Under the pieces are notes generated by a model. The model worked only from the letters and a program-made list of their open reading frames with translations. It was not told where the DNA came from and searched no databases. A DNA stretch of 63,533 nt, filler included, from Hausera hauseri (lineage: Eukaryota): the NCBI GenBank assembly GCA_046269625.1. It is 11 parts of 11 records of this genome, joined end to end, with 100 filler letters (N's around TTAATTAATTAA, not from the genome) between each part and the next. Parts side by side here need not be neighbours in the genome. Positions count along the whole stretch, not along the records: positions 21,592 to 28,058 come from JBJURY010097542.1; positions 28,159 to 34,119 come from JBJURY010162310.1; 9 more parts are not named here. One strand, 5' to 3'. Of the stretch, positions 1-63,533 are shown one piece after another. How positions within the stretch are numbered: position 1 is the first letter of the stretch; every line of letters begins with the position of its first letter. Position numbers and translations under genes: made by a program.

Positions 1-343
1 ACAGACATTTTCAATCAGAAAGGTGGTGTATGTGTCTATAAACAAATTCGAAAATCGACAACATGATTATAATAAAAATGAAGAATTTCCAAAAAACGAT
101 TGTTAAACGTAAACTTACCAAACGGGTGTCCGGCGGCAAGAAACGTGTATCAAAACGAACCACCGCTACAGTCAAGCAATTAATCAATTCTGTGCTTTGT
201 CGAACAACAAATGTAGCAGCTAAACGCAAATTACCGTCACAGTGGCAACGGTTGTAAACAACTACGTCTTGTCAACATCAATACGTTCAAAAAATGCGAT
301 TCAAACGTAGTCCGCCGTATTTTATTGATTTTTTAAAGCACAT

Positions 344-616
344 ATGAGACATAAGCGAAACATGCTGCGATCATTCCCACACTTTGTAGTAGATGATTTG
401 ATGGAAATTTTATACAATATCGTTGAGGATCACGTTAACATTAGTAGTGGAATGCGGAATTTACTAAGGTGTCGGAAACGACTCATTGGCCTTGCCAACG
501 CCCGTAGTAAACGACTGAAACGAGAGGTCATGTACCAGAAAGACGGCGGATTCCTTGGTGCAATTCTACCGGTTGTCACGTCATTACTGGGTGGACTCAT
601 TGGTGGAACAGTTTAG
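344..616 (+). CDS. Small Polinton virion protein with a GG/F maturation-protease-type site and a C-terminal amphipathic helix
   Basis: Basic ORF ending QKDGGFLGAILPVVTSLLGGLIGG, the pattern typical of small Polinton/adintovirus core or membrane-active proteins; sits directly upstream of the integrase. Confidence 0.6.
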   Translation: MRHKRNMLRSFPHFVVDDLMEILYNIVEDHVNISSGMRNLLRCRKRLIGLANARSKRLKREVMYQKDGGFLGAILPVVTSLLGGLIGGTV

Positions 617-724
617 TATAAACAATGACGGTAAGTATATGATTAGGTGATATGGGTGCATGGTTTTCATCATTTTGTCCCAGTTTACCGAATCTTTCAT
701 TAACGTTTCGTTCTAATTGCTGCA

Positions 725-1784
725 ATGCAAACAAAAACGACATCATCGACGACAGCGATGGGCGACGTATGGTTCGATCCGCGTCATCCTGTCGGGTATA
801 CTGGCGTCAAAAAATTGGTAAAGACTGTCAAAGAGACTTGGCAACAGACCCCACGTTGGCTGGGGAAACAGTTAGCATACAGCCTAAACAAACCGACAAG
901 AAGGCGGTTTCCAACTCGTGCATACCGTGTTTCAGGTGTAAATAACGCATGGCAAATGGATCTAATGGAAATTATTCCGTATGCCAACATCAACGATGGG
1001 CAGCGGTACGTGCTGACATGTATTGATGTGTTTAGTCGTTTTGCATGTGCAACTGCTGTCAAGTCCAAATCCGGTAAAGAGATTGCCGAGGCTGTTCAGA
1101 CACTGATACAACAACAGCCGAAGCATTTACAAACGCATTTGGGTAAGGAATTTTACATCCACGTTGCAGCGGTCTTGAAACGGTGCGGCGTAAACCACTA
1201 CTCTGTTTTCTCAATACAATGGTACACTTGCTGAACGATTTAATCGAACATTGCGCGGTCGCGTAAACAAATTCTTTACGTAGCAAGGCAACAAACGCTG
1301 GATAGATGTACTGCCGGATTTTATTCATGCATACAATCATCCGACACACCGTGGAATCAACGGAATGCGCCCAGTTGACGTAATGGATGATTTTGACATG
1401 CTGCTCTATCAAAACCGAACACCACAACGACAACAGGCAATTAAACGCCCAAAATATAAAATCGGGGCTTACGTACTTATTCCGAAAATAAGTACGATGC
1501 CATTCATTAAGAATTTCAATCAGAACTGGATCGACGAGGTTTTCCGCATTTCGGCAATCAACACAAAACAAACACCTGTTATGTACGTTTTAGAGGATGA
1601 AAATGCTGAGGAAATACGCGGCAAATTTTACGAACAGGAACTGCAAGTATTACCGGAAAAACCTGATGTATATAGTATTCAGGAAATTCTACGTTCACGT
1701 GGCAAAGGTTCGAATAAACAATATCTCGTCAAGTGGCATGGATACACTGCACCGAGTTGGATTTTTGCATCACAGATTCAATGA
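725..1784 (+). pseudogene. Polinton rve integrase with C-terminal chromo-like domain (frameshifted)
   Basis: WQMDLMEI...YVLTCIDVFSRFA, LQTHLGKEF, AERFNRTL in the shifted frame, FNQNWIDEVFRI, IRGKFYEQELQ, and the chromo-like YSIQEILRSRGKGSNKQYLVKWHGY. Confidence 0.9.
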
Positions 1785-2728
1785 GCAGCAGCAGTAGCAT
1801 TTACTTGGTATTTGATAGTAACAGATCATGATCACAACATGACGACGACAATAACGCTAAACAGTTTACCATACACTTGGACCAACCGGTCGATTTACGC
1901 CACGGAGACTGGGAAGTGGCTTTTACGGAATTCATACATTTTCACCAATGAAAATACGTCAGAACAGTGGTATTTACTTTACCCGACAAGAAACGTACCC
2001 TATTTCAAGTCGTTTGCGGACAATCCGACACAATAACCGATATACTCTTCGCAATTATGCGCGACAACATTTCTCGGTTTATGCTTATTTTTCAAACTAC
2101 CGTATGAAACTAATACATCGAAATCCCATTGAAATGCAGTTTAATTCCATAGCTGATGCTCGGGCATGGGGTTTTCAATCAGTCAATGTACATTCAAGAC
2201 GTCTACAGCTAGGTGGCAATGTTATAATTGGAGAAAAAATGGGCCTTTCATTTGCGTGAGTACGTCAAGAAAACGGTTACATTAGCTGTAAAGATATGTG
2301 AAATAAACGCAGATGATCATATTTCGATTATACTACCTGACAATGTAACATATATTGCATTTGATGAATTATTGGCTCGGAATCTGGGTTTTCAAAACGC
2401 AAATTCTATAAAAACATTGCTGGACAATCTATTGTTGCAAAATACAAACCGCAACTCTAGGGAGCATTTCATAGAATTAACCGAATCCGTACTCATTGTT
2501 GGAGAACGTAAACAACTACTCGCTTCTCTCGAACTGGATTCTGACACGTACAAAACATAGGGTAAAACTGTTTGCGTTAATATTCTCAGACCCAGGTACT
2601 TATAATTGTCTCACAATACTGCGCACAGTATTTCCGTGTATATGCTTGATGCATTTTTGGAACCCATTACATTTCAGTTTGGGTCAACGACACATTTGAC
2701 GTTACATTTTCGACGTCGTCGTCGATAA
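1781..2728 (+). pseudogene. Penton/minor capsid-like protein, copy 1 (largely missed by the ORF track)
   Basis: Manual translation from ATG 1781 gives MSSSSSIYLVFDSN..DDNNAKQFTIHLDQPVDLRHGDWEVAFTEF; the C-terminus is EPITFQFGSTTHLTLHFRRRRR* (TAA 2726-2728). Both are Polinton penton terminal signatures. Internal stops are present. Confidence 0.75.
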
Positions 2729-2765
2729 TAAACAAACTGCATAATTATCATTGACATCATTGTGA

Positions 2766-3788
2766 ATGAGTATTTACATGGTGTTGCCGAGCAATTGTTG
2801 TCCGACGACTTGTCCGAACAATTCCGCCAGTGAACACGTTGTAGATTGTAACAATCCTTTGGATTTACCTGGAAAATGGGAGGTTGCACGGACAAAATTT
2901 AACTTTCTCTACGCACCAGTGACATTAAAAGGTAGTACAAAAATAACGTACAACAATATTGTTACTGAAACCAAAACATATTCTTGTCCTCTGACACTTA
3001 CTGACAATAAAATAACAATTGAAGAATCGGCCATTTACACGACCAGTACAAATTACGGATTATACGTCAAGATCGGTGCTTTTATATTATCTTTGAGTCC
3101 TCTGATATGGCGCAGAAATTTGGATTCAAAAATATAGAATAAGAAATTAAAGATATTAAAAGTGAATATGCAGTTGCTCCAGAATTAAATCCCGTATATT
3201 ACCAGACGACGGCGACATTTGCCTATACAGTACAAAGGGTGCCAACATCATACGTATCGATTGGAGACTGTCTATTGCGAATATGTAGCACACCTCTGTC
3301 AACAATTTTCTTCAAATCAAAAGTACAAGGCGATATTTAAAGTTTTCGAGTCAGATGCAACTGGCTACATTAAATTTGAACTGACTAAGGATATTGTTGA
3401 CATTTCATTGGACAAAGTTTTGGCCATCGTATTGGGTTTTGAAAAACAGCGGTTTGAGGCATCGACGAATACGAAAACGGCGGCGGTACATGTTGCAATA
3501 CTCAAACCCAAACTGAAAACGGGAATAAGTCAAATGCACATTTACGTGAACGTCACCGACCCGATTTTGATGGGTGGAATACGTGCATCGCTACTCCGTG
3601 CAATTTATCGGGAACGCAGCAAGTATACTGCTGGGGACAATGTCACTGTCAAGCTCGATAATCAAATGTACATACATGTGACATCTACATCTATAAAGAA
3701 TGCTGAAGTGAATATCCAATGTGAAGCGGGCTACCTTATGGAATTTCCGTACAATACCACAACCAGTCTAACTTTTAATTTCCGTTAA
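2766..3788 (+). pseudogene. Penton/minor capsid protein, copy 2
   Basis: N-terminus MSIYMVLPSN...NNSAS...NPLDLPGKWEVA; C-terminus MHIYVNVTDPILMGGIRASLLR...MYIHV...IQCEAGYLMEF..TTSLTFNFR*. Frameshift near 3100-3220. Confidence 0.85.
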
Positions 3789-3795
3789 ATACAAC

Positions 3796-4102
3796 ATGAT
3801 TGATTCTGAAATAGTTTCCATTTACACTAAACCCCAGGCAGGCGGTGAACTGCCGTATTTCGCCGGCAAACAGTATGGTTCTAGATGGTTGCGTTAATTG
3901 CCACGCTTAGCATTTCCAGTGTTGAAGCGTGTTGGAGCCGTGGCAGCAAAAACATAACAGGATGTACTATATGAAAAAAACGATTTTGCCATCAGTGAAG
4001 GAACACGCCTGGTCAGAAATAAAAAGCGCTGCATCGGGAGTCGTTGAATTAGTCAAAAAACATTTCGTTGTCAGTGGCTTGAGAAAACGAAAACTTGGTT
4101 GA
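3796..4102 (+). pseudogene. Small Polinton core-like protein with QxGG motifs
   Basis: Manual translation MIDSEIVSIYTKPQAGGELPYFAGKQYGSRWLR*, located between penton and major capsid as in Polintons; disrupted. Confidence 0.55.
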
Positions 4103-4152
4103 TCAGCTAGCTTTTTAACTATAAACAAACGTCGTCGTCGTACGATTTTCGA

Positions 4153-4885
4153 TTGATTGACATACAAATCACATGTCCAAAATCTGAATTGTGCATATTT
4201 TACAAAGGTGCACCACAAGTTGTTATTGACAATGCGGCATTTGAAGAAATCTACCCTGTTGATTCGGTTTCAACAAACGAAAATATTGGCATTCAATTTA
4301 ACATTATGGAATCGGACAATGAATATCTCGATTTGAACGATACACTGCTCTATGTAAAAGTCATTGTTATAAAGGATTTGTCAACGGTTCTCCCTGCAAA
4401 AGACACTATCACACCGACCAATTACCTTTTCCGCGCATTGTTCCAGGAAGCTTCACTGACTCTAAACAGCGTCAAAATCGAAGGCAACACCAATCTATAC
4501 AGTATCAAAGCACTCATTTAAACGACTCTGAATTACAGTTCAGACGCGGAAAGTACTCATTTGACGAAAACCATAGGATGTGACGCCACTGAAGCAAATT
4601 GTCAGGAATGGGTGGCAGAATCAAAAAAACTTACAATGTGTGGACCACTGTACTGTGATTTTTTTCGATCAGCCGAAATACCTACTGGCCGGTGTTAAAG
4701 TCATGATTCGGCTCAAACGCAGCGACAATGTCTTTTATTTGAAAACTGCGTTGCAAATCTCAAATCCATACTGAAAATTACCGAGGCACCATTATATGTA
4801 CGTTGAGTAAAGATAGAATCATCTGTGCTCATGGGACATCGATTGGACTTGGAAACACAAAATGCCTGTTACCCGATACAACGCA
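4153..4885 (+). pseudogene. Polinton major capsid protein (double jelly-roll), N-terminal part
   Basis: KSELCIF...PQVVI...EEIYPV...IQFNI..SDNEYLDLNDTLLYVK, NYLFRALF, FFDQPKYLLAGVKVMIRLKRS match the KSELDLF-type Polinton MCP; runs into the contig end. Confidence 0.9.
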
Positions 4886-4985
4886 NNNNNNNNNNNNNNN
4901 NNNNNNNNNNNNNNNNNNNNNNNNNNNNNTTAATTAATTAANNNNNNNNNNNNNNNNNNNNNNNNNNNNNNNNNNNNNNNNNNNN
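4886..4985. other. Artificial contig linker (44 N + TTAATTAATTAA + 44 N)
   Basis: Identical 100-nt linkers at 4886, 10117, 16466, 21492, 28059, 34120, 40616, 45983, 50368 and 56179; TTAATTAATTAA puts stops in all six frames. Confidence 0.98.
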
Positions 4986-5890
4986 ATTGATTATTGAATA
5001 TTGATCATCGATCCTGGAGGAATGTCCCAGGGTGCTCCTTTCCTTCTATTCGTTTAACACAAACGTTTGATCGACTTAAACAAGCATCGCCATATATTTG
5101 CTGCATCAATCGGAATGTTTCTGATGCACCGATCTTTGTTCCATGATAAAATTGTCAATATCGATTTAAAACTTATTTAGGAAGAACTATCATAACTATT
5201 TCATTTCTCATTCAAATTGAATAAACCAGGGCGCGTTAGGAATAGGAAAAATGTATCTTTATAATGATGTTAATTTTGAACAGAAGGTGCCACTGATTGC
5301 TGAGATATGGCACCAGTCTTAAAAATTATTTGTCGGACAGTGTATACGAATGATAAAATGTTCCATTGCATGGACATTCATTACCATAAATTGAAGTTAG
5401 CTAAGAAATCACATTGCCGGTCTATGTGCACTACTTACTAAACGCACTACGTATATACAACTGAAACATATTGACCCACAGAAATCATGTAGCATAGATA
5501 TAAGGAAGAATGAAAGCAAAATAAGGTATTATTGAGAAATATTTCAAGTTAACGATACAATAACAATCAACCAATGCGGTGAACTCCACAGGACAACAAC
5601 GACGACTGTGCATCAGATAGAAAGACATCTATTGTTGATAAAAAAGTGCACAAAATCACAGATCGAAGGCGTAAACAAAAAGGACACAGCGACTGAAATA
5701 GAGATAAAGTATAAAATTGGCCGGGCATAAAATCGACGCCCGTGAGCAAAAGGCAACACAGTCGCCACGTGCCAATGGAGTCCACTGCAGAAATGATACG
5801 TCAGTTAGTCACAGCCAATTATTATTAAAGATAGGACATAACCAGTGATATGTACTAATGTGTTTGTTTGACTGTCTGTCTTCATCGCCC

Positions 5891-6085
5891 CTATTTACTT
5901 CCTGTGCGTGTTGGCCGACCGCAAATATTGTCTAGGTCGATTTTCAATGAGTCCAAATCTTTCCATGTTGCACCGATCTTCACATTTGCTGACTTTACAG
6001 GCACAGCTGATTGTGTATCAACTGAATTTGCTTTTCTTGGTGGTTGCCGATTGTTTGTGGTGACATGAGGTTGACCCATGAGGTC
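5891..6085 (-). CDS. Possible host exon resembling the C-terminal region of epsin-related clathrin interactor proteins
   Basis: IGATWKDLDSLKIDLDNI resembles the STWSD..NISLDNL motif of CLINT1/epsinR; preceded by an acceptor-like cattcag. Only a short motif. Confidence 0.25.
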   Translation of the reverse strand, partial: DLMGQPHVTTNNRQPPRKANSVDTQSAVPVKSANVKIGATWKDLDSLKIDLDNICGRPTRTGSK

Positions 6086-6682
6086 CTGAATGGAATTCGT
6101 CACATGAGAGATGGGTCGATAATGAGGATATTGATGAGGAGTAATAAAAAACACAAGTGAATGCAATTGGCCCGTGAAAATTATCATTGATAATAATTTT
6201 TGTGGAGGGAATGAAATGGACAAGTTATATTGCGCAGTAATTATTTTATTGGTTTAAATAAAAATATACAAATTTTGATGGAATGTATGTGCAATGTTCA
6301 GTAAATAGTCTACTCACCCCCCCCCGAAGTTTCACACAACATTTTAAACAAAAATTATAAAAAGTAATAGCCATATTGAAATAGAGGAAATTTATAAATG
6401 ACCTTATTGAAAAATATGAAATAATTTATAAATGAAATAATGACAACAACTGTAGTTGTGTTCATTGCACAGCACAGAAAATGAAATGTAACAAATCATA
6501 ACGTGGAACTTCATCAGTTTTTATTGAATTTTATTAAATAGTTTTGCACACAGAGAAAAAGTATTGAAAAAGAGAACAAAAATCAAATATTGAATTTGTG
6601 TAAATAAGTACATTTATTATTATCGTTGTCAAGAGGAATTGAAAGGAATAATCAATAAATAAATGAAATTCAGCTCATTTAA

Positions 6683-9178
6683 CGGTTAAACTCTGTTAGG
6701 GGTACTCAGATACTCCAGGCAATGCAAACTTTAACACTGTTTTTAAGTGTGATGTGCATAAGATCTGGAACTTTGTGACTTTTCATATTACATGTAGGAC
6801 ATTCGTTTAGCATGTTAATTGAAACTTTGCATATGCGTTTATTGGACAAATTCCTTGTGTACAGCAGTAAACTCTACTTGGGGTACTGTCATACCCCAAC
6901 ACAACAAAGATAATTTGTGGCACTATCTTTGATAAGTTGCATCAAAAATTTTGTTATTAGGTTACTTGCTAATTATCATATAAAAGCGGTAACAGCTTTC
7001 ATGTCTATTCTGAGTGTGCTGTTATGTGTGCAGTTGTTTGGTTTTCAAAAATGACAAGTTCATTCAGATAACAACAAAACAAAAAATATTAGTTGCTAAT
7101 TATTCATTCTGTACCAAATTCTCTTCAAAAAGGGCATGGCAACAACTACTTTCATGCTTGCATATGTGAATGTGTGGGTGTGGTGGCTGGTTTGGCCGTG
7201 TCACACTTTATGCGTGAGTCATTTATTGCAGTTCAATTTCCTTCAAACATTTTACTGACAAAATTTTTGATTGCATATCTTGATCTTCCTACTACACAAA
7301 ATGCAACGCAAAGGGTTGTTTTCAGCATTAGAAATGTTGATGAACGATTCGGATGACAATGACCAAAATCTGAGCGACGACGAGGACTATGTTTTGCCTT
7401 CCAATAATCTTCAACCTATGATGAGCAGTAGCAGCGATAGTGACGAGACAGATGAAAGTGACAGTGATGGGGATGACCAACAAAATGCAACAGCTGAGAT
7501 CTTCACTGCTCCTTCTGGACGACGTTGGATATCAGCACAACATGGTAATAACGTCGGACGACTGCAACAGCGTAATATTGTTCGTCATCGGCCGGGTTTT
7601 CTTCAAGGAATCCAGTCTACTACCGAAAAGGAGTCATTTGATATATTCACAACAGAGATTATGGAAGAATTGGTCCGTTTTACAAACTTGGAAGCGAGAA
7701 GACAGTGTGGCTTGACCAAATGGCTGAATGACATTTGGAGGGATGTGGATTTGATAGAAATGCATGCTTTCATTGGAATTCATATTCTTTGCGGTGCCTT
7801 CAAAAGTCATTATCGTGATGTCAAAGAACTATTTAGTGAGCGTGATGGAATTCCAGCCCTCTATGCCGCAATGTCTCTACAGCGATTTGAATGCATTCGA
7901 AAGGTTTTCCGTTTTGATGATCGCCTAAGACGTGATCCAGCTGATACCCTTTCACCAGTTCGTTTTGTTTGGAATTTGGCAATCAAGAAATTTCAGGAAA
8001 TTTATAAGCCGGAACCAACAGTAACAATAGATGAGCAGCTTGTGGAATTCCATGGTCGAGTCCATTTCCGTCAATACATACCGACAAAACCAGGTAAATA
8101 CGGAATAAAAATTATTTGGCTTGTTGATTCAGTATCTACCTATGCTTTGAATGGAATTGTATATGTCGGTGCTGGCACTTTGAAACCTGATGAGTATCCT
8201 ACTCATCAGTTGGCAGAGCGAACAACATTGAAAATTCTTGAGCCTTACTTTGATAGCGGAATCAACGTCACATGTGATAACTGGTTTACAAGCTGTCCAC
8301 TTTTTGACAAATTAGCAGAAAAAAATATTACCGCCGTGGGAACATTGAGACAAAATCGGCGTGACATACCAGCTATTGCCAAGGAAGTCAAAAACAGGCC
8401 TCAAGGATCTGCATTGTATTATCGCAATGACAAGAATTTACTTCTATCTTACATTGACCGCAAGAAATCTAAACCAATTTTACTATTGTCCACAATGCAC
8501 AATAATCCATCTGAACCTATTGCAGATACAAAACCCGAAATTATACAATTTTATAATTCCACGAAATCGGGCGTTGACAACCTCGTTCATCTTGTCCGTT
8601 TCTACAGTAGCAAGCGCAAGACTAGAAGATGGCCGTACAGCTTCTTCATGAATCTGATTGATGTAATTTGCCTCAATGCTTACATTTTATATAAAAATAA
8701 TCACCATTCTACTGTGCGGTACAACTATTTGAAAGCTCTAGCCCTTCAACTACTACACCAACAAATGAAACGTCGCTTAGTGGATCCAATGAATAATCGT
8801 ATCAAGTCAGCTCTAACTTTGTTTGTTGACCTTCCTCAGACAGTTATGACAAATGCTACTGCTACAAAAAGGGGCCGTTGTCAGCATTGTCCCAGATCGT
8901 TAGATAAGAAGACAGATATACAGTGCAGAAAATGTAACAATTTTCTCTGTGCTCAACATCGGATCACTATTTGTGCAACATGCTACAATAATTCTGTTTA
9001 ACTGTAAGTCCGCTTAATTACACTTAACAATGCTAAGTTATTCTATGAACTTTGTGCTTACATATTTATTATATGACTGTTTGATCTTATAATCGTTAGA
9101 AAGTTTCAGTAATACGTTGGGGTATACCCATACCCCAAACAGAGTTTACTAAATTAAAAATTTTCCAGAGTTTAACCG
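6683..9178 (+). mobile_element. Complete piggyBac DNA transposon (~2.5 kb)
   Basis: TTAA at 6679-6682 and 9179-9182 flank perfect 13-bp TIRs CGGTTAAACTCTG (6683-6695) / CAGAGTTTAACCG (9166-9178); ~35-bp subterminal inverted repeats at ~6866-6900 and ~9116-9150; one long transposase ORF. Confidence 0.95.
7301..9001 (+). CDS. piggyBac transposase (uninterrupted, ~566 aa from first ATG)
   Basis: Acidic N-terminus; TIDEQL, YIPTKPGKYGIKI, VTCDNWFTS, GTLRQNRR, YNSTKSGVD, RRWP; C-terminal Cys-rich domain CQHC...CRKC...CAQH...CATC. Confidence 0.95.
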   Translation: MQRKGLFSALEMLMNDSDDNDQNLSDDEDYVLPSNNLQPMMSSSSDSDETDESDSDGDDQQNATAEIFTAPSGRRWISAQHGNNVGRLQQRNIVRHRPGFLQGIQSTTEKESFDIFTTEIMEELVRFTNLEARRQCGLTKWLNDIWRDVDLIEMHAFIGIHILCGAFKSHYRDVKELFSERDGIPALYAAMSLQRFECIRKVFRFDDRLRRDPADTLSPVRFVWNLAIKKFQEIYKPEPTVTIDEQLVEFHGRVHFRQYIPTKPGKYGIKIIWLVDSVSTYALNGIVYVGAGTLKPDEYPTHQLAERTTLKILEPYFDSGINVTCDNWFTSCPLFDKLAEKNITAVGTLRQNRRDIPAIAKEVKNRPQGSALYYRNDKNLLLSYIDRKKSKPILLLSTMHNNPSEPIADTKPEIIQFYNSTKSGVDNLVHLVRFYSSKRKTRRWPYSFFMNLIDVICLNAYILYKNNHHSTVRYNYLKALALQLLHQQMKRRLVDPMNNRIKSALTLFVDLPQTVMTNATATKRGRCQHCPRSLDKKTDIQCRKCNNFLCAQHRITICATCYNNSV

Positions 9179-9559
9179 TTAATTAATTAAACCGTGATTT
9201 TCAAGGTTAAGGGTGCAAAAATCGGTAAATCTTTAAGCGTAGGTAGATAGGAAAATATGTACGGAAAATCTGCTTATGATGTCAGAAGTTCAAATATCGA
9301 TTCACAAGTGGAATATTTGAATAATTTAATACTCTAAAATCGATAAATTCAGGTATGCATATGTTGTTTCACTGAATTTGAAGGTAATGAAGCAAGATTC
9401 AGATTTGGCGGGCAAAATAATTTTATTCAATTGATGTATTAAAACAAATGTACAAATGCAATATGTTAACAAGACAAGTGCAACATGTTGGCAACAATAT
9501 TCAGTGCCCAATTTACCCTACCATTAAAATTATTTATTTTTCATGATGTGTGCTTGTTT

Positions 9560-10116
9560 TACTGCATCAGTTATCAAATGGAGAATTCCGTATGACGTCA
9601 GACATGTGAAAACAAGATGAAATACACAATATTATGTATGAAATATACAATGTAACATGGAATATGATATATGAAATGTGATATATGGCATGTAGAATAT
9701 GATGTAACAAGCATGGAATATGATGTATAAAAGGGTAAAATATGTTGGAAATGTACAGGTAATGTGGCAATGTATAGGTAACATATAAGCAATAGGGGTA
9801 AAATATGGATAAATTGTAGGAAATATGGGTAACATTTGAATAAAATGCATGAAATATCTGAGAAATACAAATAAAATATGGATAATATGTCTACAAGATA
9901 GGTAAAATACCTGCAATATATATAAAGTACATGTAAAATAAGGGTAAAATATGTGTTGTTGACATGATAGAGGCAATATTTAGGTAAAATATGAGTAATA
10001 TGGGTAAAATATTGGGCGATATATAGGAAATATATGTAAAATGTATGCAATATGTAAGAAATATGCAAGCAATATGATGCATGAAACATGTAATAAGATG
10101 CATAAAATATAGAATA
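9560..10116. repeat. AT-rich degenerate minisatellite/low-complexity tract
   Basis: Recurrent GGTAAAATATG / AATATG words with strong strand skew; the ORFs called here are Y/I/H/F-rich by-products. Confidence 0.7.
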
Positions 10117-10216
10117 NNNNNNNNNNNNNNNNNNNNNNNNNNNNNNNNNNNNNNNNNNNNTTAATTAATTAANNNNNNNNNNNNNNNNNNNNNNNNNNNN
10201 NNNNNNNNNNNNNNNN

Positions 10217-12930
10217 CTTAAGAAAAAGCCTGGCTCCAATGAGGAAATAGATTTAGAAGATCAAAAGATGCCGAAATGGTATCCTCCTCCACATTGGTTA
10301 AGACCGGAGATAAAAAAAGAAAGTAGAACGAATGTTAAAGGCCGACATAATTAAATCGAGCTACCGATCATGGTACTCCATATACTCATGATTAAGAAGA
10401 AAGGTACTACGAAGCACCCATTTTGTATCAATTATCGAGCGTTAAACACACTTATGATAAAAGATTCATTTCCACTACCATCGGAAAAAGAAGCCCTAGA
10501 TAGGCTTTCCGGAGCAAAATGGTTCACCACACTTGATCAACAGTCTGGATATTGGCATGTAGAGATAGAGGAAGAAGACCGCTATAAAACTGCGTTCAAA
10601 ATGCACTACGGTGTTTACGAATTCAACGTCATGCCATTCGGAATAACTACGGGACCTGCTATTTTTCCCGAATGATGAATAAGATGTTAATGGGACTAGA
10701 ACACGCGTTCGCATATCTGGACGACGTAATGGTTGCGTCCAAAGTGGAAGAAAAACATCTAAAGTACATTGAGGACATACTCATGGGGATAGAACAAGCC
10801 GAATTAAAATTGAATCTCAAGAAATGTAAATGGGCTCAAAACGCTGTGTCTTATCTCGGACATATAGTTGGAGAAGGAGGATAAAAGCCGTATAAATCAC
10901 TGTTGAGTAAGATATCATATTGTATGGAACTTCCAAATTCGAAAGAGTTAAGACATTGGTCAGGCTTGTGCGGATATTACGCCACTTATGTACCGGACAA
11001 TTCAAAAATAAATGCACTCTTGTATCGCTTACTTAAAGGGGATTAAATTAAAATGGACTGATGTTGAACAAAAGGCTTTCGACGAAAACATGAAAATCTT
11101 AACTAGCGAACCCGTTTTAAGATATCCTGATTTTAACCTACCGTTCATAATTAAAACGGATGCAAGCAAAGAAGGCATTGACTACGAGTTAGCTCAAAAG
11201 CGAGAAGAAAAAGAATCGGAACATCCGATTGCATACGGAGGAAGATCACTAAAGAAAGCTGAGAAGCATTATTCTGTTACAGAATTAGGAACGTTAGCTG
11301 TAAAAGAAGCTCTACGACACTTTAACGTATACGTCTACGGACAGAAGATTATAATTGTTACGGATCATAAAGAAGTTACAACATTTAAAGGCAGAGCAAA
11401 TAGTCCGACATGCAGACTCAACAGATGGATCAAAGAGATCTCACGATTTAATATTGAATTTCAGTACAAACCCGGATGCAAACATGTCTATGCCGATGCG
11501 TTATCAAGACTCAAAACCAAAACAAGCGCGATTACCATAATGGGAAAGCTCAGCTAGAAGAATGAGTGGATAGAAAACTGATTCTAACAATGGATAAAAC
11601 AATTAAAAATTCTACCAAACAAAAGAATGACAAAATTATACATTAAATCATCGAATTTGTTGGAAAAAATATAACGCCAAAGGGTCACCAACTACGAAAG
11701 CATTTGCAAAGACATGGTCATAAATACTGCGCAACAGGAGACACGAACTGCGGAAACGTATTGCATTATGAACGGAAAGGACGAAAATTAGTAGTCATAC
11801 CAAAAGGACTACGTACAGAAGTACTAATTGCCGAACACAACTCTTATTTAGCCGGACACGTCATGGAAGAATACATTAGAAAGAATATTAAAGAAGTATT
11901 ATTGGCCGAGCATATATATCGATGTAAAGAATTTGATGAATGCTTGTGAAGTATGCGCAACCAAACAGAAAAAGTAAAAACTATATTCCCGAACTTAAAC
12001 CAATAAACGTGCGGACAGACCAATGCAAGCAATGTCCATGGATATTGTAGGACCGTTACCTACAACTCACAAAAATAATAAGTATATTCTAACACGTGTA
12101 GATCAATTAACCCATTTTGTCGAGCTTATAGCATTAATGGACCATAAGGCCGAAACTCTAGCAGAAGCCGTAGTAAGGAAGATTATCTTTAGACACGGAC
12201 CTCCTGAACAAATTTTGACAGACCGAGAAAGAAACTTTACAAGTGAGTTCTCTGAGTAAATTACCAAAATATTCGAGATTGAACGATTAACCAAAACAAA
12301 CGATTACCATGCAACGGATTGGTTGAACGAATAAATGCAACAGTTATACGTATCTTATCCACCATGGCTAAGAAGGACCAGAAAGATTGGGACGAATTTT
12401 TAGAGGGCATATAGTTTGCCATAAACACTACACCACATCCTGCAACAGGATTTACTCCATTTATTGTGATGTGCGGCACAGAAGATGTAATACCCACGGA
12501 TTTAGGAATGATACCATATCAGTGAAAACGGAACAGTTAGAGCGAAACTTTGTTGAAGTATTACAGATGAGACTACATAAGTGTTGGGAAATATCCAAAG
12601 AATTATCTAGAGAATATCAAGAACAATTCTAAACGTAACACGACACGAATGCTAAATTACACGACCTAGAACAAGGGAATTGGATATATGTGCACTATCC
12701 AGTAGCGAAGAAAGTTCCATCTTTGAAACTTACCCGAACAGGCAGAGGACCATACGAAGTTATCAGAACCACGCCAGCTACAGTTTATATTAATGGAAAT
12801 GACAAGGAAGAAGTCGTATTAATACAAAGAGTGATTAGAACGGAAATAAGACCGAACAAACGCTATAATCTGCATTCGGACAGAGAGAATCCGAGACTAT
12901 CCAAGCAAGAAGGGAAAACGTCACCTATAG
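10217..12930 (+). pseudogene. Gypsy pol: reverse transcriptase, RNase H, integrase
   Basis: FTTLDQQSGYWHV, VMPFG, FAYLDDVM; KTDAS, YSVTELG, VTDHK, ADALSR; H..YLAGH, SMDIVGPLP, ILTD, NGLVERIN; GPY module; order RT-RH-IN; many stops. Confidence 0.95.
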
Positions 12931-12941
12931 CCACAAGACCG

Positions 12942-14240
12942 ATGTCATATGTACAAATAGTTCTTGCCTTGTCATTAATCGCCTCGTATATGCCAAGCGT
13001 AAGATCAATAACCCTGACCGAGAAACGGCAATATGCACAAAGACGTAAGGATATGCAAAACTTGTAGTCACTTAGAGTATACGATATGGATTTGAGCAAA
13101 CCCTGTGCCTGGTTCAAGGCAAGCGAATTGGTTAAGAACCACGTAAAGTTTCAAATAATATTTATGAATAGGATTGGTGTCGAGATGAAGACGTGTGATT
13201 TTCCGTATGGAACCTATCAGAAATGTTGCGACTTAGATTTTGATTAAACGTATAGATATAAACTTTAAATGTTCTATTATAACCTGCACGGAGTCCAGGC
13301 CTACATAATTACCGAATTTGAAACAAAAATGTCCCAACGAGACGATGCGAACAAAGCCAAAACAGACAAAATAATCCTGAATACCAACCTAGAATACCGA
13401 CTCCTACATTTTAACATTATTGGGATCGAAAAGTACTTCCAGAACCATTGTATTCGAATTAAGATTAAAATAGAATTGCCAGGAGATAGGCAAACCTCCA
13501 TTCGGTTCATACCATCGAACGTTTCAATCCCATCCACAGAGTATTGTTATATTGCACGACGCCGATCTACTACGTTCTGTAGACTGCCGTTAGGACACGA
13601 TTACCAATTGCAACTTGATCTGTATAATACTTATCCAAAGGAACCAAGTACATATCTGAGAGGATACCTCCCAAGGGTTGAAATATAGAAACTTCCACTT
13701 CTAACAACTACGAGAAAACCGTCTAATATTCCGAGTACGACTATTGCCACTGCGATAATCACTTCGAGTGAAATACCCGAGCAAGAATTGAGGAGTATAC
13801 CAATTAAGGTATTGACGCAAAATAATAAAATTTTGTTTTATGCAGAAGAATTGATAAACTACGAAATTAAAATTGAATGCCGAACCTTGCACACTAATCA
13901 AATCGTAATTTTAAAAAACAATCGAAAAATCGAATGTAAATCTTTGCGGCCGCAACACGATTATGTGATCCGAATTACTGCCAAGGGTCGAAGACCTGAA
14001 ATTTTCACGGTGCGGACTCGTCATGACGAATCAAGAGCAACGCGATATAAAGACCTTAGTACCCGTAATGTGCTTACTACAAAAGGGCATAGTGAGGCAA
14101 ATAGTTTACCGATAATAACTATATTTGGTTTTTCAACTTTTATTCTTGTCATATTAACAGCGACGATTTTCTTAGTTTCCAAAAACTGTAATAAACAGAG
14201 TAAAAATCAACAGAGGAATAAACGGGAAAAGGGATCGTGA
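12942..14240 (+). pseudogene. Type I membrane protein (signal-like segment, three FN3-like repeats, S/T-rich linker, TM) in frame after integrase
   Basis: MSYVQIVLALSLIASYMPSVRS; repeats CCDLDFD*TYRYKL, FCRLPLGHDYQLQL, CKSLRPQHDYVIRITA; TTTRKPSNIPSTTIATAIITSS; TM IITIFGFSTFILVILTATIFLV. ORFs at 12690, 13269, 13788 and 14391 share one frame. Confidence 0.6.
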
Positions 14241-15618
14241 GACGGGCTTTATGATAGTATAACCTGACAATTACAATCAGACAGAGGAACTAAAGTAAAA
14301 GACACGTTTCCTGACGTTACCGGAATTACGAAACTACAACTTGCGAAAGGCAAAGATTTCCTAGAAATCCAAGAAGATATAAGCCACGGCTTGTATGGAT
14401 TTATTATAATCGGATTCAGAGTACATGAAATGCTAGTAAGGCTAGGGATTAGACAAGAGTGCATAGCTGGAATTCGTGAAGTAAAATGCGTCGTTTGTAA
14501 AACGCGTGGAAAACACCCTAATGAGGTAAAGAGGATATCAACTTCCCTTAGAGTCACGAGAATCACAGTTTAAGATGATGCTTGAAGCCATGAATGGCGA
14601 ACAATTTAGATTTCATAAGTTAATGATAGCAAACAAACGCACGAAACCAATAAGAGATATTTACATATCGCTACGATGGAAACACGAGTGGAAACTCAAA
14701 AACCCTACACAGAATGTAATCTCTGACAGTAATCCAAAAATCTTAATGCAGAAAATCCGTAAGGGGTTTAGTAAATACCCGATATCTAGACATATTGAAC
14801 CCCAAGGGCATAATAATTTCCAAATAACCGTTCAAAACAGTCCAACCAAACCATTCAAACCAGAAGGACCAAATAAGTACAACCAACCCTTAATCGATCG
14901 AGTCTAAATTAAGTACAGACCGGCTGAAGAATTACGAAGACGAAAAAAGACGAAACCATCATTCTTTGAGTATATAAGCAAGAAGAAAACCAAGACAAAT
15001 AAAAACTGTGCTGAAGGGATAAAACCGTCCACTAGCAGCCTAATGCTGACGGCCAAAAAAGAAATGATAGAATCCAAGGACAAACTGAAAACGCCAGAAC
15101 ACGGAAAAACTACCGGACGAGGAACAGAAACGATCAGTTGCGGATCACTTAGAACGGAAGTAAACATTCTCCGAAGAAATTGGGAACAAACAGCCCCTAT
15201 CGTGGTAACCGAGTTCGGTCAGATTAAAGAATACGCCCAAATGTTGGTTATGGCCGAATATTATAGCAGAGGAAAAATTAAAGAAGCCATGTTTTATGTC
15301 ACCACCGTTCCTAGAAGAATCGTAAGTGGAAACGGATATGCCCGAGAGGATGTAACCATTGGCCGATACTTAGCCCCAATATCCCAGTCGAAAAATGGTA
15401 CCAATAGATTAACCATCCTAGTAGATACCCAAGTCCTAGTACGACTTAAAAGGCAGTACAAGAAAACCGGAATACCCGACTTAGACAAACAAGAAATCGT
15501 TGAATGGACGTTAGTCACCGTGTCAGATGACCCTAAGAAAAGTTCTATAGACCCCAAACATAAAGGATATACGGATATCTATACCAAGATAAAAAGGGAC
15601 TGGTATTCGAACGAATAG
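14241..15618 (+). pseudogene. Uncharacterised accessory coding region of the retroelement
   Basis: Co-oriented ORFs 14391-14573, 14575-14907 and 15043-15618 (last two in one frame) with the same A-rich codon style as pol; no family recognised. Confidence 0.5.
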
Positions 15619-15661
15619 AAGTTGATGCAAACCTCGTAGACATTGATGGGGTGAAAAAGAA

Positions 15662-15800
15662 GAATGTCCCGTGTGTGATGCAAATCTTATCAAGAATTTG
15701 TGGCATTAGATAACAAAGATTTCACCCATATATATTGCCGTTATTGCTTAGAAACGTGGACCATAAGAAATGAAATAACTACTCCCAAGTTTGTAGAGCC
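15662..15800 (+). pseudogene. Degenerate C3HC4 RING finger
   Basis: Across two frameshifts: ECPVC...EFVALDNKDFTHIYCRYCLETW...YSQVCRAE; two Cys ligands appear mutated (TTC; TAC/TCC). Confidence 0.55.
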
Positions 15801-16120
15801 GAAGCTACAAAACTGAGATATTTCTCTAACGGAGAAAGTAAAAGGATAGTGGAAATATTTCTTCAAAGGGCCACCACATTATACCACTTTGACAAACAAT
15901 CACCCCGAGATGAATTAAATTCGGAAACGGACTTACGCGGACGAATGAACCATCCACGCGGCACCTCTTCTGACGCAATTGGCACATACGAGAGTGCCGT
16001 TCAGGGAGAAATGTTGTAAAAGAGGCAAAAAACGTTGTAGAAAGAACAAGGAAATGTATAATAGAAACCAAAACCGAAAGTAAAACGGAATTTAACAAAT
16101 AATTATTTAACCAGAAATTA

Positions 16121-16465
16121 TGTAACGATTACTTAGTGCATGTAGTTATTTAATTTACAACGAATGTGAAAATTGTAAATCAAATAAATAAAGCAGATTA
16201 AGGCACACAAATGACCACAGATATATATATATAGTGATCGAATTGAAAGAGAAAAGGTTTGTGGAGTACAAATCGTATTAAGTCTAAGCAAGCAAAGCAG
16301 AGATATACTATTAAATCAAGCGACCTAATTTATCAGTTTTTCCGACGAAAGTCCGTGTCGAGGAACCGGACCGATATTTCGAAATTGTAGAGATTGATTT
16401 CGAATTATTCTTGTTGATTGCCGACCCTACGATTGTACGTAAGGTATTTTTGTTATTGTAAATAA
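16121..16465 (+). repeat. Probable 3' LTR (partial)
   Basis: Non-coding tract starting TGTAACGA just after the last ORF, containing AATAAA and a TATA-like run; no second copy in the window and only a weak polypurine tract. Confidence 0.4.
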
Positions 16466-16565
16466 NNNNNNNNNNNNNNNNNNNNNNNNNNNNNNNNNNN
16501 NNNNNNNNNTTAATTAATTAANNNNNNNNNNNNNNNNNNNNNNNNNNNNNNNNNNNNNNNNNNNN

Positions 16566-19500
16566 TGCTGTCAGCCATGCATGAAATTTTGGAATGATAC
16601 CCCCAATGGTTTTTTAAGCACATGAAAGATTCTGGAATGTGGGAATGCTAGCCTTAAAGGTTGGCGACCTATGAGAGACAATTTATACAAATACTTGTAA
16701 TTGAGCGATGCGCGAGAGTCTGTAATGAGAGCCCCATTGGTTGATTAGCCATGCACGAGATTCTTTAACGATAACCTCAGTGGATATTGAGCCATGCGAA
16801 AGTTTCTGGAATGATAGACCTAATGGTTGATGAAACATGCTCCACAATCTGGAATGATAGTTCCATTGGTTGTAATGCATGCGCCAGATACTGGAATGAC
16901 AGCTGAAGTTGATAGTGAGCCATTACTCCACATTTTGGAATGATAGCTCCATTGGTTGTAAGGTATGCGCCTAAAGTGAGCCATGCGCGATATTCTGGAA
17001 TGATAGTCCCAATGGTAAGATAAGATAAGGTCTCAACCACTGTTGAGAAATTTTGTGGGTGAGCCATGCGCGAGATTATCGATTGCTATCAACCATGCAT
17101 GAAATTTTTAATCATACCCCTAATGGTTGGTTGGCCTTGTTCCGCATTCTTGAATTACATTCCCAATGGTTGTTTTCTTGCGAGAGATCCCAGCATGATA
17201 ACCACAAAGGTTGGATATCCGTGCGAGAGAACATAGGTAGTTTAATTGGTTGATTAGCCATGCGCGATATACTGGAATTATAGCAGCCCATCCGGAATGA
17301 TACCCCCAATGGATTTGTAAGAATATAAAAGATTCTGTAATGTGGAAATGATAGCCTTAAAAATTGGCAAGCCATGAGAGGCAATCTAAACAGATATTTG
17401 TAATTGAGCCATGCGCGAGAGTCTGTAATGAGAGCCCCATTGGTTGATTAGCCATGCACGACATTCGGGAACGATAGTCCCAATGGTAAGATAAGATGAG
17501 GTCTCAACCACGGTTGAGAAATATTGTCTGTTTACATTTCTGCCCTGCTTGATGAGAAATGTGTGAGATTATGGAAAGGTTGCCCAAGTGCTTACTGAGT
17601 CATTCACGAGATCCTGGAATGGTAGCCCCAATAGATGGTGAGTCATGCGCAAGATTCTAGAATGATAGCCCCATTTGTGGGTGATGCATGCGCGAGATTA
17701 TCGATTGCTATCAGCCATGCATGAAATTTTAGAATGATACCCCCCAATGGTTTTTTAAGCATATAAAAGATGCTGGAATGTGGAAATGATAGCCTTAAAG
17801 GTTGGCAAGCTATGAGAGACAATCTAGACAGATATTTGTAATTGAGCCATGCGCGAGAGTCTGTAATGAGAGCCCCATTTGTTGATTAGCCATGCACGAG
17901 ATTCTTTAATGATAGCCTTAGTGGGCCATGCGAAAGTTTCTGGAATGATAGACCCAATGGTTGATGAGTCTTTCACGAGATTCTGGAATGATAGCCCCAG
18001 TGGATGGTGAGCCATGTGCGAATTTCTGGAATGATAATCCCAATGGTTTTGTAAGCATATAAAAGATTCAGGAATGGGATTGCCCTTAAAGGTTGGCGAG
18101 CTATGATAGACAATTTAGACCAATATTTGTAATTGTTAGTGAGCCATGCGCGAGAGTCTGTAATGATATGGTTGATTGGGTGATGCATGCGCGAGATTCT
18201 AGAATGATAGCCCCATTTGTGGGTGATCCATGCGCGAGATTGTCGATTGCTGTCAGCCATGCATGAAATTTTGGAATGATACCCCCAATGGTTTTTTAAG
18301 CACATGAAAGATTCTGGAATGTGGAAATGATAGCCTTAAAGGTTGGAGAGCTATGAGAGACAATCTAGACAGATATTTGTAATTGAGCCATGCGCGAGAG
18401 TCTGTAATGAGAGCGCTACTGGTTGATTTAGCCTTGCACGAGATTCTTTGAACGATAGCCTCAGTGGATAGTGAGCCATGCGAAAGTTTCTGGAATGATA
18501 GACCCAATGGTTGATAAGACATACTCCACATTCTGGAATGATAGACCCAGTGGTTGTAACGCATGCGCGAGATACTGGAATGATAGTCCGAATGGTAAGA
18601 TAAGAATAAGGTGTTTATTCATCCAGGGTTGAGAAATATTGTCTGTTTACATTTATGCCCTGGTTGGTGAGAAATGTGTGAGATTCCGAAATGGTAGCCC
18701 CAGTGCTTGCTGAGTCATTCGCGAGATTCTGGAATGAGAGCTCCAGTGGATGGTGAGCAATGTGCGAAATTCTGGAATGATAGTCCTTATGGTTTTGTAA
18801 GCATATAAAAGATTCTGGAATGTGGGAATGATAGCCCTTAAAGGTTGGCGAGCTATGAGAGATAATTTAATAAAATTTAATGAAATTTTAGAATGATACC
18901 CCCCAATGGTTTTTTAAGCATATAAAAGATTCTGAAATGTGGGAATGATAGCCTTAAAGGTTGACAAGCTATGAGAGACAATCTAGACAGATATTTGTAA
19001 TTAAGCCATGCGCGAGAGTCTGTAATGAGAGCCCCATTGGTTGATTAGCCATGCACGAGATTCTGGAACGATAGCCGCAGTGGATAGTGAGCCATTACTC
19101 CACATTTTGGAATGATAGCTCCATTGGTTGTAAGGTATGCGCCTAAAGTGGATGGTGAGCCATGCGCGATATTCTGGAATGATAGTCCCAATGGTAAGAT
19201 AAGATAAGGTCTCAACCACTGTTGAGAAATATTGTCTGTTTACATGTATGCCCTGCTTAGTGAGAAATGTGTGAGATTCCGGAATGGATGCCCCAGTGCT
19301 TGCTGTGTCTTTCACGAGATTCTGAAATGATAGCGAGCCATGCGAAAGTTTCTGGAATGATAGTATTAGTTTATGGTAAGCCATGCGCGAAATTCTGGAA
19401 TGATAGACCCGATGGTAAGATAAGATAAGGTCTTAACCAGGGTTGAGAAATATTGTCTGTTTACATTTATGCCCTGGTTAGTGAGAAATGTGTGAGATTC

Positions 19501-21491
19501 CGGAATGGTAGCCCCAGTACTTTCTGAGTCATACACGAGAGTCTGGTATGATAGCCCCAATAGATAAGTGAGCCATGCGCAAGATTCTAGAATGATAGTC
19601 CCATTCGTGGGCGATCCATGCGCGAGATTATCGATTGCTATCAACCATGCATGAAATTTTGGAATGATACCCCCGATGGTTTTTTAAGCATATGAAAGAT
19701 TCTGGAATGTGTAAATGATAACCTTAAAGGTTGGCAAGCTATGAGAGACAATCTAGACATATATTTGTAATTGAGCCATGCGCGAGAGTCTGTAATGAGA
19801 GCCCCACTGGTTGATTAGCCATGCACGAGATCTTGGAATGATAGCCATAGTGGTAGGTGAGCATGCACGAGACTCTCGATTGATAGCCAAAACTGTTGGT
19901 TTCACGCATTGCTCCCCATTCACGCAGGCTCAACAACCACTGGGTTGGCTAACCATCTATTGATGCCATCATTCCAGAATCTCGTGCATGTCTCACCAAT
20001 CACTGGTGCTATCATTACATGTAGCACATGGCTCACGATTCCTTTTAGCTATCAATCCAGAATTTAGGGTATGTCTCACCATCCGTATGGGCTATCATTC
20101 CAAAATCCCGTTCATGGCTAATCAACCAGTGTGGTTATCATTCCAGAACCTCGTGCATGAATCATTCCAAAATTTCACGCATAGTTTACCATCCACGCAC
20201 GGCTCAACAACCACTAGGGCTATCATTCCTGTATCTCGTGCATGCTTCAAAACCATTGGTGCTTTATAAACCATTGGGGCTAAAATTCCAGAATCACGCG
20301 CATGTCTCACAACAAGCATGGCTATCATTTCAGAATTTCATGCATGGGTCACCAACTGTTAGGGCTATCAATCGAAAAATCAATCGCATGGAACACTAAA
20401 CAACTGAGGCTATCATTCTAGAATGTTTCACATGGCTAACCAACCATTGGAGCTATCATTATAAAATTTAACGCATTCCTCACCATCCACGCACGGCTCA
20501 ACAACCACTGGAGATATCATTCCAGAATCTCGTGCATGGCTCACCAACCATTGGGGCTATCGTTAAAGAATATCGCGAACGGCTCACCAACCATTAATGA
20601 TATCATTCCAGCATCTCGTAAAAGGCCCATCAACCGTTAGGGCTATCATTCTAGAATTTTGCGTATGGTTCGCCAACCACTTTAGCTATCATTCCAGTTT
20701 CTCACGAATGTCTTACAACCATTGGTGCTATCATTCCAGAATGTGGAAAGTCCCATTCCAGAACGTCGTGCATGGATCACCAACAGTTGGGGCTAATAGT
20801 CCAGAATCTCTCGCTCACCAACCAATGGAGGTATCATTCCTAAATTTTACGAATTGATCACCATCTACGTACGGCTGAACAACCACTGGTGCTATCATTC
20901 CAGAATTGGCTTACCAACTATTGATTCCATCATCATAGAATTGGCTTAAAACTATTGATGCTATAATTCCAGAATGTAGGGAATGTCTCACCATCCATTG
21001 GAGCTATCATTCCAGATGCTTTCGCATGGCACAGTATTCACTGAGGCTATCGTACCAGAATCTGCTCATGATTCAGCAAGCATTGCCACTATCATCTCAG
21101 AATCTTGCGCATGGATCACCCACTGATCATTTCAGAATCAGACGCATGTCTCATGAACCAATGCAGATATAGATCCACATTCTCACACATGTTTCACCAA
21201 CCAATGAGGCAATCATTCCGGAAACTCCCGCATGACACTCCAAGCATTGGCTCTATTATTCCTGTTTATCATGCATGGCTCATCAACCGTTGAGGCCAAC
21301 GGAATCTCACTCATATCTCAACAACCATTGGTTCTATCATTCTAGAATGTCTCGCATGGCTCTCTAACCACTGGGGCTATCATTCTAGAATCTCACGCAT
21401 GGCTCACCAACTATTGGAGTTATCAATCTAGAATCTCGCTCATGCTACGTTTGTGCGAAATTTTTTAACGATAGTCTTAATGGTTGGTGAG
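16566..21491. repeat. Satellite array, ~43-bp monomer with higher-order structure
   Basis: Consensus approximately CCATTGGGGCTATCATTCCAGAATCTCGCGCATGGCTCACCAA; runs in reverse orientation 16566 to ~19900, forward ~19900-21445, then reverses again. Confidence 0.92.
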
Positions 21492-21591
21492 NNNNNNNNN
21501 NNNNNNNNNNNNNNNNNNNNNNNNNNNNNNNNNNNTTAATTAATTAANNNNNNNNNNNNNNNNNNNNNNNNNNNNNNNNNNNNNNNNNNNN

Positions 21592-24314
21592 TATCCGGCT
21601 AAATATGAATCATGTTCGGCCATGAATACTTCGATACGCAATCCTTTCGGAATAACTATTAGTCTTCTTCCTTTTCGTTCGTAATATAAGATATTATCTT
21701 GATTCGATGCGCAATATTTATGTCCGTGTTTCTGTAGGTGTTTTTTAAGTTGTCGTCTTTTTGGCATTTTGTCGTTTTGTACAAACTCGATGATTTGTTG
21801 TATAATTTTGTCTTTAGCTTGCTCAGCTGTAATTCTAATCGTCTTATCCAATATTAGCGTTCTTTGTCGTTCGATCAGTTTTTCAAGTTGTGGTTTCTTT
21901 ATTTTGGTGATTGCGCTCGTTTTTGTCTTTAATCTTGACAATGCGTCGGGGTCGATATGTTTGTTGCCCGGTTTATATCGAAATTCGATGTTATATCGTG
22001 AGATTTCCTAAATCCAACGATTTAGTCTGCATTTTGGGTTATTAGCTCTTCCTTTCAATGTCGTAACTGCTTTATGGTCGGTTACTATTATAATCTTCTG
22101 TCCATAGACATAGACGTTAAAATGTCGAAGTGCTTCCTTAACAGCTAGCGTTTCTAGTTCGGTAACTGAATAATTCTTTTCTGCTTTCTTCTCCGAGCGT
22201 CCTCCATAGGCTATAGGATGTTCCAGCTCTTTATCTTCCCGTTTTTGAGCTAATTCATATCCTATGCCCTCTTTACTTGCATCTGTTTTAATGATGAATG
22301 GTAAGTTAAAATCAGGGTATCTTATAACCGGTTCGCTTGTTAGGATTTTTTTCATTTCATCGAATGCTTTTTGCTCAACGTCTGTCCATCTTCATTTAGT
22401 TCCTTTCTTGAGTAGGCGGTATAGTGGTGCGTTAATCTTCGAGTTATCTGGTACATAAGTGGCATAATACCCACATAGGCCTAACCAATGTCTTAACTCC
22501 TTTTGATTCTGTGGTTCGATACAATCAGATATTTTATTTAACAAAGATTTGTCCGGCCTCGATCCTCCTTCTCCTACTATATGTCCGAGGTATGATACTG
22601 CGTTCTGTGCCCATTTGCATTTCTTTGGATTCAGTTTTAAACCTACTTGTTCCAATCGTATGAGCGTGTTTTCAATGTCTTTTAAGTGTTCGTCTTCTAT
22701 TTTCGATGCTATCATCACGTCGTCTAAGTACGCGAATGCATGGTCCAATCCCATAAACATTTTTTTCATCATTCTCGTAAAAATAGCTGGTCCTATGGTG
22801 ATGCCAAAAGGCATAACATTAAATTTGTATACGCCATCGTGTGTCATAAACGCTCTCTTATATCGGTCGTCCTCTTCGATTTCTACCTGCCAGTATCCCG
22901 ATTGCAAGTCGAGAGTGGTTAACCATTTTTCTCCTGATAGTCTGTCTAAAGCTTCTTTTACCGATGGTAGGGGAAACGAATCCTTCATCATAAGAGTATT
23001 TAATGCTGGATAGTCTATACAAAATCGATGTTTTGTGGTTTCTTTCTTTTTAACCATAAGTATGGGTGAATACCATGATCGGTAGCTCGGCCGAATTATA
23101 TTGGCTTTCAACATTCGCTCTACTTCCTTAGTTATTTTTAGTCTCAATGAATGTGGAGGTGGATACCACTTTGGCATTTTCTGTTCCTGTAGATCGATTT
23201 CATCGTTCAAGCCTGGTTTCTTCCTTAATGGAATTGTTAGTTTCAAGGTCTTAGCTCTACCTATATCTTCCTCGTATTGTGCAATTATCGAACTGTGTTT
23301 ACATAATAATTCGTAAAACCTGCAGTATGCCTCAGGAGAAAATTTGGTTTCGACGTAAGGTGGAAACTCTGCGTACTTGTATGGTTTTTCTTCTATTGTT
23401 ATTGCTGATACCCTGCAACTGTGACCTAACGTAGTGTTATCGTGCAATTTCACTGTTGTTAGTGCATTGTTCACTAATCTAATGGGTATCCGTCCCGTTA
23501 CTACCCTACAGAGAATATTACTAAGCATGAGATTTGGGTCGATATCCTCTTGAGGTTCAAAATATACGGGCAAATCGTGATCTTGACGAATCTGTGCAAA
23601 AATTATCATTTCAGTCCTGGACGGAATGTCCTCGTCTACTGGAATCCATACTTCGACTGACTTCCTTTCCTTTATTACTTTTGTCCCTTTTATTGATTCG
23701 AGCTCGAGTAATTTTTTGCTATGCAAATCGATTGCTAAACCTGGTATCTGTTTTAATACTTCACAACCCAGTACTAAATCATCTGTTAATTGGTCCATTA
23801 GGGCAAATTCGTGTTGAATTGCTTGACCCATTATATAGACGATAGGAGTCAATTTGAATTTTGGCTTCGATATTTGTCCAAATGCTCCTACACTACCCGG
23901 ATCCGATGACAACGGCGTACACAATTGTTCCCGTAATGTGGTGGGTATCGATTCGTACTTTATAAACGATTTTTCCGATCCCGTGTCAATTAAGGCATAC
24001 ACTTCCCAATCTTCGATGTGTATTTTAGCGAAGGGCCTCCCTTCTACCACTGTTCCGACACCATTGGTTGTCATTTTTGGTTGTTTTATAGTAGAGACTC
24101 TATGCCCGTTTATTGTTATTTCTGGCGACGAAACGATATTTTCTCTTAGTTGTCCTAGTTCTGCGCTTGGATATAAATTATTATTTGCCATTTCGCTGCT
24201 ACGGCTGTCGATGAGCGATTCTTGGCGTAGTGAACCTGGGATTGAGCATAGTTTCGGATTCTCCCAGATCGTTGATTTCGATTCTATATGACGAGGTATC
24301 CTTTTGGAATACAA
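21592..24314 (-). pseudogene. Gypsy pol: aspartic protease, RT, RNase H, integrase N-terminus
   Basis: VYALIDTGSEKSFI; HRFCIDY, LTTLDLQSGYWQV, VMPFG, FAYLDDVM; KTDAS, YSVTELE, VTDHK; EHDSYLAG. Confidence 0.95.
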
Positions 24315-24338
24315 TATCCCGTGGTCGTTTTGTGTTGG

Positions 24339-26555
24339 TCATTGATTGCTGACGTTCATTTTCCATAATACTCCGTATTGTTTCGTTTTTTCATATGGAT
24401 CTTCATAATTAATAGGTTTTTGATCGATTTTGGACTTACTTGATGCGATTGACGTACGGTCAAAGTCTTCATATATTGGTGCTGTTGGTGGTATTATGGG
24501 TAATGGCACGTTGATCACTGAATAAATTTTGCGCATCTTGTTCCTGGAACTTCCTTTTCCTCCCTTAGGCTCATCATCATCTGAATTATCCCTTCGTGTT
24601 GTTGTTTTCTTCGTTTTCCGTCTATACAGAATCGAGGGCCTTCCTCGTCGTTTACGATTGTAATATCCAACGTGGCGTTCTATGTCATTTCTACATCGGT
24701 TTTCTTCATAAGCTTTAAGCATTTTGCCAAAGGGTGTGATAATTTCGGTCAAGATTTTGCAAGAAAATTTTGTTAAGGTGAATATTTCATACCCATTTAT
24801 AATGGCTTGGATTATTGCCTTAACTAACTGGATTAGAAAGTAAATAGCTAAGAATCCAGATGCGGCCTGTCTGAAAATTAGAAATCTTTCCCAGATCTTA
24901 TATAGTATTTCTGAGGTTACTCTTTGATAGTGATTAGCACCTAATAGCGATTCCCATTTTGTTTGAAAGCGAGTATTATCTACAACCATCGACATGGCCC
25001 GATTTAGTTCATAAGTTCTTTGTCGCGGAAATGCTAGGAACTGTCTAAAGGCTTCTATGTCCTTCGGTCTATAAATTCCTTTATTGGTTGTATCTTCGAA
25101 TTTTTCTTCCGATAGTCCTTTTATTAGGTTGGTTCCAGTTAGCTTGCTTGGGGCTGTAGCGGCGCCTCCATTGGGCAAGCTTATCCAGTCTGTTCCACTA
25201 CGGCGAAACATAGGTTCACCCAGACTCGTTTTTCATTCCTTCAGTATTGTCGGTTCCGTCGAGTTGGCGAACAGTACCCTGGTAAGAGGCATCGCTAGCC
25301 TTGGCATATTTTCGTAGATAACTGGTAATTCCTGCATACATCTATTTTCCTCTACATTGATCGGTACGTCTCTTTTCTCGCACTCGTAAGTTAATAGAAC
25401 TTCCCCAGTAACCCGTCCAATGACACCTTCTTTCATTAGTACAATTGGTGACGCCAATTCCGGGTTGGCACAAATTAAAGCTAGTTTGGTTCTCATGACT
25501 TCAGTGTCTAATCTGCAGTCATTCATTAACATCTTGTGGTATAGTTCTGCTATTCCGGTTTGTCAATTATAATAAAAGTAATCATCCTGGTTCTTGAGGT
25601 AATCTTCAATCCGCACGTCTTGTGTTTTCAAATCGTACGTTTTCATGTTAATTTCAGTTTCCGCTACGAAGAATGCTTCGTAGTTGGTGGAGTACATCAT
25701 TAAGTCGCAACGTGTTAACATATCTTTCGGAATGAATTTTAATCCATGTGTATACGACATCAATATCGTTGGTGTAGGCTGTTCTATTACATCTTCCCTC
25801 GATCTCGTATAAGTATGTAATTTATTTGTATACCGTTTTTCGGTCGTTTTATTAAACTTTATCTCCTTGATCCTAATAAAATAGCATTCTCTCTTCAAAG
25901 GTGGACTTCATACGATAACTGAACTTTGGAACGTACATGCGCCATCCTGAATGTGACATTTTTGATTCTCGGTAAATAGTTTAGTAACGCTATGGGACAT
26001 TGCTTTTAGATATCTTAATTTGGTTTTGAAAAAATCTACGACTACTATTCCTCCTTCCTTTCCTTTTCCGGTATCGTATTAGGCTCCGACACAATAGCCT
26101 GTGTGCATGTTTAATTTTCCTACTGCCACTTTGTAGGCTCTAATTATTTTCCCTCCTTATGCTTCTAACTCCATGCCGTTCCAAACCATTTAACCAGTTA
26201 ACCGGGCTCCTAAACAATGCTGCCTATCTACGTTCATCGGAATTAATGGTGTAGTTGGTTTGATTATTGAAGAATNNNNNNNNNNGAATGACCGTGCGTG
26301 TTACCACAATGAAATACGCTGCGAGATCTTCGTATCATGCATTCTATTGCCTCCATTGCGATTAGTTCTCGTTGTTGATATAATATATATTTCCCTTCCA
26401 CTGTCTCGAGCTTGTGGGGTCGTGCGTCTTCACATGTTTCTAAGTCCATCAAAGAATATTTCTGACCCACTTTGAATTTATCGCAATCATATACAGTAAC
26501 TGCTCCCATCTGCTTTACCAACATCATTACTGTCAGTAAGTTGATTAACCAGTTG
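24339..26555 (-). pseudogene. Chuvirus-like (class III) envelope fusion glycoprotein
   Basis: Hydrophobic leader, then VTVYDC...YSL...C, LYQ...ECMIRRSRSVFHCG..GH; CRL..EV..TKLAL..ANP....M.EG..G...GEV...Y.C...CMQELPV...PLTRVL; GIY...D......LAFP; W..F..F..AASG TM ...IINGY. This order matches chuviral G proteins and their retroelement-captured homologues as I recall them. Confidence 0.8.
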
Positions 26556-27245
26556 TATTCGTTTCCTTTGTTTGGTATAATATTTCGCATCATATCCTCT
26601 AGATTATTGGTCCTTTTGTATTGTCTTCTTTTTCGAATAACTTAGTCCATTTTATTTCTTTTGGTATTCTTCTTGCGGCTTTACTTGCTAACCCGATTGT
26701 CTTGTCGAATTCATTTTTCCGAAGAGGGTTAGATCTTACTGCTAGATATATCAAGACTTTCCTCAATTCTTCTATTGTATTGTATATCATAATTCTGTTG
26801 CTTACTGCTTCGTCAGGGAGGGTGCTTTTAGTTCATTTAAATCGCGACGTTTTCATCGTCCTAGCTATATTATATATTAGTCTTTCTTTCTCGGTCAGTA
26901 TGTCGCCTTGGAGTCCGGTATAATTAACTATCCTAATCAGGTCTTTCATTGGTTCGATTATTTCTTCATTATCTGAACTCGAAGTTGGTACCGATAGCTG
27001 CCTTAATTCCCTAATAAGGTCTGCATTATAATCACTTTTTTTATTTTTCTCGGTCTTCCGACCGGTCATTTCGGCTTCGTCGGGAGTAAGGTTTCACTTA
27101 GAGGAACTAAGTCTTTATCGTATTGTGGGTTGTCATTATCCGTTTGTAAGTATTCGAAATACATTGCAGCGTCCTGAATTCCCATCATTTTTCCAACGCA
27201 GTGCTCTATATGCGCCTTCCTTATGGCTTCATCTTTGGTTTGCTC

Positions 27246-27470
27246 ACTGACGATTATTGCAATTATTCGATTTTCCTCGAGGGGTATGATCCCTACATCT
27301 ACTAGGGCTTCTAGCTCATCTAATATCCTACTTCTGAAATAAAGTCGGTAATTAACTCCTTCTCTACTGTTCTTATTAATTATTTGTTTTCTTATATCCG
27401 TGACGGTGATACAGGTAGTAAATTCAAATTCCTCATAGTCCATCCTTTCTGTTGATACTTTTACTTTCAT
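27246..27470 (-). CDS. Ubiquitin-like domain within the retroelement N-terminal region
   Basis: MKVKV...TVTDIRKQI...YRLYFRSRILDELEALVDVGI...IIAIIV (other copies YRxYFRGRILDD...L.DVGI) parallels ubiquitin QRLIFAGKQLED.RTLSDYNI; no terminal GG. Confidence 0.7.
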
Positions 27471-28414
27471 TTCGGTTTCTGGTTTATTTTTCAATAATTT
27501 GGCATATTCTCTTATCAGAAGCTTAGGCACGGTGCTGTACGCGGTGTTTGCACTAGATATTTTGGTCAAAGTTGGAATCAGTTTTCTTAACCTATCTTCA
27601 CTTATATTTATTTTTAACATACTGCTTAATTCTTCTTCGGCTCTTATAGGATTGAGTAACATTTGCACGTTAAATTTCGTCTCCTGAGTACCAATAGGTG
27701 ACTCATAAATTTGTATCGGAGTTCTTTGACTTTTCTCGTTTAGACCTTGAAGGTATTCATCCCATTCGACGTCGTTTTCTGTATTAGGCAACTCATAGTT
27801 CGCTAATGCCGCGTGCCCTACTTGGACGATTTCGCGTAACTCTCTTAACTGTGGCTGCAATACTTTCATAATGGATACCCTAAATCCATCTCCATTTTCG
27901 CATGCTTGCTGTATCAAGGTTATTGATCGGCACATTTCCTCCGGTTGTATCATAGCTTTTTCCTCATAATTGGTTACTTCCGCAATTCTGTCTCTTTGCC
28001 ATCTTAGTATAAATTCTATTTTGTTGTTATTTTCGGATTCCGTAAGTAAATACTTATTNNNNNNNNNNNNNNNNNNNNNNNNNNNNNNNNNNNNNNNNNN
28101 NNTTAATTAATTAANNNNNNNNNNNNNNNNNNNNNNNNNNNNNNNNNNNNNNNNNNNNACCAAGGTAACATTCATCTTTTTTCATTGCGAATTTTAAACA
28201 TTCTGACGGTAATAATATCGAATATATATTCTACCCCTTGTTGCAAACAGGTGCTAATGATCTGCACGTGGATACCAACTACTTTCTCGATATAACCGGC
28301 AACGAACTCCCAATAACTCTAGCCGGATGTGCATTTATTTTCCCTCAACCAGGTTTACCGATGGCCGTTAGACGGTCTTTACAAAACTCTTGTTTTATAA
28401 TTGCATGGAGTAAT

Positions 28415-30780
28415 ATGTACAACGATCATGAGTGTGAGTTAGCAACCTTACAGAAGTTTCCGGATAATGCATCAACAGTGGGCAATTTTCCACCTAATGT
28501 TGCTATTGTAATTGAACATCAAGTTGTGCTAAGTCTGAAGGATGGCGAATGTAACTGTTTCCATTCGTTATTTCAAATTAATCGAATTACCAATACTCCG
28601 ACTGTAGCAAATCGTGATGTTGAAAAGGATATCGAAAAGGATAAACATAATATTTTTAGTCAACTAAATCTGTTACAAACAAAATCTAAAACCGTTGTTG
28701 CAACAACAGCTGTAGAAGTTGACTGGATACTTGAAGTAATGAAATACGCCAAAAAATATCCATAATTAATAATATGGAGATTGTTAAGCATTCTGTTCAC
28801 ATATTTTGTTTTTGGTTGTCAAAATTGCAATATGATTTAGATACCAATAGTTCCGTTAGATCACCACTGGCTGATTTGCCAAACTGTATTAAATTGTCAC
28901 CGAATGAATATGCTTTGGTTATTCTGTCGAACTTATGTAGTTTTTCAAGAACTTACTCAATACGTATTTCTTGCAAATTCGAAATGTTTCGATGGCCAAT
29001 TATAATTTAGGCGTCAAACCGAAACTGGATTGCAATCCTTTGTTTAATAAAATTGATGAATTGGTCGAACATATTCTTGTTACCTTTCAAAAAGTCGGTC
29101 AAATCTACAAGTATTAACAACACAACATGGGACAGCCTGTTGTATTTCAGTTTATGCGTTGGCAATTTGATTTTGGTTAATCCATTGGAGCCCGGCCAAA
29201 TCCCATCAAAACGCACGAAAAAAATCAGTGGCACGATTTTTAAAATTTGGTTGCAAGCGTGTCTAAAGTGTTTTCCTTGTCCGTCTCTTTGGAAAACGTT
29301 TCATAAACTGAGTCAGATATGGCGTCATCAGGAAGCGTTTATTAATCAGTGGAATAAAATTAATGTAGCATTTACATCGAAGCTTTTACCTCTGTTGTAC
29401 AATGGTAGTTTTCCGAAAATTCATCAAGTGGATTTTATAACCAGTGGAATGATACCTGCTGATCTTAGCGATGACTGCATTAAAGATTGCTGGTATCGGT
29501 TTTTACATCTAATCGGGAATCCTGTTGACATATGCTTTCAAAAATTAGCTTATTCGGACGATCTTATTGATAACAAGTCGAAGTAGTACTGAATAATTGA
29601 GTTCATTTTTATAGTATCATAGAAAACGAATATCACAGTTAAATAGTACAATCGTAACCAATAATTTGACCAACATATTTCATCGCGCCATGCATGGTTT
29701 ATCAATCATTATCGATTCGTTTCTCGGTCTTGAATTATCCGGATCTGGATTTATAATAAGTGATTTGCCTACAATTTAATTTGGCTGAAAGGAAAATTGT
29801 AGGTGACCATTCACCCGATAGTCCGCCTCCTGTTCCTATTCCTCAAAGACATAAATCAACAACAGTTGGATTAGAACAGACATCACCTCCGGAAATACGC
29901 AAACTTCATCAACATAAATTATTCAATATCGGTTAGTGAACTAATCGATTTCTGTGTCTACGCCTGACTTTCTTGACATTAGGCAAATCAAAGCCGGGAG
30001 TTGTATCGACACGTTTGCATTACGACGGCACTGATTCTGTGACTGGTCTAACCACCGGAGGAGAAGATCAACTAACGGTTGAACATCTTCCCGATCCTCA
30101 CCCTAGCAGACCCGAAGCAAATTCCATGCTAAAGTTATTCGGAGACTGGCTGTTCGAAGCTGCAATGGTCGGTGTCAGACAGAATTTAGATAGTGCGTTT
30201 TTGTGTAATTATAGTTTCCGAGGTTAATGTAATTTTTAGGCGTTTGTTGTAAGTATGATTGTATTTTTTGTTTTTGTTTCAGATGTTAGATTATTATAGT
30301 GTATCCGTTGTTTTCTCTGTTCATGTTTTGATTGGTCTTTATAACGATACATTGTCCATTTGTTCTAGATGCCGCCATCAGTAACAGATCGGAGAAAATC
30401 GAAGAAAAGAAATTTAACAGGGGTCGTGCCGAGGCTTGTGGTTCTCTTTGTCGAATTTTTCTGTACAGCCATCGAAATGAATTATCTCATGAGTACTTAA
30501 CCAAATTTTACATTGCTCTCTTTTATGGATTGGATATTGGAAAAGATACATCCAGCAGTCTGATCTTAAGTAGTATCATTTTCAATTATATTGACATTCT
30601 CAGAATTGGTTTGACCGGTGAATACTTTTGTTCCCAGACTCTTCAAATCTGTGGCATTTATACTGAAACAAAAGGAGGAATCATTTGACTCCCGAGGTGT
30701 TGCACATGAATCAATTGAGACGAGCAGCAATTACTCATCTGTTGTCGGTAGTCTGTTATTCAACATATTTCTGTTCGATT
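28415..30780 (+). pseudogene. RALGAPB: Ral GTPase-activating protein subunit beta-like, N-terminal part, disrupted
   Basis: EVDWILEVM, TWDSLL, IWLQACLKCFPCPSLWKT...WRH...QW, WYRFLHLIGNPVD, IFHRAMHG...DSFLG, RPEANSMLKLFGDWLFEAA, GRAEACGSLCRIF, in the order seen in RalGAP beta; stops and frameshifts at ~28765, ~29586, ~29780; short intron-like tracts near 30220-30370. Confidence 0.85.
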
Positions 30781-32487
30781 GATATAAAACCGTTATTATC
30801 CGTAAGCAATCAAGATGTGAAAGAAAGTTTTGTTGATATTCGGAAAAGTTTTGGTTAGGTTTTGTGATAATATAAGGGATGAAATGGATCCCGTAAACTT
30901 GCAACTTCTTGTTGGCTGTATTATTTCATTTCTTGAAAACTTGCAGCAAACTGATGAAATATTGGATTGCAAAGTTAGTAAATCGCCAGAAAATTCCCCA
31001 TCTGAAAAGACGGAGATTAAAATCAACAATGTTGTATATTGTCTCCCATCTCCGGCGTCAAGTAAGTCATATTGAGAATGTTTTGTTTAGAGTTAATGTT
31101 GCAGGTGTTGGTGGTACCGTTTTTTGTTTCCTTTTGCTTGTTGATGGTCCTGCTGTATGTATTTGATAACTGATTTTCATTTAGAACATCATGAAGAATG
31201 TTCTTCTTTTTCTTTAATTGGAATTGCGTTAAATTATTACTCTGATGTGTATGAAAATCCACATCCTGCACATTATCAGCTGTTTAACATTTTGGGCGTA
31301 CATGTTGTTATATGTTAAACTATATTCCTTTTAAAACAGAAACTTAATTTTATGTCTTGACAGCTGATTGTTTAAACATGTTACAAGCGATGGATCTCTG
31401 ATTTTGCATCACGCATGATTGACGAACGTACATGCACATAAAAAGTATACCGATCATATATTTACCCATCACGCATACGTCCATCGATTGTGATATGTTT
31501 CAATCCGATTCGATGACATTTTTTTGACGACTTCCGAGGATGGACTCTTACATTTTCCACTTTCCCATATTTCAGGATTGTTAGTAGATCGCGTCTCTAC
31601 CATCCCAACCCCAATCTCACTTGATGATTATAGAATAGAATTATCCATGAGATTTATTATAAAAGTTTATATAACAATAATCTCCTCCATTCTGGAAATG
31701 AGTCTTATTTTCCTTCTTTTCTGAATTTCCTGACTTTCTGTTGGCTGTATACTGAATTATCTTTGAATTAAATTTAAACGTTAATATCCGTTTCATTTCC
31801 TCCTCACAAGAATGAAGACTTATTCCAATTCGGACTGTCAGATAGTACTCCTGATGCTCTTACATTTGATATGCACCTCTACCCTGATTCCATTATTAGT
31901 GCACACACATGAGTCTGTGTGTTCATCCTCACATTTCCATGTCTCAACCTTTACATTTGGCATCTCCGCTATTCAACTGTTACCGGACAACTATTGGTTC
32001 ATTCGACAGATATTCCGACTTCCGATAAACCATATTCGATTCTTTTACTATTTGATAGTACTNNNNNNNNNNCTCGTCATTGCGAATATTTCCACGGGTC
32101 ACACACCGCCATTCATCTTTTCTCTGCAGAATCGGTTTTTTCTTCCCCTTCCCAGGGGCTAGAGAGCATTTCCTGGTATTGGCATGCTGGCCATTGAATT
32201 CCTCGTGTTCGAATTACTCAGACTACACGTCTTGCATACTTCAAGCACGCTTTCTATTGGCTGCAAGGGGAAGCGGTGGGTGTGGCAAAATCGACATTTT
32301 CATACTACTAAATATAAATTCTAAAATGTTTACTGCCCCAATCCGCGATATTTTTGCTTGCAACCGAACAAATTAACCGCGTTAAAGGAGGATGTAATGT
32401 ATATAATTTACCATACAATTATCCATTCTAATAACAGAAATAAGCTCTTCATATGTTCTTTTCCAAATGTCTAAATACTTTTCTCAG

Positions 32488-33121
32488 AAACGTAAATGTA
32501 CAAGACTCTATTCTGGTGATGTAAAGCCGCGCGATAAACCAAAACTAAAAAGACCTGTATCAGTGAATGTAATGCAAGATGATAAACTCCGATCAAGAAG
32601 TCGTTCTTCTGCAGATTTATACCCATTTGAAAGTCCAGGACTATCAAGGCATTCCTCAACAAATTTATTTTCATCAAGACGAACCAGTATCATCAGTACT
32701 AATGAACAAAAGCAATTGGGCCAACTTAATGAAGAAGCGTTCGCCATGTCGGGAAATGTGAGCTGGAGAACATATTTATTTTATTTTTCAACTTGGTCGC
32801 CCTTGGTTATTTTACTCTGTTTGTTTTTCTATGGGACTTTTTCTGGCGTTCAGGTAATTTTTAAATGTTTTGGTTTTTTTCTTATATTTTACATAGGTTT
32901 TTGGAAACTTTTGGTTAGAAAGACTTACATCTGACCCTGATTTAGCTTATGCAAATAGTCTAATTGAACAAAATCGATCTTATGTGAAAGAGTTATCTGA
33001 ACTGATAAGAAATCGAACAAATTACTACATTACATATTATTCGGTCATTGGAGGATTCATAATTGTTTTAATTAGTTTATATTTTGCATTTTTTACATTT
33101 GGTACTGTGCGAGCTTCAAAG
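32488..33121 (+). CDS. Two exons of an ABCC/MRP-family ABC transporter (NBD1-TMD2 linker and start of TMD2)
   Basis: Ser/Arg-rich linker, EE...GNVSWRTYLFYF; 43-nt GT-AG intron 32854-32896; then VFGNFWL...YYITYYSVIGG...FGTVRASK with a donor GT at 33122. Confidence 0.8.
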
Positions 33122-33252
33122 GTAAATGCTCATCATTTGACATGGTATTTTTTGTTTCACACTAAATTTAAAAAAATTCTTAATAATTAAGATGAAATAT
33201 CAGAAGTGAGTAGTGGTAAAAATCGATGATTTTAACGATAAATGAATATCTA

Positions 33253-34119
33253 TTCAGTCATTCGAAAAGTTATGTCCGTCTTTAACCATAATTTAAAAGC
33301 CGCATAACTTTGACAAAACAGAACATATTTACTAGAAATAAAAACCTTCAGAATGTACACATTCTTCCCAACGGGATACAAGCTTAGTTATTCCGGATTT
33401 GTAAAAATCAGGAGTCAGGGAGTCCAGGAAGTCTTCGAAGGATTTCTTAGCAGTAGCTTAATCTTTGAAGGTTTTCTCCTTCAAGAAGCAGTCGAGGTTG
33501 TAGAAGAGGTGGTAATCTGTCGGTGACATGTCCGGTGAGTAAGGCAGTTGCGACAGAGTTTCGTAGCCCAACTACATCAGCTTTGGTAGTGTCATTTTTG
33601 ACACGTGGGGTCTGGTTTTGTCATGGAGGAGTATAGAACCTTTTCTATTGACCAGTGCTGGTTGAAGACGTAGTAATTTCTTGTGCATTTCATCGATTAG
33701 ACGGAAGTACATCTCGGCTGTGATGGTTTCTTTTGGATTCGGAAAACTATAATGGACGACCTCAGCTGCAGACCACCAAACTATCACAATAACTTTCTTG
33801 ATATGCAAATTTGGTTTGGGAAATTGTTTTGGAGGTTCACCTTTATCCAACCACTGACCCGCACTTCGTCTGTTGTCATAAATAATCCAATTTTCATCGC
33901 ACGTAACAATGCGATCTAGAAACGGTTCGTTTTTATTGCGCAGAAGAAACGATGAACACAATTCGTAGCCGAGATTTCTCCGTTTTTCGTTCAGTTCATG
34001 CGGCACCCACTTCTTCAGCTTCTTGGATTTACCCAGTTGGTGTAGGTGCTCGTAAACTGTTGATGATCTAACTCCTAATTGTTCTGTAAGCTCCACAACA
34101 GTTTGACGTGGATCAGCTT
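33253..34119 (-). mobile_element. mariner (DD34D) transposon, 3' part, pseudogenised
   Basis: WVPHEL, IVTCDENWI, LLHDKTRPH, then past a stop YSPDMSPTDYHLF; CDS ends ~33332; TIR-like TA|TTCAGTCATTCGAAAAGTTATGTCCG at 33251-33278. Confidence 0.92.
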
Positions 34120-35172
34120 NNNNNNNNNNNNNNNNNNNNNNNNNNNNNNNNNNNNNNNNNNNNTTAATTAATTAANNNNNNNNNNNNNNNNNNNNNNNNN
34201 NNNNNNNNNNNNNNNNNNNCACCACCATCAAAGTAACCAACCAATGTCTAGAATGTAAATGTGCTGTAATGGAAATTGTACACATTTATTACGAATGACT
34301 TCTTTAGTAACGGAACATGGGCTTCAATCATGTGGAGGTAATTTGAATCATTGTGATCTGAGAAAATACTTACAAAGTAAATGTCTATTGTTTACAATGA
34401 AAACAAACCGGTATGAACAAATTTGATATAAATATGGTTGAAATTTCATTTCACGTTTGTCATATTTAAATATGTCTTTGGAAATAACTCAGCAGGTGAC
34501 AGTTCCACGAGTCTCTCAAAAAAGCCAAGGTACAGCGACTATTCGCTCAGAAATTCCCAATTGTATAATGGATACAACTTACATTATCTGCGCAACGCTA
34601 TGCAATTGCCATTGACGCAAACGGTTAAATCAAACCGGTGAAATATGGTCTATTGGTGAAAACCATCAACGACGATGATTTGGATACGATGGAAGACACA
34701 ATTAGAAAAGTTGACATTGATTTGGTGTTGAGTAACGATATCTGAGATACATCGTCGATTTTTCTCAAGGAAATATGGCGAAAATTATCAGTTCACATGG
34801 CGGAGAAACAGCAGCAAAAGCAGTTTTGCTACCAGAAGGAACTAAAGGTCATCTAACATTGAAGTTGAAAGGATACAAGGATCTGAACGGCGTTAAATCA
34901 CCAATATGGAAGCTGTGAAAGTTTACTCTGATTTTACTTTGTTTTTGATTCTTGCTTATGATTAATAAATTTTATTGATTTTCTTTTTATATTGTTTCTT
35001 GTCAAATTAGGTTAAATATATAAATGTATATAGATAAATTAAATGATAATAAAGCAAAATGAAAAACAACGAACAATATACATTTATACAAAACAAACAG
35101 ATCACAATGAATTGTCACAGTATTTTGATCTGTCTGTATCATCAGCACCGAATTCATGTGTTTTATTCCAAG

Positions 35173-36625
35173 TCATTGTCCGTACGCCAAACTTTTATTC
35201 CGCCCCACCCACTTACGCTTATCATCATTGCATGATAAAGCGACTTTTGTATTGGTCACCGTATACAACTGGTGCTCAATCGATCGGATGATCGTTTGTG
35301 ACACAACATCTCTTGTTTGTTAACCTTCTTCATAGACACGGCGATAATCACCGTGTTTTGTTTTTGTCTGGACCAACTGAGCTCCTTTGGCACGCATTTT
35401 AGGTCGACAGTCAGTTAAAAGACTAACATTTTGGCCTTAGAAATACCCATTCCCGATACTGCACCCGACTTTCACTATCACTCTTGAAGCAGCCGATTTT
35501 GTTTGTGATGGCATTGCTGTACAATGGATGATTCTGTGGATAATTGGACGTGTCCAGTAATTTGTCTACTATCATTTGCTGCAGTAGTTATTCTCCATTG
35601 ACGTTTTCCAGTTCCAAGAAAAAACTATCTGTCACCGGGAATTATATTGATCCTGCCGCCGCCGCCGAACATTTGCCGGTAACGTGCCAAATCGCGATAC
35701 TGGAGTTCACACATTCGCAACTTGCTCAGGTCCAATACCATCTGTAAAATGTAACTTGGCCGGTCCAGAACGACTTCTCTTGTTAAAAGTACGGCAACCA
35801 ATCCATCGGCAATGGGCACTGACCACCGAAACTGCGTTTTAACCGTGTACGTGACCAACCGCTTTTTGCTATTGCATAGGTGTACATTGAGCTGCTTTTC
35901 AAATTCTCCACTGTTTTTGCGTACAGGAAATTGTTTCTCAGCTTGTAGTAGTCCTTTTCGAACTTTGTACAAGCTGCAGCTCGTTTCTCCGAATTTCCAT
36001 CTATGAACGCCTTGAATATAGGAGCCTGAACAAATCGGATTGCACGATGCAGCCGTGTGACGCGAACACCGAACTTTATATAGAACTGTAGCAGACGCCA
36101 ATGGATCACGTAATTCAGCTTCGGTTCATGCGTCATGAGCAGTTTCTTTACTTTTGAGCCTGGCGGACATTGGTTAAATGGCGCGACCGGTAAATCGTCC
36201 AAAACGTTATGCAGCTCATCTGGTACTACGAAATCGACCTCCATCAGGTATCCGACTGAGTCTGCCATCTGCTCGTGGTATGTTGACCATTATGTCGTCC
36301 AGATCTTGTTTGTCGACAACCCATTCGAATGAACCGTACGACAAGGGTTGCAAAAGCGCCCAGCCGTACAGGTTATTAATATCAATATACAGCAGTGATG
36401 TGGTATCGGTAGCATGGACCTGATGCTTGTTCACAAATGGCATGCCGCTGCGTATACCAACACCAAACAGCCGGTACATTTCTGGATCTTGCAGCAGCTC
36501 AATGTCTCGATCTAGTAACATTAGAGCTGACGCCAAACTCATTTCCGGTATGAAATAAAAGTTGAGTGGCTCCATCGTATCTTCAGCCAACGCTTTCGCC
36601 CGAAACGCCTGGACACATCAACGCC
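35173..36625 (-). pseudogene. Polinton protein-primed DNA polymerase B, C-terminal half
   Basis: GIRSG, LLYIDINNLYGWA, GYLMEVD, YYKLRNNFLYAKT, DRPSYI...LDLSKLRMCE, TDSFF, IRSIEHQLYTV..KVALS..DDKR...SLAYG. Confidence 0.92.
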
Positions 36626-36629
36626 TCGA

Positions 36630-37399
36630 ACTCAACTCCTTACAGTGAGTCCGAATATGCAGGTGTCCGAAACTTGGTTAGTCCAAAATTATTTCTGACT
36701 CAACTCGTTGTGGTGAGTCCGGATATGCTCGTGGTAATTTGTGCGATCGGTTTTAAGCGTCGTCGTCGTCGTCGTCATCGTACAAAATAAAATTCACGAA
36801 TTTTCTACAAAAAACAAACGCATTTACAACGATGACTTTTTAACAATGCGTTTTTTGATTGCATTTTTCACCCGGATCCATTGGTCTGATCGTGAGGCGG
36901 TTATAATATGAAATTTTCCCCAACTTATGGGCAATGTATAAGACAGATTTCCATCAGCGGCAGACTTGAACATGAGAAAATTTTACCCCACGGAAATTTC
37001 CCCAACCGGTTTTTCTCATGTTCCTTTGGTCGATGGACGACGAAACCGTGCCCATTCGATTTGCCAACATCAATTTTACCTCTGTACAAAATTTCTGTAT
37101 ACCAGCAACATGTGCTGCGTTGCTGGTTGCACATTATCCGTTTTTCTTCTTCCGCCTCCTGTGCCACCGGGTTACATTTTCCGGCTTCGCGGCGCTGTTA
37201 ACTTTTGTTCACCTTGTCCGGCTCGACCGATTGCTCTCGCTTCAAAGTCCATTGCTCGACCTTCTTTCCGTTGGAGGGGGGAGTCCCCGACCTCGAGACA
37301 TGAAATGCTCAAAATTGCGAGATATGTGGGGAAAACTAGGTCCGAGGTCGATTTGAGTACTTTTGGAAAAGTGGGGTGGAGCCCACACTTCCTCCTACT
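36630..37399 (-). mobile_element. Probable Polinton terminal/subterminal region
   Basis: Short repeats at 36630-36725 are shared with 41265-41520; GC-richer non-coding DNA ends at a candidate 5'-AGTAGGAGG terminus at 37399, followed by AT-rich flank. Confidence 0.45.
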
Positions 37400-39539
37400 T
37401 GTATATTCGTATTATTAATTAACTTTACTTCAATTATTAGTGTACTAGTCGAATAATAATACTCCGTTATCAAACGCAATTATTTGAATAATCAATTACC
37501 AACTGCATACATTAACAAACAAAAGGCATGCAATCGATTATTGTTCAACGTAATTGCTCACATATATACATATATCATTAGAAATATGAGCAGCTGAACA
37601 AATCATTGTGTCATAAAAACTGTCCTAAAAATCATGTCGACATTGCTAATAAGTCTGTCATAAAGTTCATATTTAAACATCGGTGTTCACAAAATAAGTT
37701 GAAAAAACTGTTATTCGGATTCTGGCATCTGCGGGAAATTCAAATTCACATCTTCAATTCCTCACCCTCCTGACATTTTACTAAAGTCGAATTTCCAGTT
37801 TGTCATTCATGTTATGCCAAAGTACAATACATTCGTCTAATTATCGGTTACATCACTAATATTTCTTCCTTCTATATAAATATTAACTTTAGGGTGTTGA
37901 AAAGGAGACATTATGTAACATTTTGAAGGCAACATGCAAAAATATCTATCATATTGTTGATCAGCACAAAAATGGGGTTAATTGGACATCGAAAACTATA
38001 TAATATACTCAGTGAAATGATTTTCATCAGAAAATGTTTAAAAAAAGAATAAAATGCATTCTAGTCTAATGTATTCAATTTACTCTGCATACTACATCAA
38101 AACTAGAACATGTACATAAAAATTTGTATCCATAGCTATGCAGACATTTTGTACATAAAAATTCATTAATGCATAAAAATCGATGTTGACACTGAGAAAG
38201 GAATATAAAATTACATACAAAACGATATTTCGTTAAAATTTATTCGTAAAAATTTTGTTCGATTTTGCCAAAAATAATTACCGAATTGCAGTAATTAACT
38301 CGGTAGGTCAATCGTAATTTATGTAAAGAATTTATTAGTTACATGACTAATGACATTGCATTCATCATTGAAGCTGTATAAATATTTACTTATGCTTTCA
38401 TTATCATATCAGTATATTTATATAGTTTGTTAGTAATAGACGCATTTTCATAGACCATTATAAAAATTGATTAGAATTGATTATAATATCGCCATATCAA
38501 CTTTGAAATATTTTGGTATTGCCTCCTGTAATCAGTCTCAAAGTAGTTGGAAACCCATTTTGCAATTATAAGCATCAGTTCTTTAGGGTTATATGCCAAT
38601 CTAACTATGTAAACCTTCAACACATGACATTGACAAAGTAGCGTTAATGAACGTGCGATATAAAGTATCGACTGATGTCTCACCAAGAGCACCTCCATTG
38701 GTGACTTCTTACCATTACCTTCTTCATTAAAATAAGCTTGTGGCAATGAAACCGATGACGAAATGGCCTGAAACTAAAATTTGGAGCATTTATGCAATTC
38801 CCAGTTTCCCAATGAAGCAACTAACAAATATTCCTTGTTTCTATCAAGGACAATCAAAAAGACAAGTCGAGCCTGCATGTGATAATCACTGAACTGCTAT
38901 TGTTTCACTTCAACAATCTCCAAATAGTGGATATAGTAAAATTTGATACCTTTGTTCATAACGCGAAGTATATTGTCCGCAAGTCCAATGTTATCAATTA
39001 AGCATCGTCTCTATATAAACCTTTCTACCCTAGGAGCGTTTGGCTTATGAAAATTATAATTTCACATGGAGATTACGTCATACATCAGATCATAATAGTT
39101 CTACAACTCGTAGGCATCGGAGTATATTTTGTGAGTTTCCAGTTATTATAAAACAAGTCGAATTCTTATCCGATTTCGTATAGTTGTCAACAAATAATCT
39201 GTGTTAATAGTGAAAATTATGTTATGATGAACTGATATATCCAAGTGGTAAATAATATGATAGTTTTGTTACAAAATTGATCGTGGAATATTCCAACATT
39301 ATATCTTTCAATTAAAGAAATCGAACCAACCAATCAGTTTGTTCAACTGTGACTAACATAATATAATAAAATTCTATCAAAAATTTATCGGATGTACCAT
39401 TCATTATAAAACAAAAAAATCTTAAATAAAACCAGATAAAAACCGCACATTAAAATTTAGAAAAGTGGAATTCGACTTAATAATTACATTTTTATAAGAA
39501 TTAAATCGGAGATTGGCACTTCAAAATAGAACCTTTTAA

Positions 39540-40270
39540 TCGTAGCCTTCCAGACTAAAAAAGGTGTCTCTCAATACCATACGACGATCCCTTTACCGGT
39601 CAGGCTTTACTGCAAGGTCGCTTGAAGTGGTGCCGTGAACGGTGGAGGAGTGTGATTTTTACAGATGAGTGTCGTGTTGGATTGCATAATGATGATAGAA
39701 CAATGGTCTGGCGACGAAATGCTGAAAGGTGCAATCCCAACTGCACTACAAAATTCACTACTGATCGACAATCTATTATGTTTTGAGGTGGACTTACATA
39801 TAATGGTGGCTTAAAACTTTACGTTGTACGCAAAAAAATAAATACCAAAGATTATATTAATGTTCTGCATGCTTCTGCCATCTCGTTTATCTCTGACTAC
39901 AACCTCCTACTAATAGATGACAATGCTCCCATTCACCGTCCCAATATCATAAATCAGTGAAAAAATGATAACAATGTTCAGTAGATTGCATGGCCGCCTT
40001 ACTCTCACGATATTAATATTACTGAAAACATTTGGGGTTTCGTAAAGTTACGCTTAAAAGATTTAACTCCAGAGCCGAATACATTGGATGAGGTGGCATT
40101 AAGTTTGGACAATTTCTGGGACTCACTGCCCCTTCACTTTGTTCATCATTAACACGTGACTTAGTTGTGTCTGCCTTTTGATATAAAATATGTATGTATA
40201 TTCAGCTTTGTTTTATTTTGTATAATAATTAAATCATTTTAATCATGGTCCAAAACTTATGGGCATGAGG
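39540..40270 (+). mobile_element. Tc1-like (DD34E) transposon relic, not in the ORF track
   Basis: Manual translation: WRSVIFTDEC...VWRR...SIMF*GG...LIDDNAPIH...WPPYSHDINITENIWG; right TIR-like ATGGTCCAAAACTTATGGGCATGAGG|TA ending at 40270. Confidence 0.88.
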
Positions 40271-41264
40271 TATATATTCGTAGATCTTGCAACACACTTG
40301 ATATATAAATATATATCATTGTATAGAAACGAAAACCACTATATACTCAAAAAAGTATTCAAAAATTGTAATTCGATTATGTTCTGTATGATACAACAAG
40401 ATGTCATAGTATGACTTTCATATGCAATTTGGTATCATCAAATATTCAAATTTTTATTTCTATGGTTAGATTATTTTCGGTATGACATGTTAGTAGATGG
40501 ATAGTAGCGAATTGCGTCTAAAGAATTTAGTAGATTGATAAGAGCGCATGGCACCAGACCCCCGGAAAGAAAAAGCAAACTGCGCAGTGATTGCTTGATG
40601 AGACATGGGTGGGAANNNNNNNNNNNNNNNNNNNNNNNNNNNNNNNNNNNNNNNNNNNNTTAATTAATTAANNNNNNNNNNNNNNNNNNNNNNNNNNNNN
40701 NNNNNNNNNNNNNNNTTTATTTTAATTTGTTTAAATAATGGATAAATAAACACTTTAAAAACTCTGGACTTATTTCAATTATGATGGAAAACGAAACAGA
40801 TGAACTCAAGGATTTCGATCCTCCGATTTTGCCGTGCAGTCTTCTTTACTGCTACTACTACTTACAAGGAGGTGGTGACCGTCTGCCTACAAATTAATAA
40901 TGAATAACATCACCAAATGTATAACAGAGATATTGTGAAACTCACATTAATGAAAAGGTCGCATTATTTCTCATCATTTGTTCGCTTTTTAGTGTAAAGT
41001 TCATTCCCGAAATACTGGACATTCGAATTCGAGCCTGTTGTTTTTTGGAAGCACTATTTTTAAAATCAACAGTGTGTCATTTATTTATGACCATTACACA
41101 CACTAACATAAAATACCAGGGCACTTAGTCTATCGTTATTTCGAAAATTTGTGACAACCGAAGATGGATCAACCAGCGAATGTCTGTTTTAATATTGTAA
41201 TAATTTTTTATATTATATTAATTTTAATATTTTATTAGTTTTTCTTTTCATTAATTTTTATTAA

Positions 41265-44200
41265 TGACCCAGTTTCAGACACCTGAATATTCGGACTCAC
41301 TGCAAGGAGTTGAGTTGGAAAATATTTTGGACTGACCCAGTTTTGGACACCTGCATATTCGGACTCACCGCAATGAGTTGAGTCGGGAAAATGTTTGAAC
41401 TTATCCAGTTTCGGACACTCGCATTTCCACATCTATCTCACTACAACCAACATTTGAAAAAAAAATTTACTTGACCCAGTTTCGGACAATTACATTTCCC
41501 CACCTATCTGACTATAAGGATCATTTTAATTTTTCGGTAACCTAGTATTTGGTTGGACCACATCTGTCTGGCTATAACAATCAGGTACACTGCAAAGTCT
41601 AGTCTGAATCGAACATTTATTTCCCTTTGCTTTGTATAACAACAACAACAACAATTAAATCGTTTTTAATGAATGCTATGAGTACACAAATCACATGGAT
41701 TAACCAATTCCGTAGGAGAATGAACGAGTTCATCGGAATTAGTTATATTGAAATGTTGCTTAAAGCAACATTGGAACGTAATCCGCCATTGTTTAGTCGC
41801 TTTGGACAAAATCAGCCAAACTGCATTTAACGTGGACCCTTGGCACAGTGCATAGGTATCCGCCAATTTCTGATATGTGCGAAAAATCTGACCGATTATC
41901 ATATCCATTTCACCAACAACCTGCTTCATATGTCGTAGATAAGGTTCCCGTGCCCTCCAATTCTCCTCAGCACGCCAGAGTATCTTTTCGGGAGAACAGT
42001 ATCGTGCATCATGTAATAGTCAATCAAGATGGTAAAGGTGACTCCGGAGACCGTCGAAGGAGTGATACAAACGAATGAGTTCTGATAAATGGACATGTCG
42101 TAATGTCATGCCGTAACGAAGCACAAACATTTATACTGAAATGTAACAACAATAGCAAAGACACGAGAAATAAATTATATTGATTTATGAAAACAAACGC
42201 AACAAAATATGTACAAATGTATGATTAAATACGGTCAATCAACTTTTTCATTACAATACAAAGCGAAGCAGGAAAAACAAGTCCAATGAGGAAATTAATC
42301 CGTCGTTGTTGTTGCCGTTTTCGTCTCATTTCATCTTTGATATGTTGTATGAATAGAGATCTGACAATTAATTCAATATATTCCCGTCGATTAATTATTC
42401 TGGTTTCTGCGGGCTCACAAAAACTGAACATCAAACACGTTTAGTCAAAATGTCGTCGGTCAATTTCTTAATCACGCTTTCAGTGTACTGTTTCATGTGA
42501 TTTTTAGTTGTTGTAGCGTTTAGAATAATTGTTCATAAGGGAGTAAGGAGACTTTTATCTCAAGACCGACAAATAAGTTTTCATATTTCAATTTATGGCA
42601 TTTATAACTTAATATAAAACATTTTATTTTGTTTTCCATTCAGAAATGTACTAATTATCCCATGTATTCTGTCTCGCGCATACATGCGGAGCAGGAGCAG
42701 TGCCATCAGCAGGTGGCTAAATATTACACCGTTGGCACGGACTCATTTGTGTCCAACGTGCGGTAGTATTTCGGCCCCTTGTCCATACCCCGACTTTTAT
42801 GCGATGCGCAAGCATTATCTTGACCCGTTTGCGCGTGCAAAGATGGTTGTGCATTGCCCCACATACCCGCGATACTGTAGTAGTAAAGTGCATGACGTTG
42901 ATGGTTGCCAGTGTAATGGAGCAGTAGTATGACGCCACAACGGTGCACGATAAACGGGCCTACATTTGACCCGGTTATTCGATAGTTAATGAAATCAATT
43001 ATGAACAATTTTATAACCAGCACAAGGACCACTTGAACTAGTTTCTGCGATCCAAAAAGGAGTGTGATGGCGGCAAGAAAACCCAGTATCCTCTCAAGCA
43101 GGAAACGTCAGGCCTCAACAAGTTTTGACGAATACATCCGAAACAGTACCGAACATCATCAGATGCAACAGCAGGAACCTTCTATTACTGTCAAGTACGA
43201 TCTAAACACATCGTACGTGGACATGAAAGTAAACATGTCGAGGATAACAACATTACAGCTGGAATATGTGCCGTCCGGTGTGCGCAGCCGGTTGGAGTTA
43301 GAGGTGGAGAAATTCAAACGCAACAACTGCAAAGTGCAATATTAATCAGTTACAGAATTTGAAAACGTTGAAGGTGCAAGAAACAATGGTACCTGTCACA
43401 TCGAGCCGTACCGTATTTGGAAGATTTTATTGCCGATGTAGGCGAAAAGTTGTATGCGAAAATCGCCAAGTATACCGAAAAGGGCAGTGGATAGCGAATT
43501 ATACGAATTGCCACACTCGACTTTATCATAACAAAGTCGAATGACGTGGTACATTTGTCTAGACGGTCATTCATACCGACACCTGCATCTCTAAAGCACA
43601 TGTCTCTCTTGCGGTAGTGAATGTACAAAATACTGACGACGAATACTATTTTCTGTACAGTATTCTGGCTGTATTGAAGTACAGCGAAGTTAACAGATAT
43701 CGTGCAAATTGTCCAAATCAGTATCGGTAGTATTTTTCCGAATTGCAATTTGATGAATGCTGGATGCGGATGAAACTGAAAACCATTCCGGCTTTTGAAC
43801 GGCGTAATCCGACGCTGTCAATCAACGTTTTGCAGTACAACACAATTGAAATACCGGAAGACGAAGAAATTGAGATGAACCCCCATGTGGACATAATTTA
43901 TCGCGTCGAAACCCGAATGGACGCTTGGTAAATTTGTTGCTGTTGGAGCAGGCCGAAAAATTTCATTACGTGGCAGTGACAAATCTGAAGACTGTTGAAC
44001 ATGGAACATGACCAGTTCATCAAAAAGCGAATACGTGCAAATGGTGCCCTGTATGTCTGGATGGAATCAGGTCAAAAACAACACGGGAGAAACATGTGCT
44101 GCTGTGCAATCAGAATTCAAGGGGAACAACCATGTACGTCATGCCACTCAAAAAGGAGCTCATATTCAGTGATGGGTCGAAAACGGACAGTCCGGCATGT

Positions 44201-45982
44201 GGTATATGCCAATATTGAGGCAATTCTACCACTGCACAACGCGTATTATCAAAAACACGTTCCAATCGCCGTTGGTATGTTGGTTGTCTCAATAAAAGCG
44301 GTCGGTCAGCCGCAATATTACGCCTTTCACGGCTGGAACTGTGTACGTGATTTCTTGCATCAGTTGGAAACAATAGTAGAAACGGAAATTGCGCCGTGGT
44401 ACAGTAGAAATAGCAATAAACCCTTGATGTGGATAGATGAATATGAACGCCTGACGTTTGCAGTCACAGAAGAATGTTATCTGTGCCACAAAATATTACC
44501 GTTTGACGCACTGGAATGGCTCATACCGGATCACGATCATTTTACTGCTCGATGTCTTGGAGCAGCATATAATTCATGCAATTTGGCAATGCGTGTGCGG
44601 CCAGTCCTACCGGTGATCTTTCATAATTTTTGAGGTTATGATTGTCATCATATATTGAAATGGGCCATTAATGGATTTTCCCACTGGGAACTGTCAGTAA
44701 TTTCAACAAGGGAGAAATACCTGTCCTTGTCAGCACACAAACCGGTTCCAGGTACGCTTTCTTGACTCATTGCAATTTCTCAATGAATCTCTAGGAAAGC
44801 TCGTAAATGCCTTGCCCGATGTGCCGATAACATTGACGCAATTTCATGCACATTGCGCGTAGCAAATGCATATTTCCGTATGACTTTGCAACATCATATG
44901 AGAGACTCCGAACAGCAGAGGAATTACCGCACGATGGACAGGTATCGCAGAGGATGAATACCGAAAAACAGAGGTGTTGGATATAACTCGGTTGTAGAAA
45001 CATGTTGGAGTACATGTACTTATTGGAGGACGTGTAAATATTAGCCGATGTGTTTCAGACATTTTGAGCTAAAGCGTTGGCTGAAGGTTGGCTGGAGCCA
45101 CTCCACTTTTATTCCATACCAGGAATGAGTTGGACGTCAGCTCTAATGTCGCTGGATCGAGATATTGAGCTGCTGCAAGGCCCGGAAATGTACCAGCTGT
45201 TTGATGTTGGTATTCGCGGCGGCATGACATTTGTCAACAAGCATCAGATCAGTGCTACCGATACCGCATCACTACCGCATATTGATATTAATAACCTGTA
45301 CGACTAGGCGCTTTCGCAACCCTTGCCGTACGGTTCATTCGAATGGATAATCGACAGACAAGATCTGGACGACATAATATTCAACCTACCACAAGCAGAC
45401 ATTGCAGGCTCAGTCGGATATATGATGGAGGTCGATCTCGAGGTACCAGATGAGCTGCATGACGTTTTGGACGATTTGACGGTTACACCATTAAATCAAT
45501 ATCTACCAGGCTCAAAAGTGAAGAAACTGTTCATGACGCATTAACCTTAGCTGAATTACGTGGTCCATTGGCGTCTGCTACATTTCTACATGCAGCTCGG
45601 TGTTCGCATTGCACAGCTGCATCATGCAATCTGATTCGGTCAGGCTGCCATATTCAAGGCGTACATAGATGGAAATTCGGAGAAACGAGCTCCAACTTGT
45701 ACAACGTTTGAAAATGACTATTATAAGCTGAAAAGCAATTCCCTGTACGGAAAAATAGTGTAGAATCTGAAAAGGCGGCTCATTATACGCCTATGCAACA
45801 GCGAAAAGCGGTTGGTTACGTATACCAGCAAAGCACCGTTTCTGCGGTCAATGCACATTGCCGATGGATTGGTTGCGATGATGTTAAACAGAGAAGTTCT
45901 AGACCGGCCAAGTTACATCGGACAAGTGGTATTGGATCTGAGCAAGTTGCGGATGTATGAGCTACAGTATCGCGATTTGGCA
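41265..45982 (+). mobile_element. Polinton fragment: subterminal repeats, small ORFs and PolB
   Basis: Repeats GACCCAGTTTCGGACACC/ATATTCGGACTCAC at 41265-41520, several short ORFs, then a long decayed PolB running to the contig end. Confidence 0.85.
43064..45982 (+). pseudogene. Polinton protein-primed DNA polymerase B
   Basis: YTEKGSG..., SFIPTP, VNVQNTDD..FLYSILA; VYANIE (ExoI); DHDHFTARCLGAAYNSCNL; VIFHNF*GYDCH (ExoII); FLDSLQFL; GIRGG; IDINNLY; KLKSNSLYGK; DRPSYIG. Confidence 0.92.
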
Positions 45983-46082
45983 NNNNNNNNNNNNNNNNNN
46001 NNNNNNNNNNNNNNNNNNNNNNNNNNTTAATTAATTAANNNNNNNNNNNNNNNNNNNNNNNNNNNNNNNNNNNNNNNNNNNN

Positions 46083-49000
46083 ATGGACGACGAGGAATTT
46101 GAATGTACTACCCATACCACCGTCGGAGATATAAGACTGCGGTTAATGGATAAGCATGGTAGGAAAGGAATTAACTACCGACTCTATTTTAGAGGCAGGA
46201 TATTAGATGTGCCGGAATCCTTGCCAGATGTAGGGATCATACCCCTCGAAGAAAATCGAATAATAGCAGTAATCGTCAGTAAACAAACCAAAGATGAAGC
46301 CATGAGAAAGGCACATACAGAGCATTGCGTTGGAAGGATTATGGGGATTCAGGATGCCGCAATGTACTTCGAATACTTACAGATTAATGGTGACAAACCG
46401 CAATACGATAAAAATTTAGTCCCTCTAAGCGAAACCTAACCACCAATGAAAGCGAAACGACAGGTCGGAAGACCAAGAAAAGTAAAAGAAATTGACTATA
46501 ATGCGGACTTAATTAGGGAATTGAGACAACCATCGTTACCAACCCCAAGTTCAGATAACGAAAAACTAATTGATCTAATGAGAGACCTAATTAGGATAGT
46601 CAATTAGGCCTCCAAAACGACATATTATCCGAGAATGAAAGGCTAATATATAATATAGCCCGGACAATGAAGACTTCACAATTTAAATGATCTAAAAGCA
46701 CCCTCCCTAACGAAGCAGTAATTGATAGAATTATGATAGGCAATATGATAGAAGAATTAAGGAAAGTCTTTATATATTTAGTAGTAAGAACTAACCCACT
46801 CCGGGAAAACGAATTTGACAAGACAATTGGGTTAGCTTAGAAAGCTGCAAGAAGGGTACCTAAAGAAATAAAATGGACTAAATTGTTCGAAAAAGAGGAA
46901 GATACAAAAGGGATTAATAAGTTAGAAGACATGATACGCAATATCTCCTCGAACAAAGTAAACAAATCCAATTGCTTAATAAACTTACTAACGATAATGA
47001 TGCTAGTAAAGGAGATAAGAACAGTCACTATATATGACTGCGATAAATTCAAGGTGGGTCAAAAATATTCCTCGATAGACTTAGAAACATGTGAAGATGC
47101 GAGACCTCGCAAGCTTGAAACAGTAGAAAAAAATTATATACTATATCAACAACGTGAATTAATTGCAATAGATGCAACGGAATGAATGATACGAAGATTC
47201 CGCAGAATATTTCAATGTGGTAATATGCGCGGACACTCTTCAATAATCAAGCCAACCACACCATTAATCTTAATGAACGTGGGTAGACAACACTGTTTAG
47301 AATTCGGCTGACTGGAAAAATGGTTTGGAATGGCATGGAGTTAGAAGCCCAAGAAGGAAAGGTAATTAGAGCCTATAAGGTGGCAGTTGGAAAACTAAAC
47401 ATGCATACCGGTTATTGAGTCGGAGCAGAGTATGACACCGGAAAGGGAAAGAAAGGAGGGATAGTAGTCGTAGATTTTTATAAAACCAAGTTAAGATCCC
47501 TAAAAGCGATGTTTCATAGTGTTACCAAACTATTCACAGAAAATCAAAAATGTCTTGGTACTTGCACGTTCCAAAGCTCAGTCGTTGTATGGAGTTCACC
47601 CTCCAAGAGAGATTTCAATTTTATCAAAATCAGAGTTAAAATTTAATGAGACAACTGGAAAACGTTATGCAAATAAATTGCATACTAATACGAGATCAAG
47701 AGAAGATGTAATAAAACATCCCACACCAACGATACTGATATCGGATGCACATGGGTTAAAGTTTATTAGAAAGGAAATGTTAACACGCTGTGATGTAGTT
47801 ATGTATGTCACAAATTACGAAGAATTTTTAGTAGCAGAAACGGAAATTAACATGAAAACGTATGATTTAAAAACGCAAGACATACGGATTGAGGATTACC
47901 TCAAAAATCGAGACGACTATTTCCATTACAAAAAACAAACAGGAATAGCAGAGCTATATCACAAACTGATAACAAATGACTGCAGATTAAATACTGAAGT
48001 CATGAGAACCAAATTGGCTTTAAATTACGCCAACCCAGAATTGGCATCACCAATTATACCAATGAAAGAAGGTGTCTTTGGACGAGTTACCGGAAAAGTA
48101 CTATTAACTTATGAATGTGAAAAAGGAGATGTGCCGATCAACGTGGAAGAAAAAAATGCATGCAAGAATTACCGGTTATCTTTGAAAGTATGCCGAGACT
48201 AGCGACGCCACTCACCAGGGTATTACTAACAAACTCAGCTAAACCAACCATACTCAAGGAATGCAAAACGAGTCTAGGTGAACCCATGTTCCGACGTAGC
48301 GAAACTGACTGGATAAGTTTACTAATGGAGGTGCAGCTCCAGCCACTAGTAAACTGACCGCGACTAATATAATCAAAGGATTATCAGAAAAGAAGTTCAA
48401 GTGCACGGCCAATAAAGGAATTTATAGGCCAAAAGACATAGAAGCTTTTAGGAAATTCTTAGCATTTACGCGATAAAGGACTTATGAACTGAATCGGGCT
48501 ATGTCAATGGTAATAAACGATACCCGCTTTCAAGCAAAATGGGAATCGTTACTTGGCGCAAATTACTATCAAAGGGTAACTTCAGAAATATTGTATAAGA
48601 TTTGGGGAAGGTTTCTGACTTTCGGACAAGCCGCCTCTGGATTTCTAACCATTTACTTTTTAGTCCAATTAATTAAAGCAGTAATCCAAACCGTCATAAA
48701 CGGATATGAAATATTCACATTGACAGGATTTTCCTGCAAAATTTTGACTGCAATTATCATCGCATTTGGAAAAATGCTCAAGGCCTACGAAGAAAATCGA
48801 TGGAAAAATGAAGCAAAACGCAACGGTGGGTACTATAATCGTAAACAACGAGGGAAACCCTCAATTTTGCATAGACGTAAAAACAAGAAACTAATAATAC
48901 GAAAAGATGATTCAGATGATGACGAGCCTAAGGGAGGAGAAGTGAATTCCCGCATAAAAATGCGCAAGATGTATTCAGTGATTAACGCGCCATTGCCCAT

Positions 49001-50367
49001 TATGCCACCAACCGTACCAATATATGAAGTCGTATCATATAACTCTGAAATCTACCAAAAGCCTATTAATTTTGAAGATCCTTATGAAAAAACGAAACAA
49101 TATGGAGTACTACGGAGAATGAGTCTTATTAACCAAAGAGTAATAAAAAATGACCACTGGATATTGTACTCGAAAAGGATACCGCGTAATATAGCATCAA
49201 AATAGACGATTTGGGAAAATCCGAATCTCTGTTCGATCTCAGGTTCACTACCTCAAGAACCATTCATCGACAGCCGTTTCACACAGATAGCAAATAACGA
49301 TTTGTATCCGAACGGAGAATTAAGACAATTAAGGCAAGATATCATTTCACCATCAGAAATAACGATAAATAGACACAGAGTCTCGACTATAAAACAGTCA
49401 AAGATAGCGTCGAATTGCTACGGAAGAGTAGCAGAAGGAAGGCCCTTAGCTAAAATATACGTTGAAGACTGGGATGTATATGTCTTAATCGACATAGAAT
49501 CAAAAAAGTCATTAATAAAATACAAATCAATACCAATCACACTACGCGACGAACTATGCCCACCATTATCATCAGACCTTCGTAGAATAGGAGCATTTGG
49601 GCAAATATCGAAGCCAAAATTTAAATGGACGCCCACCGTTCATATGATGGGCCAAGCACTTCAACACGAATTTGTGATAATGGACCAATTAACAGACGAC
49701 GTAGTACTGGGTTGTGACATACTAAAACAGATACCAGGCATGGCAATTGATGTGCATAACGGAAAATTAATTGAGATGGAACTAATTAAGGGAACAAAAA
49801 TAATAAAGGAAAGGAAATCGGACGAAGTATGGATTCCAGTAGACGAAGACATTCCACCCAAAACCGAAATGATAATTTTCGCACAGATTCGCCAAGCCGA
49901 AGATCTGCCAGTATATTTTGAACCTCAAGAGAATATTGATCCAAACCTCATGTTTAGCAATATCCTATGTAGAGTAGCAACGGGACGCATACCTATCAGA
50001 TTGGTGAACAATGTACCAATCCCCGTACGATTGCACGCTAACACTACTTTAGGTCATACCTGAAGAGTATCGGCAGTAACAATAGAGGAAAAACCATACA
50101 AGTGCGCAAAATTTCCAACTCAGGTCGAGACCAAATTTTCTCCTGAGGCATATTGCAAGTTCTACGAAATACTATGCAAATACCGTTCAATAATTGAACA
50201 AAATGAGGAAGACATAGGTAGAGCAAAAGCCATGAGACTAACAATCCCATTAAGAAAGAAACCAGGATCGAATGACGAAATCGATCTAAAAGAACAGAAA
50301 ATGCCCAAGTGGTACCCACCTCCTCATTCATTGAGACCAGAAATAACTAGAGGTAGAGCGGATGTTA
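46083..50367 (+). mobile_element. Giant Gypsy-type retroelement copy B: Ubl, glycoprotein, PR, start of RT
   Basis: Collinear with copy A (YRLYFRGRILD; VTIYDC; GANYYQRV; TM; VYVLIDIES protease; KWYPPPH) but with different inactivating mutations. Confidence 0.92.
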
Positions 50368-51099
50368 NNNNNNNNNNNNNNNNNNNNNNNNNNNNNNNNN
50401 NNNNNNNNNNNTTAATTAATTAANNNNNNNNNNNNNNNNNNNNNNNNNNNNNNNNNNNNNNNNNNNNCATAGAAATTAAATTTCCCTGGTTTTGATAAAT
50501 GTTTAAGGTTCCTGATTTTGTAATTCCATTTTCAAATACAAATTTTAACAATTGTAATTCTCGTTGATTTATTGTTTTACTAAAAAATAATAAATTATCA
50601 TAATCTAAGAAATCTGGTTGTGTTAGCATGTGCATTAAGAACACATTTTAACCACACCCTGAACTTTCAATTATTAATAAACGAAAATTATTTGTGAATA
50701 GTTTATTTTGAAATTCCGTTTTGTTTAAATTTAAATCAGTGATTCCGGATTATCAATTTTTATTGTATATTTTTATAATGTTAATACAACATTTAGAAAT
50801 TGTGCATCACTTCGAATGTATTTATTACATGACTTTGCGACCTGTTTCACAGAATTTGGAATCAAAATTATTTGAAGACATTTTTTATTGTATAATTTTA
50901 TAATTGAAGTGTTGGGAGTAGTTGTATTACCAGGCCTGTAGGTCGGTTTTTCATTCATTTTTAAAACTTTTTATGTGCGACTGGTGTTTGCGGGTGAGCG
51001 AATGAAAATTGTTTTTAACAATTGAGAGGCCGGCCTACAAGCCTGGTAGTACAACTACTCTCGTATTAATGTTGGAAACCACAAGGTGAAGGATTGAGA

Positions 51100-54000
51100 A
51101 GTCAGAGAAACTTAGCGGTATACAAATCATTTGGTATAATTGATTTGTTATAATTTACTATTTTACACAATGGGTCTTTGCCTAGTGTAACAAAGTGATC
51201 TTGCGCATTTCGAATCAGACCGTCTGTTGGTGTATCATCCAGATCAGTTAACACATAAAGTGCTCGAATTAATGTTCCAAACAATCCTTCGGCTGGTGCA
51301 CAACCCGAAGTTATGTAGGGTGTATTTCGCCAGCCAAGCAGGACAAGGGGTAGGAGAGCTATCCAGTTGCTATGTGATTCAACAAGAATTCGAGTGAGGT
51401 CTTCATTGTGCGGTGAAATCTTTTTAGCAAACCGTTCGCTTGGGGATGATATGGATAAGTGTGTATATGTTTAAGCCTCAATCGATTGACTAAGGATTTA
51501 AAGAGATTTGACTTGAATTGTGGACCTTGGTCCGTGATGATTAAGCACAGTGAGCCAAATTTGCTGATACAGGTTTTGATAAAAACCTCAGCAATAGTGC
51601 CAATGTTTGTGGAGCGTAATTGAATGGCTTCAGGTCATCGAGAAGAACAGTCCATCATTGTAAATATGAATTAATGGCCGTTTTCTGAATGAAGAGGGCA
51701 GACTAGGTTAATATGCACGGATTCAAAACGCGGCTTACAGGGGAGTGATATAGTGGCGGCTTCAAATGCTTGTGGGTTTTGAACTTTTGGCATGCCACAC
51801 TTTTTATCCACACCTCTTCGTCTGATCTCATCGACGCCCATATAACGTTACGTTGCAACAGACGAAAAGTTGCTTTACCACCCAGATGATAAGGACAATG
51901 CACGCTATGGAATGCAGTTTTCTGCAAAGCTGAAGATAGTATGGGTTTGTGATTACTCGGTTTAGAAGTGTCTTAGGCAATGCCGTTGATGATTTGGTGT
52001 GATTTAAAGGATTTAAGAATATTCCGCGTTGGCACGTTTTGCTAAAGTACTGCTTGTGAAACAATTGGATTGACTCCCATGATGTTAACGGATGTCCATA
52101 AAAAATCGGCAACCAGATTGTCAGTGCCTGAAATATTTACCATTTTAAAATTGAATATCGACAAGTACGATATGGGACGTTCCTGTCGAAGTGACGGAGT
52201 TTTCATGTTCATAATGCGAAACAGAAGTTTGTGGTCTGTTTGGATTGTAAAAGACCTGGGGATTAGTAGATGTGAGAAGTGTTTTAGATCTAATACTGTA
52301 GCTAGGAGATATGTCAAAAGTTGAATAACGGCTTTCGGGTGGTTTTAATTTTTGAAAAAAAATTCCAGAGGCTCATTTATGTTATTGAATATTTGATTAA
52401 GTACAGCACCAACTACTATGGTAGAAGTATCTGTAGTTAATATTAGTTCCGTATCTCGTTTAGGATAAGCTAGTATCTCGACAGTTTTTAAGCCCTCACA
52501 TAAATGGTCATAATGGTTGACTAGTTCAGGAGTCCAGTGAATTAATTCTTCCTTCTTTCCAGACGATAGAAATGCGAAAGGTACCATTAATTCTGAGCAA
52601 TGTGGAATGTATTTATGAACGAAATGAAGTGTGCAAGAAAGTAGCGCATTTCGGTTGTTGTTCGTGGTAGTTGGATGTTTTTAAGCTGCGTTATACGGTC
52701 TTGTTGAGGAGAGTGGCCAGATTTGCTGATGAAATGTCCAAGGAAATGGATCTTGTGTTGGAAAAAAGAACATTTGGTGAAATTTACTTCTAGATTATTT
52801 TGGTGAAATCGTTGAAAGACTATGCGTAAATGCTCAGAATGTTCTGTAGGAAATGAAAAAGCAATGAGAATATCATCTATGTAAGGGAATGCGAAACTTA
52901 AATCAGTGAGTATTGTATTAATGTTCCTTTGATATATTTGAGAGGCATTACTCAGACCGAAAGGCACAAAAACATACTGAGAAAGTCGGAAAGGTGTTAT
53001 TACAGCCGTTTTCGATTTGTCATCAGGTGAGACAGGGATTTGATATAAGCTTTATGTATATCGATGGTTGAAAAAATGGTATTGCTTTGAAATCGATGTA
53101 GAATGTCGTATATGAGCGGTAATGGATATGCATCCATTACCATGACGGAGTTTAATTGGCGATAATCACCATAGGGCCCGAAAGTTCCTTCCTTCTTAGA
53201 TATTACTACGTGAGGCCCAGGGTGACTTTGATCTTCTTATGATGTCAGGTTTTCCTAGTTGCTTGAATTTGGATTCTACAGCATTGCGTCTTCATGGAGA
53301 AAGTGGCATAATTTTTTGTTTAATCTGACTTTGGTGTTCAGTTACAATGCGATGGTACGTTGTAGAAGCAGGCTTGAAACTGGAGCCATTCTTTAACGTT
53401 CTAGGACAAGAAATTGTTACATAGTCACGAAGAGCTACATTTAATTTCATAAATGGAGATGAAGGTTGAAAGATCGTGTCTATGTTGGCATTTGTGTTCG
53501 TTATTACTGTATGAACGGAACCGTCACAATCAGGGTTGTCAACATCCAATTTATCTAATTTGATAATAGATTTCTTTAATATAGATTTTGGCACTACCGT
53601 CGACTTCGCTACAAGTGGCGCATTATTTTGTGATTTTGTATTTTTTTTCACACTATGCTGTCTGCAGTAGAGAAGTAAATTGTGATGCGATAGAAAGTCA
53701 GACTCCAAGATGGGAGTTTTGATATCAGCAACAATGAACTTGCATTGAAAAAGTTCAGAGAAATGTGCTAAGATGAAAGAAAGTTACACAGTATCAGAAA
53801 TGCGTAAGGCTTGCCCATTGGCAGTAAATAGCCTAGCAGAGGTGGGAACTAATGAGGTGGAGGCAGTAATGAGATGGCTGCACACGAATCAATCAGGAAT
53901 TTAGCATGGTATGAAGAAGATGTGAGTGCGGCGTTCAACATGAAAACAGCGTTAGTACGGCGGTTAAGTGATGAAAGATGGCCGTTGCCAGAAATTGCCG

Positions 54001-55616
54001 TAGTTTCTGGTCGCTTTAGGCGTTTTTTTTTGAATGGATGATGAGGAAGAAGTTGGAATGTTCTGGGTGTAAAATTTACACCCTGGTAAGCAGCGTTTTG
54101 CACCGTCTTTAAGCTTACTGTCATAGAAGCAGACTAAATCCTGTGATTGAAAATGCTGCGTATAGAACTTGCAGCCTATACAGTATTTTTTGGCATTTCA
54201 ATTGAATTTGGTGTGATAATAGCACACTATCTGTCGCGAAGGTGTCCGGGCGTGTCTAGAGTTTTCAGACGACTGTCTGGTTCGATTTGCTCCAAATCGA
54301 TCACGACGTGGAAAGGACAAAGCGTCGAGTTTGCCAGATATAGTAGAAATAGACTGATGTAAGGCCGCATTTTCGGCTTGCAGATTTTGAATTTCATTAT
54401 CTATGTTGTTCATGTTGTTTGATGAGTTTGCTTATTGTAGATGTACAACTATTGTTGGTGATTGCGTTGCTTTTAAAGCTGAAATCTTTGTTTGTGCATT
54501 ATTGTTATGAAAAATTTTGTAACTTTTGTCCGCAAGTTGCACCAGTTTGTTGAGCGACGTGGAATCCTCCGCTACAGTGAGTAGTGCGCGGATTTGGATT
54601 GGCAAGGATGATAAGAAATTACGCTGGAGAAGGTCCACACCTAGTGAATTTGGTTGTGAAAGTATTGTACGAAGGAATTCTGTAGTCTTTCGCTAGCATA
54701 GAGCATTTTCGTTGAAGATATTTTTAAATTATGGAGTCTAGCGAAGGCTTAGTTGATGCAGTTACATCGTTAGAATGATTAAAGATATCAGAAAGATTAG
54801 TTATGCCGGATTTGATATTGAGTGGCAAATGGATCAGCAAACTATTAGCTTCCTGAAATGAATCTGTGATTTTGTATGAGGCTAGCCACCTTGCGTGGAC
54901 GTCAAGCCACATTCTGCTGAAAGTTTGACTATCAAGGAGAAATCAACACAATGAAAGTGTGTGAAAGAAGAAGGATTTGTGGACACAAAGGTTATGTTTG
55001 GTGATTTTTTTATTTCATCAGAATTGGAGTCAGAATACACCACAAAGTTCAGGAATTAAATGGAGATAAAGTGATGAAGAAGAATGTGATAAGAACGTGT
55101 GCAGAAGGTCATTGGGATGAATAACTAGACCGTTGAAAGATATTGTAAAATCAGAAAGATGGATGTCGTTGAAGATGGAAGTGTGTATGTGTTTTCATAA
55201 TGTTTTGTAACACGCTGGATATATCTTGATTTGTCTATTAAGTTTGAGAACAAAAATTGATGGTTTTGTGGCGCCCGAGGCGTAATACAATGTTTCCACT
55301 CTGCGTGACGCGCGACCCATGGGCGTGGGGTGAAAAGAGGATGCTGCGGCCTCGCCACAACGATGCCAAATTGTGGGGTTGAAGCCATCCCCATAGAAAA
55401 ATCTAACCGTAGTGGCAGTATGCTTTTTAGAAGTAATATGTTAAAGGCATCATAGCCAATATTGAATATTTTTGGACGTAGTCTTGTATTTATGATGCTT
55501 TTATGAATGTGATGCTTTATAGGATTTTGCTTTACTTAAATCAGATTGTGGAGATGGGAAGAGGATTGATCTCGATTTTAGTAGATGGAAGTGAGCACAA
55601 CAGGCCAACCCCCACA
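51100..55616 (-). mobile_element. CsRn1-like Gypsy LTR retrotransposon (5' LTR, gag, pol), decayed
   Basis: Gag FLSSLP...LVQLADK and a CHCC-type finger CYYH..F...A...C..C (~54170-54230); PR FLIDSCA; RT MPFGL.NA, PYIDDIL; RH TTDTS, QTDHK; IN ITDQGPQF, HPQANG. Confidence 0.9.
55372..55616 (-). repeat. 5' LTR (245 bp) followed by a PBS-like sequence
   Basis: Minus strand starts TGTGGGGGTT (55616) and ends AACCCCACA (55372), i.e. inverted termini TG..CA, followed within 3 nt by TGGCATCG...; the priming tRNA is not assigned. Confidence 0.8.
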
Positions 55617-56278
55617 GGATCGATAATCAATATTCAATAATCAATTTTTTAAATTCAAATTTCAATTTTTTTCAACTTTTATAAGAAGTGAGATCAAACT
55701 CCCCACCAGTGCACCATCGATTTTAGCACTTCGACAGTGTGCTCCATTATTCGAATTCGGTGCAAATTTTCCAAAATTTTCGAATGGTATAGGTTACAAA
55801 TCCTTACGACTTTAGGAACCAATTCTATAACGATTATAATGTTTCGAATAAAATGTTCGAAGGCTATATCTTAGCATTTATACGTCATATTGAAGTGAGA
55901 TAAAGTTTTTCCAATGCAGGAAAATGTCCTATATCAAATAAAATCGAAATTACCGATTTCTAATTTTTTCGATAAAAATCGATTTTTCGAATATTTTTCA
56001 TTTTAATGCGTACCCCTAGTCACCAGCTGTTATTTAAGCCAAAAGTGACCGCAGAATATTGTATGCATGCAGAGATATACTTTATTGTGTGTAATAACGT
56101 AAAATCGATATCCCTGGGCTGATTAAAGATAATTTAATGTGAATAAGTGTATATGAATAAGAATTAATTAACCTATCTNNNNNNNNNNNNNNNNNNNNNN
56201 NNNNNNNNNNNNNNNNNNNNNNTTAATTAATTAANNNNNNNNNNNNNNNNNNNNNNNNNNNNNNNNNNNNNNNNNNNN

Positions 56279-59222
56279 GGGGTCTGGCATCCTCAAATGC
56301 TTCTAAGTCAATTAATGAATACTTCTGTCCGAGTTTAAATCTATCGCAATCGTAAACGGTAACAGCGCCCATCTGTTTTATCAACATCATTTTGGTGAGT
56401 AAACTGATTAACCAATTAGATTCATCCTTTCGGTTGTTGTTATCCTTTGTCGTCAAGTTCCGTATGATGTCTCCTAGTCCATTATTACTGTTCCTTTTGT
56501 CTTCTTCCTTGTCAAACAATTTTGGCCAATTTACTTTACATGGTAGCTTTCTAGATGCTTTTCGTACCAAACTTGTAGCTCGATTTAGTTTATTTTTTCG
56601 ATTTAAATTTGTCTTTATTGCCAAATACAATAATACTTTTTTTAGCTCTTCTATCGTGTTTTCCACCGTAATCTTCTCAACTACTGCGTCGTCAGTTAGG
56701 CTATTTTTTGACAATTTGAAACGCGAACTTTTTATTGTCCTAGCTGCGTTGAATATCGCCTTTTCTTTCTCATCTAATACATCTCCGCGAAGACTCAAAT
56801 AATTTACGAAACATATTAAATTCTTCATTAGCTCGCTTAGTTCAACATTATCTGTATTGAAAGTAGGAATCGACATTTGTCTTAATTCTCTGATCAGCTC
56901 TCCATTAGTCAATTTCTTCTCGGGGTTTCCTAGGTCTGCCGACTGGGCGTTTCGGTCTTGGAGCATTAGCTGGCATTCCACTTATCGGTACTAGATTCTT
57001 GTCGTATTGTTCTGTGTCTTCATCCGTCTGTAAATACTAGAAATACATTGCTGTATCTCGTACTCCCATGATTTGTCCTACGCATTGTTTTGTTTTAGCC
57101 TTCCGCGTGGCTTTTTCTATGGTCTGTTCATTAGTTTGTGTTACTACTATCCGATTTGTTTCACCGGGAATAATTCCGACATCTATTAACTGTTCTAAAT
57201 CGTCGAGTATTCTTCCTCTAAAGTAAAATCTGTAATTTAGCTCATTTGTTTCGCCATTATTTAGTAACCATTCTCTTACGTCCTTTACGTAAGAATGAGT
57301 AGTTAACGCACATTCTTTTGCTTCCATCCACTCGGATGCTAACATTATTTTCATCATTACCTCTGGTTTAGTCTTCAAAATTTCTGCATATTTTTTATCA
57401 AGAGTTTCGGCATCGTGCTGTAAATCGTTTTCTCGTTAGATAGTTTAGTCAAGGTCGGAATAAGTTGTTGGAGCTTATTTTCAGTCATATTCACATTAAT
57501 TGATTCCATCAAATCCTTCTCAGTTAACGCTGAATCTAAGAGCATCTCTACATTGAATTTTCTATTCTGTAGATACGTTTGTATTTCATCGAAATGTACC
57601 GGAGTCGCCGGATTTTCGGCCGCTATTTCTTCTAAATAGGCATCCCATTCTGGTTCATTCTCAATATCTGAAAGTCCATAGTCTACTAGGACTGTGTTCG
57701 TTTTTTGCACATTTTATCGAATTTCTTTCAGTCTTGGTTGTATTTATTTCATCTGCGTAATTCGGAAACCTATTCCGTTCCCACAAGCATACTGAATCTT
57801 TTTCAGTATTTCGCCTAATTCATTAGAATCGATAAATCCTTTTTGGTGATAATCAGTTAATTCAATAATTACATCTCTGCCATCTTTGTACAAATTCTCG
57901 TTTATTTTTGATCTCTAACTCAGTAAAAGCATATTTGTTCCGATAAACTTCAAGCTCTTTCGTTAGTTCGTCCAACCTTGTTGCTCTTTGTTTTGTTTTA
58001 ATACATGTTTCTTCTACTTTCTGTATCTTGGGCATCAATTGTCTCATCCTCTCGTCACTAATCTCCGTCATTTCTAGCAATAAGTAGGCTAACTCGTACA
58101 TCTCATTTATAGCTTTTGAGTCGGGGTCCATTGCATTCGACAACGTCTTTACGAACTTATGTTCCTGAAAGCTGAAATGTGGGTCATCTCTTATTTTTGT
58201 TAACTTGGCATGAAAATTCTGATCAGATCCGGTCATCCATTTTTGGAGTTTATGCAAGAATTTTATTGCGTCTGTTATCGTATCTCGATGTCCGGGACAG
58301 ATGTCTAAGATTTCAATGTCTTGGGCAGAGATCATGTCGATCGGTTTTACCGTTAAGTATTGGATTCCTTCTAGTCGAGCAACCTTCAACTTTGAAGTTA
58401 CATAGTAAATCATGTTTCGTTTTTCCGTCAAGTTCGTTTCTTCGATCAATTTATAGATGTCCTTCAATATCGACGTTTCTCGTCCTCCTTTCATAAATTT
58501 TAGTTGTCGTAATGCTTCAAATTGAGTACGAATGTCTATTTCTATTCGCATTGTGCCTAGATCATGTGCACTTTCTTCTAGCTGCTTCTTTACCATCGGT
58601 TCGATTTGCAGAAATTGTTTCTTCAGTCTTCTAATGATTTTCTTAGTCGGTTTACTAACTCGGACCATTTCAACAATTAATTTGCGATTACTGGTTTCGC
58701 ATTATAACCTTATCTAACATCTTATACGCATCTTTTAACTCATCGTTGGACCCTCTTAGGAAGTTCATAATTCGACCGACATAACTAATCTCGTCCTTAT
58801 ATTCGTCAAATTCTATAATACAAGCATTTATGTTATATTTAGTTTCTTCATTATTTATAAACATAATTCGATTTCTTAAACTGTTGATCTGTGATCTTTT
58901 TTCGTTTTCCCTTTTGATGCGGCTCTCTAAGTCCGCACATCGTCTGTTTTCGACGAAGGCAATTTTTATCATCTCCATTAAAGGAGAAATATCTATCAGG
59001 TCTACACCCAATATTTCTAAATCGATACTACTTCGATCGCTAACCGGTTTTTCCCTAAGCCAATTAATCATTGCACAGCGAATTTCATCCATTAGACGTT
59101 CTAAATTACGGACTACTCTCTTCAGTTTTGGGTTTGTTTCTAAAGTAGACAGTAGTGTTTGAGCCTTAGTAACTTTCACATCAACACTATCTTCGTTTTT
59201 ACTCAATCCTTCTGAAAATTCT
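56279..59222 (-). mobile_element. Giant retroelement copy D: helical region, Ubl, start of glycoprotein
   Basis: Collinear with 60700-63533; ORF 56981 runs open through the hydrophobic leader into VTVYDC. Confidence 0.88.
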
Positions 59223-62200
59223 ACTCGCTGGTAATAGTTCGCGCCAAGCAAGGATTCCCATTTAGCCTGATATCGGGTATCGTTTACTACTAATGCAATG
59301 GCTCGGTTTAATTCGTGTGTTCGCTATTGTGGAAAAGCAAGAAATTGTCGAAAAGCTTCGATCTCTTTTGGTCTGTAAATGCCCTTTTGAGATGTATCCT
59401 GGAACTTGTCGTCGGTAATTCCTGTTGATAAATTAGTCCCAGTTAGTTTTTTGGAATAGTAGTGACGCCTCCATTAGGTAGGCTAACCCAATCTATTTCG
59501 CTACGCCTAAACATCGGTTCGCCCAAACTTGCCTTATAATCCTTTAGGATGGTTGGTTGTGTCGCATTATCGAGCAACACTCTAGTGAGAGGTACAGCTA
59601 AGCGCGGAGTATTCTGACAGATCACAGGAAGTTCTTGTATACATCATTTTTTCTCGACATTAATTGGTAAGTCTCTTTTTTCACATTCATATATCAGTAG
59701 AACTTCTCCAGTAACTCGACCAAAAATTCCTTCTCTCATGGAAATGATCGGTGAGGCTAACTCAAGATTCGCACAAATAAGGGCTTATTTTGTCCTCATA
59801 ATTTCCGTATCTAATTTGCAATCGTTAGTTATCATTTTGTGGTATAGTTCTGCTATTCCAACCTGTCCTTTATAGTAAAAATAATCATCTCAGTTTTTCA
59901 GATAATTCTAGATTCTAATGTCTTGCGTTTCTAAGTTATATGCTTTCGCCTTTACCTCCGTTTCTGCGATGAAGAACGCTTCGTAGTTAGCGGTAAACAT
60001 TACCACTTCACATCGTGAAATCATTTCCTTTTTTATGAATTTCAATCCATGTCGATCAGAGATTAATATCATAGGTGTATTATGCTCTGATACATCTTCA
60101 CGTGCCCTTAAACTGATGTCGGATTTGTCTACATATCGTTTTTCGGTAGTTTCATTAAATTTAAATTCTTTAATCTTAATAAAATTACAAGCCTTTCTGG
60201 TGGGTGGTTCTCATATGACGACAGAGCTTCAGAAGTCACAAATTCTGTCTTACATATGACATTTTTGATTTTCAGTGTATAATATAGTAACGCTATGGAA
60301 CATTACTTTTTGAACTCGCATTTCCGATTCGTAAAAGTCTACTACCACTACGTTTGCTTCCAGTCCTTTTCCGGTATCATATTCCGTTTCACTACAGTGC
60401 CCGTTATGCATATCCAGTCTTCCGGCTACTATCTTATACCCTCTGATTATTTTTCCGGCTGCATTTCTAATTCCATGATATCCCATTTTAGTCTTACAGT
60501 TTCTCGGGCTTGTTTGCAATGTTGTCTTTCCAAATTCACTGAAAGTGGAGGGGTTGTTGGCTTAATTATCGAGGAGTGCCCGTGCATTAGCCCACACTGA
60601 AAAATACTACGAGATCGTCTCAGCATACATTCTATGCCATACAGAAATATCAATTCTTGTTGTTCGTATAGGAAATAGTTCTTTTTTTGTTTCCAATTTG
60701 TATGGTCTGTCATCTTCACATGCTTCTATGTCCATCAATGAATATTTCTGTCCAAACTTAAATCTATCACAATTGTAGACGGTAACATCACCCATGTTTT
60801 TTATTAACATCATTATAGTGAGTAAGCTAATTAACCAATTTGATTCGTTCTTCCGGTTGCTATTATCCGTTGTCGTCGCGTTCCGTGTGACTTCTTTGAG
60901 TCTATTGTTATTTCTCTTGTCTTCTTCCTTGTCAAACTATTTTGGCCAATTTACCTCACACGGAAGTTTCCTAGATGCTTTTCGAGCCAAACTCGTCGCT
61001 CTATTTAGTTCATTTTCTCGATTCGGATTTGGCTTAATTGCCAAGTACAATAATAATTTTCTTAGCTTTTTTATGCTATTCTCCACAATGATGTTCTCGA
61101 CTATTGTGTCGTCAGTCAAACTACTTTTTGATAGTTTAAAACGCGAACTTTTCATTGTTCTAGCTGCGTTAAATATTGCCTTTTCTTTATTATCTAGTGT
61201 ATCTCCGCGGAGACTCGAATAATTTACGATACGTATTAAGTTTTTCGTTAACTCGCGTAATTCTTCATTATCTGTATTAAAAGTAGGAATCGACATTTGT
61301 CTCAGTTCTCTAATTAATTCTCCATTATAGTCAATTTCTTCTCGGTGCTTCCTAGGTCTGCCGACTCGGCGTTTTGGTCTCGGAGCAATGGCTGGCATTC
61401 CAATTAGCGGTACTAGATTCTTGTTGTACTGTTCCTTGTCTTCATCAATCTGTAAGTATTCGAAGTACATTGTTGCATCTCGTACTCCCATTATTTGTCC
61501 TACACGTTGCTCCATTTTAGCTTTACGCGTAGCTTCTTTTTTTGTCTGTTCATTGGCTATTATTACTACTATCCGATTTATTTCGCCGAGTATGATTCCG
61601 ACGTCTATTAGCTGTTCTAAATCGTCGAGTATTCTTCCTCTAAAGTAAAATCTATAATTTAGCTCATTTGTTCCTCCATTATTTAGTAACCATTCTCTTA
61701 CGTCCTTTACGTAGGAATGAGTGGTTAACTCACATTCTTTTTCTTCCATCCACTCGGGTGATATCATTATTTTTATCATTACTTCGGATTTAGTCTTTAA
61801 GATGTTTGCGTATTTTTTATCAAAAGTTTTGGCACCGTGCTGTAAATTGTATTCTCGCTAGATAGTTTAGTCAAAGTTGGAATACGTTGTTTAAGTTTAT
61901 TTTTAATCATATTCACCTTAATTGATTCCATAAAGTTCTTCTCAGTTAACGCTGAGTTTAGGAGCATCTCTACATTGAATTTCCTATTCTGTGGATCCGT
62001 TTGTATTTCATCGAGGTGTACTAAAGTCACTGGATTTTCGGCCGCTATTTCTTCTAAATAGGCATCCCATTCTGGTTCATTCTCAATATCTTGAAGTCTA
62101 TAGTCTACTAGGGCTGTGTTCGTTTTTTTGCACATTTTCTCGAATTTCTTTCAATCTTGGTTGTATTTCTTTCATCTGCGTAGTTCGGAAACCTATTCCG

Positions 62201-63533
62201 TTCCCACAAGCATACTGAATGTTTTTCACTAATTCTCTTAATTCATTAGAATCGATGAATCCCTTTTGGTGATAATCAGTTAGTTCAATATTTACACCTC
62301 TTTGCCATCTTTGTACAAATTCTCGTTTATTTTTGATCTCTAAGTCCATAAAAGCATATTTGTTCCGATAAACTTCAATTCTTTTGTTAGTTCGTCCAAC
62401 CTTGTTGTTCTTTGTTTTGTTTTAATACATATTTCTACTTTCTGTATCTTTGGCATCAATTGCCTCATCTTCTCATCACTAATCTCCGCCATTTCTACCA
62501 ATAAGTAGGCTAACTCGTGCATCTTATTTATAGCTTTCTTTTTACGAACTTTTGTTCCTGAAAGCTGAAATGTGGGTCATCACTTATTTTTGTCAATTTG
62601 GTATGAAAATTCTGATCTGATCCGGTCATCCATTCTTGGGGTTTATGCAAGAATTTTATTGTGTCTGTTATCGCATCTCGATGTTCGGGACAGATGTCTA
62701 GTATTTCAATGTCTTGGGCAGACATCTTTTCGATCGGTTTTTCCGTTAAGTATTGGATTCCTTCTAATCGAGCAACCTTCAACTTTGAAGTTACATCGTA
62801 AATCATGTTCCATTTTTCCGTGAAGTTCGTCTCTTCAATCAATTTATAGATTTCCTTCAATATCGACGTTTCTTGTTCTCCTTTCATAAATTTTAGTCGT
62901 CGTAATGCTTCGAATTGAGTACAAATGTCTATTTCTATTCGCATTTTGCCTAAGTCATGTGCACTTTCTGCTAGCTGCTTCTTTACCATTGGTTCGCTTT
63001 GCGGAAATTCTTTTTTCGGTCTTCTACTGATTTGCTTAGTCCGTTTACTAACACGAACCATTCCGACAATTGATTTGCGATTACTGGTTTCGCCATTACA
63101 GCCTTATCTAATATCTTATACGCATCTTTTAACTCATCATCGGGCCCTCTTAGAAAATTCATAATCCGACCGATATAACTAAACTCGTCCTTATATTCGT
63201 CAAATTCTGTAATACAAACCTTTATTATATATTTAGTTTCTTCATTATTTATAAACATAGTTCGATTTCTTAAACTGTTAATCTGTGCTATTTTTACGTT
63301 TTCCATTTTGATGCGGCTCTCTAAGTCCGCACATCGTATGTTTTCCACTAAGGCAATTTTTATCATCTCCATTAAAGGATGAATATCTATCAGGTCTGCA
63401 CCCAATATTTCTAAATCGATACTACTTCGATCGCTAACCGGTTTTTCCCCAAGCCGATTAATCATTGCACAGCGAATTTCATCCATTAGACGTTCTAAAT
63501 TACGGACTACTCTCTTCAGTTTTGGGTTTGTTT
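59223..63533 (-). mobile_element. Giant retroelement copy C: helical region, Ubl, glycoprotein ectodomain truncated before the TM
   Basis: Ubl at ~61555-61779, KRRVGRPRK, VTVYNC ~60790, CMLRRSRSIFQCGLMHGH, PLTRVL; homology to copies A and B stops at GANYYQRV (~59223). Confidence 0.88.

Follow-up and report, generated by a model that had tools for sequence, protein, structure and literature searches.

The 63,533-nucleotide stretch of Hausera hauseri DNA analysed here (the window) consists of 11 unlinked contigs separated by N-spacers, and carries decayed copies of one Ty3/gypsy lineage. The 3' contig, part of JBJURY010120318.1, extends from the reverse transcriptase (RT) to a RING region, while copies A, B, C and D are found on other contigs. 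The features are as follows.

10217–11043, + strand: reverse transcriptase, 5' part lost at the contig end, with frame changes and stops (tblastn with intact relatives; 74.6% DNA identity to copy A)
11044–11512, + strand: RNase H (RH; PF17917, E 6e-29; PF17919, E 7e-31)
11620–12902, + strand: tether and integrase (IN), with a GPY motif, an RYxL motif at 12861 and several frame changes (comparison with relatives)
12942–12998, + strand: signal-like segment 2, weakly hydrophobic (KD13 2.0), which shares the frame of the IN C-terminus and has a counterpart after IN in six of six relatives
13362–13685, + strand: first beta-rich FN3-like repeat, on weaker evidence (alignment with relatives; strands in a low-confidence model)
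13779–14033, + strand: FN3-fold domain (Pfam fn3, E 0.062; AF2 pLDDT 75; Foldseek TM 0.76 to fibronectin FN3)
14112–14186, + strand: transmembrane segment 2 (TM2), with a net charge of +5 directly after it
14265–14273, + strand: in-frame TGA and, behind it, CAA TTA, at which the polyprotein ORF probably ends; also a candidate for type I readthrough (from the sequence; no difference listed at depth >10,000)
14268–14573, + strand: in-frame extension of 101 codons with one CxxC and its first ATG only at codon 55 (open-frame chance 0.0002, 5000 shuffles)
14575–15618, + strand: downstream ORF in another frame, its ATG at 14575 one base past the TAA, without a hydrophobic segment
15564–16019, + strand: decayed RING-finger region, pieces in three frames (zf-C3HC4, E 0.02 on a 38-aa piece)
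16245–16261, + strand: candidate polypurine tract and LTR start (purine run, then TG), the only feature seen when paired LTRs, PBS, PPT and target-site duplication were looked for; second copy absent from the window, whose contigs are short
21592–28058, - strand: copy A, with a helical region, Ubl-like region (about 27231–27482), pre-signal helical region, signal 1, G (about 26494–24750), PTAP tail (24488–24477), PR, RT, RH and the start of IN
46083–50367, + strand: copy B, with Ubl-like region, G, PR and linker
56279–63533, - strand: tandem copies C and D, 87% alike over 2.86 kb, with helical region, Ubl-like region, signal 1 and G

Modules of the element and selection on the copies

The order PR-RT-RH-IN, with gypsy-type RT and RNase H, places the element in Ty3/gypsy (Metaviridae). 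RT identity to the relatives is 44% at best, with a long branch in a 9-row tree built without reference clades. About seven frame changes lie within Pol in the 3' contig copy. The linker of about 190 codons between PR and RT is conserved and had no Pfam match at E 0.05 when a dUTPase-like domain was sought. A word-index search of longer proteins with the PR region gave 0 of 2471 candidates, a weak negative.

G belongs to the chuvirus-type family PF24664 in copies A, B and C (Pfam), and this HSV-gB/chuvirus-type env, complete with signal and TM, precedes pol in copies A and B. Signal 1 aligns with 12 relatives; the G tree was built by a quick method and covers 45 of 130 rows, the first in the alignment. 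The G of copy C is shortened and adjoins copy D near 59213. Upstream, the Ubl-like region has weak matches (Rad60-SLD_2, E 0.82; ubiquilin UBLs, E 0.86–1.3) and is homologous to the same region of relative P0054 (E 1e-4). In a Bcl-2 comparison relative P0006 reached E 1e-3 and the window ORF ranked first, but with a weak E of 1.5; a PDB search with the Bcl-2-like region gave no Bcl-2 match. The PTAP in the G tail of copy A was considered as a late domain and rejected because it is not conserved, being PTVP in copy B and absent there in relatives. A Pfam domain search found no Gag capsid or zinc knuckle in the window's pieces.

The sequence-only reading had joined these copies through their overlaps, and the overlaps are real: DNA identity is 79.6% over 4.3 kb between A and B, 74.6% over 1.6 kb between A and the 3' contig, 66% between A and C, and 87% between C and D. 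The per-region dN/dS it had called for indicates purifying selection among the copies, at 0.07–0.23 in all seven regions for A/B and 0.15–0.41 for C/D. Among 34 aligned codons at which a window copy has a stop, only 2 have the stop in more than one copy. An in-frame TGA at 26835, 5' of signal 1, is common to copies A and B and open in C and D; it may be a subfamily-wide stop.

The reading frame and its intact relatives

A single frame connects the Ubl-like region to G in copy C, from 61857 to about 60700 with one stop (60937–60939), and the ORF at 56223–56981 runs open through the leader into G. From G to the start of IN, copy A has one frame of 1560 codons interrupted by 9 stops; the counts for the other frames are 100 and 153. 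In the 3' contig, the IN C-terminus is in frame with the signal-like segment at 12942, and positions 12690, 12942, 13269, 13788 and 14391 all share that frame, as had been proposed. Over 12540–14573 the best frame contains 9 stops, against 50 and 58 for the remaining two; in 2000 shuffles of this stretch, the best frame had a mean of 41.5 stops and a minimum of 25.

The post-integrase cassette has counterparts in database relatives. With a profile of three relatives, the FN3 ORF ranks first of 1118 six-frame pieces (E 1.7e-4). A single-sequence AF2 model of the whole cassette had a pLDDT of 43 and was unusable. All six relatives that extend past the integrase have a second cassette of signal, ectodomain and TM. 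Five of them (P0002, P0003, P0017, P0152 and contig L001) encode G-PR-RT-RH-IN-signal-ectodomain-TM in one ORF; the sixth, P0111, detected via its protease match only, has signal-FN3-like-TM after IN. In 11 of 18 scanned matches a single chain holds G and, after it, protease or RT, and a Gag knuckle or capsid lies in frame upstream in P0007, P0011, P0021, P0054 and L001. L001 came from 1 of 593 candidates among the matches listed in a metagenome locus scan; locus scans of viral and prokaryote collections gave no match.

These natural single-ORF relatives remove the worry about stitching across unlinked contigs, since five of them carry G and the 3' modules on one molecule. Of the alternating-topology polyprotein in the sequence-only reading, the two luminal excursions, G before Pol and the FN3-like domain after IN, find support in natural proteins that are intact and in one intact contig, but the RING region as its cytosolic end is not (none of six intact relatives, and two seemingly family-wide stops). 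The figure of about 4,000 codons omits Gag, which is missing from the window, and counts in about 580 codons that lie behind stops. Nor is there support for an element unlike a gag-pol-env element and closer to an RNA virus; with Gag in frame upstream in relatives, and in-frame env between gag and pol already published, it is most probably a gag-env-pol element. N-glycosylation sequons gave no convincing separation of luminal from cytosolic parts (2 in 470 vs 2 in 860).

The end of the frame and the RING region

The polyprotein frame ends with the TAA at 14571–14573, the next coding stretch is in another frame, and the RING is a relic over three frames, contrary to the proposal that it lies in the polyprotein frame. 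RING follows TM2 in none of six intact relatives, a comparison that for P0002, P0003, P0017, P0111 and P0152 covers the protein sequences; the relatives' ORFs end about 5–115 residues past TM2. Because no relative has RING and the two stops look common to most copies, RING is probably outside the polyprotein, and the RING-bearing protein is probably encoded by a separate accessory ORF from 14575. Searches with the downstream ORF found nothing in PDB or Pfam and, by word index, no homologs among 2037 longer or 1123 near candidates (weak negatives); an Atlas search with 14908–15615 gave no usable match.

The stops at 14265 and 14571 look shared by most copies. Depth in run X1 was 10,600–19,900 in four bins (14245–14282 and 14568–14605) versus 47–3,400 in the other 25, as a sum over the short contigs of one run and not a copy number; run X1 is possibly the source of the assembly itself. 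No difference appears there at either stop in a listing of those above 40%, from which 8 rows were hidden. The lack of a listed indel is weak, because true IN frame-change indels reached only 22–31%, under that threshold. The polyprotein ORF likely ends at 14265, and the stop-CAR-YYA context suggests that this stop is probably leaky. CARYYA lies behind 14 of the 6906 stop triplets in the window, a chance of 0.002 per stop, and it does not follow the stop of L001. The 14268–14573 extension has a near-cognate ACG at 14304 and no Pfam match. RNA folding at both junctions showed no structure signal (z -1.4 to 0.5), and an Rfam search gave no match.

Could a single unbroken reading frame, about 4,000 codons long, instead run on through RING, with the stops at 14238, 14265 and 14571 and the frame change near 14570 all being decay of this copy? 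Coding signal extends without a gap over 12540–16019, one more frame change would be unremarkable beside the seven or so in Pol, and in run X1 24.1 of the 31.1 depth lacks the stop at 14238; there, record 7 has one gap somewhere in 14499–14679 and 20 contigs cease matching at 14560. We consider this very unlikely, given the absence of listed differences at 14265 and 14571 at depth >10,000, a record 8 that is colinear over 14519–14695, across the frame change (28 differences, no gap), and the six relatives, none of which proceeds into RING. The idea that the stitch combines elements of two kinds, the 3' contig being a G-less subfamily with the FN3 cassette only and G-bearing copies ending otherwise, seems to us even more improbable. 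G and the 3' modules never share a contig within the window, and silent sites between copy A and the 3' contig are saturated; nevertheless these two (pN 0.08–0.19) resemble each other far more than either resembles any relative from the databases, and the five intact relatives hold both modules.

An unlikely, if less remote, alternative is that the polyprotein ends at 14265 without readthrough, and that spliced or subgenomic RNA serves to express both the 101-codon frame and the RING ORF; the block would then be conserved as a splice acceptor or as part of a promoter, and CAATTA would be there by coincidence. CTGAC at 14264–14268 and AG at 14279–14280 resemble a branch point and acceptor, the relatives end close to TM2, and spliced RNA is common among envelope-bearing retroelements according to an excerpt of PMC2829016. 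Against it, the match to the strongest type I context is exact, at the chance given above, the 101 codons downstream keep the same frame, three contigs cease matching behind 14275, before the AG, and a pyrimidine tract is absent.

Proposed polyprotein and comparison with known elements

The reading we favour, and judge reasonably probable, is a decayed multi-copy Ty3/gypsy element with one frame from the Ubl-like region through signal 1, chuvirus-type G, TM1, PR-RT-RH-IN, signal 2 and the FN3-fold domain to TM2, with Gag likely first, a likely and probably leaky end at 14265, RING probably separate, four membrane crossings and two envelope proteins. The data establish the domain order, the frames and the purifying selection, and intact ORFs found in nature have their domains in the same order; its processing, topology and readthrough are inferred. 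Each internal signal would direct the next domain into the ER lumen and be cleaved by signal peptidase, and each TM would stop transfer; Pol would be made as a cytosolic loop anchored at both ends. The element's protease would free Pol once chains cluster at the budding membrane, which would hold Gag, G, Pol and FN3 near 1:1:1:1 and co-package them. The FN3 protein would occupy the usual env slot after integrase and likely serve the class III fusogen as its partner for attachment or host interaction, and readthrough at 14265 may add a 101-residue cytosolic extension to some TM2 tails.

Nematode endogenous retroviruses (Sacco et al. 2022) reportedly have a continuous gag-env-pro-pol ORF with env before pro-pol, and are said to have no post-integrase membrane cassette. 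In-frame env between gag and pol is already known, from Burro and from GAG-ENV-POL errantiviruses. According to portions of PMC6431247, the giant gypsy elements Burro / GYPSM1 of planarians carry env in frame between gag and pol within a single huge ORF, as in the copy A frame and the intact relatives. Env, which resembles arthropod mononegavirus glycoproteins, is preceded there by Ubl/SUMO-like and BCL2-like domains; the elements exceed 25 kb and have a RING-type motif, accessory ORFs, MATH, BIR and ankyrin domains, and a dUTPase-like domain between PR and RT. Compared by description only, Burro differs in that no MATH, BIR or ankyrin domain was seen in the window fragments, and in that those portions mention neither a second signal/FN3/TM cassette after integrase nor readthrough. 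Errantiviruses with HSV/gB-type env upstream of Ty3/gypsy pol, as here, are described in Nematoda, Bryozoa and Platyhelminthes, at 12–18 kb in flatworms (Chary and Hayashi, parts of PMC13524379). The words fibronectin, readthrough, polyprotein and ubiquitin are absent from the main text of that paper, whose figures or deposited ORFs could show the cassette; no description of a post-integrase FN3 cassette was found in the literature searched.

Type I readthrough is the UAG-CAR-YYA of tobamoviruses and works with UGA too (excerpt of PMC3542737), and SIRE1 env is expressed by stop suppression (excerpt of PMC2829016). The candidate at 14265 is alike in its stop, CAA UUA and in-frame extension without an early ATG, but differs in what would be lengthened, the cytosolic tail of a membrane protein that ends an animal retroelement polyprotein.

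A broader view, which we hold only tentatively and rate as rather doubtful, is of a widespread unrecognised enveloped lineage making a class III fusogen and an FN3 attachment protein from one four-crossing polyprotein with doubly anchored Pol; in the branch of this host, plant-virus-type readthrough would give some attachment proteins a zinc-binding tail extension, with a stop-restart into a RING ubiquitin ligase after it.

Retroelements are generally regarded as having at most one envelope gene. If the reading is true, a whole lineage would have two, both derived from one chain threaded through the membrane in the manner of flaviviruses or alphaviruses, and its enzymes would be tethered to the budding membrane and not made by Gag-Pol frameshift. 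It would also explain how this arrangement escapes pipelines that look no further than integrase or limit element length to 10 kb. The candidate context at 14265 would be a small, directly testable recoding signal, and the FN3 protein a specific candidate for the partner, apparently missing from gB-type retroelement envelopes, that binds the receptor.

Element copies and their surroundings

The window is made up of eleven mutually unlinked contigs with N-spacers at the joins, and four of these contain pieces of one retroelement lineage:

Retroelement pieces in the window (position, strand, description)
10217–16465, plus strand, retroelement piece, the finding contig (RT to the ORFs downstream of integrase)
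21592–28058, minus strand, retroelement piece, copy A
46083–50367, plus strand, retroelement piece, copy B
56279–63533, minus strand, retroelement pieces, tandem copies C and D

The overlaps by which the sequence-only reading had linked these copies are real: 79.6% over 4.3 kb between A and B, 74.6% over 1.6 kb between A and the finding contig, 66% between A and C, and 87% between C and D. The C/D duplication (56279–63533) is head-to-tail with a period of 4.4 kb, and the truncated G of copy C continues in frame into the helical region of copy D near 59213.

The host is an animal, on the basis of host exons and of piggyBac and Polinton-like pieces in the window. A piggyBac-type transposase at 7271–9001 (+) has 576 codons without a stop (PF13843, E 7e-66). 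Polinton/Maverick-like pieces, recognized by eye at 704–4521, 35786–36289 and 43989–44633, include a chromodomain-bearing integrase, capsid-like ORFs and DNA polymerase B fragments; the last region also matches Endonuclease VII (E 0.005). One host-gene piece is the N-terminus of RALGAPB (29011–29586 (+), E 1e-22), inside a long open stretch; another, identified by eye, resembles an ABC transporter (32407–32934 (+)). A decayed gypsy pol of another, unrelated kind lies at 51335–53354 (−), about 27–34% identical to intact relatives. At 16566–21491 lies a complex satellite whose units, about 45 bases long, occur in both direct and inverted orientation, along with repeats of higher order.

Reading frame, selection and intact relatives

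In copy A, the glycoprotein G, protease, RT, RNase H and the start of integrase lie in a single frame of 1560 codons that contains 9 stops, compared to 100 and 153 in the other two. The G of copies A, B and C matches PF24664 (Monjiviricetes, chuvirus-type class III fusion protein). The proposed single frame from the Ubl-like region to G is seen in copy C, where it passes through signal 1 but contains one stop, and the leader is open into G in copy D, as had been read. In the finding contig, a single frame likewise runs past integrase: 12540–14573 is one frame with 9 stops, versus 50 and 58, and in shuffled sequence the best frame never had fewer than 25.

Pairwise dN/dS was 0.07–0.23 between A and B in all seven regions, and 0.15–0.41 between C and D in four regions. 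Only 2 of the 34 stop-bearing aligned codons are common to more than one window copy. One is in G and is open in B. The other, at 26835, is shared by A and B, which are 20% diverged: an in-frame TGA preceded by TTT AAA (26833–26835 (−) and 46688–46690 (+)) in the helical region upstream of signal 1, at a codon that is open, with a sense triplet, in both C and D. This TGA is evidence against a single frame in the A/B subfamily; it may be recurrent decay or a subfamily-specific stop separating the Gag side from G.

An exhaustive protein search with the G-to-protease stretch of copy A found 481 proteins at E 0.001, and 18 were domain-scanned, picked on score and length from the best 150. In eleven, protease or RT came after G in the same chain; four had G and no Pol domain, two had G after integrase, and one had Pol alone. 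A cluster member of 4844 aa (P0152) and a metagenome contig with a single 2663-codon ORF (L001) were added to the set. These relatives are distant, with RT identity of at most 44%. Gag knuckle or capsid matches are found upstream and in frame in P0007, P0011, P0021, P0054 and L001, and the helical-plus-Ubl region of the window is homologous to the same region of P0054 (E 1e-4). In a quick tree of 45 of 130 rows, the window G fell inside a 22-row group of mostly polyprotein G proteins, separate from stand-alone glycoproteins of ~650 aa.

Six chains extend beyond integrase to their own end (P0002, P0003, P0017, P0111, P0152 and L001). Past integrase each carries a signal-like segment, then an ectodomain of about 230–400 residues and a second TM, which is weak in P0017; five also have G, placing G and the post-integrase module on one molecule as had been proposed. 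Repeated aspartic-protease-like domains occur in P0152, P0007, P0005, P0008 and P0002; P0152 has up to seven, some past integrase, and also bears ankyrin and C2H2 as well as one more hydrophobic segment. P0003 is an intact element of this kind, deposited under a Flavobacteriaceae MAG with the label hypothetical protein, and probably comes from a eukaryotic contaminant contig.

In the window, two repeats of this ectodomain aligned with segments of three relatives, and the PDB sequence matches of that alignment were mostly FN3 proteins (best E 0.003). An AF2 model of 13779–14033 (pLDDT 75) resembles fibronectin type III domains (TM 0.76). A profile of the three relatives, partly circular because its segments were chosen by likeness, ranked the window ORF top of 1118 six-frame pieces (E 1.7e-4; runner-up 0.2), and also found P0111 (E 0.015), absent from its input. 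P0017 and L001 have another ectodomain type in the same slot.

The probable end of the polyprotein ORF

Contrary to the sequence-only reading, the long frame does not include the RING region: it closes at TAA 14571, and a new frame starts from ATG 14575. The RING relic (zf-C3HC4, E 0.02) is fragmented, and none of the six relatives has a RING, their tails past TM2 being about 5–115 residues. The RING is therefore probably separate from the polyprotein ORF. Of the ~4,000 codons proposed, about 3,400 are known main-ORF codons without Gag, by coordinate arithmetic, and about 580 lie behind stops.

Contigs of a sequencing run with this DNA (X1), possibly the assembly source, mapped to the finding contig in 8426 pieces, indicating a high-copy family, with 357 pieces on 14150–14700. 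Summed depth was 10,600–19,900, near the RT-core level, in four bins (14245–14282, 14568–14605), and 47–3,400 in the remaining 25. Stops 14265 and 14571 fall in the high-depth bins with no listed difference at either (listing threshold >40%, 8 rows hidden), though true frame-change indels in integrase reach only 22–31% in the mapping to the whole finding contig, below that threshold. The stop at 14238 is not common to 24.1 of 31.1 of depth. Record 8, at 16% divergence, aligns colinearly over 14519–14695, which means that the frame change is found outside the finding-contig copy too. Against shared stops, record 7 has one gap somewhere within 14499–14679, and 20 contigs cease matching at 14560.

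Stop 14265 reads TGA CAA TTA, a type I readthrough context known from tobamoviruses and said to function with UGA (PMC3542737). Of the 6906 stop triplets in the window, 14 are followed by CARYYA; among the 21 coding-frame stops listed, one is. The frame then stays open for 101 codons (chance 0.0002), and no ATG occurs in it before codon 55. On this sequence context, 14265 is a testable candidate readthrough site closing the ORF; a splice acceptor at this block is a serious competing reading. At the second junction, the sequence TAA G ATG would be compatible with termination-reinitiation (PMC3542737), with a +1 shift, or with expression of the downstream ORF from its own RNA.

Predicted products and known systems

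Translocation would be opened by signal 1 and signal 2, each cut by signal peptidase, and halted by TM1 and TM2. The predicted products are a membrane-anchored Gag-Ubl-helical piece, G bearing a long tail, Pol freed by the element's own protease (DTG is intact in copy A), and a type I FN3 membrane protein. The last would occupy the slot where gypsy elements usually have env.

The first membrane excursion is already known. In planarian Burro elements, gag, env and pol follow one another in a single frame, and Ubl and BCL2-like domains are present (PMC6431247); the window lineage and its intact relatives share the in-frame placing of env, and the window's Ubl-like region is a candidate counterpart. 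GAG-ENV-POL elements of nematodes, bryozoans and flatworms have a gB-type env upstream of pol (PMC13524379), a feature shared by copies A and B. Neither the post-integrase cassette nor the readthrough context turned up in the literature text searched; figures, most supplements and deposited sequences of these papers could contain them. The observation behind the sequence-only reading is partly confirmed and its interpretation partly supported, less the RING. This is probably an element of the gag-env-pol Ty3/gypsy kind, with two envelope-type proteins in one ORF as its new feature.

Follow-up and report, generated by a model that had tools for sequence, protein, structure and literature searches.

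A decayed gene for an FN3-like type I membrane protein in frame behind integrase, from a Ty3/gypsy family with a gB-type fusogen ahead of pol

A decayed gene for a type I membrane protein lies at 12942-14267 (+) of the window, by which is meant the whole 63,533-nucleotide stretch of Hausera hauseri DNA that was analysed, and continues the reading frame of a Ty3/gypsy pol from the C-terminus of its integrase. This copy of the element is dead. We regard as real the finding of a once-functional FN3-like type I membrane protein behind integrase, with two relatives, in a Ty3/gypsy family whose gB-type env precedes pol. Comparison across contigs makes it probable that the fusogen and the FN3 gene belong to one element. 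The role that we put first, with confidence just short of even, is that of a second envelope protein that is translated as part of the fusogen's polyprotein and would aid attachment, in an element of an invertebrate-like animal genome.

The window is not a single locus; it consists of 11 pieces joined via N/TTAATTAATTAA spacers. The FN3 gene sits within the piece 10217-16465, which starts inside RT and continues through RNase H to integrase, every one of them disrupted by stops and frameshifts (Table 1). Pfam identified RVT_1 in two frames (E 2e-14 and 7e-11) and RT_RNaseH_2 (E 8e-30). The GPY motif was identified by eye in the integrase C-terminal region, where Pfam gave no match; GPY/F is a hallmark of gypsy integrases (PMC12440569). 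The PR-RT-RH-IN order of Ty3/gypsy elements is found across two pieces, with RT-RH-IN in 10217-16465 and PR-RT in a sister piece. No LTR was detected as a terminal repeat common to the pieces and no Gag by a Pfam scan of the 5' frames, all copies being truncated. Identity with Troyka was considered and rejected, Troyka being without env and without GPY/F in the available text of PMC12440569. The FN3 protein (P0001) had no second match anywhere in the window.

Table 1. Features of the piece bearing the FN3 gene and of a sister fusogen copy, in window coordinates.
Feature	Position	Strand	Basis or remark
Ty3/gypsy pol RT and RNase H, broken; contig starts within RT	10217..11449	+	Pfam
Integrase zinc finger and core, broken	11864..12244	+	Pfam Integrase_H2C2 E 2e-7, rve E 6e-10
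Integrase C-terminal region with GPY (12747-12755)	12639..12941	+	101 stop-free codons, frame shared with the membrane protein
Signal sequence, probably internal to the polyprotein	12942..13007	+	Hydropathy; 14/22 residues same as P0002
FN3-like domain 1	13068..13325	+	Two internal stops, one more directly 5' at 13065; motif at 13224
FN3-like domain 2	13416..13685	+	Structural match; motif at 13578
Ser/Thr-rich linker between domains 2 and 3	13689..13784	+	Stop directly 5' at 13686
FN3-like domain 3	13785..14012	+	Pfam fn3 E 0.033; motif at 13935
Transmembrane helix	14103..14180	+	KD19 peak 2.5; in both relatives; helix in model
Basic cytoplasmic tail ending Y-x-x-I-T	14181..14267	+	Broken by TGA at 14238
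Chuvirus/gB-type fusogen, broken; sister copy on other contig	24339..26554	-	Pfam Monjiviricetes_fusion

The frame of the membrane protein holds five stops in the 442 codons before its final TGA (13065, 13245, 13266, 13686 and 14238), a shortage with P about 6e-11 against the off-frame rate of 0.081 stops per codon. Over 12639-14573 the same frame holds 7 stops in 645 codons and the other forward frames hold 49 and 55. The initial annotation had described a surface protein fused after integrase and the fusion is borne out, the frame being free of stops from 12639, via the integrase C-terminal GPY, into the signal at 12942. The gene is intronless. Its coding strand has an A content of 0.358, to be set beside 0.37-0.41 in other regions of the family, 0.37-0.40 downstream of the gene and 0.29-0.33 in four unrelated stretches.

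A signal-like stretch and a transmembrane segment had also been described and both were recovered, as an N-terminal hydrophobic stretch (KD11 2.55, a prediction by hydropathy and not by a dedicated signal-peptide predictor) and a single peak of KD19 2.5. By the same measure a signal, an ectodomain, one transmembrane segment and a tail, i.e. a type I layout, were found in P0001 and in its relative P0002. The Ser/Thr-rich linker exists (44% Ser/Thr in 25 residues, with 48% in P0002 and 60% in P0003) and is placed between repeats 2 and 3, not before the transmembrane segment as had been supposed. The end of the gene had been set at 14240 and is better moved: the window frame reads YDSIT and a stop after the TGA at 14238, and the relatives end in Y-x-R-I-T (YDRIT in P0002, YGRIT in P0003), therefore the TGA at 14265-14267 is probably the true end of the gene.

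Further frames follow the conserved stop at 14265. Long frames are present at 14268-14573 (101 codons) and 14530-15618 (+) (363 codons, one stop), A-rich like the element; these, and likewise the frame 14908-15615, gave no Pfam or Atlas match. At about 15660-15800 (+) a decayed RING-finger-like Cys/His spacing was seen by eye over three frames, with no Pfam match.

Three motif segments had been reported within the ectodomain. All three were found, the strict pattern fitting two of them and the first repeat requiring Y in the first aliphatic slot. With the pattern relaxed, three matches were reached in 0 of 20,000 shuffles, a significance that is overstated because the relaxed pattern was fitted to the window sequence; the 127,062 six-frame codons of the window contain three additional matches. 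Resemblance between the repeats within the window is minimal (z = 0.0, 1.8 and 0.3). Recent internal triplication was rejected on this ground, the window repeats not being significantly alike. Among six domain slices (P0002 domain 1 excluded) the comparison of window domain 1 with P0002 domain 2 stands out, with z 7.6 and 0 of 300 shuffles.

A beta-sandwich was predicted by AlphaFold for each of the three FN3-like repeats. The model of P0002, from a three-sequence alignment, has three all-beta domains of 7-8 strands each, a disordered linker and a TM helix, at low confidence (mean pLDDT 51.7, pTM 0.28). A second model, of window domains 1-2 with X at the stops, was likewise of low confidence (pLDDT 48.6). 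When the P0002 model was compared with the PDB using Foldseek, tandem FN3 fragments ranked first (best E 8e-11) and the 42 of 42 rows listed are chains that we take, by title or general knowledge, to contain FN3; the whole-chain TM-scores were low (0.13-0.17) because domain orientation is not predicted. The best E for the window model was 1.3e-4.

Superposition of single domains gave matches of window domain 1 with MER FN3 2dbj (Z 8.5, rmsd 3.4, 91 aligned), P0002 domain 1 with twitchin FN3 (Z 8.3), window domain 2 with the FN3 monobody 9y5y_B (Z 8.2, rmsd 2.6, 85 aligned) and P0002 domain 3 with fibronectin EDB 5n48_B (Z 8.9, rmsd 3.5, 79 aligned). A Z of 8-9 sits just above the range rated common by the superposition tool, and non-FN3 Ig-like chains come within 1 Z unit of the FN3 matches (7skn, Z 9.0; DUF3244 3sd2, Z 8.8). 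Among the structural neighbours are cytokine receptors, Torso and cell-adhesion receptors, at 2-17% identity. Pfam fn3 (PF00041) scored 14.8 bits on P0001 domain 3 and 13 bits on P0003, under the cut-off of 25 bits, and gave no match in P0002. A sequence search of the PDB returned one chance match (E 0.68) and a profile search of it none. Those Atlas feature matches that carry a family assignment were mostly FN3 single-pass proteins, all scoring below 0.9. The viral fold library yielded generic multi-sandwich matches only, mostly phage proteins (best E 4e-7), with no viral donor evident there. Overall a predicted beta-sandwich fold is well supported for the three repeats, and FN3 is likely as the specific fold class.

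The region is not unique to this copy. A phmmer search of 1,835,955,588 representatives gave two matches, P0002 (479 aa, E 1.5e-71, 35% identity, full-length and stop-free) and P0003 (189 aa, E 7.5e-35, 47% identity, spanning linker to tail), both unnamed single-member ENA entries. P0002 retains 10 of 10 Cys, the single Trp, 14 of 24 Tyr, the signal, the TM and the tail motif; that it is intact with all its cysteines at such an identity suggests that a folded ectodomain was once under selection. The signal is the best-kept segment (14/22 identical to P0002, as against 29-41% in the ectodomain), which suggests a second role for it at the integrase junction. The window Met at 12942 is absent in P0002, which fits an internal signal. 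Counter to this, the catalogue lists P0002 as a protein in its own right, whose Met lies a few residues upstream.

A host donor gene had been considered worth seeking and none was found among the 1.84 billion representatives; no named host protein was matched, therefore no donor is visible. A word-index search with P0001 gave 0 of 2232 candidates, the tool being insensitive here because P0002 was missed. Profile A1 found no fused pol-FN3 protein among longer proteins (0/5146), a weak test covering 840-2395 aa only, and in prokaryotic genomes none of 128 pattern matches was confirmed. The top ESM Atlas match for P0002 was an unnamed 433-aa arthropod cluster (166 members, score 0.88), which serves as a lead to a donor gene or to related element proteins.

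The initial annotation also placed a fusogen 5' of this pol. One is found upstream of pol in the family, on other contigs only. Monjiviricetes_fusion (PF24664) gave E-values of 9e-19, 8e-9 and 8e-18, above the cut-off in 21592-28058 and 46083-50367, and the fusogen of 56279-63533 (-) was matched by tblastn. The pieces 21592-28058 (-), 46083-50367 (+) and 56279-63533 (-), all with fusogen, belong to one family, and fusogen copies beyond that of Table 1 lie at about 47000-49205 (+) and 58900-60830 (-). The C-terminal part of the fusogen in Table 1 shares its frame with PR-RT at 22392-24338 (-). The fusogen precedes protease and RT in a shared frame; at this junction either of the first two copies is open at the other's stop. 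The fusogen signal likewise lies in an open frame with upstream sequence (56223-56981).

The piece 10217-16465 shares 74.6% DNA identity with 21594-23228 over 1646 columns of RT-RH, and its pol protein is 69-76% (RT) and 89% (RH) identical to that of the piece 21592-28058. Nine long public polyproteins are 26-40% identical to it. Pol is much closer to the fusogen piece than to the public polyproteins, therefore the two pieces belong to the same family. No single contig of the window carries fusogen and FN3 gene together; the FN3 piece misses its 5' half and the three fusogen pieces all stop short of the integrase core. A search for an intact env-pol polyprotein left 9 of 3004 candidates, all generic gag-pol at 26-35% identity, none of which fits profile A1 (best E 0.38), and PF24664 is listed for none of these nine long public polyproteins (five rescanned).

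Upstream of the fusogen, at 60937-61857 (-), 27066-28058 (-) and 46083-46439 (+), a ubiquitin-like motif (YFRGRIL.D...L.DVGI) followed by an AT-hook-like GRPRK was recognised by eye and recall; for the former, Pfam offered Rad60-SLD_2 only, at E 0.19. The piece 56279-63533 (-) contains a tandem duplication of about 4.4 kb (87% identity) that joins the C-terminal part of the fusogen back to the 5' region, leaving out pol.

Both in-frame junctions are observed, each in a different copy, along with the predicted fold; from these we infer the processing of the polyprotein. Its order in the family would be 5' domains, an internal signal, the class III fusogen, a TM, PR-RT-RH-IN, a second internal signal, the three FN3-like domains, a TM and a short tail with the Tyr motif. 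Two internal signals and two anchors would mark where such a polyprotein crosses the ER membrane. Cleavage by signal peptidase would leave the FN3 ectodomain free in the ER lumen to form its disulfide bonds, and fusogen and FN3 protein would be made one-to-one in the same membrane with Pol kept between them until freed by the protease. YxxPhi motifs have a sorting role, and the terminal Y-x-x-I may sort the FN3 protein. It could then appear next to the fusogen, either on particles or where cells touch, and bind a host surface partner, helping to target or trigger fusion.

Herpesvirus gB depends on separate binding glycoproteins, and the long ectodomain, predicted to be disulfide-bonded and mucin-linked, together with the Tyr motif would suit an attachment or triggering partner. 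Weighing against attachment, fold likeness carries no information on function, and the gB-type elements of PMC13524379 are described there with only gag, env and pol, so that a partner is not generally needed. Held more tentatively than the role as a second envelope protein is the proposal that a single polyprotein carries two unrelated envelope proteins, acquired independently, one on either side of pol: ahead of it a class III fusogen derived from a virus, and after it a triple-FN3 protein that resembles host receptors and serves in attachment or as a trigger. If true, a Ty3/gypsy element would have had a two-component entry machine like that of herpesviruses or paramyxoviruses, and its decayed 5' and 3' regions would hint at more accessory genes (ubiquitin-like, RING-like).

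The main rival retains the same architecture and has the FN3 protein affect the producer cell instead of the particle, whether as a receptor-like decoy or as a receptor-interference or trafficking factor, so that host signalling would be dampened or superinfection blocked. We consider this rather unlikely. It agrees with the receptor-like layout, with the cytokine receptors, Torso and cell-adhesion receptors among the neighbours by structure, with the conservation of the terminal Tyr motif and with Atlas matches to FNDC5, IL-11R alpha and CMV US8, which all score below 0.9 and are leads only. However, the receptor matches tie among generic FN3 folds at 2-17% identity, and neither a signalling domain nor the WSXWS box, the hallmark of cytokine receptors, is visible in the FN3 protein sequence. 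Co-translation with the fusogen would also favour co-localisation with it.

It is improbable that the FN3 gene comes from a sublineage in which the 5' fusogen was lost or was never present, the two proteins then not being partners. The contig 10217-16465 has nothing 5' of RT, and in the only three-way overlap, of about 124 nt, the two fusogen pieces involved look more alike than either does to it; the fusogen copy that has diverged furthest (66% DNA identity) has no overlap with it and is thus of no help in placing it. Against such a split, the pol of the FN3 piece is very near that of the fusogen copies, with the RH identity given above, and the fusogen is present in all three of the other family pieces in the window. 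Likewise improbable is a passively captured host receptor cDNA or an unrelated neighbouring gene with no role in the element, for although single-pass FN3 proteins are frequent among host genes, the window copy is broken and the best Atlas match is the arthropod cluster, the junction with integrase is exactly in frame, the representatives hold no host donor (two matches, both unnamed), the intact relative with all Cys implies long maintenance and the base composition agrees with the element.

The 5' fusogen and the gag-env-pol order are already published. HSV/gB-type GAG-ENV-POL Ty3/gypsy errantiviruses have been described in nematodes, bryozoans and flatworms (Chary and Hayashi, PMC13524379), where Sacco et al. 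2022 is cited as the first report of env-before-pol nematode elements. The window family shares with them a PR-RT-RH-IN pol and a chuvirus-like gB-type fusogen 5' of it. Unlike the elements in the available text of that paper, it has a second membrane protein after integrase and no recognised Gag. The word 'fibronectin' has no occurrence in the main text and 7 supplements of PMC13524379, a survey not designed for post-POL ORFs, whose authors state that other arrangements were not searched for. Surveys of env-carrying invertebrate retrotransposons assume three genes (gag, env and pol) and sought no more. If the present reading is true, env in moving upstream vacated the 3' position, which a second surface protein could then take, and the FN3 protein would be a candidate for the factor by which gB-type retroelement fusogens are targeted or triggered.

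In Atlas virus of Ancylostoma ceylanicum (Belpaoviridae) one Gag-Pol-Env polyprotein includes a GN-like and a GC-like protein, so that a division between attachment and fusion proteins has a precedent among retroelements (PMC9094657). As in the window family, membrane proteins are fused after pol, with a putative attachment protein (GN-like) separate from the fusion protein (GC). It differs in being a BEL/Pao element with a class II fusogen and with GN and GC adjacent and both phlebovirus-like, whereas the window family has, one on each side of pol, a class III fusogen and an FN3 protein that is receptor-like and unrelated to it; the FN3 topology mentioned in the available text of PMC9094657 is domain III of GC itself. 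Bdelloid rotifer elements also carry non-env genes, including small TM proteins, in the post-pol env position, but these ORF3s are GDSL, DEDDy, coiled-coil or 210-230-aa TM ORFs, and the available text of PMC5408684 has no mention of fibronectin and describes no fusogen upstream of pol.

The tandem seven-strand beta-sandwiches, L-x5-Y motif, signal and one TM are shared with animal single-pass receptors and adhesion proteins that have FN3 domains, such as fibronectin, contactin, Tie2, gp130 and Torso. Unlike these, the window protein is Cys-rich with short domains and no signalling tail, at 2-17% identity, and the PDB and representative-protein searches found no sequence-level relative among them. 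No report of a retroelement FN3 membrane protein after integrase was found among the freely accessible papers searched.

The remaining pieces of the window are transposon and repeat DNA, as is usual for an animal genome. An uninterrupted 576-codon ORF at 7271-9001 (+) is piggyBac transposase-like by eye. Polinton/Maverick-like remnants with integrase, capsid-like and polymerase-like frames, labelled by eye, lie at 1-4885, 35685-36619 and 45047-45982, two of these pieces having 939 nt in common at 84%. A diverged 43-bp satellite with higher-order structure fills 16566-21491 in both orientations, and 50468-56178 (-) holds a second, unrelated decayed Ty3/gypsy-like pol, 27-32% identical to the RT of the family.

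Follow-up and report, generated by a model that had tools for sequence, protein, structure and literature searches.

The question raised by this locus is how a virus-like membrane fusion gene comes to lie within the coding region of a retroelement, and of how large a polyprotein it may have been part. In the window (the whole stretch of 63,533 nucleotides of Hausera hauseri, GCA_046269625.1, that was analysed) a reading made from the sequence only had found a Gypsy element with a chuvirus-like glycoprotein (G) upstream of, and in frame with, the protease (PR), and had proposed an env-pol polyprotein. The window consists of 11 contigs of about 4-7 kb each, between which stand N spacers carrying a six-frame stop linker, so that copies adjacent in it need not adjoin in the genome. 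The element in question, copy A (21592-28058, minus strand), contains an upstream frame, G, PR, reverse transcriptase (RT), RNase H and the start of integrase, and blastn with it found four further pieces of the family in the window. Copy B (46083-50366, plus strand; 80% identical to A) runs from a ubiquitin-like domain to the start of RT with many frameshifts. Copy C (10218-12900, plus strand; blastn 10218-11856, 75% to A) has RT, RNase H and integrase of the same lineage with the env side beyond the contig end; from its pol, it would belong to an env-first element as well. Copy D (59253-63533, minus strand; blastn 59253-61883, about 66%) comprises a long upstream region, the ubiquitin-like domain, a spacer and G, within which it ends, and its tandem partner copy E (56279-59252, minus strand; blastn 56279-57491, about 66%) extends from the upstream region to the start of G. 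Copies D and E are 89% identical across their common part. No intact copy was found in the window, and a capsid profile and CCHC pattern, together with a search for LTRs, detected no capsid, zinc knuckle or LTR in any window copy, nor was a primer-binding site found; the contigs end before the element ends. Phage records and viral contigs gave no match for the element.

The pol region is of the Gypsy type, as had been claimed. On the minus strand of copy A a DTG aspartic protease (23745-24041; RVP E=2.3e-5) is followed by RT (22395-23249; RVT_1 E=2e-33), whose best match in the PDB is Ty3 RT (E=2e-49), with foamy virus (4e-22) and gammaretroviral RT (1e-19) behind it, and then by RNase H and the start of integrase (21592-22391; RT_RNaseH_2 E=1e-34, tblastn of relatives reaching 21594). 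Between PR and RT there is an insert of 150 residues (23250-23699, minus strand), at the place of the dUTPase-like region of the planarian Burro elements, which has no Pfam family and for which four of the eight relatives tested (P0002, P0003, P0006 and P0152) have a homologous stretch. Further stops interrupt pol at 22392-22394 and 22008-22010. It had been stated that G directly precedes PR-RT-RH-IN; the order PR-RT-RH stands, but copy A has no more than the first part of integrase, where its contig ends (21592), and copy C alone provides the integrase core (rve E=1.8e-11). Judged by the order PR-RT-RH-IN, by Ty3-type RT and RNase H and by the integrase core taken from copy C, this is the pol of a Ty3/Gypsy element (Metaviridae). 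A BEL/Pao element with a chuvirus G was also considered, and is ruled out as the pol is of Gypsy type.

The chuvirus-like nature of the glycoprotein was likewise borne out. Its ectodomain occupies 24867-26500 on the minus strand, and with stops read as X the G of copy A matches PF24664 (Monjiviricetes_fusion) at E=8.4e-41 and 140 bits, against a cut-off of 27; three open pieces of G match the same family separately (E 6e-9, 1e-13 and 9e-19). A single-sequence search of the PDB gave nothing useful, while a profile of 65 family sequences retrieved herpes gB in 35 of 35 rows (best E 0.0027, over one 74-residue stretch). In the AlphaFold model the ectodomain mostly has a pLDDT of 60-93 and the linker, mostly under 40, is disordered. 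Foldseek searches of BFVD (predicted structures) with this model returned chuviral G first (E 5e-22), and xinmo-, nyami- and borna-virus G and gB among the lower matches. TM-scores to viral G are low (0.2-0.3) and rmsd is high, which is expected when a monomer is modelled together with a disordered tail of 300 residues. Nine of ten G cysteines are invariant in close relatives, and ectodomain dN/dS between A and B is 0.07. Just ahead of the conserved start of G, copies A, B, D and E and most relatives have a hydrophobic stretch (26501-26557, minus strand, in copy A), a predicted internal signal sequence which would be cleaved. A transmembrane anchor is predicted at 24798-24866 (minus strand) from a hydropathy scan and a long helix in the model. 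By profile and predicted fold, G is thus a chuvirus-type class III fusogen, for which trimerisation and fusion may be predicted.

The relationship of G to PR depends on what is made of the stops. The two ORFs of the sequence-only reading, 24339-25232 and 22392-24338 (minus strand), do have a common frame and are divided by one TGA (24339-24341). This is true for the last piece of G, but six more stops break G in copy A (codons starting at 26192, 26159, 26081, 25910, 25565 and 25235) and an N10 gap at 26276-26285 separates off its first ~90 codons, which lie in a different frame. Copy B, as had been observed, has a sense codon at the place aligned with the TGA and is instead stopped in frame at 49203-49205, a position with a sense codon in A; among all aligned stops, 7/8 of those in A are missing in B and 7/8 of those in B are missing in A. 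The junction stop of A falls in the cytoplasmic tail of G and linker to the protease (24042-24797, minus strand), and the codons flanking it are under purifying selection against copy B, with a dN/dS of 0.23 for the 119 codons between the anchor and the stop and of 0.19 for the 85 codons between the stop and PR. The same comparison gives 0.07-0.23 in all ten segments with data, and 0.65-1.75 in two shifted-frame controls. From the transmembrane segment of G to PR the sole indel between A and B is of 18 nt and keeps the frame. The public run X1 has a 306-nt contig which spans the stop and agrees with copy A at every base, so that the stop is not a base-calling error. Among the 1848 contigs of X1 placed on 23900-24900 no indel is at or above 20%, and third codon positions make up 20 of the 40 differences listed. 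X1 may have the same source as the window and is not independent support, and the state of the family at this position was judged from copy B and from relatives. Because there is constraint on both sides, copy B is open, and no Met is common to A and B between the stop and PR, the junction stop in A represents decay and not the end of a gene. The suggestion that the ancestor had no stop here agrees with this constraint, with a stop private to A and with 11 of 17 relatives that are open at the junction.

These relatives come from a representative protein search with 481 matches, the best 150 of which were listed; the 17 scanned were all 14 listed proteins of at least 1000 aa and three shorter ones. 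G is followed by protease in one open chain in 11 of the 17 (five of these also having RT), over a G-to-PR stretch of 124-384 residues, and in 9 of the 10 best matches. The remaining six are P0094 (integrase, then G), P0049 (BEL/Pao order, DUF5641 and then G) and four with G and no protease. In P0007, P0011, P0021 and P0055 a capsid or zinc knuckle (CCHC) is present upstream in the same chain. The nematode endogenous retroviruses (NERV) reportedly have a continuous gag-env-pro-pol ORF. Among the listed matches the RT of copy A scores best with P0003 and P0006 (48% top identity), and its G has a best identity of about 30%. An RT phylogeny, suggested already in the first reading, was built from 19 rows, namely copy A and the 18 of 24 phmmer stretches with more than 180 residues covered, with metagenome loci as rows. 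In this tree copy A lies on a long branch and its position is not settled; the env-before-pol label needs two changes, a count that neither establishes nor excludes a single origin. G was absent from all 20 metagenome loci found with RT.

Retroviruses and Drosophila errantiviruses produce env from a spliced RNA, and it could be proposed that env and pol were separately expressed here also, through splicing or an internal start, in a frame that is merely common, as two ORFs will share by chance one time in three. This is very unlikely when it is considered that the linker evolved under coding constraint before as well as after the stop in A, that no Met before PR is common to A and B, and that so many relatives are open from G to PR. 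The fragmented, repeat-rich assembly and the structural matches to chuviral G might also bring to mind a chuvirus sequence inserted by chance beside a Gypsy pol, or a chimera of assembly. Against this, the same junction is found in two copies 20% apart with constraint across it, a contig of X1 bridges the junction stop, and the closest sequence relatives are retroelement polyproteins of the same order and not virus proteins. Such an origin is refuted by the constraint across the junction and the order in relatives, and we give it next to no credence.

The frame is not confined to env and pol. Upstream of env, copy A has an open frame of 330 codons (27069-28058, minus strand), cut by the contig end, in which no Pfam family, capsid or zinc knuckle was found and whose dN/dS against copies B, D and E is 0.13-0.23. 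A single-sequence PDB search with the upstream frame gave nothing useful. Positions 27249-27473 (minus strand) within it correspond to a ubiquitin/SUMO-like domain (UBL). The equivalent in copy D was modelled as a beta-grasp at pLDDT 65-83, and all 50 matches listed for this model by Foldseek in the PDB are ubiquitin, SUMO or UBL chains or complexes with them (best E 7e-5). Atlas leads for the UBL are 0.79-0.83, and a profile from four relatives matches the same place in copies A, B, D and E only. No C-terminal di-glycine was seen in the domain. Between the UBL and G there is a basic GRP motif (27045-27065, minus strand), which we take to be AT-hook-like and which is also present ahead of G in P0002, P0007, P0008, P0055 and P0152; it is followed in copy A by a frame break near 27040, with another near 26615. 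The helical spacer between these breaks (26641-27036, minus strand; dN/dS 0.15 between A and B) is colinear with the Bcl-2-like stretch of P0055 and P0005, which in relatives scores Bcl-2 at E 0.001-0.2. A BCL2-like profile from four relatives has no match in the window copies, the model of the spacer region has a pLDDT below 50, and there is no Bcl-2 among the 50 Foldseek rows listed for the upstream model. Copy D keeps one frame from the UBL into the G signal with a single stop (60937-60939). In D and E about 1000 codons without capsid lie upstream of G, which suggests a giant ORF; MATH, BIR, ankyrin and Smc cargo was not found in the upstream frames scanned.

The env-pol polyprotein first proposed is right as to the common frame, but this frame also continues upstream of env through the ubiquitin-like domain, so that env-pol is likely the back half of a single gag-env-pol polyprotein. 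In our view the copies are very probably decayed Ty3/Gypsy elements, likely of a planarian or other flatworm to judge by similarity, in which a chuvirus-like fusion gene stands in one frame with an upstream region, PR, RT and RNase H, likely as one polyprotein of the Burro kind. The domain order, the shared frame, the codon constraint through the env-PR linker, the copy-specific stops and the intact single-chain relatives were all observed; the gag part would be as in the relatives.

One stop deserves separate consideration. At 26833-26835, within the helical spacer, copies A and B have an identical stop codon at the aligned place, even though about half of their synonymous sites differ, and there is constraint on the codons to either side. 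With a single ORF Gag and Pol are made at 1:1, a ratio which many retroelements avoid, and it could be that in the sub-lineage of A and B this stop was programmed, with low-rate read-through or bypass, and env-pol was made in smaller amounts than the Gag side. If so, the env-pol polyprotein would be a regulated unit. We consider this improbable. In copies D and E the place is taken by a sense codon, and the stop lies inside a predicted helical domain and not at a domain border. The chance that parallel decay would give one such shared stop is roughly 5-12%, and parallel stops do occur in this family, as A and D have a common stop within G (25908-25910) which is missing in B. This rough chance and the stop common to A and D favour parallel decay.

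On the reading of a single gag-env-pol chain, its topology and the example of viral polyproteins processed by signal peptidase suggest how such a product could be handled. The Gag side would be made in the cytosol, after which the internal signal would direct the G ectodomain into the ER lumen and signal peptidase would cut, leaving the Gag side membrane-anchored. The transmembrane helix of G would stop transfer, so that Pol would come out on the cytosolic side, still joined to the Env tail through about 290 residues, most of them disordered, and the protease of the element would then free RT, RNase H and integrase. A second signal and anchor after integrase would give a further surface protein. 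Env may in this way carry Pol to where budding takes place, and the resulting particle would presumably have an envelope and be capable of fusion with other cells. The window copies themselves are broken and would not carry out such a cycle.

A candidate for the further surface protein is found in copy C, where a predicted type I membrane protein with four stops follows integrase in frame (12957-14240, plus strand). Its predicted parts are a signal (12957-13001), a weak FN3-like stretch (13851-13985; fn3 E=0.039, 14.6 bits, below the cut-off of 25) and a transmembrane segment (14103-14183). All four relatives that extend past integrase have a signal and transmembrane segment there. In pairwise comparison the ectodomains show weak similarity (E at best 4e-5, for two relatives, and 0.001-0.02 where copy C is one of the pair), the alignment with full-length relatives is scattered, and a single-sequence PDB search gave nothing useful. 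It is tempting, if rather doubtful, to see in this a two-part entry machine, in which the class III fusogen before pol would act with a fast-evolving FN3-like type I receptor-binding partner after integrase, both cut from one ORF crossing the membrane four times, by analogy with herpesvirus gB and its separate attachment proteins. Should the protein after integrase serve in attachment, these would be retroelements of invertebrates whose entry apparatus is split. Of biological interest are its role and the way in which a particle would arise from a single ORF predicted to cross the membrane four times. We found no description of it in print, and the available text of PMC6431247 does not mention a membrane protein after integrase in Burro1-4/GYPSM1; the figures or supplements of Sacco 2022, Grohme 2018 and Lee 2026 may hold one.

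Comparison with known systems places these copies in a group already described. It had been held that capture of chuvirus G is mainly a matter of BEL/Pao elements and that the architecture was not a recognised one. Neither holds, as the available part of PMC13524379 reports 114 arthropod elements in which a chuvirus-like G adjoins a gypsy pol, and env before pol is catalogued in both PMC6431247 and PMC13524379. The chuvirus-type G of BEL/Pao and canonical gag-pol-env Gypsy elements, represented by P0049 and P0094 among the weaker matches, belongs to the same Pfam fusogen family, but env is 3' of integrase in those elements and before pol in the window. Closer in order are the GAG-ENV-POL elements with gB-type env (errantiviruses) of Platyhelminthes, Nematoda and Bryozoa in the available part of PMC13524379, which have in common with the window a Ty3/Gypsy pol, a gB-type class III env and env before pol; those elements are intact, whereas the present ones are decayed. 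By eye, domain I-II of the window's G agrees in its eight-Cys layout and its motifs with the six rows of Platyhelminthes_C1a (Smed_errantivirus_1-6) in that source, and the Nematoda_C1 rows of this domain are unlike the window's G. To all six Platyhelminthes_C1a rows it is, by eye, only distantly similar, and we therefore take it to be a separate family. The env and pol order is also flipped in NERV (Sacco et al. 2022, doi 10.1099/jgv.0.001739, as cited in the available part of PMC13524379). Frame continuity, ubiquitin, Bcl and fibronectin are not discussed in the main text of PMC13524379 as available, and beyond PMC6431247 we found no description in the literature of UBL or Bcl-2 cargo.

The nearest counterpart is provided by planarian Burro1-4/GYPSM1, described in the available part of PMC6431247 (2019), elements of over 25 kb with LTRs, MATH, BIR, ankyrin and Smc cargo and a dUTPase-like region (Burro1 is also the subject of Lee 2026, cited in the available part of PMC13465017). 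The short contigs of the window show none of their Gag, CCHC knuckles, MATH, BIR, ankyrin or LTRs. In other respects the likeness is extensive: an Env with mononegavirus-like matches is in frame between the gag side and PR, there is a long extra region before env with a Ubi2/SUMO-like domain and, between this and env, a BCL2 position, an insert separates PR from RT, and decayed copies with stops and frameshifts are reported in one planarian species. The BCL2-like and dUTPase-like parts are matched here by position only, Burro having been compared by description. The window copies are a divergent, decayed new family of the Burro-like gag-env-pol Gypsy kind. As an architecture they add little, since an in-frame env between gag and pol was already published in 2019; what they add is one more divergent family and a test at the level of codons showing that the linker from env to protease was coding.

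Copies A and B, two of the decayed Burro-like Ty3/Gypsy pieces, carry the same stop codon at positions 26833-26835 of copy A and at the aligned codon of copy B, approximately 280 nt upstream of the signal of the chuvirus-like glycoprotein (G). About half of the synonymous sites differ between the two copies; copies D and E are without a stop at the aligned codon. The common stop may represent parallel decay or programmed read-through.

Copies D and E lie within a head-to-tail duplication of approximately 4.4 kb (56279-63533, minus strand). At its junction, near 59253, the reading frame runs on from the late part of copy D's G ectodomain into copy E's far-upstream region, without the predicted transmembrane anchor and pol in between. 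In copy C a predicted second membrane protein, with a stalk rich in Thr and Ser and a weak FN3 score, follows the integrase in frame (12957-14240, plus strand). More frames, unassigned, were seen beyond it, at 14530-15618.

The window also contains an uninterrupted piggyBac-type transposase frame of 576 codons (7271-9001, plus strand; DDE_Tnp_1_7, E=7e-66) and a second decayed Gypsy pol, unrelated to the copy A family (51335-53354, minus strand; RVT_1, E=9e-20). A decayed Polinton-like element was recognised by eye at 1-4885 on the plus strand, its integrase (rve, E=4e-8) accompanied by a chromodomain; capsid-like frames, also seen by eye, follow these. Two fragments that by eye resemble protein-primed DNA polymerase form an inverted pair with 84% identity (35685-36619 and 45047-45982), for which Pfam gave no matching family. 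A diverged tandem satellite with a 43-bp unit occupies 16566-21491 and switches orientation near 19900. A broken, intron-poor RALGAPB-like sequence (28169-31000, plus strand; PF20412, E=1e-22) is possibly a retrocopy or pseudogene.

Among relatives from the homolog search, P0003 is an intact env-pol polyprotein that NCBI lists as a hypothetical protein and assigns to a Flavobacteriaceae MAG; it probably comes from an animal contig that ended up in a bacterial genome bin. In four others (P0002, P0004, P0007 and P0152) the stretch from env to the reverse transcriptase carries several aspartic-protease domains in tandem, and P0152 contains six DTG motifs together with ankyrin repeats and C2H2 fingers.
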